A stretch of DNA of 32,000 nt from Telmatocola sphagniphila (GTDB taxonomy: Bacteria; Planctomycetota; Planctomycetia; Gemmatales; Gemmataceae), in NCBI RefSeq assembly GCF_018398935.1, contig NZ_CP074694.1, forward strand, positions 5,580,001 to 5,612,000, given 5' to 3'. Below the pieces are notes generated by a model. It was not told the origin of the DNA and ran no database searches. It saw only the letters and a list, made by a program, of their open reading frames with translations. This document shows positions 1 to 32,000 of this stretch, in pieces (within the stretch, counting starts at the first letter, position 1; each line of letters begins with the position of its first letter). The position numbers were made by a program, and so were the translations under genes.

Positions 1-520
1 GGAGCAAACCTCGTTTTGGTCGTCCGCCGAATTCCTTGATGCGATTGAGATTTTTCGGATCCAGGTAGCCGATGGTATTCTGCCAGATGGTTTTCTGAAT
101 TTCCGCTTCCATGACTGGCGGTGGATTCTTTTTGTCCGGCTGTCGGAAAAGCCGGTAGGCCACCCGATATAAGCGAAGGTAGTCTTCCTTTCCGACGATG
201 AATAATTTGACGCAACGTTGCGAGGCCTTACCTTCATCCAGTAGAGCCTGAATTCTCGCAAACGGAATTCCTTCAATGCGATAGCCGCGCACCCCGAAAG
301 TTACGCCGGCGTGCGTGCGGCGAAAATAGGGATTCCAATCCCGCACGAGCAATCCTTCCAGGGGAAGAACCGGCCCGCGCGTCGAATGTTCCATCAAATC
401 GCTGAAGAAATAGCTGGGATCGAAGGCCACGGGATCCTTGATGCCCGCAATCCGCCCGGCCTGTTCGATCGTCTTTTTCTGATCCGCAGCGTAATGCTGC
501 ATATTGTTTGTTAAACCCAT
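1..520 (-). CDS. AAA+ family ATPase, N-terminal part (partial; C-terminus lies beyond the window start)
   Basis: Absent from the ORF track because it runs off the window. The reverse-strand ATG at 520-518 opens a stop-free frame down to position 2 (173 codons): MGLTNNMQHYAADQKKTIEQAGRIAGIKDPVAFDPSYFFSDLMEH...EAEIQKTIWQNTIGYLDPKNLNRIKEFGGRPKRGLL. The terminal 'FGGRPKRGLL' resembles the block that directly precedes the Walker A loop (..GvLLyGPPGtGKT) in classical AAA ATPases. Walker A itself is outside the window, so the family call is provisional. Confidence 0.45.
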   Translation of the reverse strand, partial: MGLTNNMQHYAADQKKTIEQAGRIAGIKDPVAFDPSYFFSDLMEHSTRGPVLPLEGLLVRDWNPYFRRTHAGVTFGVRGYRIEGIPFARIQALLDEGKASQRCVKLFIVGKEDYLRLYRVAYRLFRQPDKKNPPPVMEAEIQKTIWQNTIGYLDPKNLNRIKEFGGRPKRGLL

Positions 521-677
521 GCAATCTAGACCTCGGGGGTCGCCAGCGGGTTCGCAGAATCAAAAAAAACGTTCGTCGAGTCGAAAGCTAAATAGATTCC
601 TCGATTGGATCTGAACCCGGGCAGAGATACAAAGTTCTTTAAGTAAGACACGATCTGTAAGTCAGGAATGGTTTCGA

Positions 678-1997
678 ATGGCTTTGATTGAACCGCGCAC
701 GTTGAAGGGTTTCCGCGATTATCCTCCGGAATTGATGATCCCCCGCGAACAGATGCTGGAGAAAATTCGCCGGGTCTACCGCTCGTATGGCTTTGCGCCT
801 ATCGATACACCCGCGCTCGAATACGCTGAGATTCTGCGCGGCAAAGGGGGCGAGGAGTCGGATCGGCTGATCTATCAGTTCAAGGATCACGGCGATCGCG
901 AAGTGGCCCTGCGCTTCGACCTGACCGTTCCCTTTGCCCGCTTCGCGGCCCAGTACGTTCCCAAGATCGGCACGCCGTTCAAGCGCTACCACATGGGTCC
1001 GGTGTGGCGCGGAGAAAATTCGGCGCGCGGCCGCTACCGGGAATTCTGGCAGTGCGATTTCGATACCATCGGCACCACTTCGAACGCTTCAGACATCGAA
1101 ATTGCTCTGGTGATCAACGATCTGATGGTGGCCCTGGGCTTCGAGAAGTTCACGATTCGAATCAACAATCGCTTATGCTTGAATGGACTGCTCGAATCGC
1201 TCGGGTTATCCGACAAGTCGGTGCCGCTCCTTCGATCGCTGGATAAACTCCTGAAGATTGGCCGCGACAAAGTGGCCGAGGAGATGGTGCGCGAGGCCGG
1301 TGTGACCGAGCAGCAGGCCGCGCAGGTCGTGGCACTCGCGGATTTGACGGGAACGAATTCCGAGATCATTAATAGACTCGAAGCAGAGTACGGAGGAAAC
1401 GCCAAGGCCGCGGATGGGATTCAAAAATTGCGAGAGCTGTTGAAAGTCGCTGAAAGAGCCGGTATCCCCTCTGAACGCATTCAAATCGACTTATCTATCT
1501 GCCGGGGGCTCGATTATTACACCGGCACCATTTACGAGACCTTCCTCAACGATCTGCCCAGCATCGGCAGCGTCTGCTCCGGAGGCCGTTACGACAACCT
1601 GGCGGAACTCTACACCAAGCAGCAGTTGCCCGGCGTCGGCGCCAGCCTCGGTCTGGATCGGCTCATCGCCGCTATGGAAGAGCTGAAGTTGATTCCCAAG
1701 ATCAGTACGCCCGCTCCGGTTTTCGTGCCGCAGTTCGTGCCGGATAAACTTGGAGATTACCAGCGAATTGCTCGATCACTACGGGCGCAGGGAATCGGCT
1801 GTGAAGTCTATCCCGAAGTCAAGAAGCTGGGAAATCAGTTGCAGTACGCCGAAAAGAGGGGTTTCCGAATCGCCTTGATTGCCGGTAGCGATGAGTTTCA
1901 GAACGGCGTCTGGAAGGTGAAGGATCTCGCCAATCGCACGGAGCAGAGTGTTGCCGAAGCCGAATTGGCCCAGGCGATTCTCACTTTGCTTTCTTAG
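678..1997 (+). CDS. hisS: Histidine--tRNA ligase (class II aminoacyl-tRNA synthetase)
   Basis: 439-aa ORF with HisRS hallmark blocks: N-terminal 'PRTLKGFRDYPP', motif-2 region 'YHMGPVWRGENSARGRYREFWQCDFD', 'CSGGRYDNL' and a C-terminal anticodon-binding domain ('QLQYAEKRGFRIALIAG'). An upstream ATG at 668 hits a stop after a few codons, which supports 678 as the start. Confidence 0.95.
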   Translation: MALIEPRTLKGFRDYPPELMIPREQMLEKIRRVYRSYGFAPIDTPALEYAEILRGKGGEESDRLIYQFKDHGDREVALRFDLTVPFARFAAQYVPKIGTPFKRYHMGPVWRGENSARGRYREFWQCDFDTIGTTSNASDIEIALVINDLMVALGFEKFTIRINNRLCLNGLLESLGLSDKSVPLLRSLDKLLKIGRDKVAEEMVREAGVTEQQAAQVVALADLTGTNSEIINRLEAEYGGNAKAADGIQKLRELLKVAERAGIPSERIQIDLSICRGLDYYTGTIYETFLNDLPSIGSVCSGGRYDNLAELYTKQQLPGVGASLGLDRLIAAMEELKLIPKISTPAPVFVPQFVPDKLGDYQRIARSLRAQGIGCEVYPEVKKLGNQLQYAEKRGFRIALIAGSDEFQNGVWKVKDLANRTEQSVAEAELAQAILTLLS

Positions 1998-2000
1998 AGA

Positions 2001-2954
2001 TTAATAGCCGGCGAAGGATTTGCGAAGCAGATCGGGCTCGACTCGTCCGAAGCGGAACAATCGGCCGGTCTTCAAGTTCACGAAGGTGATTTCCGCCGGG
2101 GAGAACAGCATCGGATCGATCTTGTAGAAGTCGCCATTGTACGATTTGAAGATCTCGCCGAACGGACGGCCAAAATCAGCGGAGGCCCGCGACGGGACTT
2201 TCGAACCAATTTCATTCAGCACATCGTCGTCGCTGTTCACCCAAAGGGTGACTTTGCCGCCGTAGAGGATGGCGTCATTGGTCCAACCGATGGCCTGGAT
2301 ATCGTCCTTCCCGATCGGGGGCATCGGGGCCACCCCATGTCCCGAAACAATTTTCGTCAGATCGAATTTCAATTCGTGCAGTTTATGAAGGGCCGTTTCC
2401 AGGGAGCGGGCCACCACCTGAATGCTACCGGCCAGACTTGCAGTCGGGGCATAGGCCAGTTTGATTTTATCCACTCCCGGGGGAAGCTTATGAGCTATGA
2501 AATCGATCACTTCGGCCGTCGGGGGCTTGCGGGTCTCCAGTACTCCGACGGCTTCGCTCGGCAGTTCTTTATAATCGGGAAATTGTTCGAAGAGTTTTTC
2601 TTTACCGTAAGCGGCGCGCATCGGGCCGGAACCCATGGCAAAAAAGGAACCGACATTTATCTGCCAGCCGGCATACTGTGAAGCCAGACAGGCCAATATA
2701 GGATGATCGGAATAAACTTGTATTACAACTCCATCATTTCCATTTTTAAGTTCGACCTGCGCATAATCCGAAAGACATATACGCGCAAGTTGAAGTCCGG
2801 CAGTCAATCCACCGGGCGATTTAACGCCACAATCGATGACTTTCGTTTTCGCCACGGAGGAGATACCCACCCGCAAATCGTGGCTATTTTCTTCTAAATA
2901 ATCGAACGCGGCGCCCGCCCGTCCATTTAAATTGTGGCGATGAGACTCTCTCAT
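2001..2954 (-). CDS. mch: Methenyltetrahydromethanopterin cyclohydrolase (H4MPT-linked C1 transfer)
   Basis: 317-aa ORF that matches Mch along its length as I recall the archaeal and methylotroph enzymes: 'VIDCGV..PGG..AGL', 'QYAGWQINVGSFFAMGSGPMRA', 'APTASLAGSIQVVARSLETALHKL', 'AIGWTNDAILYGGKV', 'DFYKIDPMLFSPAE'. Confidence 0.9.
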   Translation of the reverse strand: MRESHRHNLNGRAGAAFDYLEENSHDLRVGISSVAKTKVIDCGVKSPGGLTAGLQLARICLSDYAQVELKNGNDGVVIQVYSDHPILACLASQYAGWQINVGSFFAMGSGPMRAAYGKEKLFEQFPDYKELPSEAVGVLETRKPPTAEVIDFIAHKLPPGVDKIKLAYAPTASLAGSIQVVARSLETALHKLHELKFDLTKIVSGHGVAPMPPIGKDDIQAIGWTNDAILYGGKVTLWVNSDDDVLNEIGSKVPSRASADFGRPFGEIFKSYNGDFYKIDPMLFSPAEITFVNLKTGRLFRFGRVEPDLLRKSFAGY

Positions 2955-3009
2955 AATTTGTAGTCTATCAGGGTTTTTACTGAATACGTTACATTTTCAA
3001 AAAAATCTT

Positions 3010-5367
3010 TTAATCCGGCGAAGTTTTTAATGCACTTTCAAACAAGTTGATCTTATTATCAAACTTTACCAGCTCTTCGGGAGAGATTTGTTCATTTCCA
3101 TAACGACTGCGGTAGTACAATTCCGCGGCCTCGGCGGGCACCGTGGCGAGTACTCCGAGTGACCGTTCCAGAGCTGCAGTCACGCGAGTTCCAAATTCGC
3201 GTGGAGTTTGGCCGACTTCAGGTTCAAAGCCGAACCTTTTCAGCAATTCCAAAAGCCGATTGTGAAACTTGACGCCGGGCAGCTGCAGCAGCGGATCCGC
3301 TTCCTGGTTTTCGAGAATTTTTCGCTGATGCCTTCGCCGCAGATAGGCGAGTAGAGCCAGGAACGAGATGCCGCCGGTTACAAGCCAGAGCCAGCCTTCC
3401 TTTTGTAGGAAGGTTCTAATTGCCAGAACCTGGGCGAGGATGTACTCCGCGGTTTTTTCCCGAACGGCCGGGTTATAGCCGAGGATGAACTCCTTGTAGA
3501 ATCGATCGATTCGAGCCCAGAAGCCTTCCATCCAGGTTGTTTTCGAGGTCGTGGAGGTCCGAGCCTCCGTACCCGGGGTGGGATCGAGCGTTAACCAGCG
3601 GTAGATGAACCGCTCGCCGGGATCGTCGCCTTCGGCAAATTGGTTCACTCGCTTCGGCTGGGCCGCATTCTTGGGTTCCGGCTGGCGGAGTAATACCTCC
3701 ACCCAGGCGTGGGCATCATCTGAGTAGATGGAATAGACGCCCTCCTGCTCCGCAGTACAGCCTTTGAAACCCATCACCATCTGGCAGGGAATTCCGACGC
3801 TGCGCAGCATCAGCACCAGGCCGCTGGCAAAGCGCTCGCAGTGGCCCATTTTTATTTTGAACAGAAAATCCAGAATCGGATCGATCGACTTGTCCGATCT
3901 TCCCAGAGTCGAAGAGTAGAGATAGACCCCGGAACTGGAAAGATACTTGTCCAGAGCCCGCGCTATCGGCTCCTGCTGCTTCCATTCGATCCAGTCGGGA
4001 TAGTTCGTATTCATTTCCCGTTTGGTAATTCCGGGAATCTGATTTTTCGCGATCAGCTCGTCGATCAGAGCGAGTACCCAGGGGGCCAGATCAGTCTGGA
4101 TCTTCGCCGGTAAACGATTCAGCAAAGTGCTTTCGGGAATCCAGTGCACATCGTAGAGAGGAGGGCCGAGATCCGACTCCAGCTGCGGCAGGGCGACCTG
4201 CGTGTATTCGTTGCGGCGGAGATCCGGGATCGGCTGAAAGCTACCGTCGATTTTCGGATCAAAGCTGACGTAAGAATTTTGGGAATCGGCGATTGATGCT
4301 ATTGGGGAGGGCAGGTTGGCCCGCCAATAGACCGGGTCGGCCAGGATGATCGTGGGCGCCAGCTTGCTATCCCGAATGAAAGTGATGTAAAACTGCTCGG
4401 GGGAAAGAACCGGTAAAGCTCTGCGGATATTGTTATCGGGAGCGTTGTTGGGAATGGAAAGCTCACGCAGCATGATCGAACCGCCGCTGGCGAAGCTGGA
4501 GCGGGACCACTTGCCATCCTGGTAGCTGAGCATCGTGGTGCTGCGCCAGCGCTGGGAGGGATTCAAATCGTCCTTAGGGGTCCCATCGAAATTTTTGACC
4601 CGCACTTCGAAGGCTTTCTCCCCCGGATTCTGCGACAGGGTGCCGGTACGGTTCAAGTCGATGGTGTTGTCGTTTGACAGGCCGATGTCGATTCGGCCCA
4701 AGCTGCGCGAGGTAAGTGCCCAGCGGCTTTCGGTGGGCCGGGGCGTCAGCAGAAATATTCCCAGCCCCAGCAGACCGAAACTCATCACCCAGCGCAGCGA
4801 AGCGGATAGCAGCGTCCAGCGCGATTCGATCAGTGCGGTCGGAAAATTATTCGGCCAGACAATTTCCCGGCAAAGAAAGAAGAGCGCCAGGCTCCAGACG
4901 AATAGAATCAACCAGCCGAACAGGAAGAAACCAAAGGACAGATCGGAAGCCATGGTGCACGCTAATCCCATGGACATCACCGCCAGACCGAACATCGTCC
5001 AGTAGTCGCCCACATGCTTGGGGCGCAGCATCTTGGCGGGAATCAGAATCATCAGAACCGGGCTGAGGTAGGGCAGCAAACTCGCCGGGAAGGGCAGGGT
5101 ATCCAATAGACTGACGCCCGGCCGGATGAACTGGTAGCCGATCCAGCAGGCGACTATGAAACCGAGTATGCCCCCGACGATGTTGGCACTCGGCAGGGAG
5201 AGACTGAAGCGGTCTTCCAGCGAATAGGCAGCGCCCAGAAGCGCGATCGAGAAGATGACAATAAACGGAATTTCGGGCAGAAAGAAGTCGCTGGCCGAGC
5301 CCAGGGCAACCACCGAGAGACTGAGCATCAGATAAAGGCTGAGCCGAAATGAATGAAGTAGTTTCAT
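3010..5367 (-). CDS. Transglutaminase-like membrane protein (TgpA-like: polytopic N-terminus, transglutaminase core, DUF4129-like tail)
   Basis: 785 aa. About six N-terminal TM helices. Cys-His-Asp transglutaminase core 'GHCERFASGLVLMLRSVGIPCQMVMGF...DAHAWVEV'. A late TM helix ('WLWLVTGGISFLALLAYL') is followed by a 'TPREF...YYRSRYG' tail. It is the last gene of the MoxR-DUF58 operon. Confidence 0.8.
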   Translation of the reverse strand: MKLLHSFRLSLYLMLSLSVVALGSASDFFLPEIPFIVIFSIALLGAAYSLEDRFSLSLPSANIVGGILGFIVACWIGYQFIRPGVSLLDTLPFPASLLPYLSPVLMILIPAKMLRPKHVGDYWTMFGLAVMSMGLACTMASDLSFGFFLFGWLILFVWSLALFFLCREIVWPNNFPTALIESRWTLLSASLRWVMSFGLLGLGIFLLTPRPTESRWALTSRSLGRIDIGLSNDNTIDLNRTGTLSQNPGEKAFEVRVKNFDGTPKDDLNPSQRWRSTTMLSYQDGKWSRSSFASGGSIMLRELSIPNNAPDNNIRRALPVLSPEQFYITFIRDSKLAPTIILADPVYWRANLPSPIASIADSQNSYVSFDPKIDGSFQPIPDLRRNEYTQVALPQLESDLGPPLYDVHWIPESTLLNRLPAKIQTDLAPWVLALIDELIAKNQIPGITKREMNTNYPDWIEWKQQEPIARALDKYLSSSGVYLYSSTLGRSDKSIDPILDFLFKIKMGHCERFASGLVLMLRSVGIPCQMVMGFKGCTAEQEGVYSIYSDDAHAWVEVLLRQPEPKNAAQPKRVNQFAEGDDPGERFIYRWLTLDPTPGTEARTSTTSKTTWMEGFWARIDRFYKEFILGYNPAVREKTAEYILAQVLAIRTFLQKEGWLWLVTGGISFLALLAYLRRRHQRKILENQEADPLLQLPGVKFHNRLLELLKRFGFEPEVGQTPREFGTRVTAALERSLGVLATVPAEAAELYYRSRYGNEQISPEELVKFDNKINLFESALKTSPD

Positions 5368-5404
5368 GGTTAAGCGGTCGCGAACCCAGGAGTTCCCGGA
5401 AATC

Positions 5405-6583
5405 CTAATTCACTTCACCGATTCCCTCCAGAGGCTGGATGTACCAGTTCAGATTTTCGAGCGAATCGATTCGAGCGACCTGCCGATGATAAAGTTGTTC
5501 TGCCTCGCGAGCAAGCGGAGAATTGGCCCGCGAACTGATTACGACAATCGAATCGGCGAACTGGCGGGTCCGCCCGATCAGTTGCGACTGAAGTTGGGCC
5601 GGCTTGTCGGTCCCTTTTAAAGGAGCCAGCATTTCGATCAGAGGCCAGGCGTGGTCGGCACTGCCGGACATTTTCCGGGATTGGACGGCCTGCTCGACCA
5701 CGATCAGTTGCAAGGAGCTGGTCTGATCCTGCGACCAGTCTCGACAGATCGTTCCGGCCAGGCTCAGGATATCTTCCAGGGAACGGTGATCGGCGACCGT
5801 GGGCGTCATCGGCAACCAGGCTTCGACGATCAGAATCAGCTTCGGCGGGGCATCGTCCTCGAACTCGCGAACGATCAGTTCATCGCGGCGGGCCGAGGAT
5901 TTCCAGTCGATCCAGCGCGGACTGTCGCCGGGTCGAAATTGTCTTAAACCGTGAAAATTCGCCTGCCGCAGGGAAGCGAGCGGCTTTCGCTGGCGGGTTT
6001 TGCCTTCGCCTCGGCTCACTCGCGACAGCCAACTCTTGAACAATTCATTTTTAATCTGCCCCAGTCGCGGCAACACCAGTACTTCCTGTCCGCCGGGCAG
6101 ATCGAGGGCGCTTTGCACGAGTCCAAAGGGAAAGCGCGTGATCACCCGCAAAGGGCCGAGGGCATGCCTGCCGCGATGGGAGAAGGCCACTGTTTCCCGC
6201 AGGTAGACGCGTCCTTTGGGAGCCAGCCGATCAACCGTCCAGAAGGCTCTTTTACCGGCGATTTCCTCACTCACCTGGAAGCCGCGCAGCGCCTCCTCGG
6301 TTTCGTTCTGCAGTACGACCCGCCAGTCGGTAATCTGGTTGGCGATCACGGGTGTTCGCCATTCGCGGAGGGCGGTCAGACTGCTCGTGGAGCGCCGGAC
6401 CAGCCGCCAGTTCACAAACCATAACCCCATCAGCATGTAGGACAATAGCAGCAGGAGATTGATGCCGCGATAGAGCCCGGTGATAAACAGGGCGATGGCG
6501 AAGAGCAACCAGTACTTCCCTTCACGCGTATTCAGCGGCAAAGGGGCCGGCACCTTCTGATTGGGATCGACTGGGTTTGCCAT
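5405..6583 (-). CDS. DUF58 domain-containing protein (MoxR-associated)
   Basis: 392 aa. Two N-terminal TM helices, then the DUF58 core 'FHGLRQFRPGDSPRWIDWKSSARRDELIVREFE'. It lies 46 nt downstream of the MoxR gene on the same strand. Confidence 0.85.
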   Translation of the reverse strand: MANPVDPNQKVPAPLPLNTREGKYWLLFAIALFITGLYRGINLLLLLSYMLMGLWFVNWRLVRRSTSSLTALREWRTPVIANQITDWRVVLQNETEEALRGFQVSEEIAGKRAFWTVDRLAPKGRVYLRETVAFSHRGRHALGPLRVITRFPFGLVQSALDLPGGQEVLVLPRLGQIKNELFKSWLSRVSRGEGKTRQRKPLASLRQANFHGLRQFRPGDSPRWIDWKSSARRDELIVREFEDDAPPKLILIVEAWLPMTPTVADHRSLEDILSLAGTICRDWSQDQTSSLQLIVVEQAVQSRKMSGSADHAWPLIEMLAPLKGTDKPAQLQSQLIGRTRQFADSIVVISSRANSPLAREAEQLYHRQVARIDSLENLNWYIQPLEGIGEVN

Positions 6584-6629
6584 GAATTGCCCGTTGTCCG
6601 TACAGCAGCTGGCTTGAGAAATTTAGTGC

Positions 6630-7601
6630 TTACGAAGGCACGGCCGTTTGATCCAGAATTTCCCGGAGAGCTTCCGCCGCCCCGTCATCGCGCTTGCCCT
6701 GGCTCCAGCGTTTGGAGATCAGACGATGCGCGAGCGCCGGGACGACGAGTTGCTTCACATCATCGGGGATCACATAATCCCGGCCATCGAGCAGGGCCGA
6801 GGCCTGCACCGCCCGGTAAAGGCCTAAAGCCGCGCGGGTACTGGCCCCGAGCGAAATATCCGGATGCACGCGCGTCTTGTCGATGATATCCAGAAGATAA
6901 TCCGACAGGCTATCCGAAAAGCGGACTTTTCGCACCCGCATTTGAATATCGAGCAGCTCATTGACTTCGATGACCGATTTCAGATGATCGACAGGTTCGC
7001 CATCGCGGTGCTGGGTCAGAATATCCCGTTCCACCGATCGCGGAGGGTAGCCGATCTCGCACCGGATGCTGAAACGGTCGAGTTGGCTTTCCGGAAGGGG
7101 GTAAGTGCCTTCAAATTCATAGGGGTTCTGAGTAGCAATCACGATAAATGGCGGCCCGAGCTGCCGGGTCTGGCCTTCGAGCGACACCTGCTTCTCGCTC
7201 ATGGCTTCGAGCAGAGCACTTTGCGTGCGCGGCGTGGCCCGGTTGATTTCATCGGCCAAAATCACCTGTGCGAAGATCGGTCCGGCTTGAAAAACGAATT
7301 CGCCGCTCGGCTTGTGGAAAATGCTGGTTCCCAGCAAGTCGCCCGGAAGTAAGTCGGGCGTGAATTGAATGCGGTGGAAACTGCAATTCAAGCTTTTGGA
7401 GAGGGCCTTGGCCAAAAGCGTTTTGCCCACGCCGGGCACGTCTTCCAGTAAAAGATGCCCTTCCGCCAATAAGGCGATCAATGCCAGTCGGGTGACTTCC
7501 TGCTTGCCCAGCAGAATGCCACCGATGTTATCCTGTAGCTGCTTGAGTTTAGCGACTAAAGGGGCTAAATCGGGGGAAGTGCCCGCGTGCGGGTCGGCCA
7601 T
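6630..7601 (-). CDS. MoxR-family AAA+ ATPase
   Basis: 323 aa. Walker A 'DVPGVGKT', Walker B 'ILADEINRA' and 'PRTQSALLEAMSEKQVS' followed by 'FIVIATQNP' are typical of the MoxR/AAA_3 family. Confidence 0.92.
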   Translation of the reverse strand: MADPHAGTSPDLAPLVAKLKQLQDNIGGILLGKQEVTRLALIALLAEGHLLLEDVPGVGKTLLAKALSKSLNCSFHRIQFTPDLLPGDLLGTSIFHKPSGEFVFQAGPIFAQVILADEINRATPRTQSALLEAMSEKQVSLEGQTRQLGPPFIVIATQNPYEFEGTYPLPESQLDRFSIRCEIGYPPRSVERDILTQHRDGEPVDHLKSVIEVNELLDIQMRVRKVRFSDSLSDYLLDIIDKTRVHPDISLGASTRAALGLYRAVQASALLDGRDYVIPDDVKQLVVPALAHRLISKRWSQGKRDDGAAEALREILDQTAVPS

Positions 7602-7676
7602 TCGGACCTCTTATCGGAAAGCCTCGGATCAATCGCCAGCTCTTAAGTGTGCTACGGCTCTGGCAACACAGTTATA

Positions 7677-7690
7677 TTAGTCGCGACTAA
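7677..7690. repeat. Perfect 14-bp palindrome TTAGTCGCGACTAA, 76-89 nt upstream of the MoxR start
   Basis: Read directly: TTAGTCG/CGACTAA with no spacer. It is immediately followed by a partial direct repeat (CGACTAA CGACTGA). On the minus strand it abuts an AT-rich TAATAT hexamer. Whether it has a function such as an operator is unknown. Confidence 0.5.
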
Positions 7691-7747
7691 CGACTGAATC
7701 TTGAGGTTTTACGGAAAGTCCTAAGGAGTTGTTCATTTTCTCAAAAA

Positions 7748-8629
7748 TCACCAGGGTGGTATCACCTGGCCATCGTTCCGCATGCCGAGCAGTTCGTATG
7801 TCGTCGGGTCGATGGTTTCCGGAATGGACTGTACGTGCCCATCGGCAAAAGCGAACATGACCACCTGCATGTGCATGCTACCGAACTTCCAGGCCGTATC
7901 CTGCGGATTGGTCGTCAGAGGAAAAGCCCGCGAAGCCGCCCGACAGGAGCATTGATAGTAGTCGCCATTATAAATTGAGCAGTCCCACCACCCGACACCC
8001 AGGTTGCCTTGGGGCACCTGCTTCTCGCCCATCAGGATCGTATTGCTGGTACCGTCGGTGAAGTCGGCGAAGCGCGTGCCGGACCCCATCTGGAAGGCCG
8101 CCGTCATGCTCGGCTGCGAAGTCGTGGGATAATCGTATCCGGAACGGTCGATGCTGGCGGCATAGTCCCCGAGTGCTCCGGGGACGTTTTGACTCCCCGA
8201 ACCCAGGGTGGCAGAGCTGGGAATATCGCCACTGATGCTCCACATCGGGGCCGAATTGGCCACGCGTCGGGAAGGGCAGAAATAGATTGGTACCGCACTT
8301 CGTTGCGCGGTCGTGTTCTGCTGATAGTAAGTCAGCCCGAGATTCCACTGTCGGTAGAGATTGTCCTGCTCGATATAGGGCAGGATCAACACGGCCCAGG
8401 TCGCATAGCCCTGTCCCAGACGGCTGGGCGGGAACGAATTCATGTTGAATTCGTAATTGTGCATGGCCAGGGCGATTTGCTTCAGGTTATTCGAACAGCG
8501 CATGCGACTGGCCGCTTCCCGAGCTTTCTGCACCGCGGGCAGAAGCATGCCGATGAGAGTCGAGATAATCGCGATCACCACGAGCAGTTCGATCAGCGTG
8601 AACGCCGATCTGGCAGTTTTCCGTTTCAT
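7748..8629 (-). CDS. DUF1559 domain protein with prepilin-type N-terminal cleavage/methylation motif (planctomycete pseudopilin-like family)
   Basis: 293 aa. N-terminus 'AFTLIELLVVIAIISTLIGMLLPAVQKAREAASRMRCSNNLKQIALAMHNYE' and C-terminal 'FAFADGHVQSI' are the family signature. Confidence 0.9.
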   Translation of the reverse strand: MKRKTARSAFTLIELLVVIAIISTLIGMLLPAVQKAREAASRMRCSNNLKQIALAMHNYEFNMNSFPPSRLGQGYATWAVLILPYIEQDNLYRQWNLGLTYYQQNTTAQRSAVPIYFCPSRRVANSAPMWSISGDIPSSATLGSGSQNVPGALGDYAASIDRSGYDYPTTSQPSMTAAFQMGSGTRFADFTDGTSNTILMGEKQVPQGNLGVGWWDCSIYNGDYYQCSCRAASRAFPLTTNPQDTAWKFGSMHMQVVMFAFADGHVQSIPETIDPTTYELLGMRNDGQVIPPW

Positions 8630-8637
8630 CAGTCACC

Positions 8638-9879
8638 TCATTTCCAAGGTAGAGAAGCTCTTGGAATTTGCAGTCGAACCGGATCCTTGCCGCCAAACGG
8701 GCTGCCAGGAAGTTCGAAATGTAAGTATTGGATTCCTTTTTCGGGAATCTCAAACAGAAAAAGTTGCTGGCTGCTTTTACCCGGGAACAGGGTGGCCGGG
8801 GCGGGCTGCCAGCCGGGAACTTCGGCACCGGTTTCCAGGGCTTTGAAAGCGATCATTCGCCCTTCGGAATCGGTCAACTTAGGGGCCACTTCCGGAGGTT
8901 TGGGATTGATTTCCCAGCCGCGAAAATCGATCTTCCGCGAGACGCCGAAGTTTTCCAGTTTCAGAGTGATCTGCAGAAATCGATCTTTAGTGACCCGGCG
9001 CTGATTCTGAGCATTCGTGAATTCCACCGGTCCTGCGGTTATGGACGCCAGCGAAATTCGCACGTCGTCCTGCTGCCAGGTCGATTTGGCTATATCGATC
9101 CAATCGGCGGTAATGCCCAACCCGGTGGAAGGGTCGACCGCGCGGACGATGGTGGGGTCTTCGACTTTTTCGAAGACCCACAACGGCTTCTGGCCCAGCC
9201 AGCCCGGGAACAGAAGCACCAGAAACAGGATTAATGCATTGAGTCCGGTGGCCGCGAATGGAATTCGCTTTTCCAGATAAACATTGATGATTGCCAAAAG
9301 GCCGAAGATCAGTCCGATGGCCGAGAGGCCTAGGGCGATCCAGCGACCGTACACTGTAACTTGCGTCGATAGTAAAGCCAGCCCGCCCAGCGACAAACCG
9401 ATCAGTCCGGGTATCAGCGAAAGGTTGGGATCCGATGGTGGGGCGAATGTCATCGGAACCGAAGGAGCGATTGCCGGCAGCGAGGGTATGGCAGGGATCG
9501 AAGGCGTCGTGGGAGCATTAACGGTGACGCTGGGAATGGTGTCCTGTGTGACGGGCTCGTGCATCGTCACAAGTCGTTCCCGGATATCGCTCGATCTTGT
9601 GCTTGGTGCGGGAACGGCGAGACTCGAGAGATTATTCACCGGGATATTGATTTCGAGTTCGCTTTTATCCTCGGCGTCCGCGCTCGAATCCGGCATCGAG
9701 AGCGTGAAGGACATGTTGCAGCTGGGGCAGGTGGCCGAGCGCCCGATCATTTTTCGCGGAGCGCGGACTTTCCCTTTGCCGCAGTACGTACAGACAGCTG
9801 TGAATGGCACGGTGGCCTTCTCCGGCGAAAATGAGAGTCTTATTAGTAAGTATCCATCGTCCGATTGAAACCGCCGCAA
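8638..9879 (-). CDS. Hypothetical membrane protein: N-terminal zinc ribbon, Pro-rich linker, 3-4 TM helices, C-terminal beta-rich exported domain
   Basis: 413-aa ORF. 'CTYCGKGKVRAPRKMIGRSATCPSC' is a CxxC...CxxC zinc ribbon. 'PTTPSIPAIPSLPAIAPSVP' is a proline-rich linker. Hydrophobic helices run from 'LIPGLIGLSLGGLALL' to 'ALILFLVLLFPGWL'. The C-terminal ~190 aa resemble a DUF4352-type Ig-like domain (weak call). The start is a TTG at 9879; a GTG at 9810 also precedes the zinc ribbon, so the start is uncertain. The stop is 8 nt upstream of the DUF1559 start. Confidence 0.6.
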   Translation of the reverse strand: MRRFQSDDGYLLIRLSFSPEKATVPFTAVCTYCGKGKVRAPRKMIGRSATCPSCNMSFTLSMPDSSADAEDKSELEINIPVNNLSSLAVPAPSTRSSDIRERLVTMHEPVTQDTIPSVTVNAPTTPSIPAIPSLPAIAPSVPMTFAPPSDPNLSLIPGLIGLSLGGLALLSTQVTVYGRWIALGLSAIGLIFGLLAIINVYLEKRIPFAATGLNALILFLVLLFPGWLGQKPLWVFEKVEDPTIVRAVDPSTGLGITADWIDIAKSTWQQDDVRISLASITAGPVEFTNAQNQRRVTKDRFLQITLKLENFGVSRKIDFRGWEINPKPPEVAPKLTDSEGRMIAFKALETGAEVPGWQPAPATLFPGKSSQQLFLFEIPEKGIQYLHFELPGSPFGGKDPVRLQIPRASLPWK

Positions 9880-9937
9880 TGCAAGTGAATTTCAGATATG
9901 CGAGTGAATAGAGCCGCGGCGGCCTAACGAGTCGTGT

Positions 9938-9972
9938 CAAAATATAAAACCCCGAAGAGATCTTCGGGGTTT
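9938..9972 (-). terminator. Rho-independent terminator of the BI-1/YccA gene
   Basis: An 11-bp stem (9947-9957 AAACCCCGAAG pairs with 9962-9972 CTTCGGGGTTT) with a 4-nt loop. Read on the minus strand, the stem is followed by TATATTTT. It starts 28 nt downstream of the stop at 10000. Confidence 0.75.
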
Positions 9973-9999
9973 GTCGAATTTTGAATTATTGTCGGAGAA

Positions 10000-10719
10000 T
10001 TAATCTCTGCTGGAATTCAGCAGAATCCGGAGGATGTAGTAGAAGAGCATCGTGACATCGGCGAACAGTTCCAAGGCCGCCCCCACGTGCTGGTTCACAC
10101 CATAGTGATGAAGCACGTTCGAGGTGTCGTACAGAATGTAACCGCAGACCAAGGCCACCATCAGGAAGCTGAACCAGATGCCCAGACCGAAGCCTCCGAT
10201 CGCCGCGGCAATGATGATTCCCAATCCGGCGAAGCCCAGCACCGTCAGACCCGTGCCGAGGAACGAGAAATCCTTCTTGGACAGAAATACCGCCGCGGAC
10301 AAACCGCCGAAGATGGTCAAGGTCATGATGCCGGCTTGCAAGGCCAACCGGTGATCGCCGGTTTTCGCTTCGGCAATCGTCAAAATCGGCATGAAGATGA
10401 CCGCCTGAAGGGCCACATACAGAGCCAGGCCCAAATACTGGGTCATCGTATTGCGGGAGGCCGCCATCACTCGAGCGATGAAGCCCGAGCCCATAAACAG
10501 AACCATCAGCGCGATCCAGGCGAAGGTTCCACCCCCCCGAAGGGCATTGAAAAACAAATCCCGGATGGGGGAATTCAAAAAGACCGCTTCCAAACCGACA
10601 AAAGCTACCGAGGCCGCGGCCACGGTAGCATAAGTCTTGCGAATGAATGCCAGACGCACATTAGATGGTGCCTGAGCCACCGAATCGGTGTAGTAACCAT
10701 CTTCCAAATACTGACTCAT
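10000..10719 (-). CDS. Bax inhibitor-1/YccA family inner-membrane protein
   Basis: 239 aa with seven predicted TM helices. The N-terminal 'RLAFIRKTYATVA' and the overall layout are typical of the BI-1/YbhL/YccA family. Confidence 0.85.
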   Translation of the reverse strand: MSQYLEDGYYTDSVAQAPSNVRLAFIRKTYATVAAASVAFVGLEAVFLNSPIRDLFFNALRGGGTFAWIALMVLFMGSGFIARVMAASRNTMTQYLGLALYVALQAVIFMPILTIAEAKTGDHRLALQAGIMTLTIFGGLSAAVFLSKKDFSFLGTGLTVLGFAGLGIIIAAAIGGFGLGIWFSFLMVALVCGYILYDTSNVLHHYGVNQHVGAALELFADVTMLFYYILRILLNSSRD

Positions 10720-10871
10720 ATTTTCTCCCCTTATTCACCCCGGACCAAGGGAACCGGGAACAGTTTTCAGATATCCTAACACGCCGTTTACCGGCCAACA
10801 AGCACAGACCATGCCAAAAAGAATGGTTTTCGAAATGATACCACTCGAAATACTTCCACGTTCGTCGCAAT

Positions 10872-11864
10872 TTACTTTTCGAAGATTTCCTCTTTCAGTC
10901 CCACATTCAGTTTCAGCTGGGTGTAGGAATACATCTCCAGGAGTTCCGGTTCGGTCTTGCCCTTCTTCGGTGCCTCGTAATTTTCGACGCGAACCGGTAA
11001 CTTCAAGGCTTTATCGAAGTATATGATCGACCTGTACGGGATATCCGGGTGTTTATCCTCGAGCGTTATTTCCAACTTCAAGCAATCTCGCTTGTCGAAT
11101 TGTACTTCGCTGAGGAGAATCTTAGATTTAACTCCGCCGGCTTTCTTATCCACATCGCCGATCTGTTCGATCAATTTACCGATCCCGGCCTGATCGATGG
11201 TATGCCGGTTATCCGACATAATCTTGGGATCGTCCACCGCCAGTGTCAGATAACCGACCAGTCCCTTCAATCCGGCCCCTTTCACGCGGGCTTTCCCCTC
11301 ATTTTTTCCTGCCATATAGGCAGCTTCCTGACCCTGCACCGATTTCGGACCCGTGAAGTGGAAGAATACGGCAAAAGGTTCCGCCCGGACGCTCATCTCG
11401 GCGGTCTGTTCATCCATCAGCTTGCTGCCGATACGTTCCTGCTTGATGAAAATGCAGGTGTAATCTTTGACCGATTTGTACGCCGAGCGAGACTGGTCGA
11501 TCCACTCCTTGATGATACCGGGCTTCGCCACCTCCGGTTCTCGCTTTTCTATATCGGGATCTTTCGATTTTTCCTTCGCTTTATCAGTATCCTTGCCCGC
11601 TTTGCGTTCCCGTTCTTCCCGTCGTTTCTGCAGCTTTTCCAGTTCGTCCTTGAGTTTGGCCTCCTTCTCGGCTTCCCGCTTGGCCTTTAACTCCTGTAGC
11701 CGTTTCATGATCGGGCCGACTTTCTTGTCGTCGTCGTCCTTATCCTTCTTCTTGTCGTCGTCTTTCTTTTTTTCGGTGGGATCCTGATCCGCAGCGGGCA
11801 GCGTCACGCAACCGACCGCCAGTACGGAACTGAGAGCAAAAAAAACCAGCCAACGTTGGAGCAT
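10872..11864 (-). CDS. DUF1571-like (LolA-fold) lipoprotein with a long Lys/Asp/Glu-rich low-complexity region
   Basis: 330 aa. Signal peptide with a lipobox-like 'LAVGC'. Residues ~30-110 are almost entirely K/D/E ('KKKDDDKKKDKDDDDKK...KREAEKEAKLKDELEKLQKRREERERK'). The C-terminal 200 aa ('YTCIFIKQERIGSKLMDEQTAEMSVRAEPFAVFFHF...GQEAAYMAGKNEGKARV') match my recollection of DUF1571. Confidence 0.65.
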   Translation of the reverse strand: MLQRWLVFFALSSVLAVGCVTLPAADQDPTEKKKDDDKKKDKDDDDKKVGPIMKRLQELKAKREAEKEAKLKDELEKLQKRREERERKAGKDTDKAKEKSKDPDIEKREPEVAKPGIIKEWIDQSRSAYKSVKDYTCIFIKQERIGSKLMDEQTAEMSVRAEPFAVFFHFTGPKSVQGQEAAYMAGKNEGKARVKGAGLKGLVGYLTLAVDDPKIMSDNRHTIDQAGIGKLIEQIGDVDKKAGGVKSKILLSEVQFDKRDCLKLEITLEDKHPDIPYRSIIYFDKALKLPVRVENYEAPKKGKTEPELLEMYSYTQLKLNVGLKEEIFEK

Positions 11865-11994
11865 GGTGGTCCCCCCGTCATGGATCGTCTGTCCAGGTGT
11901 CGCATCCGCTGAAGCGCATAGCCCCCGAGCCAGCTTGGATGCCGTACCCGGGATTGCACATAAACTACCCTAATTCTATCCGCAAGAGCATGTT

Positions 11995-12651
11995 ATGAGC
12001 TTGGTAATCAAAACTATTGTATCGATGCCGTTCGCTGAAAATACCTATCTTGTCTGGCTTGACAATTGGAAGCAGTGTGTGGTTGTTGACCCCGGATTGG
12101 ATCCTGAGAGTATTCAGGATTGTATCGCCGAGAATGAACTCTCCGTGGTCGCCATTCTGAATACACACGGCCATACCGATCATATTGCCGGCAATGACTT
12201 TATGAAAAAATTACTTCCCCAGGCGCCCATTATCATCGGGGAAGGGGATGCCCCGATGCTGACCGATCCGGATTTGAATCTCAGCCGATCCTATGGCATC
12301 GATATCGTCAGCCCCCCGGCGGATCAGACGGTCAAAGAAGGGGAAACCCTTCACCTGGGGGGTATGGATCTCGAAATACTGGATATTCCCGGACATTCGC
12401 CAGGCCATATCGTCTTTGTACTGAAAGAACACAAAATCGTGCTCGGCGGCGATGTGCTGTTTCGCGAAGGAATTGGCCGGACCGATTTCCCCGGCGGCAG
12501 TTTTCAAACGCTGGCGAAAGGAATTCGCGGCAAGCTTTTTACGCTCGATCCGGATTTTGTGGTCTACCCTGGCCATGGCCCGGTCACCAAAATCGGTCAC
12601 GAGAAGAAGGCCAACCCGTTCGTGGGAGAACAGGCCTCCCGCCAATGGTGA
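11995..12651 (+). CDS. MBL-fold metallo-hydrolase (glyoxalase II-like)
   Basis: 218 aa. Metal-binding 'NTHGHTDHIAGN', 'IPGHSPGH' and 'GDVLF..GIGRTDFPGG' are typical of the beta-lactamase-fold hydrolase family. Confidence 0.9.
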   Translation: MSLVIKTIVSMPFAENTYLVWLDNWKQCVVVDPGLDPESIQDCIAENELSVVAILNTHGHTDHIAGNDFMKKLLPQAPIIIGEGDAPMLTDPDLNLSRSYGIDIVSPPADQTVKEGETLHLGGMDLEILDIPGHSPGHIVFVLKEHKIVLGGDVLFREGIGRTDFPGGSFQTLAKGIRGKLFTLDPDFVVYPGHGPVTKIGHEKKANPFVGEQASRQW

Positions 12652-12750
12652 GCCGCGTAAAAAAATCGAGAAGCTCGTCTGAGTATTCCGAGATAAGATT
12701 CGTTTCCTATAATACGTGCGTGCGTTTCTCCAACATTCAGGAAGAAAATT

Positions 12751-13392
12751 ATGATGCTTCGACTGGCAACATTGATCGCTCTGTTCGGCTTGATGAGTAC
12801 CCTCGCGGCCCAGGATGTCGTTAAGCCGACTTCCAAGGTGGAGCAGAGCCTCTACCCCACCAGCATCGGCACCAAATGGACCTATACCATTGTGGGCCAG
12901 AACAAGCAGATGGACGTTACGGTGGCCCGCACCGAAAAGGTAGGCACTACCGATTGCGTTGTCCTGGAAGCTTCGGTGGAAGTGGAGTCGGTTCGTCAGG
13001 TCGTTGCCACGGAGCATATGGCGTTGGAAAAAGGAATCTATCAGCGTCTGAAGTTAGGCAACGGCGAAGTGAATCCGCCGCTGATATTCCTGAAGAACGA
13101 TGCGAAAAAAGAGGATACCTGGAAGGCCGAGTTCGAAGTGAAGATGGTGATGGATGGAAAGCCCGTGACGGCCAAGGCCAAAACCCAGTTCACCGTTTCT
13201 GAAGAGAAGGTCAAAGTCCCCGCCGGCGAATACGACACGACGGTGATTCGGGGCAAAACGGAAGAAGATGGCAAAGTCACGGATTCCGCCGTGTGGTACG
13301 CCAAGGGAGTCGGACCCGTGAAGCAGGAATTCGACTTCGGCGGCGGTAACAAGTTCACTCTCGAACTTAAGGCCGTGAGCGTTAAGAAGTAA
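12751..13392 (+). CDS. Hypothetical secreted protein (beta-rich)
   Basis: 213 aa. Sec signal peptide 'MMLRLATLIALFGLMSTLAAQ'. AGGAAG Shine-Dalgarno-like element ~8 nt upstream. I recognise no family. Confidence 0.6.
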   Translation: MMLRLATLIALFGLMSTLAAQDVVKPTSKVEQSLYPTSIGTKWTYTIVGQNKQMDVTVARTEKVGTTDCVVLEASVEVESVRQVVATEHMALEKGIYQRLKLGNGEVNPPLIFLKNDAKKEDTWKAEFEVKMVMDGKPVTAKAKTQFTVSEEKVKVPAGEYDTTVIRGKTEEDGKVTDSAVWYAKGVGPVKQEFDFGGGNKFTLELKAVSVKK

Positions 13393-13813
13393 ATCCGAAT
13401 TGCAACGCATCGGTCCGGTCGTTCAGGATGCGTTGACCACTATATCCTTTCAACTCAATTTTGGCTGAGTATCCGTTCCGGATTTTTCCCGCCTTCGGGG
13501 CGGGGAAGAGGGCGGCGAGCGGAAGCTGAATCGCCAAAATCTCCCGCCACAATACCGGCATCGAATGGGTCTCAGCAAAATATACCGGGCCATCCCCTGC
13601 CATTTCGCCGATTTCGATAACTGCAAGTCTGTACTGCTGCAATAAATGCAGCTCTTGGGTAAGCCGAAAATTGCGAACCCTCCCGTAACCCAGGCGATAC
13701 CGAGGCGACAAAGTCATGAAGCCGCAGCCATCAAGCGGGCAAAGCGGAGAGTATCGGGGAGCGAGTCCGACGAGGGGCATAGCGAGGTTAGCAGTCTGCG
13801 AGTCTGCAATCAC
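13382..13813 (-). CDS. Questionable hypothetical ORF
   Basis: 143-aa ORF from the track with no recognisable motif. Its 3' end contains the 13403-13435 hairpin and overlaps the neighbouring gene's stop. It is listed only because no better explanation for this 0.4 kb is visible. Confidence 0.2.
   Translation of the reverse strand: MIADSQTANLAMPLVGLAPRYSPLCPLDGCGFMTLSPRYRLGYGRVRNFRLTQELHLLQQYRLAVIEIGEMAGDGPVYFAETHSMPVLWREILAIQLPLAALFPAPKAGKIRNGYSAKIELKGYSGQRILNDRTDALQFGFTS
13403..13435 (+). terminator. Stem-loop 11 nt downstream of the secreted-protein gene (possible terminator; no U-tract)
   Basis: A perfect 9-bp stem (CAACGCATC at 13403-13411 pairs with GATGCGTTG at 13427-13435) with a 15-nt loop. 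No T-run follows directly, so terminator function is uncertain. Confidence 0.3.
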
Positions 13814-14047
13814 ACTAAATCGAATCTAGCATATTCGATCTATGGATCGGAAATTAATCTTTCTTCTGATGAATGGGAAACAAAAAATTGAGCTTAGGAA
13901 AAAATAGTTACTCTAAGCCCTTCGGATTATTCAGCTTTTGCCCGAAAAAGGAGACTTAATTCGTCTGGCCCCGATCCTCCAAATGAAATCAAATCCATTA
14001 TTAGGTTAAATTTACCAAATCAGGTTAATCTTCTTCGATTCTTCACC

Positions 14048-15490
14048 TCAACCCCCTTTTTTCAGAAGGGAAAGTGCTTGGCCAAATAAGCTGGGCAGTG
14101 GGCTGGGATCGTATTCCCGGGGACTGTTGTAGACTTCCGGGCCGCGCGGCAGCTTCAGAATCTTTTGAATTTGGTCGAGCAGGTTGAGAAGAGCCACTTT
14201 GTCTGCGTCGTTCAGCGATTGAGTCTCTTTTAACACAAGCAGGGCGTAGTAGATCTGGCAAGCAGTATCCCAATCGAGGGGCTGCGATTGGGTAAGACGC
14301 TGCAGGAGTGCGTCGACTGTCAAAGGCTTAACCGGCTGCTTCAGGAGGAATAGAGCCTGGGCGATTTCCCTTGTCAGCAAAGCGGTATCTCCTTGTTGCA
14401 GAGTCTTTTGAATACCTGGAAAATCGTGGCCAGGTACAAAAAGAGTATTCCAAACTAACCTTCCCGAACTCGATGGTCGCCAGCCGGCCACCTTGAGGTC
14501 GTGATGGCAGGAGAAGCAATTGAATTCCGCCAACTCCGGCCAGGGCTTCCTTTCCACTCGATCCGCAAGCAATCCTAACGCCGCTTTGGCACGTTCCGTT
14601 GCTCCGGCCGACCAGGCGACGGCTTCCCACCCAACGGGTAGAGGTCGGTTACCCTGCAGTCGATCTTTTTCCGACCAATGCCTTGGTAAAGCCCGCAAAT
14701 AAGTCGCGAATTCGAAGTTCAACCGAGGATGCCCGGCGGCAATAAAATCGTGATTCACGTCTCGTAAAGGCTGATCTTTACTGGCGGGCGCTCCGACATG
14801 GCAACCGGCACACTGGGCGGCTCGGACATTCCAGTCGTAAAGGCGAGTCAGTCCGAATTGGGAATACGCTTTTTCCCGATCGGTCTGGTCGGTCCAGCTC
14901 ACATGTTCCGAGCGGTAGGCATTAGCCGCCCCATGACAGGCCTCGCAGGAAACGCCCTCTCGTAATAAAGCGACCTGTTCGTCCGTAAAAGTCTTCGACT
15001 CCAGGGTTTTGACCAGGAGCGGATTGGCATGGCAGGCCAGGCAACGAAGATCCTGCTGGGCCGAGTGATTCTCATTCGGATACAGGCGTTTCATCATGGC
15101 CTGCGATTTGGCATTCAAAAGTGTTTCGTAGGATTGGGCGTGAGGATCCTTCAGCGTCCAAATGGTTTGGCTGCTTTTCCAGAGCGATTGAGGGCTTTCC
15201 TGGCTGTCGGCAGGAGATTGGCTATGGCAGTTGCTGCCGCTGCATCCCGCCGAACCGAAAAGAGTGGGAGCCCCATGAATTTTCGAAGAAATCGGTGTGG
15301 TTTCGCCCGCAGGAGAGGGAGTGCTGGAGATCGCGCGCAGACCCGAGGGGATCAGGAAATAGACCCCGATCAACAGGGAGGCTATCAGCAAGCCGCTGAC
15401 AGTCGGTCGCAAAAGCATGGAGCGTTCTCGGGTTCGGAGGAAGACCACACCAGTTAAGTCACTTCTTGCGCGATTGTCCAGCGCGAACAT
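14048..15490 (-). CDS. Exported multiheme c-type cytochrome, five heme-binding motifs (paralog A; c554-like N-terminal part)
   Basis: Five motifs in order: CSGSNCH (CX4CH), CLACH, CEACH, CAGCH, CFSCH. It is colinear with the ORFs at 22869 and 24239, sharing blocks such as 'DPHA.aY', 'GV.CE.CHG', 'C..CHVG...H...AAGHP.L.FE' and 'EF.C..CHH'. The signal/anchor helix 'LLIASLLIGVYFLIP' begins after Met25, so the true start may be the ATG at 15418 rather than 15490. Confidence 0.85.
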   Translation of the reverse strand: MFALDNRARSDLTGVVFLRTRERSMLLRPTVSGLLIASLLIGVYFLIPSGLRAISSTPSPAGETTPISSKIHGAPTLFGSAGCSGSNCHSQSPADSQESPQSLWKSSQTIWTLKDPHAQSYETLLNAKSQAMMKRLYPNENHSAQQDLRCLACHANPLLVKTLESKTFTDEQVALLREGVSCEACHGAANAYRSEHVSWTDQTDREKAYSQFGLTRLYDWNVRAAQCAGCHVGAPASKDQPLRDVNHDFIAAGHPRLNFEFATYLRALPRHWSEKDRLQGNRPLPVGWEAVAWSAGATERAKAALGLLADRVERKPWPELAEFNCFSCHHDLKVAGWRPSSSGRLVWNTLFVPGHDFPGIQKTLQQGDTALLTREIAQALFLLKQPVKPLTVDALLQRLTQSQPLDWDTACQIYYALLVLKETQSLNDADKVALLNLLDQIQKILKLPRGPEVYNSPREYDPSPLPSLFGQALSLLKKGG

Positions 15491-15550
15491 CTCAAAAAAG
15501 CTTGGATTCCCCGAACATCCTGATTGACTTGAGGATTGTGATTGGGTTAA

Positions 15551-16450
15551 TTGAAGCGGTCAAAGAATCCGACCGCCTTTCGGAGGACGGTGTTGCAATT
15601 TGGTTCTTCAGCTTCGGTGACTAGCCGAGTCGCTTCCCTGTTGGGTTGGGTCGTACTGGCCTGCGTTCCCATTGTTGGCTGGTACGCAGCGATTTTCTGG
15701 GGCTGGGTGAGCTGGCCGCGAGCGAGTGAACCGCTTCCTTTGGTACTTGGGGTTCTGGCGGCCGGGATTATTGGTTTTGAAATGGCTCTGGCGATTCGCA
15801 AAAGAGCGCGGGGCAAAAAGAATCGAATTACCGGCAAACATCTCAAGGCCACCAAATGGTGGACGCGCTGGCACGTCTATCTGGGAATTCTCGCTTTGCC
15901 CCTCGGAGTGCTGCATAGCGCCTTCCACTTCGGTGGGCCGCTGACAACGGTGCTCTTACTCTTGTTCGTAATTGTAATTCTCAGTGGAGTCTGGGGGCTG
16001 ATCCTGCAACAATGGCTGCCTTCCAAGTTGCTGATTGATTTTCCGAATGAGACGATCATCAGCGAAGTACCAGGGGTGATGAAATCGTACGAACCGGAAA
16101 TTGAAGGACTGATTCGTATTACTGCCGATGGAAGTTCGGAATTGAAGAGTATCCTGGAAACTCAACTGAAACCCTACCTGATGGAAGGGAAAAAGCATGC
16201 AATATTCAGCGATCCGGAGACTTGCCGTAAAGGATTTTCCCAATGGCGCGAACGCTATCCCTCCAGCAATCCGGCAGTGCTGCCGGCACTGGCCCGCCTG
16301 GAGACGATGTGCCAATGGCGCAGGGAATGGCGACGACAGGGTCGGGTCTATTTCTGGTTGCATAGTTGGTTACTCATCCATCTGCCGCTGTCTTTGGCCT
16401 TGTCCGTTTTGCTGATACTGCATGTGTTTGTGGCTTTGAAAATCTGGTGA
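15551..16450 (+). CDS. Unassigned 5-TM membrane protein with two Hx13H pairs (candidate di-heme b transmembrane electron carrier)
   Basis: 299 aa. Predicted helices at about aa 27-53, 62-82, 103-127, 131-156 and 266-297. His108/His122 sit in helix 3 (codons at 15872-15874 and 15914-15916). His277/His291 sit in helix 5 (16379-16381 and 16421-16423). A ~110-aa Arg/Lys-rich loop lies between helices 4 and 5. The start is a TTG and is uncertain. The stop is 7 nt before the next gene. Confidence 0.7.
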   Translation: MKRSKNPTAFRRTVLQFGSSASVTSRVASLLGWVVLACVPIVGWYAAIFWGWVSWPRASEPLPLVLGVLAAGIIGFEMALAIRKRARGKKNRITGKHLKATKWWTRWHVYLGILALPLGVLHSAFHFGGPLTTVLLLLFVIVILSGVWGLILQQWLPSKLLIDFPNETIISEVPGVMKSYEPEIEGLIRITADGSSELKSILETQLKPYLMEGKKHAIFSDPETCRKGFSQWRERYPSSNPAVLPALARLETMCQWRREWRRQGRVYFWLHSWLLIHLPLSLALSVLLILHVFVALKIW

Positions 16451-16457
16451 AGCGCGA

Positions 16458-18080
16458 ATGCCGATGAAGTACTCCCCCGGCCGGGAACGGTCGGATCGAT
16501 ACTCGAAAATCCGCGACTACTTCCAACAGCCCAACGGGGTGCAGTGGTGGAAGCGGACCTTGTGTGTAGTTGCGCTGCTGACGACCGTCTTCTGGATCGC
16601 CTGGGGGTTTGTAAAAGCCCGCGAAAGCAACAAACCCATTCTGGACGATTTTCGCTTCAGTCATGGGCCGCTAGCGAGTCCTCACACGACTCTTAACAGC
16701 GAATGCGGTGCCTGCCATAAAAAATTCGATTCCGTTGCGGAGTTCACCTCGCTCAGTGCCATCGATATTCACAAGCGCTGGCACAGCTTCGACTGTTCCA
16801 GTTGCCATGCAGGGCCCGCCGAGCAGAAAACTTATTACGCACCGCATCTCGAATCGTTTGTCGGAAAGAACAATTCCGGCGAGCAATGTTCTGACTGTCA
16901 TCGCGACCATTCCGGAGCGGACGCGTCGCTGGTTAAGATTCCCGACGGCAACTGTCTAAACTGTCACCGCGATCTCGGATCGATGGCCGAGTTCGTGAAG
17001 CACTCGACGCCGAATATTGCGAAACTGGCCGAGCATCCCAATTTTCGAATCCTTAAAGAACGCAATAGCCACACTGCGAACAATTACGATCGCGGTCTGA
17101 AGTTCAGCCATGCACAGCATCTGACGCCCGGTATGCCGATCTCCGCCACTCAGACCGGTCTTTTCACACTCGAAAAATTGAAGCCCAGCGATCGCGAGCG
17201 GTATGCCACGGCCGATCAGCTTAAACTCTTGCAATCTGCAGATTCCAAAGTTCTGCAACAGGCCGTGCAATTGCAATGTGTTTCCTGCCACACCAGCGAA
17301 CCGGCTCCCGGCCAGTTAAAAACCGATGGGGCGTACATGCAGCCGGTGAAGTTCGAGGAGCGCTGCCAGGCGTGCCACGCGCTCAATACCGGACCCATTC
17401 AAAGCCGCGATTTTCCCACGCTCAAGCTTCCGGCAATTCAGTTGCCGCATCGCTTGCAACGAAACGATCTGGCGTCTTACCTGCGGGCGAAAATCGCGGA
17501 TGTCATTTTGCACGATTCCACGTCGAATCCGAAACCGCCGATTAATGATCGGCTCGATCCCCGGCAGAAAGAGGTCGTGCAAACTTTTGAAGAACAGGTG
17601 CGAAAAATCCAAACTACCCTGGAGCGGATGATTTTTGACAGCGGCGAACACTGCGCCAAATGCCACACCTTCCAGCCGGCCAACAGTGAACCCCGGGCGA
17701 TCGCTCCGGTAAATATTCCTGCAGTCTGGCTGCCCCAGGGCCGGTTCAACCACGCTTCGCACAAAACGATGAATTGTGTCCTGTGTCACGAGAACAAGCA
17801 GCCGCTGTTCGTCGATGGAAAAGTGGATGTGACCGAACGCGGGCCAGTAGGTATCGCCGACTTCGATAGTTGCCGGGTCTGTCATTCACCGAAACATTTC
17901 GATGAACAGCGAAAGCAAGAAGTGGGCGGCGTCCGGCACGACTGCGTTTACTGCCATCGCTACCATAACGGCGAACGCGGACTATCGGCGACCGAAACAG
18001 ACCGGTGGAATAGGCTGATCCCAGAGACTTCAAAATCATCCGCGATTCTTCAAGGTCGGAGCGAAACACCGAAACCATGA
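16458..18080 (+). CDS. Membrane-anchored multiheme c-type cytochrome, ten CxxCH motifs (class III / c3-c7-like)
   Basis: 540 aa. An N-terminal ~34-aa tail is followed by the TM anchor 'TLCVVALLTTVFWIAWGFV'. Motifs: CGACH, CSSCH, CSDCH, CLNCH, CVSCH, CQACH, CAKCH, CVLCH, CRVCH, CVYCH. 'F.H..H' distal-ligand-type blocks are present (KFSHAQH, RFNHASH). Confidence 0.9.
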   Translation: MPMKYSPGRERSDRYSKIRDYFQQPNGVQWWKRTLCVVALLTTVFWIAWGFVKARESNKPILDDFRFSHGPLASPHTTLNSECGACHKKFDSVAEFTSLSAIDIHKRWHSFDCSSCHAGPAEQKTYYAPHLESFVGKNNSGEQCSDCHRDHSGADASLVKIPDGNCLNCHRDLGSMAEFVKHSTPNIAKLAEHPNFRILKERNSHTANNYDRGLKFSHAQHLTPGMPISATQTGLFTLEKLKPSDRERYATADQLKLLQSADSKVLQQAVQLQCVSCHTSEPAPGQLKTDGAYMQPVKFEERCQACHALNTGPIQSRDFPTLKLPAIQLPHRLQRNDLASYLRAKIADVILHDSTSNPKPPINDRLDPRQKEVVQTFEEQVRKIQTTLERMIFDSGEHCAKCHTFQPANSEPRAIAPVNIPAVWLPQGRFNHASHKTMNCVLCHENKQPLFVDGKVDVTERGPVGIADFDSCRVCHSPKHFDEQRKQEVGGVRHDCVYCHRYHNGERGLSATETDRWNRLIPETSKSSAILQGRSETPKP

Positions 18081-19969
18081 AGATTTCTATCCTACCTCGA
18101 CTGCATGAGATTCAGCATCACCACGGCTATCTGCCGGAGCAAGAGCTGCTTCATTTGGCCGGTGAACTGAATGTTCCATTGTATCGCATTCAGGAACTCA
18201 TCAGCTTCTTCCCGCATTTCCGGCCCGAATGGCAGAAACCGCCCCAGGTGGAAGTGCAGATCTGCCGGGATATGAGTTGCCATTTGAAGGGCAGTTCCGA
18301 CTGGATTCATTCGAAAGAAAAAGGACTGGCCGGGCTGGCCAAAGCCGGGGAAGTGGAGATCAAAGGGGTCTCCTGTCTGGGTCGGTGTGATCGGGCGGTG
18401 GCCTGTGTAGTTACCCGGCACGATCTTTCGCCTACTATCCACGAAGAGTTATTCGCCGGGCTGAGCCTTCCGGAATTTCGCGAAAAACTCACTCAGGTCA
18501 TTCAGGGTAAGAATCCCGCACCCACTCCCGATGGCCCTTCGAAACCGGGCGAGCCGTTCCGAGTCGATTCATCAGCCTGGATGATCGATCTCTATGCACA
18601 AGGCAACCTTCCGCCTTACACGGTCGCGCGTAAATTCGTCGAAGAGTTTCGGAAGCCAATAGCTCCACCCCAAGCGGGATTATCTTCCAAAGAGACCACG
18701 GCTTATATCGAGAAAGTGCACCCCTGGCTCAAGGTTCTCGAAAAATCGGGTCTGATGGGAATGGGCGGCGCGGGTGTACCGGCCGCCAAAAAATGGACCG
18801 ATGTCTGGCTGGAATCGCGGGCGGAAAAGTACATCGTGGCCAACGGCGATGAAAGCGAACCGGCTACCTTCAAGGATCGGGAATTGATTCTGCAGAAAGC
18901 CCATCTGCTGGTCGAAGGGATGCTGCTGGCCGGGCTAATGACCAATGCCACGGCCGGGATTATTTTCATTCGGCACGAATATCCGGAGCAGATTCAGGCG
19001 GCCCGATCGGCGATTGAACAGGCCCGTCAGGTCGGGATTTGCGGTAAGTCGATTCTGGGAACCGAACGGGATTACGATCTGGAAGTTTTCGTCAGCCCCG
19101 GCGGCTATATCTGCGGCGAGCAATCGGCGCTCATTGAGGCCATTGAAAACAAACGAGCTCAGCCTCGAAATCGACCGCCGGAACTGGGCACCAACGGCCT
19201 GTGGAACTGTCCCACCGTCGTCAACAATATCGAAACACTTTCCTGGACGCCGGCCATTCTGCACAATGGGGCGGACTGGTACATCAATCAAAATCGAGCC
19301 CCGTACAAAGGACGGCGATTTTTCTCGATCAGCGGCGATGTGCATAAACCCGGAGTATTCGAAGTCCCCATCGGCCTGACGCTGGGCGAATTGATCGATC
19401 TGGCGGGGGGTGTCCAAGGCGGCGAACTTGGGGCCGTGGCTACTTCGGGTCCTTCGGGGGGATTTCTTCCTGCGAGCTTCCGGATCGCCCCGAACGAAGC
19501 TCAGCCGAACCCCGAGCCGGTGAGCCTTCGGAGTTTGCCGCTCGATCTGACAGTCTTTCGCAATAAAGGCCGCGAATTGAAAATCGGTTACGATTTGATG
19601 CTGGGGGCCGGACTGGTCGTCTATAACAATACCCGCGATATGCTGCAGGCCGCCCGCAATGCCGCGCAGTTTTTCCGCAACGAATCCTGTGGCAAATGCG
19701 TTCCCTGTCGGATCGGTTCGCAAAAGATGGTCGAACTGGGCACCGGCCTTCTGGCTGAGCGGGAGGACCGCAAGCCCCAGGATATGCCCGATGAAGATTG
19801 CACCGCCCCGGCGACTAGCCCGGGCGATATTGCCCGGACCGTTAAAGACATGAAGCGCGCTTTGGAGCTGACCTCGATCTGCGGATTGGGAACCTCGGTC
19901 AGTAATCCGATCGCCTCTTATTTGCAATTTTTCGCTCCCAAGCCCGAGGGCGAAAGAAAATCGCGCTGA
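18077..19969 (+). CDS. Fused NuoE-like [2Fe-2S] / NuoF-like FMN-NAD(P)H-[4Fe-4S] flavoprotein (HoxEF/diaphorase-type)
   Basis: 630 aa. NuoE pattern Cx4C...Cx3C ('CRDMSC', 'CLGRC'). NuoF blocks 'GMGGAGVPAAKKW' (FMN), 'ANGDESEPATFKDRELI' (NADH), 'GGYICGEQSALIEAIENKRAQPR' and 'ESCGKCVPCRIG...ICGLG' ([4Fe-4S]). No signal peptide. The start overlaps the upstream stop (ATGA at 18077-18080). Confidence 0.92.
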   Translation: MKISILPRLHEIQHHHGYLPEQELLHLAGELNVPLYRIQELISFFPHFRPEWQKPPQVEVQICRDMSCHLKGSSDWIHSKEKGLAGLAKAGEVEIKGVSCLGRCDRAVACVVTRHDLSPTIHEELFAGLSLPEFREKLTQVIQGKNPAPTPDGPSKPGEPFRVDSSAWMIDLYAQGNLPPYTVARKFVEEFRKPIAPPQAGLSSKETTAYIEKVHPWLKVLEKSGLMGMGGAGVPAAKKWTDVWLESRAEKYIVANGDESEPATFKDRELILQKAHLLVEGMLLAGLMTNATAGIIFIRHEYPEQIQAARSAIEQARQVGICGKSILGTERDYDLEVFVSPGGYICGEQSALIEAIENKRAQPRNRPPELGTNGLWNCPTVVNNIETLSWTPAILHNGADWYINQNRAPYKGRRFFSISGDVHKPGVFEVPIGLTLGELIDLAGGVQGGELGAVATSGPSGGFLPASFRIAPNEAQPNPEPVSLRSLPLDLTVFRNKGRELKIGYDLMLGAGLVVYNNTRDMLQAARNAAQFFRNESCGKCVPCRIGSQKMVELGTGLLAEREDRKPQDMPDEDCTAPATSPGDIARTVKDMKRALELTSICGLGTSVSNPIASYLQFFAPKPEGERKSR

Positions 19970-20003
19970 GAATTTCCCGGCCCGACCGAAGGAATAGCCT
20001 GCG

Positions 20004-22706
20004 ATGGAAGAAGAATATTATCTCGGTGGCAGTCTTCGCGATGAGGAGTCGCTGTTTTCGCGCGGCGAAGATGGCCGGCTGATTCGCCGGGAGGAGGCAC
20101 GCCGGGATCAGTTCGAAAAAGAATGTTCCATTTTCATCGACGGCCACGAAGTCAAAATCACCGAGGCCGTGCCGGTTACGGATCGCTTGGGCAATATCCT
20201 CTACGACGGTGAAGGAGAACCGATCCCCCGTCTAACCACGATTTACGATGCCGCGCAAAAACTGGTGAAAGATGGGATCTGGGCCAAAGAGGAACTTCAA
20301 AAGCGCATCCCGTTGCTGTGCCATCAATCGCACCTGACACCCATCGCGGTTTGCCGCATGTGCTCCGTTCACATCTGCAAAATTTCGACCGATAATCAAG
20401 GCGTACCCAAAAAGGATGCCGAAGGCAAAGAGGTCAAAAAGTCGGAACGCAAACTCTACGCGGCCTGCCATCACCCGGCCATTCCCAACCAAAATACGAT
20501 CATGCGGGTGACGACCCGCGTGGGTCCCGAACAGCCCAACGACGAGGAAAAACGGGCTTCCGAAAGCGTCCGAAATTCGACCAGTCTACTCGCGGAACTT
20601 TTGGCCGCCGATCATCTACCGGCCAGTAGCGCTAATGAGGATCGCTTCTACAACGAATTGCGCGAGGTGCACAAAAACACCCGGCCGGAACCCGTTCCAG
20701 AAGGGGCGACTGTTCCGAGACCGCGCTTCCTCAGTAATCCCGGGATCGAGCAGTCGAAAAATCTCGGACGCAATGCTGTCCTGCACCCCAAATCTCGTCC
20801 CTTGAAATCGGATCACGGCGAACTGCCGTATGCCTCTAAAGCCCTGAGTCTGATTCAAGTCGATCACGACCGCTGTATCCTTTGCGACCGCTGCGTGCGT
20901 TCCTGTACCGATGTTCGAGAATTCAAGATCATCGGTCATACCGGGAAAGGGTATCGAACCCGCATCAGTTTCGATCTCGATGAGGTCATGAACGAATCGG
21001 GTTGCGTGCAATGCGGCGAGTGCATGACTTCCTGCCCGACGGGAGCGCTGATGCTCAATCGCCGGGCTGCCCCCGACTGGAAAGAGCCGGGACTGGGAAA
21101 AATTGATATCGACCCGGCCAAGCCGTTACCTCCCGCAACTCCTCAAGGTCGCTTTCCCAGTGCCCAGGAGATGCGAACGCTCTCCGTACCCTATGTGGAG
21201 AAGCAATTAACCGGAAGCGAAGCCGAGAAACTCCGTTATTTCCAGCCATTTAAAGGCATCCCTTTCGCCTATCTGCGTTGGAACGAAGGGGCGGTGGTCG
21301 AACGGGAATTCGATCGCGAAACCACTCTCTGCGTGCAAAACGAATATGGCTCCACGGCTTTCATCCTGCTCGCGGGCGAGTTTGAGGTGAAAATTGCCCT
21401 TCCGAATGGCGAGAAGAAGTTCCCCGTGAAAGCGGGCGAATCGCTGATTCTGGGCGAATTGGCCTGTCTTTCCAATCGGCCTCGCGCCGCCTCCATCGTG
21501 GCCAAAGTCCAGAATGGTGTACGGCCGCGTGTTCTCGAAGTACGCCGGAATATGCTGTCGATGCTGTTGCGCAATCAATCCGACCGGCAGGTACTGGCTA
21601 AAGTCTACCGACAGCATGCCATCAGCGATACCTTGCGGAACAATTCCCTTTTCCGGGAACTTTCCGAAGCAGATCGCCGGGAGGCCGAAAGTCTGTTTTT
21701 GAATTCCAAGGCCGTGTTGATGCGGCGACAACCGGGGGAATGTCTGGTCGCGCAGGGAGCCCCGGCCAGCTATCTCTATCTGATCCGGTTTGGTTTTGTC
21801 AAAGTCACCAAGCGCGATTTCGAGCGCGAAGAAACCATAGCCGTTCTGCGCGAAAACGATTACTTCGGCGAAATCGCTCTGATTTCCGAGCATCCGCTAC
21901 TGCGGGACGAAATTAAAAAATATGGCATCGAAGTCGATCGGCGTACGGCGTCCTGCTTCGCTCTGGACGATGTCGAAGTCCTGCGCGTTCCCCGGGATGC
22001 CTTTGAAAGCTATTGCAAAATCAACCAGAACTTTGCCGAACGGCTGGCGAAGAAATCGCTCGAGCGGGTTCGACCGACACCGGCCCGCGATCGCAAAGCG
22101 ATAGAACTGCTGGACAGTTACGTCGATCAGGGTCTCTATCAGGCCCAGAACATCCTCGTGCTCGATCTGGAGCGCTGTACTCGCTGCGATGAATGTACGA
22201 AGGCCTGCTCCGATGCCCACGGTCCGGGTGCCAATGGTCTGAGCCATAGCCGTTTGCTTCGCGAAGGAGCTCGCTTCGGGAACTTCCTGGTGGCGACCGC
22301 CTGCCGATCCTGTCACATGCCGTACTGCATGAATGACTGCCCGGTGGATGCCATTCATCGTGGTAAGGAAAGTCTCGAAATTCGAATCGAAAATCATTGC
22401 ATCGGTTGCGGCTTATGCGAACGCAACTGCCCTTACGGTTCGATTCAAATGGTTCCCAATCCGGATGTGAAAGCGAAAGCTCTTCCGGGAGCTACCGGCC
22501 TCATTGCCCAGCCGTCTCGCAAGGCCTTGAACTGCGATCTCTGCCAGGGCTTGATCGATCGCGGAGAAGATACCTTCTGTGTACACGCCTGCCCGCACGA
22601 AGCGGCCTTCCGCTTCACCGATTCCCGGGCGACACAGTCGGGTGGCCGGGAAGAACGAGCCGGGGAGAAGCTAATGCGTCTGGTCACAGAAAAAACGCGG
22701 CGATAG
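20004..22706 (+). CDS. Fe-S fusion protein: HoxU/NuoG-N-terminal-like module + two cNMP-binding-like domains + DmsB/HybA-type four-cluster ferredoxin
   Basis: 900 aa with no signal or Tat motif. [2Fe-2S] pattern C106-x10-C117-x2-C120...C155. Two ferredoxin motifs, 'CILCDRCVRSC' and 'CVQCGECMTSCPTGAL'. cNMP-like domains at about aa 413-520 ('GELACLSNRPRAASIVA') and 548-665 ('YFGEIAL...RRTASCFAL'). C-terminal motifs 'CTRCDECTKAC', 'CRSCHMPYCMNDCP', 'CIGCGLCERNCP' and 'CDLCQGL...FCVHACP'. Confidence 0.9.
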   Translation: MEEEYYLGGSLRDEESLFSRGEDGRLIRREEARRDQFEKECSIFIDGHEVKITEAVPVTDRLGNILYDGEGEPIPRLTTIYDAAQKLVKDGIWAKEELQKRIPLLCHQSHLTPIAVCRMCSVHICKISTDNQGVPKKDAEGKEVKKSERKLYAACHHPAIPNQNTIMRVTTRVGPEQPNDEEKRASESVRNSTSLLAELLAADHLPASSANEDRFYNELREVHKNTRPEPVPEGATVPRPRFLSNPGIEQSKNLGRNAVLHPKSRPLKSDHGELPYASKALSLIQVDHDRCILCDRCVRSCTDVREFKIIGHTGKGYRTRISFDLDEVMNESGCVQCGECMTSCPTGALMLNRRAAPDWKEPGLGKIDIDPAKPLPPATPQGRFPSAQEMRTLSVPYVEKQLTGSEAEKLRYFQPFKGIPFAYLRWNEGAVVEREFDRETTLCVQNEYGSTAFILLAGEFEVKIALPNGEKKFPVKAGESLILGELACLSNRPRAASIVAKVQNGVRPRVLEVRRNMLSMLLRNQSDRQVLAKVYRQHAISDTLRNNSLFRELSEADRREAESLFLNSKAVLMRRQPGECLVAQGAPASYLYLIRFGFVKVTKRDFEREETIAVLRENDYFGEIALISEHPLLRDEIKKYGIEVDRRTASCFALDDVEVLRVPRDAFESYCKINQNFAERLAKKSLERVRPTPARDRKAIELLDSYVDQGLYQAQNILVLDLERCTRCDECTKACSDAHGPGANGLSHSRLLREGARFGNFLVATACRSCHMPYCMNDCPVDAIHRGKESLEIRIENHCIGCGLCERNCPYGSIQMVPNPDVKAKALPGATGLIAQPSRKALNCDLCQGLIDRGEDTFCVHACPHEAAFRFTDSRATQSGGREERAGEKLMRLVTEKTRR

Positions 22707-22793
22707 ATGAACCGATTTTGCCGTTTATTGCGCTCGATCCGCTAGTCGCGAAAAGAAGCGAAACGGATTTTGAGAATCCCCAACGATTAGAAT

Positions 22794-22822
22794 TTGACAG
22801 TTTTCGCTGGAACCGGAACAAT
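22794..22822 (+). promoter_or_regulatory. Sigma-70-like promoter candidate (TTGACA-N17-AACAAT) ahead of the tandem cytochrome pair
   Basis: Perfect -35 hexamer at 22794-22799, a 17-nt spacer and a weak -10 (4/6) at 22817-22822. It lies inside the only sizeable gap (162 nt) of the plus-strand gene run. Pattern match only; planctomycete promoter rules are poorly defined. Confidence 0.2.
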
Positions 22823-22868
22823 CCGTTAAAGCGAATATTTAAAACCTCCTACCCTCCCGGGAAGACTC

Positions 22869-24242
22869 TTGGTACGCAAGCTGTCGAGTCTGGGCATTCC
22901 CTTGCTTCTACTGGTTTTGGGAGCTGTGCTGAGCTTTCGTTCCGATGAGGTCGATGGTGGCGAACCACCGTCCGCCTCCTCAGCCAACTCCCACTTCTCG
23001 ATTTTGGGATCCTCCTCCTGTGCCAGTTCCGGTTGTCACGGCGGCGGTAAGCCTCGAAACCTGGGGAGTGAATGGAATACCTGGATCGATAGCGACCCTC
23101 ACGCGAAGGCCTATCGCATTCTGTTCAATGAAACCTCGGTACGCATGGCTCGCAATCTCAACTTGCGGGATTCCCAGAACCGAATTGTTCCCGCTCATGA
23201 AAATATGACCTGTCTGAAATGTCATTCGCCCCAGGCGACCGAGTCCTCGGCTCATGCGGACGGCGTCGGCTGCGAAAGTTGCCACGGCCCCGCCGGGAAA
23301 TATGGCACCGTGCACTATCTCGACTTCTGGAAAAATCTGACCGTCGAGGAAAAGGCCAAACAGTACGGTCTACTCGCGACCAAGAATATCGATTTCCGCA
23401 TTCAGCAGTGTGCGACCTGCCACGTCGGCAACGCCGAGCAGGATGTCGATCATAATCTGATTGCCGCCGGGCATCCGAGACTGCTATTTGAATATAGCAG
23501 CTTCCAGCATTCACCGAACTACACCCCGCACTGGAAAGAAAAAACCAGCAATTTCGAAATCCGATCTTGGATACTCGGCCAGATCGCAATTGCAAAAGCG
23601 ACTCTTGAACTCACTGAGGCGAGGGCACTCAAGAAAACGAATTGGCCGGAGTTCGGCGAGTTCAACTGCCAATCCTGCCATCACAAGATAGATGATGCAA
23701 ATTTTGCTTCTATTTCCAAATCGACGGGAATGTCGCCCTGGAATGACTGGGCATTCGCTATGCTCCCGGTGATCGGTACAGCTTTGAGTACCAAATCGGA
23801 ACAATTGCCGGAATTGAAATCGCTCGAACAATTGCGGAAGACGATGAATGAAAAACCGACCGATACCCAGACGATTCTGGCACTTACCCCACAGGCACTT
23901 CAGGAATTGGAGTGTTGGTCCCGAATCCTGACAGCCGCCAACTCGGTTCGCCTTGAGAATCTACCCGCTCTCAAATCTGCAATCGCAGCGGACATTTTGA
24001 ATGCCGATTCACGGACTTTGCGCTCACCCGATTGGGAGAGCCGGATGCAACACTTCCTGGCTCTGGCTCAGTTGCAATACGCTTCAGGGCAAAAGCTCAG
24101 TCCCGAGTTGAACGCAGTATTCGAGAAAATTCGTAACCAGTTGAAGTATCAGACGGGAACCAACGCTCCCCGTTCCGTGCCCGTCGAAGAGCAGACACAA
24201 GCCTGGAACGCGCTCCAAAATACCCTGACCCCGAAACCATGA
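22869..24242 (+). CDS. Exported multiheme c-type cytochrome, five heme-binding motifs (paralog B)
   Basis: 457 aa. Signal peptide 'LGIPLLLLVLGAVLSF'. Motifs: CASSGCH (CX4CH, 23019-23039), CLKCH, CESCH, CATCH, CQSCH. A heme-free helical C-terminal ~190 aa follows. The TTG start is uncertain. Confidence 0.85.
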   Translation: MVRKLSSLGIPLLLLVLGAVLSFRSDEVDGGEPPSASSANSHFSILGSSSCASSGCHGGGKPRNLGSEWNTWIDSDPHAKAYRILFNETSVRMARNLNLRDSQNRIVPAHENMTCLKCHSPQATESSAHADGVGCESCHGPAGKYGTVHYLDFWKNLTVEEKAKQYGLLATKNIDFRIQQCATCHVGNAEQDVDHNLIAAGHPRLLFEYSSFQHSPNYTPHWKEKTSNFEIRSWILGQIAIAKATLELTEARALKKTNWPEFGEFNCQSCHHKIDDANFASISKSTGMSPWNDWAFAMLPVIGTALSTKSEQLPELKSLEQLRKTMNEKPTDTQTILALTPQALQELECWSRILTAANSVRLENLPALKSAIAADILNADSRTLRSPDWESRMQHFLALAQLQYASGQKLSPELNAVFEKIRNQLKYQTGTNAPRSVPVEEQTQAWNALQNTLTPKP

Positions 24243-25831
24243 TTCCGCTGAAGATTCGACTAATCTTGGTGCTGATCTTGTTTGTGCTAAGCGCGATTTG
24301 GCTTGGTCCGCCGAGTTCGGCCGTGCACGCTCAGCAGAATCCACCCTTGCTGACGAAGCTGGATGAATTCGGGGCCATCAACTGCGTTGGCTGTCACGGC
24401 AGCAAGGACGGCCCGAGCTTCAAAGCCTATTCCGAAGGGCCTCTCAAAAGTGGCAAGTTCATTTTTTTGAACGAATACGAAATTTGGGATAAGCACGATT
24501 ACCATTCGAAGGCCTTCCTGAACATCGATCCAAAAACGAGTCCGCTTGCCAAAAAGATGCAGGACACTCTCAAATACAACCCGACGGAAGACAAGCGCTG
24601 CCTGGCCTGCCACGCCACAGCCCGAGTGAAAGATGCCGCGATCAAAGAGCTTCCGAACATCAAAATGACCGGATCAGATTCCTGGTTCAGCACCACTTCG
24701 GGAGTCAGTTGCGAGAGTTGTCACGGGCACGCGAAAAGTTGGTTCGGCGAACACTTCCTGGAGGGCTGGCGCAAAACGGCCGTGAACGAGAAAGCCGATA
24801 AAGGTTTAAACGATCTCCGCGACCCTGAAATTCGAACGAAAAAATGCCTTTCCTGCCATGTCGGTAATCAGCAGGAAGGGAAGTTCGTCACGCACGAGAT
24901 GTTTGCGGCCGGGCATCCGCCCCTGCCCGCATTTGAAGTGGCCACTTTCCTGGCATCTCAGCCGCGACACTATTACACGGCTCGGGAAAATCAGGGTTTG
25001 CGGAACCTAGAGAAAGATCCTCAATTCAAAACCTGGGAAATTTTCCATTACCGCTCGGGCGAGTTGGCCGAAGCTCGCAATGTGGCGATTGGCTCCGTGG
25101 TGACGTTCCAGGAAACGATTAAACTCTTCCTCGACGATCCCAAGAAGAATAACTCGCTCGATTTCTCCAATATGAATTGTTATGCCTGCCACCACGAATT
25201 GAAGATCCCTAGCGATCGGCAGGCCGCTGGATTCCCGGGAGTACCGGGCCGACCTTTGATCCGCCCGACTTCGGTCGAACTGTTCGAGGCCGTGGCTTCT
25301 TGCGTCGATCCCGAAGGGTATCCGGTTTTCCAGCAGAAACTGGACACCGCGTTGAAAGAGTTTCAGAAAGGTTTCGATAACGCTCCGTTTGGCGATCCAA
25401 AGGTTTTTAAATCTGCTGATGTCATGCTGAGTGGTCTTAGCACGGAAGTTCTAGAGAAAGTCAAAGCAACGAAATTCGATACATCGAAAAGTGAAGAGTT
25501 GTTCCGAAAATTGCTCGATCGGGTCGACGAGCGCGCCAATAAATCGAAAGTCTATCTCGATCACGATACGGCCCGTCAGCTGATCTGGGCTCTGGAAGTC
25601 GTGCGTAAGGATTTGAAAGAGAGTGGTCTGGTGAAATATTCCGTGACCGATGATAAAGTGCAGGCGATCTTCGGTAAAGTCTTCTCGCTGAATATTCGGG
25701 ACCTCAACTCGACGGATTCGAATAAGGCCCCGTTGGCGGAGATGGTGAAACCTCGCATGAGCGCCATCGAGAACTTTCCCTTAAACGAATTCCGCGAAGC
25801 GTTCAGCGTTTATCAGAAGCTGTTTCCGTAA
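24239..25831 (+). CDS. Exported multiheme c-type cytochrome, five heme-binding motifs (paralog C)
   Basis: 530 aa. Signal peptide ending 'SSAVHA|QQ'. Motifs: CVGCH (24383-24397), CLACH, CESCH, CLSCH, CYACH. A heme-free C-terminal ~230 aa follows. The ATG overlaps the upstream stop (ATGA at 24239-24242). Confidence 0.88.
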   Translation: MIPLKIRLILVLILFVLSAIWLGPPSSAVHAQQNPPLLTKLDEFGAINCVGCHGSKDGPSFKAYSEGPLKSGKFIFLNEYEIWDKHDYHSKAFLNIDPKTSPLAKKMQDTLKYNPTEDKRCLACHATARVKDAAIKELPNIKMTGSDSWFSTTSGVSCESCHGHAKSWFGEHFLEGWRKTAVNEKADKGLNDLRDPEIRTKKCLSCHVGNQQEGKFVTHEMFAAGHPPLPAFEVATFLASQPRHYYTARENQGLRNLEKDPQFKTWEIFHYRSGELAEARNVAIGSVVTFQETIKLFLDDPKKNNSLDFSNMNCYACHHELKIPSDRQAAGFPGVPGRPLIRPTSVELFEAVASCVDPEGYPVFQQKLDTALKEFQKGFDNAPFGDPKVFKSADVMLSGLSTEVLEKVKATKFDTSKSEELFRKLLDRVDERANKSKVYLDHDTARQLIWALEVVRKDLKESGLVKYSVTDDKVQAIFGKVFSLNIRDLNSTDSNKAPLAEMVKPRMSAIENFPLNEFREAFSVYQKLFP

Positions 25832-26348
25832 TTTCGGGCAGGTCGATTTTCTTCGCCGTTTTGCGGGCAACCAGATTCCGGACATAGTCCAGTTCGTGGA
25901 TGGTCGTACCAACCGCCAACCGGGCTTCCCGCACCAGGACCACACTTCCAAAAAGCAAAAGCGAGCCTCCGGCCAGAGCCAGAATTACCGGTATCGAACC
26001 GAAGGTCGGCGGCAGAAATGAACTCAAGCCGATGGCAATACTGGTAGCCACCAGCAAGCCGATCGCCCCGTAAAGAATCGTCAACGCCGATTGCAACAGG
26101 TAGATCCGCTTGGAGAGCTGCGAGAGCTGTTCGTAGACCAGCAGTTTCTTTTCCTCGGAAGGTGCGGGCAGGTTCTCCGGCAGTACATCCGTGAATTTTT
26201 CGACCTCATCCACCAGAACGCGAATGCGATCCACGACGCGGCCGAGGCGATTGCTGGTGGAGAGCAAGAGGGTCCCCGAGGCCGAGATTAACACGGCCGG
26301 GGTAATCATGGCTCCGAGAATTTGCTGACTGGCCTGAACGTCAATCAT
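25803..26348 (-). CDS. DUF2721 domain-containing membrane protein
   Basis: 181 aa. 'ITPAVLISASGTLLLSTSNRLGRVVDRIRVL' plus two C-terminal TM helices fit my recollection of DUF2721. The 3' end overlaps the convergent cytochrome gene by 29 nt. Confidence 0.7.
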   Translation of the reverse strand: MIDVQASQQILGAMITPAVLISASGTLLLSTSNRLGRVVDRIRVLVDEVEKFTDVLPENLPAPSEEKKLLVYEQLSQLSKRIYLLQSALTILYGAIGLLVATSIAIGLSSFLPPTFGSIPVILALAGGSLLLFGSVVLVREARLAVGTTIHELDYVRNLVARKTAKKIDLPEITETASDKR

Positions 26349-26520
26349 GAGAAGAATCCCTTCCTAGCTCACGATAGCGTCTTCCCCTCGAAAGAGAACT
26401 CCCACGCGGTTAATTATAGAGGTCAGTCATTTCTTTTTGGAACAGTCCGGATAACTTCCCGGGGATAGCGTAATTGAGCAAGATTATGGGGTTAATCGAA
26501 ATGGCTGGGCGAAGCGGGAT

Positions 26521-28128
26521 TTATCGGATCGGGGCCGTGAACGTCGTCTGCTTCTTGCTGTTTTCCATCGCTTCGAGAATCTTCGCTCGAATTTCCACGA
26601 ACGCATAAGCACACGCCGGATCGAACTGCTTGCCGGCCTCGGCTTTGACGATTGCCATGGCCTCTTCTGGCGGTTTGCCCCGCTTGTTCTCGTGATAAGC
26701 GCGGTTGCTGGTCATCGCGTCGAACGCATCGGCCACGGCTACGATTCGAGCCAAAAGCGGAATCTCTTCCTGCTTCAGCCCTTCCGGATAGCCGCGGCCA
26801 TCCCAGCGTTCGTGATGCGATTTGACGATGGGAATAATCGGATGCAGATCGGGCATGGTACGGATGATGTCGGCCCCCTTAGTAGTGTGGGTCTTCATCT
26901 CATCCATTTCATGCGGCTCGAGCTTACCCGGCTTCAGCAGAATCTCATCCCGAATGCCGATCTTACCGACATCGTGCAGCGGTCCGCCGAGCGAAATCAA
27001 TTCCAGATCCGAGGAGGACAATCCGAGTTGTTCACCGAGGAGAAGCGAATAGGTGGTCACCCGAGCCGTGTGGCCGCCGGTGTAATTGTCGCGCAGTTCG
27101 ATGAACTGAGCCAGCGTGCTGATGGTATTCAGGAAGACATCACGCTGCTTTTTCAGCAGGTGGGCGCACTCGATACCGGAAGAGACATTGGCTGCCAAGG
27201 CATCGGCCAGATGCAAATCGCCTTCGGTAAACGGCTTGCTGAAGTAGCCGCGATCCAGATGCAGAACGCCCAGTCGACGGCGCGGTGTGCGAAGCAGTAC
27301 GCAGAGGACGCTGGCCATGGAACCTTCGGAAATACTCTGCGTCCCCTTCAGTTCCGAATCGTCCTCGACGCTGCAGCAGAGAATGGACTCACCGCGATCG
27401 TAGCAGCGGTGCGACAATTTCTTGCTGAAGAAGAACCGGCTGTTGACTTCATTGCGGGTGCCGTTCGATACCGCTCGCAATTGCAGTACGTTGTTCGAAT
27501 CGGCTAGTACAATGGCGCCGCGCTGGGCTTCCAGAACCGAGACGGCGTCATCGAGAATCTGCCGGAGGAGATCGTCTTCTTTTTCGATGCTGACCAGGTG
27601 CTGGCCGGCGCGAAGCAGGGCCATCATCTGATCGCCGGGACGAGGCGAGCGATTACGGTCATAGACCATTCGCTGCACGCCTTCTTCCCAGGAGGAACTG
27701 GTGGCCGCTTCGACGTGAATTTGTTCGTCGAGGGCCGGCACGATCGAGCTGAGTTTGCTTTCGGGGCCTTTTTCGTTCAGTTCAACGATCATGGCCACTT
27801 TGCCGAACTGAACGATATCGCGAGAATGGAGTTGGCGTTCGCCGGCACCCAATTTCACGCCGTTGACGTAGGTGCCGTTGGTGCTATTAAGATCGCGGAC
27901 AAACCAGCCGTTGTTATTGTAGCGAACTTCGCCGTGACGCCGGCTGACAGAACTGTCGTCTAAAACGATTTCCAGGGTGCTCAAGCGGCCCGCGCGAAGG
28001 ATCTGATCCGATTCCCAGACTTTGCCTTTTACTTCCCCACTTATCCCGCGCAGCCTTAGTCGAGTCCCCAATTTTGAGAGAGAACCTATTAAATTCTTGT
28101 TTAAGCTGATAGCCGAACGAGTCGACAT
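26521..28128 (-). CDS. FHA - GAF - HD-GYP domain signalling protein (putative c-di-GMP phosphodiesterase)
   Basis: 535 aa. FHA block 'GRLSTLEIVLDDSSVSRRHGEVRYNNNGWFVRDLNSTNGTYVNG'. A central GAF-like region. HD-GYP catalytic blocks 'GGHTARV', 'GGPLHDVGKIG' and 'HHERWDGRGYPEGL'. Confidence 0.88.
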   Translation of the reverse strand: MSTRSAISLNKNLIGSLSKLGTRLRLRGISGEVKGKVWESDQILRAGRLSTLEIVLDDSSVSRRHGEVRYNNNGWFVRDLNSTNGTYVNGVKLGAGERQLHSRDIVQFGKVAMIVELNEKGPESKLSSIVPALDEQIHVEAATSSSWEEGVQRMVYDRNRSPRPGDQMMALLRAGQHLVSIEKEDDLLRQILDDAVSVLEAQRGAIVLADSNNVLQLRAVSNGTRNEVNSRFFFSKKLSHRCYDRGESILCCSVEDDSELKGTQSISEGSMASVLCVLLRTPRRRLGVLHLDRGYFSKPFTEGDLHLADALAANVSSGIECAHLLKKQRDVFLNTISTLAQFIELRDNYTGGHTARVTTYSLLLGEQLGLSSSDLELISLGGPLHDVGKIGIRDEILLKPGKLEPHEMDEMKTHTTKGADIIRTMPDLHPIIPIVKSHHERWDGRGYPEGLKQEEIPLLARIVAVADAFDAMTSNRAYHENKRGKPPEEAMAIVKAEAGKQFDPACAYAFVEIRAKILEAMENSKKQTTFTAPIR

Positions 28129-28430
28129 GTTACCCTCTAGAGCCCGGAAATAGGCCTCTTTTTTCAGCAGCCAATCCCTCGGACTACCGACCCGGTTATA
28201 GGTTCAACCGTCATCAGTCAGTTACGAACAGTTCCAGTCTAGCTTACATTTTTCTACTTGCAAAACGCTAATCGGAACATTTCGCGGACGCTGAGGAGGA
28301 GCCAGCCTTTGAGCATTTAAGGATTCCTTCATTTAGTCGGCTTATTAACTCTTTTATAAATGGTTTTCCGCCAAAAAACTGTCCTGCAATTGCCGATTTT
28401 CAATTCGGCGCGAAATCGTAAATCATTCGT

Positions 28431-29168
28431 ATGCTGGTATTTCTTCTGTTTGTCGTCGCCTTTCTCTATTCCAGTGTCGGTCACGCCGGCTCCTCGGGGT
28501 ACATCGCTGTCATGAACTTATTGGGGGTCTCGACGGCCATTATCAAACCCTCCTCACTCAGTTTGAATATCCTGGTGGCGACGATTGGCCTCGTTCAGTT
28601 CGGCCGCTCCCGATTCATCCCCTGGAAGCTGGTCCTGCCGTTGATTGCCCTCTCGATTCCCGCCGCGTTTCTGGGAGGGAAACTTTCTGGCCAGCTGCCC
28701 GACCAGTACTTCAAACCGCTTTTGGGCGGCGTACTACTCTTCGCCGCCTGGCGTTTAGTCGCCAAACCGTTGCCGGCTCCGCCCACCGGAACCGATGCGA
28801 AAGGACCCCAAATCTGGAAAATATTCCTGGTGGGGGCTCTGTTGGGCTTCTTTTCGGGGGTGACTTCCACCGGTGGTGGAATTTTTCTCAGCCCGCTCGT
28901 CCTTTTTTTCGGCTGGGCCGACATCAAGCATACGGCCGGTCTTTCGGTGACTTTCATCCTGGCCAATTCAATCTCCGGATTGATCGGTCAGGTGCAGGGG
29001 GGGGCCGAGTTACCCGAAAATCTGTGGATCTGGTTATTGGCTGTGGGTATGGGAGGATTGCTCGGTTCTCAGATGGGCAGCCGCAAGTGGGGAGGGCCGA
29101 CTTTGAAAAAACTTCTGGCTTTAGTACTGGTTATTGCTGCCGCTAAACTGATCGCCGTATTATTCTAA
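28431..29168 (+). CDS. TauE/SafE family sulfite/anion exporter-like membrane protein
   Basis: 245 aa, polytopic, with an internal duplication. The glycine-rich blocks 'SSVGHAGSSGYIAVM' and 'GVTSTGGGIFLSPLVLF' are typical of the family. Confidence 0.85.
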   Translation: MLVFLLFVVAFLYSSVGHAGSSGYIAVMNLLGVSTAIIKPSSLSLNILVATIGLVQFGRSRFIPWKLVLPLIALSIPAAFLGGKLSGQLPDQYFKPLLGGVLLFAAWRLVAKPLPAPPTGTDAKGPQIWKIFLVGALLGFFSGVTSTGGGIFLSPLVLFFGWADIKHTAGLSVTFILANSISGLIGQVQGGAELPENLWIWLLAVGMGGLLGSQMGSRKWGGPTLKKLLALVLVIAAAKLIAVLF

Positions 29169-29204
29169 TAGAAGCAAGCCCAGTCAAAAAAGGAACGAGG
29201 GGAT

Positions 29205-29567
29205 ATGCCTAAGGCCAGAAACGTGCTCGGAACCGAACTTCAACTTTGCAGTGAAAAGCCGCTGACGGGGTTCACTCGCAACGGCTGCTGCGACAATATA
29301 CCGGGGGATAATGGTCTGCATATCGTCTGTGTGAAAGTGACCAGCGATTTTCTCGCTTTCAGCAAGAAGCGCGGCAACGATCTTTCCACGCCGGTACCGG
29401 AGTATATGTTCCCCGGTTTGAAGCCGGGGGATCGCTGGTGTCTATGCGCTTCCCGCTGGCGGGAAGCGTACGACGCGGGAGTCGCTCCGGAGGTGGTTCT
29501 CGAAGCCACGCACGTTTCGATGCTCGAATTCGCTTCTTTGGAAGAGCTGAAACAGGTCGCCGGTTAG
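29205..29567 (+). CDS. DUF2237 domain-containing protein
   Basis: 120 aa. 'NVLGTELQLCSEKPLTGFTRNGCC...GLHIVCVKVTSDFLAFSKKRGNDLSTP...GDRWCLCASRW' matches the conserved Cys pattern of DUF2237. Confidence 0.8.
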   Translation: MPKARNVLGTELQLCSEKPLTGFTRNGCCDNIPGDNGLHIVCVKVTSDFLAFSKKRGNDLSTPVPEYMFPGLKPGDRWCLCASRWREAYDAGVAPEVVLEATHVSMLEFASLEELKQVAG

Positions 29568-29643
29568 CGTCGTGTCTCTCGACCCGTTCCACGAACTCCG
29601 TATCCTATTCCTTCCAAATTGATGTTGAGATTGGAGATAGGCA

Positions 29644-30381
29644 ATGGCAGGCCATAGTCACTCGGCGAATATTGCCGTCCGCAAAGGCAAACAGGATGCC
29701 CAGCGAGCGAAACTGTTCAGCAAGTTGAGCCGCTATATCATCATCGCAGCCCGGGCCGGCGGCGGCGATCCGGATACCAATCTGAAACTGCGCTACGCCA
29801 TCGACAAGGCCCGTTCGGTCTCCATGCCCCGCGACAACATCGAACGCGCCATTAAGCGCGGCACCGGCGAAGCGGGCAGCGATATCATGGAGGAGCTCAA
29901 CTACGAAGGGTACGGCCCCGGTGGTGTGGCAATTTTCTGCGACATCCTGACCGACAATCGCAACCGTTCCAGCGGCGAAGTGCGCAAGATCTTCGAAAAA
30001 GGGGGCGGGAACATGGGAGCCCCCGGCTGCGTCGGTTACCTCTTCGAACGCAAGGGCATTTTCGTCGTCGATGGGCGAACGATCGATGAAGACGGTCTGA
30101 TGAGCCTCATTCTGGATGCCGGGGCGGACGACTTGACCCGGTTAGGTGACACCTTTGAAATCACCTGCGATGTGACCATCTTCATGGCCGTTTCCGCGGC
30201 TTTGGCCAAGGCGAACCTGACTCCCATTTCCGCCGATGTGGCCATGCTCCCCAAAACGCAGGTCGAAGTCGATCTTGAGACGGGTAAGAAGCTGGTGAAA
30301 TTGCTCGATGCCCTGGACGATCACGAGGATGTTCAGAACGTCTATAGCAATGCCAAGCTGACGGCGGAGATGAGCGAGTAA
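29644..30381 (+). CDS. yebC: YebC/PmpR family DNA-binding transcriptional regulator
   Basis: 245 aa. The N-terminus 'MAGHSHSANIAVRKGKQDAQRAKLFSKLSR.I..AAR.GGGDPDTNLKLR.AIDKAR..SMPRDNIERAIKRG' is the family signature. Confidence 0.93.
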   Translation: MAGHSHSANIAVRKGKQDAQRAKLFSKLSRYIIIAARAGGGDPDTNLKLRYAIDKARSVSMPRDNIERAIKRGTGEAGSDIMEELNYEGYGPGGVAIFCDILTDNRNRSSGEVRKIFEKGGGNMGAPGCVGYLFERKGIFVVDGRTIDEDGLMSLILDAGADDLTRLGDTFEITCDVTIFMAVSAALAKANLTPISADVAMLPKTQVEVDLETGKKLVKLLDALDDHEDVQNVYSNAKLTAEMSE

Positions 30382-30384
30382 GGC

Positions 30385-30723
30385 TCATTCGAACCGAAGC
30401 GTGATGCCGTTGATCAGCAGCAGGTACCAAACGACTTTACAGACAATGTGCAGCAATTGGTCGATATGAATGTTCGTCCAGCCTTCGCACTTTAGATAGT
30501 CCAGAATCCAGTGGCAGACCGTTTCGAGGATTCCCAGCCCGGCGGATTGGGTGATCCAGCCGACAAATCCGCCGTGGATCAGGGCGTGAGCGGTCAACCA
30601 GTAGTACCAGGGAACCACTTTTTGCAGGTCGCTGGAACTGCGGCGACATTTTTCGATGGCCATGGGTCCATTCTGAAGGGGATAGTCGGCCAGGGCGTGC
30701 CCGACAATCAGAAAGAACAGCAT
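30385..30723 (-). CDS. DUF3307 domain-containing membrane protein
   Basis: 112 aa. 'GHALADYPLQ' near the N-terminus and later His-containing hydrophobic segments fit DUF3307. Confidence 0.6.
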   Translation of the reverse strand: MLFFLIVGHALADYPLQNGPMAIEKCRRSSSDLQKVVPWYYWLTAHALIHGGFVGWITQSAGLGILETVCHWILDYLKCEGWTNIHIDQLLHIVCKVVWYLLLINGITLRFE

Positions 30724-30887
30724 AAACCCGGCCCCTTCCCGTTGATTGAAAGATGTTGGGCATTGTATCCAAGGAGACCGCCGCCCGGGTAGCGGATTCC
30801 GACTTCTTTTCGACTAACTGCTTGACTCATTCCGATCAGTCGTTTCTAGTGGTATTTCAATCTTTTGCTGTAAGGGTGAGCACGCTC

Positions 30888-32000
30888 ATGTCCTCCGAAC
30901 CACGATATTCCGACAACTTCGCCGAATGGTTGGAGACCGATGGTCTGGGCGGATTTGCTTCCGGAACCGTTAACGGTATTCGCACCCGCCGCTATCACGC
31001 ACTGTTGTTGACGGCTCTCACTCCGCCGACTGACCGCGTGGTCCTCGTCAACGGTTTCGAAGCCTGGGTGGAAACGCCCGGCGGGAGCTATCCGATAAGC
31101 TCCCAGCTGTACGGTCCGGAAATTGTTCATCCGACCGGGCGAAACCGGATACACTCTTTCGAGTCGGAGCCCTGGCCGCGCTGGGTCTATTTGTTGGAAG
31201 ACGGCACCCAGATCGAGCAGGAAATTTTTGTCGTCCGGGGATCGGCGACGACCGTTCTGCGCTGGCGACTGCTGGAAGGTTCGAAAGCCACCTTGTTCTT
31301 CCGGCCCTTGATCTCCGGTCGCGATTTTCACAACCTGCATCGTGAAAACCCCAACTTCAATTTCGAGGCACTGACCGAAACGGCGCGGGTGAGCTGGCAA
31401 CCTTACGAATCTCTGCCACGCATCTTTGCCTTGCACAATGGCGAATACGAACATCATCCCGACTGGTTCCGCAACTTCGTTTATGTGGCGGAGCGCGACC
31501 GGGGACTCGATAGTCAGGAGGATCTTGGCTCGCCGGGCACACTTCGCTGGGATATTTCCAAAAAATCGGCGAATTTGATTCTGACAACCGATTCTAAAGT
31601 GTCCCTGACCAAGGCCGTGTCGCTCCGGACTCGCGAAACCAAATACCGCACGGCTTTCGAATCCCCCTTGCATCGCTCGGCAGATCAGTTTCTGGTAAAG
31701 CGCGGCGAAGGTCAGACGATTATCGCCGGTTATCCCTGGTTCACCGATTGGGGCCGGGATACTTTTATTTCGATTCGCGGCTTAGGCCTGGCGACCGGAC
31801 GTTTTCAGGAAACCAAACAGATCCTGCTCGACTGGGCCGGGTTAATTTCCCAAGGAATGTTGCCCAACCGCTTCCTCGATCAACCGAATCAGGAGCCGGA
31901 ATACAATTCGGTCGATGCCTCCCTCTGGTACATCGTGGCGGTCGATGAGTTGCGGACGTCATGCAAAAAGAATTCGATTACCATTCCCAAGAAGGAACAG
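30888..32000 (+). CDS. Glycogen debranching enzyme family protein (amylo-alpha-1,6-glucosidase type), partial; continues past the window end
   Basis: Absent from the ORF track because no stop falls in the window. My own translation from the ATG at 30888 is stop-free for 371 codons: MSSEPRYSDNFAEWLETDGLGGFASGTVNGIRTRRYHALLL...QFLVKRGEGQTIIAGYPWFTDWGRDTFISIRGLGLATGRFQETKQILLDWAG...LPNRF...EYNSVDASLWYIVAV. The 'GGFASGTV.G..TRRYHGLL' and 'GYPWFTDWGRDTFISL.GL' blocks are hallmarks of the bacterial/archaeal GDE N- and C-domains. An in-frame GTG at 30876 is an alternative start. Confidence 0.85.
   Translation, partial: MSSEPRYSDNFAEWLETDGLGGFASGTVNGIRTRRYHALLLTALTPPTDRVVLVNGFEAWVETPGGSYPISSQLYGPEIVHPTGRNRIHSFESEPWPRWVYLLEDGTQIEQEIFVVRGSATTVLRWRLLEGSKATLFFRPLISGRDFHNLHRENPNFNFEALTETARVSWQPYESLPRIFALHNGEYEHHPDWFRNFVYVAERDRGLDSQEDLGSPGTLRWDISKKSANLILTTDSKVSLTKAVSLRTRETKYRTAFESPLHRSADQFLVKRGEGQTIIAGYPWFTDWGRDTFISIRGLGLATGRFQETKQILLDWAGLISQGMLPNRFLDQPNQEPEYNSVDASLWYIVAVDELRTSCKKNSITIPKKEQ

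Follow-up and report, generated by a model that had tools for sequence, protein, structure and literature searches.

Seven Redox Genes of Telmatocola sphagniphila as a Putative Cyclic-Nucleotide-Tuned Transmembrane Electron Conduit

Introduction

What is the role of a gene cluster that joins an NADH-dehydrogenase module to a membrane protein and to multiheme cytochromes c, in a stretch of DNA that contains neither an acceptor-specific enzyme nor an outer-membrane component? Such a cluster, consisting of seven redox genes (A-G), is located at positions 14048-25831 of the window, the whole stretch of 32,000 nucleotides analysed here, from Telmatocola sphagniphila (Gemmataceae), a peat-bog bacterium. 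An earlier note on this DNA proposed a wire running from NAD(P)H through Fe-S clusters and b hemes to periplasmic cytochromes. The present analysis examines its components, their conservation and the alternatives.

Organization of the Cluster

All seven open reading frames (ORFs) described previously were recovered by the ORF check, as were their junctions: a 7-nt gap between B and C, ATGA overlaps at 18077-18080 and 24239-24242, a 34-nt gap between D and E and a 162-nt gap between E and F. The upstream region shared by the divergent genes A and B, given earlier as 60 bp, extends over approximately 171 bp (15419-15589) after start correction, because the annotated start of A is ATG 15418 and the likely start of B is GTG 15590. 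This intergenic region presumably holds promoters; a promoter search found none above chance there. Regarding cofactors, the total of 25 c-heme motifs is right, but not all are CxxCH, as 23 CxxCH and 2 CxxxxCH motifs are present. The products also carry one NuoF FMN/NADH site and enough conserved Cys ligands for the nine Fe-S clusters predicted, two in D and seven in E.

A Pfam scan of all window ORFs of at least 150 aa, except those merely nested opposite a longer ORF, agreed that no molybdopterin, hydrogenase, Nuo membrane, NrfD/PsrC or Rieske/cytochrome b subunit is encoded in the window, and neither CCG nor NrfD domains were found in the cluster products by Pfam and profile searches. A gene encoding an FHA-GAF-HD-GYP protein lies near the cluster.

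The Membrane Protein

Gene B (15590-16450, plus strand) encodes a 5-TM, DUF4405-like putative di-heme cytochrome b. Its ORF opens at TTG 15551; the likely GTG start is preceded by GGAGG, and homologs begin at about residue 14. The five hydrophobic helices and the two Hx13H pairs reported before, H108/H122 and H277/H291, are present, and the AF2 model (pLDDT 86) consists of five long TM helices and a helical insert of approximately 110 aa between TM4 and TM5, predicted to be cytoplasmic. According to K+R counts and the positive-inside rule, the N-terminus, the loop 2-3 and the large loop are all cytoplasmic, placing one His pair near each membrane face, with H108/H277 as candidate heme ligands towards the cytoplasm and H122/H291 towards the periplasm. 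These four residues are invariant among 25 relatives and present in 88-89 of 97 sequences from two divergent subfamilies, being essentially invariant as candidate b-heme ligands, and the Sphingobium homolog also keeps them (hhalign probability 99%, E 9e-18).

The score of B against DUF4405 (21.9 bits) is below the Pfam gathering score of 26.7, and it has five TM helices rather than six; both points count against the proposed conduit. Nevertheless, 16 of the 25 family members match DUF4405 and the others Ni_hydr_CYTB, Ferric_reduct or PepSY_TM, so that the Pfam matches are limited to membrane heme-b families. DUF4405 has been shown experimentally to bind heme b via four central His (PMC11334425). 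On profile and ligand evidence, the B family is a remote DUF4405-type heme-b relative, and B itself would bind heme.

The Cytoplasmic Proteins

Gene D (18077-19969, plus strand) encodes a cytoplasmic NuoE-NuoF fusion, as recognized by Pfam (2Fe-2S_thioredx, Complex1_51K, SLBB and NADH_4Fe-4S) and by cofactor motifs. In agreement with its previous assignment, it retains all those of NuoE and NuoF: the [2Fe-2S] ligands Cys 63/68/100/104, the FMN/NADH motifs GMGGAGVP and DESEPATFKDR, and the N3 [4Fe-4S] ligands Cys 538/541/544/602. Its best PDB matches are HydB and Nqo1 (E ~1e-69).

Gene E (20004-22706, plus strand) encodes a 900-aa cytoplasmic Fe-S/cNMP/Fe-S protein, in which Pfam detects Fer4_Nqo3/Fer4, two cNMP_binding domains and a DmsB/DsrO-like ferredoxin module. 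The HoxU/NuoG-N-terminal-like module (residues ~100-350, positions 20301-21053) possesses a [2Fe-2S] site (C106/117/120/155) and two [4Fe-4S] sites (C291-301 and C334-344), while the DmsB/DsrO/HycB-like ferredoxin module (residues ~715-875, positions 22146-22628) has 16 conserved Cys for four [4Fe-4S] clusters; the 28 conserved Cys of E thus correspond to seven clusters. The NADH-G_4Fe-4S_3 domain previously suggested is not supported, as the His-ligated NuoG N5 cluster is absent, there being no Cys between 155 and 291. A CRSCH sequence at residue 767 was considered as a heme site and rejected, as it is part of an Fe-S motif.

Between both modules, at residues ~430-690 (positions 21291-22073), are two cNMP-binding domains with the cassettes G484-E485...R494-A-A496 and G622-E623...R647-T-A649, whose phosphate-binding residues are 94-100% conserved. 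The earlier note treated these domains as incidental; instead, no other feature is as conserved or as unusual, and they are always flanked by the input module on one side and the ferredoxin module on the other. They also separate the Fe-S modules by approximately 350 residues, and consequently the Fe-S chain may be interrupted within a single protomer.

The Periplasmic Cytochromes

Gene C (16458-18080, plus strand) encodes a decaheme cytochrome c with an N-terminal TM anchor and a periplasmic heme domain bearing 10 CxxCH motifs, a number found exactly in 71 of 72 family members. It lies directly 3' of B in nearly all loci with sufficient downstream sequence, usually separated from it or overlapping it by a few nucleotides, suggesting that both proteins form a direct complex.

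The remaining genes encode exported C554-like pentaheme cytochromes: A (14048-15418, minus strand, divergent from B), whose ORF reaches 15490 and whose annotated protein has 456 aa; F (22869-24242, plus strand), with an uncertain TTG start; and G (24239-25831, plus strand), starting within the ATGA overlap at the F stop. A and F carry four CxxCH and one CxxxxCH each and G five CxxCH; the unusual CxxxxCH is the first heme site in 74 of the 92 members of the family. In addition, five conserved non-motif His would be enough for bis-His ligation of the five hemes.

Conservation and Variants

Relatives of B occur in 336 reference species from at least five phyla. Among 42 well-flanked loci (flank of at least 8 kb), B, C, D, E and a pentaheme are found together in 35, in at least five gene orders and across phyla including Planctomycetota, Acidobacteriota and Verrucomicrobiota, besides a betaproteobacterium, as the proposal of a functional unit had anticipated. 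A molybdopterin or hydrogenase subunit is never attached in these 42 loci, and they contain no formate dehydrogenase or complex I partner. Cultured Limnoglobus roseus has the cluster as well.

The gene content varies. In Dormibacterota and Cryosericum, the cNMP-ferredoxin module, B and C are kept and NuoEF is absent. In all 37 Sphingomonad loci, homologs of B and C come after a gene for a Pyr_redox(FAD/NAD(P))-cNMP-ferredoxin fusion, in which an unrelated FAD/NAD(P) oxidoreductase domain takes the place of NuoEF/HoxU on the same cNMP-ferredoxin module. This swap of the input module provides an independent argument for NAD(P)H as the cytoplasmic partner. Pentahemes are missing from these operons, the C homolog bears an FHA domain, and the fourth gene always encodes a cNMP-phosphodiesterase-like protein (37/37 loci). 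Adenylate/guanylate cyclases directly adjoin cluster genes in five loci, and a Ser/Thr kinase gene lies within the cluster at locus L009. Judged from these comparisons, the invariant core is the cNMP-ferredoxin module, the 5-TM protein and the decaheme, with the pentahemes and the NuoEF module as a variable periphery.

Proposed Mechanism and Alternatives

With a probability of roughly 0.6, the cluster would encode a quinone-independent transmembrane conduit that exports electrons along the path NAD(P)H-D-E-B-C-pentahemes and is tuned by cyclic nucleotides. NAD(P)H would be oxidized at the FMN of D, and electrons would then pass through the Fe-S clusters of D to the HoxU-like N-terminus of E and its C-terminal four-cluster ferredoxin module, which presumably docks on the cytoplasmic face of B. 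Two stacked b hemes, held by H108/H277 inside and H122/H291 outside, would transfer electrons across the membrane to the anchored decaheme C in the periplasm, and from there the soluble bis-His pentahemes A, F and G could carry them to an extracytoplasmic acceptor. The cNMP domains of E most likely gate or tune this flow in response to cAMP or cGMP. On the basis of established bioenergetics and inference, flow is expected to be outward, since typical b and c hemes are more positive than NADH (-320 mV) and the export of electrons is assisted by the membrane potential. Every computationally testable element of the wire first proposed held at the level of sequence.

An unlikely alternative is that the quinone pool lies between two halves, where D, E and B form a non-pumping NADH:quinone oxidoreductase, with B quinone-reactive like FdnI/NarI/HybB, and C and the pentahemes act as a CymA/NapC/ImcH-like quinol dehydrogenase. 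Four B-family members match Ni_hydr_CYTB (the FdnI/HyaC family), the single N-terminal TM anchor of C resembles that of NapC/CymA-type quinol dehydrogenases, and at four loci (Isosphaeraceae and one Gemmataceae) neither D nor E is found within 10 kb of B and C. B or C may also hold a quinone site. However, the B-C adjacency speaks for a direct complex, C has no NapC/NirT-family match above threshold, no quinone-site motif was noticed in the general domain and motif analysis, and such an enzyme would be redundant beside a full complex I.

It is improbable that the cluster is a redox sensor, in which the redox state outside is relayed across the membrane by the periplasmic cytochromes, the read-out being integrated with cyclic-nucleotide and possibly Ser/Thr phosphorylation and FHA signalling. 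The universal cNMP domains of E, which are under selection, fit this idea, as do the associated cyclase and phosphodiesterase-like genes, the FHA domain of the Sphingomonad C homolog, the kinase of L009 and the FHA-GAF-HD-GYP gene. Nevertheless, the recruitment of two unrelated, fully equipped NAD(P)H-oxidizing modules (NuoEF with HoxU-like; Pyr_redox FAD) suits catalytic flux and goes beyond the needs of a sensor, 25 c hemes and nine Fe-S clusters would be a heavy cost, and the core proteins carry no fused output domain, whether DNA-binding, kinase or another effector.

The cluster could also be a dedicated detoxifying or N-oxide reductase of the periplasm, with the pentahemes as NADH-fed enzymes acting on nitrite, NO, hydroxylamine or peroxide instead of shuttles, a quite doubtful reading. 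It is favoured by the Pfam Cytochrome_C554 match, a weak match to N. europaea c554, the frequent CxxxxCH site and a nitrogen-cycle role raised for a similar operon, ptd, by its authors (bioRxiv 10.1101/2023.11.21.568154). Against it, with five conserved distal His each of the five hemes can be six-coordinate, the pentahemes show neither CxxCK nor any other signature of an open site, and they gave no structural match to NrfA, HAO or c554. Moreover, their absence from Sphingomonad-type operons implies that they are not the conserved function.

Inward flow, with oxidation of an external donor (Fe(II), reduced humics or hydroxylamine) and reduction of NAD(P)+, is very improbable, although the earlier note allowed for it. 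NuoF/HoxF modules are reversible in principle, and C554-type cytochromes of nitrifiers accept electrons from hydroxylamine oxidation. However, from established bioenergetics, such flow would run against the membrane potential and uphill from typical c-heme potentials to -320 mV with no energy-coupling subunit. In addition, no HAO, Cyc2 or other donor-oxidizing enzyme is conserved in the neighbourhood, and the hosts are aerobic chemoorganotrophs (PMC7397252). Finally, coincidental adjacency of D and E, as a soluble diaphorase or ferredoxin-type oxidoreductase, to unrelated cytochromes draws on the E-B contact being only presumed, but is effectively refuted by the co-occurrence in 35/42 loci and by the cNMP-ferredoxin module remaining beside B and C homologs despite swap or loss of the input module.

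Comparison with Known Systems

The conduit was first thought to be undescribed, which needs qualification, since an architecturally similar operon was named in a 2024 preprint, although its function is given there as 'completely unknown'. This operon, ptdABCDEFG, encodes a putative porin-cytochrome complex in marine Alpha- and Gammaproteobacteria, Nitrospirales and Planctomycetes (bioRxiv 10.1101/2023.11.21.568154, 2024) and is the closest description found, the likeness being judged by architecture and not by sequence. In its logic it parallels the cluster: PtdE, a cNMP-binding protein with 4Fe-4S clusters, corresponds to E; PtdF, a 'ferric reductase-like' TM protein, to B; PtdG, a decaheme of the periplasm, to C; the NAD(P)-linked flavoprotein PtdC to the input module; and the pentaheme PtdA to the pentahemes. 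The Sphingobium variant resembles a PtdC-PtdE fusion. In contrast, the input of the window is a NuoE-NuoF fusion with a HoxU-like Fe-S module rather than an FAD/NAD(P) oxidoreductase, its three C554-like pentahemes have helical C-termini where PtdA has a beta-sandwich, porin (PtdB) and tetraheme (PtdD) are lacking, and the Telmatocola host is from freshwater or peat, not saline habitats.

Regarding the cytoplasmic side, D shares the NuoE [2Fe-2S], the NuoF FMN/NADH site and N3 with HoxEFU/NuoEFG/FdsGBA, and the N-terminus of E shares the N1b-type [2Fe-2S] and 2x[4Fe-4S] domain with HoxU/HydA/NuoG. However, E lacks the His-ligated N5 and is linked through its two cNMP domains to a DmsB-like four-cluster ferredoxin, and the C-terminal ferredoxin domains that characterize bifurcating HydB-type subunits are missing from D.

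Tmc, Hmc and DsrMKJOP of sulfate reducers and CbcL/ImcH of Geobacter also connect periplasmic and cytoplasmic redox pools through periplasmic multiheme c, membrane cytochrome b and cytoplasmic Fe-S proteins, but they use NarI/HdrE- or NrfD-type membrane subunits with HdrD-like CCG-domain proteins, or are quinone-linked, and both NuoEF NADH-dehydrogenase modules and cNMP domains are absent from all of them.

As in NOX/FRE and MsrQ/PepSY/DUF4405 proteins, electrons would pass from NAD(P)H through flavin and two b hemes (two His pairs ~13 apart on two helices) to an external acceptor, with no quinone step and no proton pumping. In NOX, an FNR-like flavoprotein domain is fused to a 6-TM core, whereas the window encodes a separate NuoEF/Fe-S chain with nine clusters, five TM helices with a cytoplasmic helical insert, an output network of 10 + 5 + 5 + 5 c hemes, and cNMP domains within the chain. 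Considering its predicted architecture, the cluster is an uncharacterized variant of the transmembrane electron-conduit theme, most likely wiring NAD(P)H to the periplasm, probably under cNMP control, and with versions encoded in hundreds of bacterial species.

Organization of the Redox Island

All seven redox ORFs that the earlier note had placed in the window were found, and their junctions proved as it claimed, with gaps of 7, 34 and 162 nt and an ATGA overlap at two further junctions. The divergent gene A, encoding an exported C554-like pentaheme cytochrome c, is 100% identical to KIH39_22405 of Telmatocola sphagniphila. Regarding the upstream region shared by A and B, the gene of the 5-TM protein, the previous length of 60 bp did not hold: A probably starts at ATG 15418 and B at GTG 15590, giving a divergent region of about 171 bp. 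The total of 25 c-heme motifs stood, although by direct count only 23 of them are canonical CxxCH and the other two are CxxxxCH. The pentahemes A and F each carry four CxxCH and one CxxxxCH, the pentaheme G carries five CxxCH and the TM-anchored decaheme C carries ten. As promoter and terminator scans of the window gave counts not above those of shuffled sequence, the operon structure was deduced from gene spacing alone.

Hydrogenase, formate dehydrogenase and complex I Q/P modules are lacking among the window ORFs. The remaining sizeable ORFs are unrelated, encoding HisRS, MCH, transglutaminase/DUF58/MoxR, DUF1559, Bax1-I, DUF1571, metallo-beta-lactamase, DUF2721, FHA-GAF-HD-GYP, TauE and YebC proteins. 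Among them, a methenyl-tetrahydromethanopterin cyclohydrolase (MCH) gene at 2001-2954 on the minus strand (E 1e-109) and a MoxR AAA ATPase, DUF58 and transglutaminase/DUF4129 trio at 3010-7601, also on the minus strand, are unconnected with the redox island. The host family, Gemmataceae, consists of aerobic chemoorganotrophs (PMC7397252).

Conservation of the Cluster across Genomes

In a scan with one genome per species, a relative of B was present in 336 species, belonging to Gemmataceae, Isosphaeraceae, Pirellulales, several orders of Acidobacteriota, Verrucomicrobiota, Dormibacterota, Cryosericum and a betaproteobacterium. The neighbourhoods of seven proteins, five diverse relatives of B and two of the Fe-S/cNMP/Fe-S protein E, with the cultured Limnoglobus roseus included, each shared the same five families and had no classical catalytic subunit. 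These families are the C554-like pentaheme(s), the 5-TM protein, the decaheme, the NuoEF fusion (D in the window) and the Fe-S/cNMP/Fe-S protein. The genes are co-conserved, as the earlier proposal demanded: all five components occur in 35 of the 42 loci retained, each flanked by 8 kb or more on either side, with B and C alone in four and D missing in two. The order P- B C D E (P, pentaheme) was seen in 17 loci and P- D E B C in 12, mostly from Acidobacteriota, besides B C P D E, P- B C E- D- and B C D E P. In nearly every locus reaching far enough downstream, C directly follows B, mostly with a spacing of a few nucleotides. Homologous clusters that always carry a known catalytic subunit would have pointed to a described enzyme; none was found at the loci surveyed, and all-against-all ORF clustering of 87 loci gave no hydrogenase, formate dehydrogenase or complex I Q/P subunit among the recurrent neighbour families.

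Only one further family was widely shared in the 87 clustered loci, a multiheme protein of about 1300 aa with 9-10 CxxCH motifs and C-terminal LVIVD repeats, likely forming a beta-propeller, found in 20 loci of four phyla. Copies adjoining the cluster were seen in Planctomycetota, Acidobacteriota, Dormibacterota, Cryosericum and Sphingobium, and in 10 loci the next gene encodes a ~750-aa protein, composed of a CarboxypepD_reg domain and an unassigned remainder, which may be an outer-membrane partner. The LVIVD protein is a candidate output module; sites of the protein or its partner are L001 1061-5038, L064 13322-17137 and 17157-19409, and L090 15938-19927, and neither is encoded in the window. 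Separately, seven loci of Gemmataceae and some Acidobacteriota (L008 14873-17242; L009 13542-15911) conserve near the cluster a gene for a ~790-aa secreted protein that weakly matches HbpS-like (heme-binding/GlcG) proteins. Two MAG contigs labelled Candidatus Kuenenia (L025 and L033) carry the five-gene cluster of pentaheme, B, C, D and E, of the type seen in closely similar loci labelled Planctomycetaceae, Planctomycetota or Gemmataceae. These labels reflect either mis-binning or the possession of the system by anammox-related genomes as well.

The 5-TM Protein B

A word-indexed search gave only 32 relatives of B, every one labelled hypothetical, and the HMM search with their alignment extended the family to 4302 cluster representatives at E <=1e-3, 667 of them at <=1e-30. 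The two His pairs described previously, each about 13 residues apart on two TM helices, correspond to H108/H122 and H277/H291 and are invariant in the alignment of 25 relatives. Over two subfamilies, the four residues are kept in 88-89 of 97 sequences, the exceptions being gapped or partial ORFs, and they are also conserved in the Sphingobium homolog. At position 271, the Sphingomonad branch has Glu instead of His, so that H271 is no universal ligand.

Against the Pfam profile of DUF4405, B scored 21.9 bits (E 2.6e-4), under the cut-off of 26.7. When scanned singly, 16 of the 25 relatives matched DUF4405 weakly, and the only other repeated Pfam matches were Ni_hydr_CYTB, Ferric_reduct and PepSY_TM. 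All four are membrane heme-b families. Neither an NCBIfam search with B nor a Foldseek search of its model against the PDB gave a match, significant in the latter case. Purified DUF4405 proteins bind heme b via four central His arranged as in MsrQ/PepSY proteins, and both DUF4405 and MsrQ have a six-TM core (PMC11334425). In contrast, as seen by AF2 and hydropathy, B lacks this core and possesses five TM helices and, in the cytoplasm, a helical insert of some 110 aa. The AF2 model (pLDDT 86.4) places helices at 23-49, 61-87, 97-123, 130-163 and 243-298 and a helical insert at 170-235.

The K+R counts over the family, 3.2 at the N-terminus and 6.1 in loop 2-3, compared with 0.6 and 0.2 in loops 1-2 and 3-4, argue for an N-in topology. 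With this predicted topology, H108/H277 would be located by the cytoplasmic face and H122/H291 by the periplasmic face, and the large insert would be cytoplasmic, so placed that the ferredoxin module of E could bind to it. By all sequence criteria, B behaves like a remote and atypical relative of the DUF4405-type cytochromes b, short of formal membership, and its His pairs, as candidate ligands, appear placed to coordinate two stacked b hemes.

The Input and Fe-S Modules D and E

The assignment of D as a NuoE-NuoF fusion was borne out by Pfam (Complex1_51K at E 5e-39) and NCBIfam, with HydB and Nqo1 as PDB matches at E about 1e-69 to 1e-67. This cytoplasmic protein keeps the FMN/NADH motifs GMGGAGVP and DESEPATFKDR, the ligands of the N3 [4Fe-4S] cluster (ESCGKCVPC and C602) and those of the NuoE [2Fe-2S] cluster (C63/C68/C100/C104).

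Likewise, the composition proposed for E was confirmed with the same databases, having a HoxU/HydA-type Fe-S segment, two cNMP-binding domains (Pfam cNMP_binding at E 7e-26) and a four-cluster ferredoxin of the DmsB/DsrO/ArrB type. Ligands for one [2Fe-2S] and six [4Fe-4S] clusters are provided by 28 cysteines of E that show 96-98% conservation, and the conserved Cys motifs of the whole island indicate nine clusters, in agreement with the previous estimate of about nine. The His-ligated N5 cluster of NuoG (NADH-G_4Fe-4S_3) is, however, absent from E, as no Cys is present between residues 155 and 291; the HoxU/HydA-type segment keeps a [2Fe-2S] and two [4Fe-4S] clusters.

Invariant Core and Exchangeable Input

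One Dormibacterota locus has no NuoEF, and its E homolog, of 517 aa, consists of the cNMP domains and the ferredoxin module only. A plasmid tblastn search with B gave no match; with the C-terminal half of E, it led to Sphingobium megaplasmids. The plasmid pMSHV of Sphingobium herbicidovorans encodes an 825-aa fusion of Pyr_redox_2/3 (FAD/NAD(P)), two cNMP domains and a four-cluster ferredoxin, together with homologs of B (296 aa; hhalign probability 99%, E 9e-18) and of the decaheme C (blastp E 2e-21) and a metallophosphoesterase, as well as a 1329-aa LVIVD multiheme protein nearby on the opposite strand. In a metagenome scan, Sphingomonad-type B relatives were present on 388 stretches, and the four-gene operon of the fusion, B, C and the metallophosphoesterase was kept in all 37 of the well-flanked loci of this type.

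As seen from the Dormibacterota and Sphingomonad variants, the invariant core is the cNMP-ferredoxin, the 5-TM protein and the decaheme. Two unrelated NAD(P)H-oxidising flavoprotein modules are attached to this one core, which is the strongest indirect evidence for NAD(P)H as the cytoplasmic partner.

The Periplasmic Cytochromes

Exactly ten CxxCH motifs are present in 71 of 72 members of the C family, and a PDB sequence search with C returned nothing useful; the same search with G gave a marginal match to c554 (E 0.006). The pattern of one CxxxxCH and four CxxCH occurs in 74 of 92 members of the pentaheme family. Thus, the CxxxxCH at the first heme site of A (14048-15490) and F (22869-24242) is the majority state, and G, with CxxCH at this site, belongs to a minority. 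Five non-motif His are conserved (H117, H196, H247, H254 and H271 in A), a number that would suffice for bis-His ligation of all five hemes. The AF2 model of the pentaheme (pLDDT 79) has a helical C-terminal domain and gave no structural match in the PDB. As pentahemes are absent from the Sphingomonad-type operons, they are read as lineage-specific periplasmic carriers, not the catalytic heart.

Cyclic-Nucleotide-Binding Domains

The cNMP domains of E are always located between the input and ferredoxin modules, and no characterised precedent was found for such domains embedded between input and output Fe-S modules. The phosphate-binding cassettes are GELACLSNRPRAAS in the first domain and FGEIAL...RRTAS in the second. 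Over 56 sequences from several phyla (the window E and 55 relatives), the G, E, R and A of the cassette contacts G-E...R-[T/S/A]-A are 94-100% conserved in both domains. In addition, the first domain has two cysteines conserved across phyla, C443 (window 21330-21332; 88%) and C488 (21465-21467; 96%), the latter inside the cassette (GELAC488L), which may be a redox-sensitive pair or a metal contact.

Other links to cyclic nucleotides come from the neighbouring genes. The metallophosphoesterase, the fourth gene of the Sphingomonad operon (L090 14012-14860), best matches cNMP phosphodiesterase models, SpdA (E 2e-38) and CpdA (E 8e-22), both scores being under the curated cut-offs. Adenylate/guanylate cyclases with Response_reg, CHASE2 or GAF sensors are within the retrieved flanks of 9 of 87 loci, a frequency close to chance for cyclase-rich genomes and thus suggestive only. 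In five loci from several phyla, a cyclase immediately adjoins a cluster gene (L043 8023-9819; L015 9021-10745; L020 17416-19083; L058 1877-4189; L061 17793-19601), being directly upstream of B in Tundrisphaera lichenicola, and by a rough estimate rather than a formal test this adjacency looks enriched. The window itself has no cyclase gene. From these features, we infer that cyclic nucleotides gate or tune the electron flow.

Besides, two genes downstream from G, the minus strand of the window (26521-28128) encodes an FHA, GAF and HD-GYP (HD_5) protein of the second-messenger phosphodiesterase type. An FHA domain, N-terminal and cytoplasmic, is also part of the Sphingomonad decaheme homolog (L090 12192-13991), and in L009 a Ser/Thr kinase gene is located between the pentaheme and 5-TM genes. 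These observations are a hint of phospho-Thr/FHA signalling tied to the system.

Proposed Function and Direction

The earlier note proposed a wire from cytoplasmic NAD(P)H through FMN and Fe-S clusters, across the membrane via two b hemes, to the decaheme and pentaheme cytochromes, and every computational test available upheld it. The preferred reading is an outward conduit from NAD(P)H to the cytochromes, with a probability of about 0.6. NADH, at -320 mV, is lower than the typical potentials of b and c hemes, and the membrane potential favours the export of electrons; since electrons moving inward to NAD+ would go uphill in both respects and no coupling subunit is present, the direction is probably outward. 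The main rival is a version of the same system coupled to the quinone pool. The reading as part of a formate dehydrogenase, hydrogenase or complex I was rejected, since neither the window nor the recurrent neighbours in the related loci include such a subunit. The same applies to an electron-bifurcating enzyme of the HydABC/Bfu type, as D stops at NADH_4Fe-4S and lacks the C-terminal ferredoxin domains, and to an NrfA-like pentaheme nitrite reductase, as CxxCK is missing, the heme spacing differs and the five distal His are conserved.

As an outward conduit, the system would dissipate reducing power without energy conservation, as NOX/FRE enzymes do, and this would explain why tight control is needed, perhaps through cNMP. 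Among the candidate acceptors in peat, soil and water would be Fe(III), humic quinones, Mn(IV), O2 and N-oxides. More tentatively, and with the odds somewhat against it, the system might be a modular equivalent, in bacteria, of NADPH oxidase: a cyclic-nucleotide-gated electron valve, where cAMP/cGMP turns on the export of electrons from NAD(P)H past the quinone pool. In such a valve, cAMP/cGMP would bind the two domains inserted in the Fe-S wire, and electrons would pass to the periplasmic multiheme network and then to Fe(III), humic quinones or O2 (forming superoxide), in common aerobic heterotrophs of soil and water such as Gemmataceae, Acidobacteriota and Sphingomonads. If true, it would be the first electron-transfer chain under direct second-messenger gating and might account for the extracellular reductase and superoxide activity of aerobic heterotrophs that is so far unexplained.

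If the conduit mechanism holds, many aerobic heterotrophs of soil, peat, freshwater and marine habitats would export NAD(P)H electrons directly through the cytoplasmic membrane to periplasmic multiheme cytochromes, without quinones, considering the extent of the family, with 336 reference species of the Planctomycetota/Acidobacteriota type and 388 metagenome stretches of the Sphingomonad type. This would bear on redox balancing, reductive iron acquisition, humic and metal turnover and extracellular ROS production. Moreover, the embedded cNMP domains would bring within reach of a test the long-standing question of how cells turn a potentially wasteful, membrane-depolarising electron leak on and off, and experiments are feasible, as the cultured hosts include Telmatocola sphagniphila, Limnoglobus roseus, Gemmata species, Tundrisphaera lichenicola and Sphingobium herbicidovorans.

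Comparison with Known Systems

In the literature searched, no description of this cluster was found, and the only related account is a 2024 preprint by Elbon et al. on the ptdABCDEFG operon, which comprises a pentaheme, a porin, an FAD/NAD(P) oxidoreductase, a tetraheme, a cNMP and 4Fe-4S protein, a ferric-reductase-like TM protein and a decaheme; its function is "completely unknown" according to its authors, and its proteins are given as accessions, such as MBT5131322-24 (10.1101/2023.11.21.568154). Matched by domain content against this description alone, the C-terminal half of E, B and C form a trio like PtdE/F/G. However, the window lacks the porin (PtdB), the tetraheme (PtdD) and the FAD oxidoreductase (PtdC), although the Sphingobium variant does contain a PtdC-like domain; its input is NuoEF/HoxU-like, and its pentahemes have helical C-termini, whereas PtdA has a beta-sandwich.

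Compared to NuoEF/HoxEFU diaphorases, D keeps their cofactor motifs, but E is devoid of their N5 and the usual enzyme partners are missing. The Mtr/Pcc-type porin-cytochrome conduits depend on an outer-membrane beta-barrel, for which the window has no gene, and Tmc/Hmc complexes have an HdrD-like CCG subunit and a NarI/HdrE-type cytochrome b, while CCG, NarI and NrfD are absent from the seven window proteins. The cluster misses defining features of both NOX/FRE and Tmc/Hmc, yet it resembles both functionally. Altogether, we regard the system as a widespread, uncharacterised variation on the transmembrane electron-conduit theme, whose embedded cNMP module is unique.

Follow-up and report, generated by a model that had tools for sequence, protein, structure and literature searches.

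The window analysed here, a stretch of 32,000 nucleotides of Telmatocola sphagniphila (contig NZ_CP074694.1, positions 5,580,001 to 5,612,000), holds a gene for a predicted five-helix, di-haem cytochrome b that lies among genes for multihaem c-type cytochromes and cytoplasmic Fe-S proteins (Table 1). The gene for the decahaem cytochrome c starts 7 nt past the stop codon of the cytochrome b gene, the start of the NuoE-NuoF gene overlaps the decahaem stop codon (ATGA), and gene junctions in the cluster are close or overlapping. A sequence-only reading of this DNA had placed an Fe-S protein downstream of the cytochrome b gene; the second and third genes downstream do encode an Fe-S flavoprotein and a 900-residue Fe-S protein whose C-terminus is an ArrB/HycB/DmsB-like polyferredoxin, but the immediate neighbour, the decahaem cytochrome c, had been missed. 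The cluster has c554-like pentahaem cytochromes on both of its flanks. Scanning the cluster for promoters and terminators gave counts near the shuffled expectation (terminator-like sites within ~1.5 sd), and we found no earlier description of the cluster in open-access papers.

The open reading frame listed for the cytochrome b gene begins with a TTG codon and encodes 299 residues, and alignments with its homologs start only at residue 15. Since a GGAGGA sequence ends 5 nt before a second TTG at position 15593, and since homology begins at residue 15, this downstream TTG is probably the true start, giving a likely product of 285 residues (15593 to 16450). Kyte-Doolittle windows over the 299-residue translation, to which all residue numbers below refer, gave five hydrophobic segments (residues ~27-53, 60-82, 104-124, 131-156 and 266-297). 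These agreed with the helices of an AlphaFold2 model of the protein (residues 23-49, 61-86, 96-123, 130-163 and 243-298; mean pLDDT 87, pTM 0.76), and the five transmembrane segments counted in the sequence-only reading were thus upheld. Beyond the five helices, AlphaFold2 confidently modelled a helical insert at residues 170-235.

Table 1. Features of the cytochrome b gene and its neighbours, in window coordinates
Feature	Position	Strand	Details or basis
c554-like pentahaem cytochrome c, N-terminal anchor	14048..15490	-	transcribed divergently
Five-TM predicted di-haem cytochrome b	15551..16450	+	299 aa listed; probable 285 aa from TTG 15593
TM helices 1 and 2 (residues ~27-53, 60-82)	15629..15796	+	hydropathy; AlphaFold2 23-49, 61-86
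Lys/Arg-rich cytoplasmic loop, helices 2-3 (residues 83-103)	15797..15859	+	family mean net charge +5.9
TM helix 3 with His108 and His122; Gly112 near-invariant	15860..15922	+	hydropathy, conservation
TM helix 4 with near-invariant Ser145, Gly146, Gly149, Gln153; ends at Pro157	15941..16018	+	conservation
Cytoplasmic helical insert, residues 157-265	16019..16345	+	AlphaFold2 pLDDT 80-97; conservation; lengths
TM helix 5 with His271, His277, His291; Trp273 invariant	16346..16441	+	hydropathy, conservation
Decahaem cytochrome c, 10 CxxCH, N-terminal membrane anchor	16458..18080	+	directly downstream of cytochrome b
NuoE-NuoF fusion: 2Fe-2S thioredoxin-like, FMN/NAD(P)H-binding 51K, 4Fe-4S	18077..19969	+	no TM segment
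900-aa cytoplasmic Fe-S protein	20004..22706	+	two cNMP-binding domains (region 438-633) after Nqo3/HoxU-like N-terminal clusters
Two further c554-like pentahaem cytochromes c	22869..24242, 24239..25831	+	N-termini signal peptide-like

Histidine pairs and membrane topology

Histidines occur in the translation at residues 97, 108, 122, 126, 216, 271, 277 and 291. His108 (codon CAC, 15872-15874) and His122 (CAT, 15914-15916) lie within WHVYLGILALPLGVLH in helix 3, and His277 (CAT, 16379-16381) and His291 (CAT, 16421-16423) lie within IHLPLSLALSVLLILH in helix 5, so that both pairs are spaced i/i+14, i.e., with 13 intervening residues, as the sequence-only reading had counted. Two parallel helices with histidines spaced in this way form the classic bis-haem arrangement known from, e.g., bc1 cytochrome b and NOX. 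The proposal had depended on these four residues being invariant, and in an alignment of 180 divergent representatives clustered at 50% identity they essentially were: His108 was kept in 179/180, His122 in 180/180, His277 in 178/178 and His291 in 177/177 sequences, with similar counts across genome loci (81/83, 84/84, 85/85 and 85/85, respectively). His271 (codon at 16361-16363) was kept in 168 of 178 relatives, and His126 and His216 showed no conservation in the 180-sequence alignment. Gly112, Gly146 and Gly149 were also near-invariant there, small residues that would leave space for haem. The double pattern exceeds chance: among 4,983 other six-frame open reading frames of at least 80 residues from 84 related loci, six had one hydrophobic H-x13-H and none had two, compared with two in 80 of the 84 homologs of the cytochrome b protein. 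From these patterns we infer that the protein almost certainly binds two stacked, bis-His-ligated haems b, the inner one held by His108 and His277 and the outer one by His122 and His291.

Across the family the loop between helices 2 and 3 has a mean net charge of +5.9 and the N-terminus one of +1.6, and the loops between helices 1 and 2 and between helices 3 and 4 are short and near-neutral, which supports an N-terminus inside and a C-terminus outside throughout the family. The positive-inside argument of the sequence-only reading therefore holds family-wide, except that the Lys/Arg-rich residues 1-14 of the listed product may be untranslated. Since helices 3 and 5 would both run from inside to outside, His108 and His277 are predicted partners on the cytoplasmic side, as are His122 and His291 on the periplasmic side, and the shared 14-residue (~21 Å) register makes the membrane depths of the paired histidines compatible, a point at which that reading could have failed. 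We also considered the membrane anchor of the decahaem cytochrome c as a missing sixth helix and rejected it, since the anchor would run inside to outside and helix 6 of ferric-reductase domains, as in NOX, runs the opposite way.

The cytoplasmic insert before helix 5 varies from 101 to 318 residues across the family and contains the conserved pairs Glu167-Thr168 and Arg257-Arg258. Longer relatives have longer inserts, and CxxCH was found in none of 179 retrieved relatives (i.e., no cytochrome c fusions). We regard the insert (residues 157-265) as a candidate docking or electron-entry region, and docking of this loop onto the Fe-S protein, as had been suggested from the sequence, is plausible from synteny. 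The insert and the conserved cytoplasmic residues showed no difference between loci with and without the NuoEF and Fe-S genes. The conserved polar cluster at the cytoplasmic face (Gln153, Glu167, Arg257-258 and His271) might equally be a quinone site.

Family relationships and gene neighbourhood

At 50% identity the family falls into more than 4,300 clusters, and it carries no name. In agreement with the earlier remark that no named family could be assigned, the one Pfam match of the window protein was sub-threshold and no NCBIfam family matched it. That match was to DUF4405 (PF14358; E 2.6e-4, 21.9 bits, below the gathering cut-off of 26.7 bits), with residues 65-127 aligned to profile positions 7-66 of 66, a region that covers helices 2 and 3 and includes His108 and His122. 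DUF4405 was likewise matched at E ≤ 1 by 29 of 33 relatives (best E-value 6.4e-5, all sub-threshold). Other weak matches among the 33 relatives were to Ferric_reduct (PF01794; nine relatives, best E-value 0.017), Ni_hydr_CYTB (PF01292; six relatives, best E-value 0.0013) and PepSY_TM (three relatives); the window protein itself had no match to Ferric_reduct at E ≤ 1 and none to Ni_hydr_CYTB, and Nitrate_red_gam (PF02665) was absent from the Pfam results of the window protein and all 33 relatives. The HMM searches that the sequence-only reading had called for, including those with Ferric_reduct, DUF4405 and Ni_hydr_CYTB, thus gave weak matches, every one of them to a two-haem cytochrome b family. 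A remote, weak relationship of the family to DUF4405 and ferric-reductase-type two-haem cytochromes, at the level of clan homology, is suggested.

Foldseek searches against the PDB returned nothing at E ≤ 0.001; the top entries (TTYH, ABC transporters and four-helix bundles of sensors) were generic helical matches from which we drew no conclusion. Profile searches of PDB sequences with the full and the insert-deleted alignments gave noise only, and hhalign against 10 MsrQ sequences gave a probability of 0.1%, a value that is uninformative given the very shallow MsrQ set (identity to E. coli MsrQ of 84% or more, template Neff 1.4).

The decahaem cytochrome c gene adjoined the cytochrome b gene downstream in 77 of 79 loci, the two misses being ORF-calling artefacts, and its homologs retained 10 CxxCH motifs in 74/77 and the anchor in 73/77 cases. 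Among the 42 loci with at least 7 kb of sequence on both sides, a NuoEF gene was present in 34 and the Fe-S protein gene in 37. The module is carried by Planctomycetes and some Acidobacteria, cultured carriers being, e.g., Gemmata algarum JC673, Gemmata sp. IIL30 and Tundrisphaera lichenicola P12; in Acidobacteriota the order is rearranged to NuoEF-FeS-cytb-MHC, the four genes still lying together. In five of the 42 loci (L042, L043, L045, L051 and L053) the cytochrome b and decahaem genes had neither NuoEF nor the Fe-S protein nearby, indicating that this pair can stand alone. We found no transmembrane segment in NuoEF or the Fe-S protein, and no other catalytic partner within the cluster; the cytochrome b is the sole membrane-spanning redox protein of the conserved module.

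Proposed electron route and its alternatives

We put at roughly 0.55 the probability that the protein is a direct di-haem b wire through which NAD(P)H oxidised in the cytoplasm feeds haem c chains in the periplasm. The support for this reading consists of the histidine motif, its conservation, the topology, the weak clan-level homology and synteny, from which we infer the contact between partners, the lack of a quinone step and the direction of flow. On the cytoplasmic side would stand the NuoE-NuoF-type NAD(P)H-binding flavoprotein and the long Fe-S protein, and on the periplasmic side the membrane-anchored decahaem cytochrome c and the c554-like pentahaem cytochromes. Electrons would pass from NAD(P)H through FMN and the Fe-S chain to the inner haem b, which may be reached via the conserved cytoplasmic insert and the polar cluster of Gln153, Glu167, Arg257-258 and His271, then to the outer haem b, the decahaem cytochrome c, the c554-like cytochromes and finally some periplasmic or extracellular acceptor. 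Such a quinone-independent transmembrane wire would be NOX-like in its logic; an NAD(P)H-fed wire is also how MsrQ-like (ferric-reductase-type) cytochromes that cluster with NuoF-like genes have been interpreted (bioRxiv 10.1101/2021.01.07.425746).

More tentatively, the whole module of seven genes could amount to a transmembrane NAD(P)H:cytochrome c oxidoreductase of a kind not described before, one that needs no quinone: a "split bacterial NOX" in which NuoEF and the polyferredoxin work with the new family of di-haem cytochromes b and the decahaem cytochrome c. In Planctomycetes and Acidobacteria it would send reducing power from the cytoplasm straight to acceptors in the periplasm or outside the cell, and the two cyclic-nucleotide-binding domains embedded in its Fe-S wire would let cAMP or cGMP gate that wire.

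The main alternative, though one we think doubtful, is a quinone-coupled b/c module. In it the di-haem b would carry a site for menaquinone or menaquinol, for which the conserved Gln153/Glu167/Arg257-258/His271 cluster at the cytoplasmic face is a candidate, and would pass electrons from the quinone pool to the decahaem cytochrome c or the other way round. Its models would be FdnI or NarI-type subunits, the Cbc complexes of Geobacter or the anammox "electron transfer module", and NuoEF and the Fe-S protein would be linked indirectly at most or have a separate role. The stand-alone b and decahaem pairs of the five well-flanked loci fit this arrangement, as do the invariant polar cluster adjoining the inner haem and the weak matches of six relatives to Ni_hydr_CYTB, a quinone-reactive family, and in the same phylum the b/c module kuste2856/2855 has been proposed to link the quinone pool with hydrazine synthase (PMC8862662). 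However, the best weak matches were to DUF4405 and not to quinone-reactive families, the NuoEF and Fe-S proteins have no membrane or quinone-reducing subunit or other acceptor in the cluster, and both are kept beside the b/c pair in two phyla despite changes in gene order.

Inward flow, in which c554-like and decahaem cytochromes fed by some periplasmic oxidation would pass electrons through the haems b and the Fe-S chain to NAD(P)+, appears quite improbable. The c554-like cytochromes do have a weak match to cytochrome c554 1bvb, c554-type cytochromes collect electrons downstream of hydroxylamine oxidation in nitrifiers, and the NuoEF module is reversible in principle; against this, the conserved cluster contains no periplasmic dehydrogenase gene, the electrons would move against the membrane potential, and the step to NAD+ (-320 mV) is uphill from the usual potentials of haem c. 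Least probable is a protein without haem that anchors the decahaem cytochrome c in the membrane or assists its assembly, and whose conserved histidines have a metal-ion, structural or transport role, since set against the sub-threshold level of all Pfam matches are the two invariant i/i+14 pairs on parallel helices with their invariant glycines, a double pair seen in no control reading frame, the haem b nature of each weakly matched family and neighbours that are all redox proteins.

To our knowledge, electron export to the periplasm or out of the cell has not been associated with Planctomycetes such as the Gemmataceae and Isosphaeraceae, whose respiratory chains are poorly charted. Here a large, unnamed cytochrome b family is tied to a decahaem cytochrome c and mostly also to an NAD(P)H input module of the complex-I type, an arrangement that suggests a direct path by which electrons of cytoplasmic NAD(P)H reach the periplasm without quinones. 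If confirmed, the wire would enlarge the set of bacterial transmembrane electron conduits by a new membrane component, give thousands of "hypothetical proteins" a testable function, and represent a rare redox wire bearing cyclic-nucleotide sensor domains; were the quinone-linked alternative true, the module would still be a new type of quinol:cytochrome c module.

Comparison with known systems

In NarGHI and FdnGHI a four-cluster ferredoxin subunit docks on a di-haem cytochrome b, and the same logic of a DmsB-type polyferredoxin exchanging electrons with a two-haem transmembrane cytochrome b would apply here, as the C-terminus of the 900-residue Fe-S protein is of this ferredoxin type. NarI and FdnI nevertheless differ in histidine placement and spacing and are quinone-reactive, whereas the far end of the wire proposed here would be a cytochrome c chain. 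In the NarI/DsrM/TmcC type, helices 2 and 5 carry the histidines and the spacing is unequal, compared with 14/14 and no PF02665 match here, and in prokaryotic cytochrome b561, FdnI and HyaC the ligands are arranged 1+2+1 on helices 1, 2 and 4 of a four-helix unit, compared with 2+2 on helices 3 and 5. The Tmc, Hmc and DsrMKJOP complexes of sulfate reducers combine a multihaem cytochrome c in the periplasm, a di-haem b in the membrane and an Fe-S protein in the cytoplasm into a conduit, and this three-part layout is common to the module described here; they have a NarI-type b and CCG-domain (HdrD-like) Fe-S proteins, lack a NuoEF link, and show no sequence relationship to this protein. A pairing of a membrane b-type with a multihaem c cytochrome, proposed to be quinol-linked, also occurs in the anammox electron transfer module kuste2856/kuste2855 of the same phylum (PMC8862662) and in the Cbc-type b/c cytochromes of Geobacter (bioRxiv 10.1101/2021.04.15.440034).

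Closer to this family are the DUF4405 proteins, whose domain consists of two transmembrane helices with two haem-ligand histidines (PMC5898192). Proteins of this kind have six transmembrane helices and four central histidines and are proposed transmembrane electron carriers, and haem b binding was demonstrated on purified examples (PMC11334425). The window protein, whose best, sub-threshold HMM match falls on helices 2 and 3, has four invariant histidines as well, but five helices by hydropathy and AlphaFold2 and a cytoplasmic helical insert of 100-300 residues before the last of them. The partners also differ, being multihaem c-type cytochromes and NuoEF/Fe-S proteins here and ApbE-flavinylated proteins or ferrosome components for DUF4405. 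The ferric-reductase superfamily (NOX, STEAP and MsrQ) differs in having six helices instead of five, and the fused FAD/NAD domain is absent from this protein, for which the extracytoplasmic acceptor would be a decahaem cytochrome c. Members of the superfamily likewise carry histidine pairs on helices 3 and 5 in the same orientation, with 12-13 intervening residues (13 here), and receive their electrons from a cytoplasmic NAD(P)H-flavin module, as we propose for the cytochrome b of this cluster.

Predicted cytochrome b product and its histidine pairs

Translation of the ORF for the predicted di-haem cytochrome b confirmed the two histidine pairs of the sequence-only reading: His108 and His122 lie within 'WHVYLGILALPLGVLH' and His277 and His291 within 'IHLPLSLALSVLLILH', with exactly 13 residues intervening in each pair (residue numbers are those of the listed product). 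The five transmembrane helices claimed at the same time were found as five hydrophobic segments by hydropathy (~27-53, 60-82, 104-124, 131-156, and 266-297) and as five matching helices (23-49, 61-86, 96-123, 130-163, and 243-298) in an AlphaFold2 model made from 33 sequences, which was confident (mean pLDDT 87, pTM 0.76) and in which a helical insert (residues 170-235) was also well modelled. Homologues begin at residue 15, which corresponds to TTG 15593, and a GGAGGA ends 5 nt ahead of this codon. Translation therefore probably starts there and not at the listed TTG (15551), which would give a product of 285 residues.

Chance occurrence of the double motif was checked in 84 related loci, on 4,983 other six-frame ORFs that were 80 aa or longer. 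A single hydrophobic H-x13-H was present in 6 of these ORFs and two in none of the 4,983; both were present in 80 of 84 homologues of the cytochrome b. The 32 relatives from a word-indexed search were all annotated as hypothetical proteins, none had precomputed Pfam domains, and His108, His122, His271, His277, and His291 were invariant in their alignment. When 1.84 billion cluster representatives were searched exhaustively with a profile, 4,307 proteins matched at E ≤ 1e-3 (666 at E ≤ 1e-30). When checked in a 180-sequence alignment, the four proposed ligands were conserved throughout or with one exception (His108, 179/180; His122, 180/180; His277, 178/178; His291, 177/177), His271 was retained in 168/178, and His126 and His216 were not conserved; the genome loci gave the same outcome. 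Also near-invariant in this alignment were Gly112, Ser145, Gly146, Gly149, Gln153, Pro157, Glu167, Arg257, Arg258, and Trp273, glycines being expected where haem packs against a helix.

Loop charges across the family agree with the positive-inside topology proposed earlier, in which each membrane face receives one His of each pair. Mean net charge is +5.9 for the helix 2-3 loop and +1.6 for the N-terminus, and the short loops that join helices 1-2 and 3-4 are near neutral, which argues for an N-in/C-out family whose long insert (101-318 aa, median 149) is cytoplasmic. Both helix 3 and helix 5 would thus run from inside to outside, with His108 and His277 predicted to pair by the cytoplasmic face and His122 and His291 by the periplasmic face; the depths are compatible because both His pairs share a 14-residue register (~21 Å).

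Relation to named families

That no named family could be assigned by eye was matched by the searches: the only Pfam match of the window protein was to DUF4405 (E-value 2.6e-4, 21.9 bits, below the 26.7-bit cut-off), over residues 65-127, i.e., helices 2-3, and no NCBIfam family matched. Profile and Foldseek searches identified no related PDB chain, and the MsrQ set retrieved for profile comparison was too shallow to be informative. A Pfam scan of the 33 aligned relatives gave DUF4405 in 29 (best E-value 6.4e-5), Ferric_reduct in nine, Ni_hydr_CYTB in six, and PepSY_TM in three, any further family being seen just once. Though weak, this signal points consistently to two-haem cytochrome b families. 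An earlier study presents DUF4405 as a pair of TM helices with two histidines as haem ligands, related to cytochrome b561 (PMC5898192); a purified DUF4405 protein was shown to bind haem b, and was modelled with six TM helices and four central histidines, like MsrQ and PepSY proteins (PMC11334425).

Gene neighbourhood and synteny

Features of the cytochrome cluster and other genes in the window
Feature	Coordinates	Strand	Remarks
Methenyl-tetrahydromethanopterin cyclohydrolase	2001..2954	-	typical Planctomycete content, unrelated to cytochrome cluster
MoxR AAA / DUF58 / transglutaminase-like operon	3010..7601	-	as preceding
c554-like pentahaem cytochrome	14048..15490	-	divergent, upstream of cytochrome b
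Predicted di-haem cytochrome b ORF	15551..16450	+	TTG start, 299 aa
Decahaem cytochrome c	16458..18080		540 aa, ten CxxCH, N-terminal membrane anchor; starts 7 nt past cytochrome b stop
NuoE-NuoF fusion (NuoEF)	18077..19969		start overlaps preceding stop (ATGA); 2Fe-2S, FMN/NAD(P)H, 4Fe-4S domains
Soluble Fe-S protein	20004..22706	+	900 aa; Nqo3/HoxU-like clusters, ArrB/HycB/DmsB-like polyferredoxin C-terminus
c554-like pentahaem cytochrome	22869..24242	+	downstream
c554-like pentahaem cytochrome	24239..25831	+	downstream
FHA-GAF-HD (HD_5, HD-GYP-like) signalling protein	26521..28128	-	immediately past cytochrome cluster

An Fe-S protein encoded downstream had been proposed to dock on the cytochrome b; NuoEF and the Fe-S protein do follow, but the adjacent gene encodes the decahaem cytochrome c. 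Two PKA/PKG-like cyclic-nucleotide-binding domains (residues ~438-633) lie in the Fe-S protein between its HoxU/Nqo3-like clusters and its DmsB/HycB-like polyferredoxin, suggesting a cAMP/cGMP-sensing Fe-S wire. The three c554-like cytochromes are paralogous (~460-530 aa) with a haem-free C-terminal half of ~200 aa, and in two of them the first haem motif is CX4CH (CSGSNCH, CASSGCH), not CxxCH. The remainder of the window has Planctomycete hallmarks, e.g., DUF1559, DUF1571, and methenyl-H4MPT cyclohydrolase.

The 84 loci were mostly from Planctomycetota (Gemmataceae, Isosphaeraceae, and Pirellulales, including cultured Gemmata and Tundrisphaera), with a few from Acidobacteriota. Of the 79 loci that extended far enough, 77 had the decahaem gene directly downstream of the cytochrome b, and the remaining two are ORF-calling artefacts; exactly ten CxxCH motifs were found in 74/77 homologues and an N-terminal hydrophobic anchor in 73/77. 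Among 42 loci flanked by 7 kb or more on each side, NuoEF was present in 34 (35 if L002, a locus where it runs off the end, is counted), the Fe-S protein in 37, and c554-like genes in 34; the c554-like trio is kept in most Gemmataceae loci, yet there it flanks the cluster on the opposite side. In four Acidobacteriota loci (L064, L072, L074, and L076, ~5700..12200) the order is NuoEF-FeS-cytb-decahaem rather than cytb-decahaem-NuoEF-FeS, with the cytochrome b ORF following in frame right after the Fe-S stop codon, and thus the four genes stay together through rearrangement. Five loci (L042, L043, L045, L051, and L053) have only the cytochrome b and decahaem pair among unrelated neighbours, their cytochromes b retaining every conserved residue. 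One of these, from Tundrisphaera lichenicola (L042), lacks NuoEF and the Fe-S gene nearby and has an adenylate/guanylate cyclase gene (8023..9819) just upstream of the pair. Three lake MAGs labelled 'Candidatus Kuenenia stuttgartiensis' (L024), 'Candidatus Kuenenia sp.' (L032), and 'Akkermansia muciniphila' (L071) share this cluster with neighbouring Planctomycetaceae MAGs that are unclassified, and these species labels look unreliable.

Proposed electron path and comparison with known systems

We infer a single complex in which the cytochrome b forms the link across the membrane, because its bis-haem motif is invariant on two parallel helices (N-in/C-out), its decahaem partner, periplasmic and anchored in the membrane, is all but obligate, and the cluster usually also encodes a soluble, cytoplasmic NAD(P)H-flavin/Fe-S chain, for which it offers neither a membrane subunit nor another acceptor. 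In this scheme NAD(P)H would supply electrons to FMN, from which the Fe-S chain and the terminal polyferredoxin would bring them to the inner haem (His108/His277), with entry probably at the conserved insert in the cytoplasm and at the cluster of Gln153/Glu167/Arg257-258/His271; the outer haem (His122/His291) would pass them on to the decahaem and then the c554-like cytochromes. NarGHI and FdnGHI offer precedents for a polyferredoxin that docks on a di-haem cytochrome b. In MsrQ-like clusters, a NuoF-like protein has been proposed to feed a ferric-reductase-type cytochrome (bioRxiv 10.1101/2021.01.07.425746).

The chief alternative is a b/c module coupled to quinone, in which the polar residues conserved at the cytoplasmic face might form a quinone site. 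It is favoured by the stand-alone pairs, by the weak matches to Ni_hydr_CYTB, and by the anammox 'electron transfer module', which has been proposed as a connection between the quinone pool and hydrazine synthase (PMC8862662). Against such a module, it would leave NuoEF and the Fe-S protein with no evident partner, though they are kept beside the pair in two phyla. Redox potentials and membrane potential favour outward flow, and inward flow to NAD(P)+ is much less likely, as is, given the histidine conservation, a non-haem role for the cytochrome b.

The sequence-only reading of a predicted di-haem b wire is supported in silico. We found no description of the cytochrome b/decahaem/NuoEF/polyferredoxin module in the open-access literature; what is new is a large predicted cytochrome b family scoring below every curated model, its five-helix architecture with a cytoplasmic helical insert, and its fixed association with a decahaem cytochrome c and with a module of NuoEF and a cNMP-binding polyferredoxin. 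The kind is known, i.e., transmembrane di-haem cytochromes b joining cytoplasmic and periplasmic redox proteins (NOX/MsrQ, DUF4405, Tmc/Hmc/Dsr, and Nar/Fdn). The window protein, formally in no named family, would resemble ferric-reductase and DUF4405-type wires in its working, but has five helices where those proteins have six.

Follow-up and report, generated by a model that had tools for sequence, protein, structure and literature searches.

Can a chain of iron-sulfur clusters be switched by a second messenger that binds to the same polypeptide? The question is raised by a single ORF in a 32,000-nucleotide stretch of Telmatocola sphagniphila DNA (contig NZ_CP074694.1, positions 5,580,001 to 5,612,000; hereafter the window, in whose numbering all coordinates are given), where a tandem of cNMP-binding (CNB) domains lies between two Fe-S modules. 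To our knowledge, respiratory electron flow is controlled by transcription, by covalent modification or by substrate and product levels, and a second-messenger sensor built into an Fe-S electron wire is not known to us. No description of this fusion architecture was found in the literature searched. The initial annotation of the locus proposed that the sensor domains bridge a diaphorase-side and a membrane-side chain of clusters and that ligand binding could gate electron transfer between them. The ORF divides as follows.

20004..22706, + strand: the whole Fe-S / 2xCNB / Fe-S fusion protein, 900 aa, ATG start
20118..20519, + strand: [2Fe-2S] domain of NuoG/HoxU type, aa 39-172 (C106, C117, C120, C155)
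20520..20849, + strand: remnant of the His-ligated-cluster region and variable linker, aa 173-282 ('LLAADH' kept, cluster cysteines absent)
20850..21059, + strand: 2x[4Fe-4S] ferredoxin-like domain, aa 283-352 (C291/294/297/301 and C334/337/340/344)
21060..21239, + strand: linker, aa 353-412, the division point in split-gene relatives
21240..21638, + strand: CNB domain 1, aa 413-545 (Pfam cNMP_binding; PBC 'GELACLSNRPRAA' at aa 484-496, nt 21453-21491)
21639..22073, + strand: CNB domain 2, aa 546-690 (PBC 'FGEIAL...RRTAS' at aa 621-649, nt 21864-21950)
22152..22619, + strand: 4x[4Fe-4S] polyferredoxin module, HycB/HydN/DmsB-like, aa 717-872 (16 Cys, partial NCBIfam matches)

The three-part protein that had been proposed is indeed encoded in one ORF, and its domain order ([2Fe-2S], 2x[4Fe-4S], two PKA-R/PKG-like CNB domains, 4x[4Fe-4S] polyferredoxin) is conserved. 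The alignment used for conservation analysis comprises 187 homologues from four planctomycete orders. A cutoff of E<=1e-10 gives 808 homologues, the 120 listed among them being covered over their full length, and 1144 representatives at 50% identity were obtained at E<=1e-30. The same order recurs in other genomes: matches were found in 446 species genomes, the 80 genome loci listed match over nearly the whole length of the fusion, and the loci belong to the Gemmatales, Isosphaerales, Pirellulales and Planctomycetales. An assembly or frameshift artefact, which the initial annotation had named as a possible flaw in its reading, is ruled out by the near-full-length homologues, the recurring domain order and the initial methionine, whose invariance in a 41-sequence alignment points to a conserved start. 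The cysteine pattern is not a matter of chance, since all 28 cluster cysteines are kept in 186-187 of the 187 homologues.

The middle region of the fusion is a genuine CNB tandem. Pfam cNMP_binding (PF00027) matches it in three stretches with E=6.9e-26 (90.5 bits; cutoff 27.5), the best of them aa 576-631 within CNB2, and in the AF2 model aa ~413-545 and aa ~546-690 each fold into a beta-barrel-plus-helix unit (pLDDT 80-94). A Foldseek search of the PDB returned tandem CNB-A/B domains of PKG or PKA-R for all of the top 50 matches (E down to 6e-15), with probability 1.0 to PKG and PKA-R tandems, and PBC1 of the fusion aligns to the PBC of PKG. The two cNMP-binding-type domains were thus correctly placed from the DNA alone, in nucleotide ranges equivalent to aa 413-520 and 548-665, and the HMM and fold searches exclude a different fold. 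A CRP/FNR-like regulator can also be ruled out, because HTH families are absent from the Pfam matches of the fusion.

Both domains carry the PBC pattern G-E-x-A...R-[TSA]-A. CNB1 retains G484 in 187/187 homologues, E485 and R494 each in 186/187 and A496 in 182/187, with the canonical Glu-to-Arg spacing of 8 in every one of the 187; CNB2 retains G622 (187/187), E623 (178/187), R647 (187/187) and A649 (183/187). The PBC of CNB2 holds an insertion of about 14 aa. In 82 members the Glu-to-Arg spacing there measures 8-10, and in about 96 it measures 18-25; that of the window protein is 23. This conservation of ligand-contacting residues, indicative of strong purifying selection, argues for a working sensor, and from these residues the tandem would be expected to bind a cyclic nucleotide. 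It also weighs against a reading in which the tandem is a ligand-unresponsive scaffold or oligomerisation element and the fusion a constitutive Fe-S wire of a NuoEF-dependent complex. Such a scaffold would fit the mean pairwise identity of the CNB domains (0.49 and 0.43, with linkers at about 0.40), which is below that of the Fe-S modules (0.72-0.76), as well as the tolerance of PBC2 for inserts that range from 10 to over 30 residues and the lack of any nucleotide cyclase gene within the window. A pure scaffold would, however, have no reason to keep the ribose and cyclic-phosphate contacts (Gly-Glu and Arg-x-Ala) in 178-187 of 187 members in both domains, nor does it sit well with a PBC1 spacing that is canonical in every member, and we regard it as decidedly improbable.

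A related alternative keeps the regulation and changes the signal, with the CNB pair binding a nucleoside or another nucleotide, so that it would report on a metabolite and not on a second messenger. Structures of nucleoside-binding trypanosome PKA-R are among the Foldseek matches with similar scores, the residue that follows the PBC arginine is variable (T, S, N or A), and the insertion in PBC2 would also be compatible with a different ligand. In the cAMP-independent trypanosome PKA-R proteins, however, the PBC arginine is replaced (the title of one of the matched structures names a T318R mutant), whereas here both domains retain it (186/187 and 187/187); this alternative therefore seems improbable to us, and we propose a cyclic nucleotide as the ligand. 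The insertion in the PBC of CNB2 varies by lineage and could alter or abolish canonical binding there. An FHA-GAF-HD_5 gene close by is not shared by the other loci.

To which electron source would such a sensor be coupled? The N-terminal [2Fe-2S] domain has the beta-grasp site spacing C-x10/11-C-x2-C-x(n)-C, its four cysteines (C106, C117, C120 and C155) are invariant in 187/187 homologues, and it is modelled by AF2 with pLDDT of 85-95; in a PDB profile search, Nqo3 residues 30-97 match over these cysteines. In the ferredoxin-like domain that follows, the motif 'CILCDRCVRSC' corresponds to C291-C301 and 'CVQCGECMTSCP' to C334-C344, and the eight cysteines are likewise invariant (187/187; mean pairwise identity 0.76). 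Pfam Fer4_Nqo3 (PF22117) matches aa 283-349 (32.1 bits; cutoff 27), Fer4_7 and related families also match this domain, and the PDB profile search aligns aa 243-355 with the N-termini of hydrogenases and formate dehydrogenases. Between the two domains, the motif HxxxCxxCxxxxxC of the His-ligated [4Fe-4S] cluster (N5 / FS4C), a hallmark of NuoG, HoxU and HydA, is absent from the window protein and from all 187 relatives; no cysteine at all occurs between C155 and C291 in 92/187 homologues, and H204 is kept in 171/187. The curated models for HoxU (NF005745, 63.3 bits against 333) and NuoG (TIGR01973, 43.5 against 470) are not passed. The assignment of this part to the NuoG/HoxU type thus holds for the motifs, which lie where they had been described, for the Fer4_Nqo3 match and for the NuoEF gene upstream, and fails for the His-ligated cluster, which is missing from the whole family. 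The N-terminal part is accordingly a reduced HoxU/NuoG type. A part of a canonical complex I, hydrogenase or formate dehydrogenase was considered and rejected, as such subunits are absent from the cluster and the equivalog scores lie far below their cutoffs.

The genes around the fusion that bear on its partners are the following.

14048..15490, - strand: third c554-like multihaem cytochrome, divergently transcribed (Pfam Cytochrome_C554, C7)
15551..16450, + strand: integral membrane protein, 285-299 aa, whose start may be TTG 15593, with two H-x13-H pairs
16458..18080, + strand: membrane-anchored decahaem cytochrome c, 540 aa, 10 CxxCH (Pfam multihaem families)
18077..19969, + strand: NuoE-NuoF fusion flavoprotein with [2Fe-2S], FMN/NADH site and [4Fe-4S] (from Pfam)
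22869-24242 and 24239-25831, + strand: two c554-like pentahaem cytochromes (Pfam Cytochrome_C554, haem motifs)

The flavoprotein contains the Pfam families 2Fe-2S_thioredx, Complex1_51K, SLBB and NADH_4Fe-4S, and its stop lies 35 nt ahead of the start of the Fe-S/CNB fusion in the window. At 63/65 loci NuoEF immediately precedes the fusion; it is absent from the adjacent position at the other two (L038 and L078). In one 1483-aa relative (P0181) NuoE, NuoF, Fer2_4, Fer4, cNMP and Fer4 domains all reside in a single chain, which together with the adjacency supports the diaphorase-side reading of the N-terminal part.

The converse arrangement is seen at the split loci L084 and L085, where one gene corresponds to aa 1-352/357 and another to aa 409/416-872. 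The stand-alone CNB-CNB-polyferredoxin proteins have their own initial methionine and keep both PBCs; in these split forms the CNB pair is always found with the polyferredoxin, and a gene of its own encodes the HoxU-like part. It follows that the sensors go with the polyferredoxin and that no covalent link to the N-terminal module is required. Of the original picture of sensor domains bridging two Fe-S halves, the domain order is conserved, but the bridge as a covalent link is dispensable. If there is gating, its more likely target is the way in which the polyferredoxin docks or is positioned. The AF2 model of the whole fusion has a pTM of 0.65 with pLDDT below 50 in Fe-S regions, and so gives no reliable inter-module geometry.

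The polyferredoxin itself has four groups of cysteines (C725/728/731/735, C767/770/775/779, C799/802/805/809 and C844/847/859/863), all 16 of which are invariant in 186-187/187 homologues at a mean pairwise identity of 0.72. Its best partial matches are ArrB, DsrO, HydN and DmsB among NCBIfam models and HycB3 (7qv7) in the PDB. The four clusters described for a CISM-type electron-transfer subunit are thus present; that class assignment is not sustained, as the window protein falls short of the cutoff of Pfam Fer4_11 (PF13247, the CISM beta-subunit type; 17 against 26.2 bits), the curated CISM models are not passed by the fusion (DmsB 55.7 against 214, ArrB 66.6 against 450) and none of the ORFs in the cluster or elsewhere in the window has a molybdopterin domain. 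Given that no molybdopterin partner is present, the module is better described as HycB/HydN-like than as a CISM subunit in the strict sense.

Neither the fusion nor NuoEF contains a TM segment. The gene at 15551..16450 encodes a membrane protein with four histidines (H108, H122, H277 and H291) that do not vary among 51 sequences; arranged as two H-x13-H pairs, they suggest a putative dihaem b protein. It was modelled with a pLDDT of 88.9, and Foldseek found no fold match in the PDB at E<0.5. DUF4405, at 21.9 bits, does not reach its cutoff of 26.7, Ferric_reduct appears at E=2.4 in a Pfam search with E<=10, and the homologues are named 'hypothetical protein'; with DUF4405 below threshold, uninformative names and no fold match, 'ferric-reductase-like' is an analogy only. 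The adjoining cytochrome has 10 CxxCH motifs, invariant in 59 sequences, and one N-terminal TM helix (aa 33-54). The two c554-like pentahaem cytochromes have N-terminal hydrophobic signal or anchor segments, and at most loci their relatives lie no more than about 6 kb from the fusion; the third c554-like cytochrome, with 4 CxxCH and 1 CxxxxCH, also has relatives in most loci. Against NCBIfam and PDB sequences, the periplasmic cytochromes give weak matches of c554, DmsE or NrfB-like haem packing, c554 at E=0.006.

Are these genes functionally joined to the fusion? If they were merely co-localised, the fusion and NuoEF could together be a soluble diaphorase of the NAD(H):ferredoxin type, regulated by cNMP and resembling HoxEFU, which works with soluble ferredoxin. 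The membrane protein has neither a recognisable Fe-S docking site nor a haem-b family assignment, and at the split-form loci L083-L085 no membrane or decahaem gene is found within the short flanks, as such a diaphorase would allow. Against it, among the 37 well-flanked loci (at least 6 kb on each side of the fusion) the membrane protein is co-located with the fusion in 35 and is accompanied by the decahaem cytochrome in 34, across four orders. In the window these genes are packed or overlapping on one strand: the membrane protein ends at 16450 and the decahaem gene begins at 16458, and the decahaem stop overlaps the NuoEF start at 18077-18080. We consider a separate soluble diaphorase unlikely. 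With a membrane partner and periplasmic cytochromes in the same operon, the earlier description of the polyferredoxin as 'membrane-side' is plausible, and the fusion may form a complex with these proteins. Cultured Gemmata and Zavarzinella also carry the operon.

We see an even chance that the operon encodes a cNMP-controlled conduit from NADH to periplasmic cytochromes, with the fusion as its Fe-S connecting subunit. The FMN of the NuoE-NuoF fusion would be the site at which NADH is oxidised or NAD+ is reduced, and electrons would pass from there to the [2Fe-2S] and two [4Fe-4S] clusters of the HoxU/NuoG-like module and on to the four-cluster polyferredoxin. The latter would dock on the membrane protein, whose four histidines suggest two b haems, and electrons would then cross the membrane to the anchored decahaem cytochrome c and reach the periplasmic cytochromes of c554-like type. 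Placed directly ahead of the polyferredoxin in the chain, the tandem would bind cAMP or cGMP, and a hinge and lid movement in the manner of PKA-R and PKG could reposition the polyferredoxin, or dock and undock it, relative to the HoxU-like module. The net effect would be a post-translational switching of electron flow.

The anatomy of the fusion, the conserved cluster ligands and PBC residues, the synteny and the fused and split variants are observed; a complex with the membrane and cytochrome proteins, cNMP binding, gating and the direction of flow are predictions. NuoEF-type modules are reversible, and the c554-like cytochromes resemble carriers of periplasmic oxidation pathways, to judge by the weak c554 match. 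Low-potential periplasmic cytochromes could thus feed the membrane protein and reduce NAD+, with the CNB pair throttling input. Inward transfer against the membrane potential to NAD+/NADH would, however, need donors of very low potential, and no periplasmic oxidising enzyme is recognised in the window; we hold this direction to be very unlikely and retain the outward one.

The individual domain types are familiar; their combination and the operon are not. If the tandem gates the polyferredoxin, it would introduce a new principle, in which the distance between clusters is under conformational control by cAMP or cGMP, and would give cyclic nucleotides a function in the bioenergetics of Planctomycetota; it would then be the first second-messenger-gated electron-transfer chain. 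The operon, whose membrane protein and cytochromes belong to no assigned family, is widespread yet undescribed, with at least 446 species genomes matched, and may link cytoplasmic NADH to the periplasm while bypassing the quinone pool. That it specifies a new type of redox or respiratory complex, comprising a complex-I-type NADH module, a polyferredoxin, a new dihaem membrane protein and periplasmic multihaem cytochromes and switched by cyclic nucleotides through a PKA-like tandem, we put forward tentatively, as the less probable outcome.

Comparison with known systems places each part of the fusion in a different company. Its C-x10-C-x2-C...C [2Fe-2S] site followed by a 2x[4Fe-4S] domain is shared with HoxEFU, the NuoEFG N-module and the N-termini of HydA and FdsA, and the NuoE-NuoF partner encoded directly upstream recalls HoxEFU and NuoEFG. 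Unlike all of these, the family lacks the His-ligated [4Fe-4S] cluster, hydrogenase, molybdopterin and other Nuo subunits are absent, and two CNB domains and a polyferredoxin replace the catalytic domain. The polyferredoxin shares the patterns CxxCxxCxxxC(P) and CxxC-xn-C-xxx-CP with HycB/HydN of formate hydrogenlyase and HDCR and with DmsB/ArrB/DsrO, with partial HMM matches over aa 715-870, but the Mo-bisPGD or hydrogenase partner of those proteins is absent from the cluster and the module stands behind a sensor tandem. For the proposed layout of periplasmic multihaem cytochrome, membrane protein with two His pairs and cytoplasmic Fe-S protein, there are analogies only: in Tmc/Hmc of sulfate reducers and in NarH-NarI docking, periplasmic multihaem cytochromes or a membrane subunit are linked to cytoplasmic Fe-S proteins, and NOX5 is a Ca2+-controlled transmembrane electron exporter, in which, as may be the case here, a cytosolic signal controls electron flow across the membrane. 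The operon differs from Tmc/Hmc, NarI and NOX5 in a membrane subunit for which no sequence or fold relationship was found, in its complex-I-type NADH input and in its CNB-tandem regulator. Like CRP, FNR and CooA, the fusion combines a CNB-type effector domain with redox cofactors in the same polypeptide; in contrast to them it has no HTH, its Fe-S clusters are housed in separate ferredoxin modules and its tandem is PKA-like rather than CRP-like. The closest relatives of that tandem in both sequence and fold are the PKA regulatory subunits and PKG, with which it shares two consecutive CNB beta-barrels and the canonical PBC residues; it departs from them in being bacterial, in the insertion in the CNB2 PBC of about half of the members, and in having as its output an Fe-S polyferredoxin instead of a kinase or kinase-inhibitor segment.

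The protein studied here (the fusion) joins an N-terminal HoxU-like module, two tandem cNMP-binding (CNB) domains and a C-terminal polyferredoxin in one chain, and 28 of its 35 cysteines sit in classical cluster-binding spacing.

20004-22706, + strand: fusion ORF, ATG start, 900 codons
[2Fe-2S] pattern in the fusion: C106-x10-C117-x2-C120...C155
two [4Fe-4S] sites: C291/294/297/301 and C334/337/340/344
four more [4Fe-4S] sites, C-terminal part: C725/728/731/735, C767/770/775/779, C799/802/805/809 and C844/847/859/863

Pfam assigns ferredoxin families to two stretches, aa 283-349 (Fer4_Nqo3 among them, 32.1 bits) and aa 762-867. The NCBIfam matches to the fusion, all partial and below cutoff, liken aa 280-354 to the N-terminal regions of hydrogenase A6, HoxU and NuoG, and aa 712-870 to ArrB, DsrO, HydN and DmsB. 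Every element named in the initial annotation lies where it had been placed. Across the 3' end of the fusion gene runs a 183-aa TTG ORF in another frame (22397-22948, + strand); it matches no Pfam family and is unlikely to be a gene.

Among 5.8 billion protein clusters, 808 match the fusion at E<=1e-10. The 120 matches listed, from Gemmata, Zavarzinella, Limnoglobus, Fimbriiglobus and other Planctomycetota, are mostly full-length (840-1100 aa) with the same Pfam set, and bear only the names 'cyclic nucleotide-binding domain-containing protein' or 'Fe-S-cluster-containing hydrogenase component 2/CRP-like cAMP-binding protein'. Among 1.84 billion representatives at 50% identity, a profile search gave 1144 proteins at E<=1e-30, and the 28 cluster cysteines are kept in 186-187 of 187 aligned homologues. 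Full-length homologues with a shared Pfam set and retained cysteines show that the fusion is neither an artefact nor a chance joining. The phyletic spread, a point raised in the initial annotation, is wide: with one genome scanned per GTDB species, a relative turned up in 446 genomes, and 78 of the 80 loci kept are from Planctomycetota (Gemmatales, Isosphaerales, Pirellulales and Planctomycetales), the other two being labelled Chthoniobacterales and only 'Bacterium'. The highest identity to the fusion among the protein clusters is just 47%, against 98% for the membrane protein encoded at 15551-16450, whose match lies on a metagenome contig of 1.2 kb; the source lineage is barely sampled in databases.

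Two module labels need correction. The N-terminal part, described as of the NuoG/HoxU type, does have the [2Fe-2S] pattern and the Fer4_Nqo3 match, but the His-ligated [4Fe-4S] motif HxxxCxxCxxxxxC that marks NuoG, HoxU and HydA occurs in none of the 187 family members; 'LLAADH' is the sole remnant of this region in the fusion, and 92 of the 187 homologues have no Cys between C155 and C291. The C-terminal module, assigned to the CISM type, has the four-cluster pattern and, within the PDB, matches HycB3 of 7qv7 best. The CISM label does not hold in the strict sense; because Fer4_11 falls below the Pfam cutoff (17 versus 26.2 bits) and the whole window is free of molybdopterin and hydrogenase genes, we regard the module as a HycB/HydN-like polyferredoxin.

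The AF2 model of the fusion (mean pLDDT 72.7, pTM 0.65) falls below pLDDT 50 in the Fe-S regions and resolves, with pLDDT 80-94, two beta-barrel-plus-helix units, one spanning aa ~413-545 and the other aa ~546-690. The best 50 Foldseek matches in the PDB are all tandem CNB-A/B domains of PKG or PKA regulatory subunits (E down to 6e-15, probability 1.0), with which a PDB-sequence profile search is concordant. Together with the Pfam cNMP_binding match (E=6.9e-26; 90.5 bits, cutoff 27.5), these results confirm the proposed cNMP-binding fold of the middle region. The fusion has no HTH domain, which excludes a CRP/FNR-type regulator. A cysteine outside any cluster motif, C443 (nt 21330-21332), lies within the CNB1 barrel and is kept in 175 of 187 homologues.

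At residue level, 'LGELACLSNRPRAASIVA' of the fusion aligns with the PKG phosphate-binding cassette (PBC) 'FGEAALIHNTQRSATIMA', and 'YFGEIALISEHP' with 'YFGERALLYDEPR'. Ligand-contacting residues are near-invariant in the 187 homologues, both in CNB1 (G484 in 187, E485 in 186, R494 in 186, A496 in 182) and in CNB2 (G622 in 187, E623 in 178, R647 in 187, A649 in 183). The Glu-to-Arg spacing of CNB1 is the canonical 8 residues in 187/187; that of CNB2 ranges from 8 to 42, being 8-10 in 82 members, 18-25 in about 96 and 23 in the window protein, whose CNB2 PBC (nt 21864-21950, aa 621-649) carries an insertion of ~14 residues with a helix modelled at aa 631-639. The residue following the PBC Arg is mostly Thr or Ser, and Ala in CNB1 of the window protein; from PKA, PKG, CAP and HCN this position is not known to discriminate cAMP from cGMP. 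Such conservation is what would be expected of a working cyclic-nucleotide site and not of a decayed linker. A tandem acting as a ligand-blind scaffold fits poorly with it and is hard to reconcile with these data; binding of a ligand other than a cNMP was also considered. Of the proposed sensor, what stands is a pair of CNB domains that appear intact.

The fusion gene lies among genes for a membrane protein, cytochromes and a NuoE-NuoF fusion (NuoEF).

14048-15490, divergent transcription: third c554-like cytochrome
15551-16450, + strand: membrane protein, 285-299 aa, sub-threshold DUF4405 match only
16458-18080, + strand: cytochrome c, 540 aa, 10 CxxCH, one N-terminal TM helix
18077-19969, + strand: NuoE-NuoF fusion (2Fe-2S_thioredx, Complex1_51K, SLBB, NADH_4Fe-4S)
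22869-24242 and 24239-25831, + strand: two c554-like pentahaem cytochromes, downstream of the fusion

The NuoEF start overlaps the stop of the decahaem cytochrome gene, and among 65 loci with sufficient flank NuoEF ends no more than 1 kb upstream of the fusion on the same strand in 63. The two exceptions, L038 (with zero cluster partners within 8 kb) and L078, may represent a rearrangement or a second copy. Neither NuoEF nor the fusion has a hydrophobic segment, and all operon cytochromes have signal or anchor segments. All 10 CxxCH motifs of the decahaem cytochrome are kept among its homologues. The membrane protein is confidently modelled by AF2 (pLDDT 88.9); its four invariant His make up two H-x13-H pairs, located on two long helices. 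It matches no Pfam family above cutoff and nothing significant in a PDB fold search (best E 0.58), and its 32 homologues are all 'hypothetical' and without Pfam domains. No cluster protein passes an NCBIfam cutoff. The membrane protein may start at TTG 15551, GTG 15590 or TTG 15593, the last being the start of a 98% identical metagenomic protein (P0121).

Of the 37 loci flanked by at least 6 kb on either side, 34 carry both the membrane protein and the decahaem cytochrome, which makes the membrane-side link suggested in the initial annotation plausible on gene order. An alternative considered was a soluble diaphorase of the HoxEFU kind, with no relation to the adjoining membrane and cytochrome genes; synteny across four orders speaks against it. 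Adjoining the cluster is a gene for an FHA-GAF-HD_5 (HD-GYP-like) protein (26521-28128, - strand) that might act as a phosphodiesterase on nucleotide second messengers; elsewhere it is not kept beside the cluster, with just short weak matches in 3 loci. Further genes typical of planctomycetes (2001-2954, 3010-7601, 7748-8629 and 10872-11864, all - strand) include methenyl-H4MPT cyclohydrolase (MCH), a MoxR-DUF58-transglutaminase operon, a DUF1559/N-methyl protein and a DUF1571 protein.

Fused and split variants bear on how the modules belong together. In a 1483-aa library protein, P0181, the two adjacent genes of the window are joined in one chain (NuoE, NuoF, the [2Fe-2S] domain Fer2_4, 2x[4Fe-4S], cNMP, polyferredoxin), giving Rosetta-stone support for NuoEF and the window protein forming one enzyme. 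Other proteins, ~500-560 aa long, start at a Met of their own shortly ahead of CNB1 and comprise only CNB-CNB-polyferredoxin with both PBCs intact. Their loci have a split form.

L084, 1246-3997: adjacent NuoF-like, HoxU-like and CNB-CNB-polyferredoxin genes
L085, 1121-3743: the same three genes, adjacent

In both, the NuoF-like gene and the window NuoEF are 46-47% identical, a distinct gene of 325-339 aa corresponds to aa 1-352/357 of the window protein (33-35%), and the CNB-CNB-polyferredoxin gene to aa 409/416-872 (39-40%). The point of division lies within the linker (aa 353-412), and therefore the sensor pair always accompanies the polyferredoxin. The initial annotation had the sensor domains bridging the two Fe-S halves; the split loci encode these as separate genes, so that no covalent bridge is needed. 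In L085 alone, a gene for a CCP_MauG dihaem cytochrome c peroxidase (4745-5818) lies ~1 kb downstream of the CNB-polyferredoxin gene and may hint at a periplasmic electron sink.

In the best-supported view, NuoEF and the HoxU-like module would form an NADH-dehydrogenase (diaphorase) unit, from which the polyferredoxin would carry the chain on toward the membrane protein and then the periplasmic cytochromes; reverse electron flow, toward NAD+, was considered as an alternative. In the AF2 model the CNB tandem terminates in the C-terminal helices of CNB2 (aa 664-708), and a short conserved link, 'QGLYQxQ..LVLDLxxCTRCDEC', joins these directly to the first cluster-binding strand. In PKA-R, Epac and PKG the C-terminal helices of CNB domains are the moving output element. 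Because the corresponding helices are linked straight to the first cluster strand, the most economical mechanism would be that ligand repositions or docks the polyferredoxin with respect to the HoxU-like module's last cluster. Were NADH electrons exported to periplasmic cytochromes, energy-conserving sites would be bypassed, which could provide a rationale for tight, fast control. The initial interpretation is partly supported: the architecture, the intact-looking sensor and the plausible membrane connection hold, the covalent bridge and the module labels call for correction, and gating stands as a hypothesis.

Database names reveal the domain combination of the fusion, but no curated family covers it, and no description of the architecture was found in published full text, in a collection that omits most subscription journals. 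If the gating is real, it would represent a new regulatory principle for electron-transfer chains. All domain types in the fusion are already known, and the modules are embedded in an undescribed operon with a membrane subunit of no assigned family; the system is akin to a NuoEFG/HoxEFU-type module, a PKA-like CNB tandem and a HycB-like polyferredoxin.
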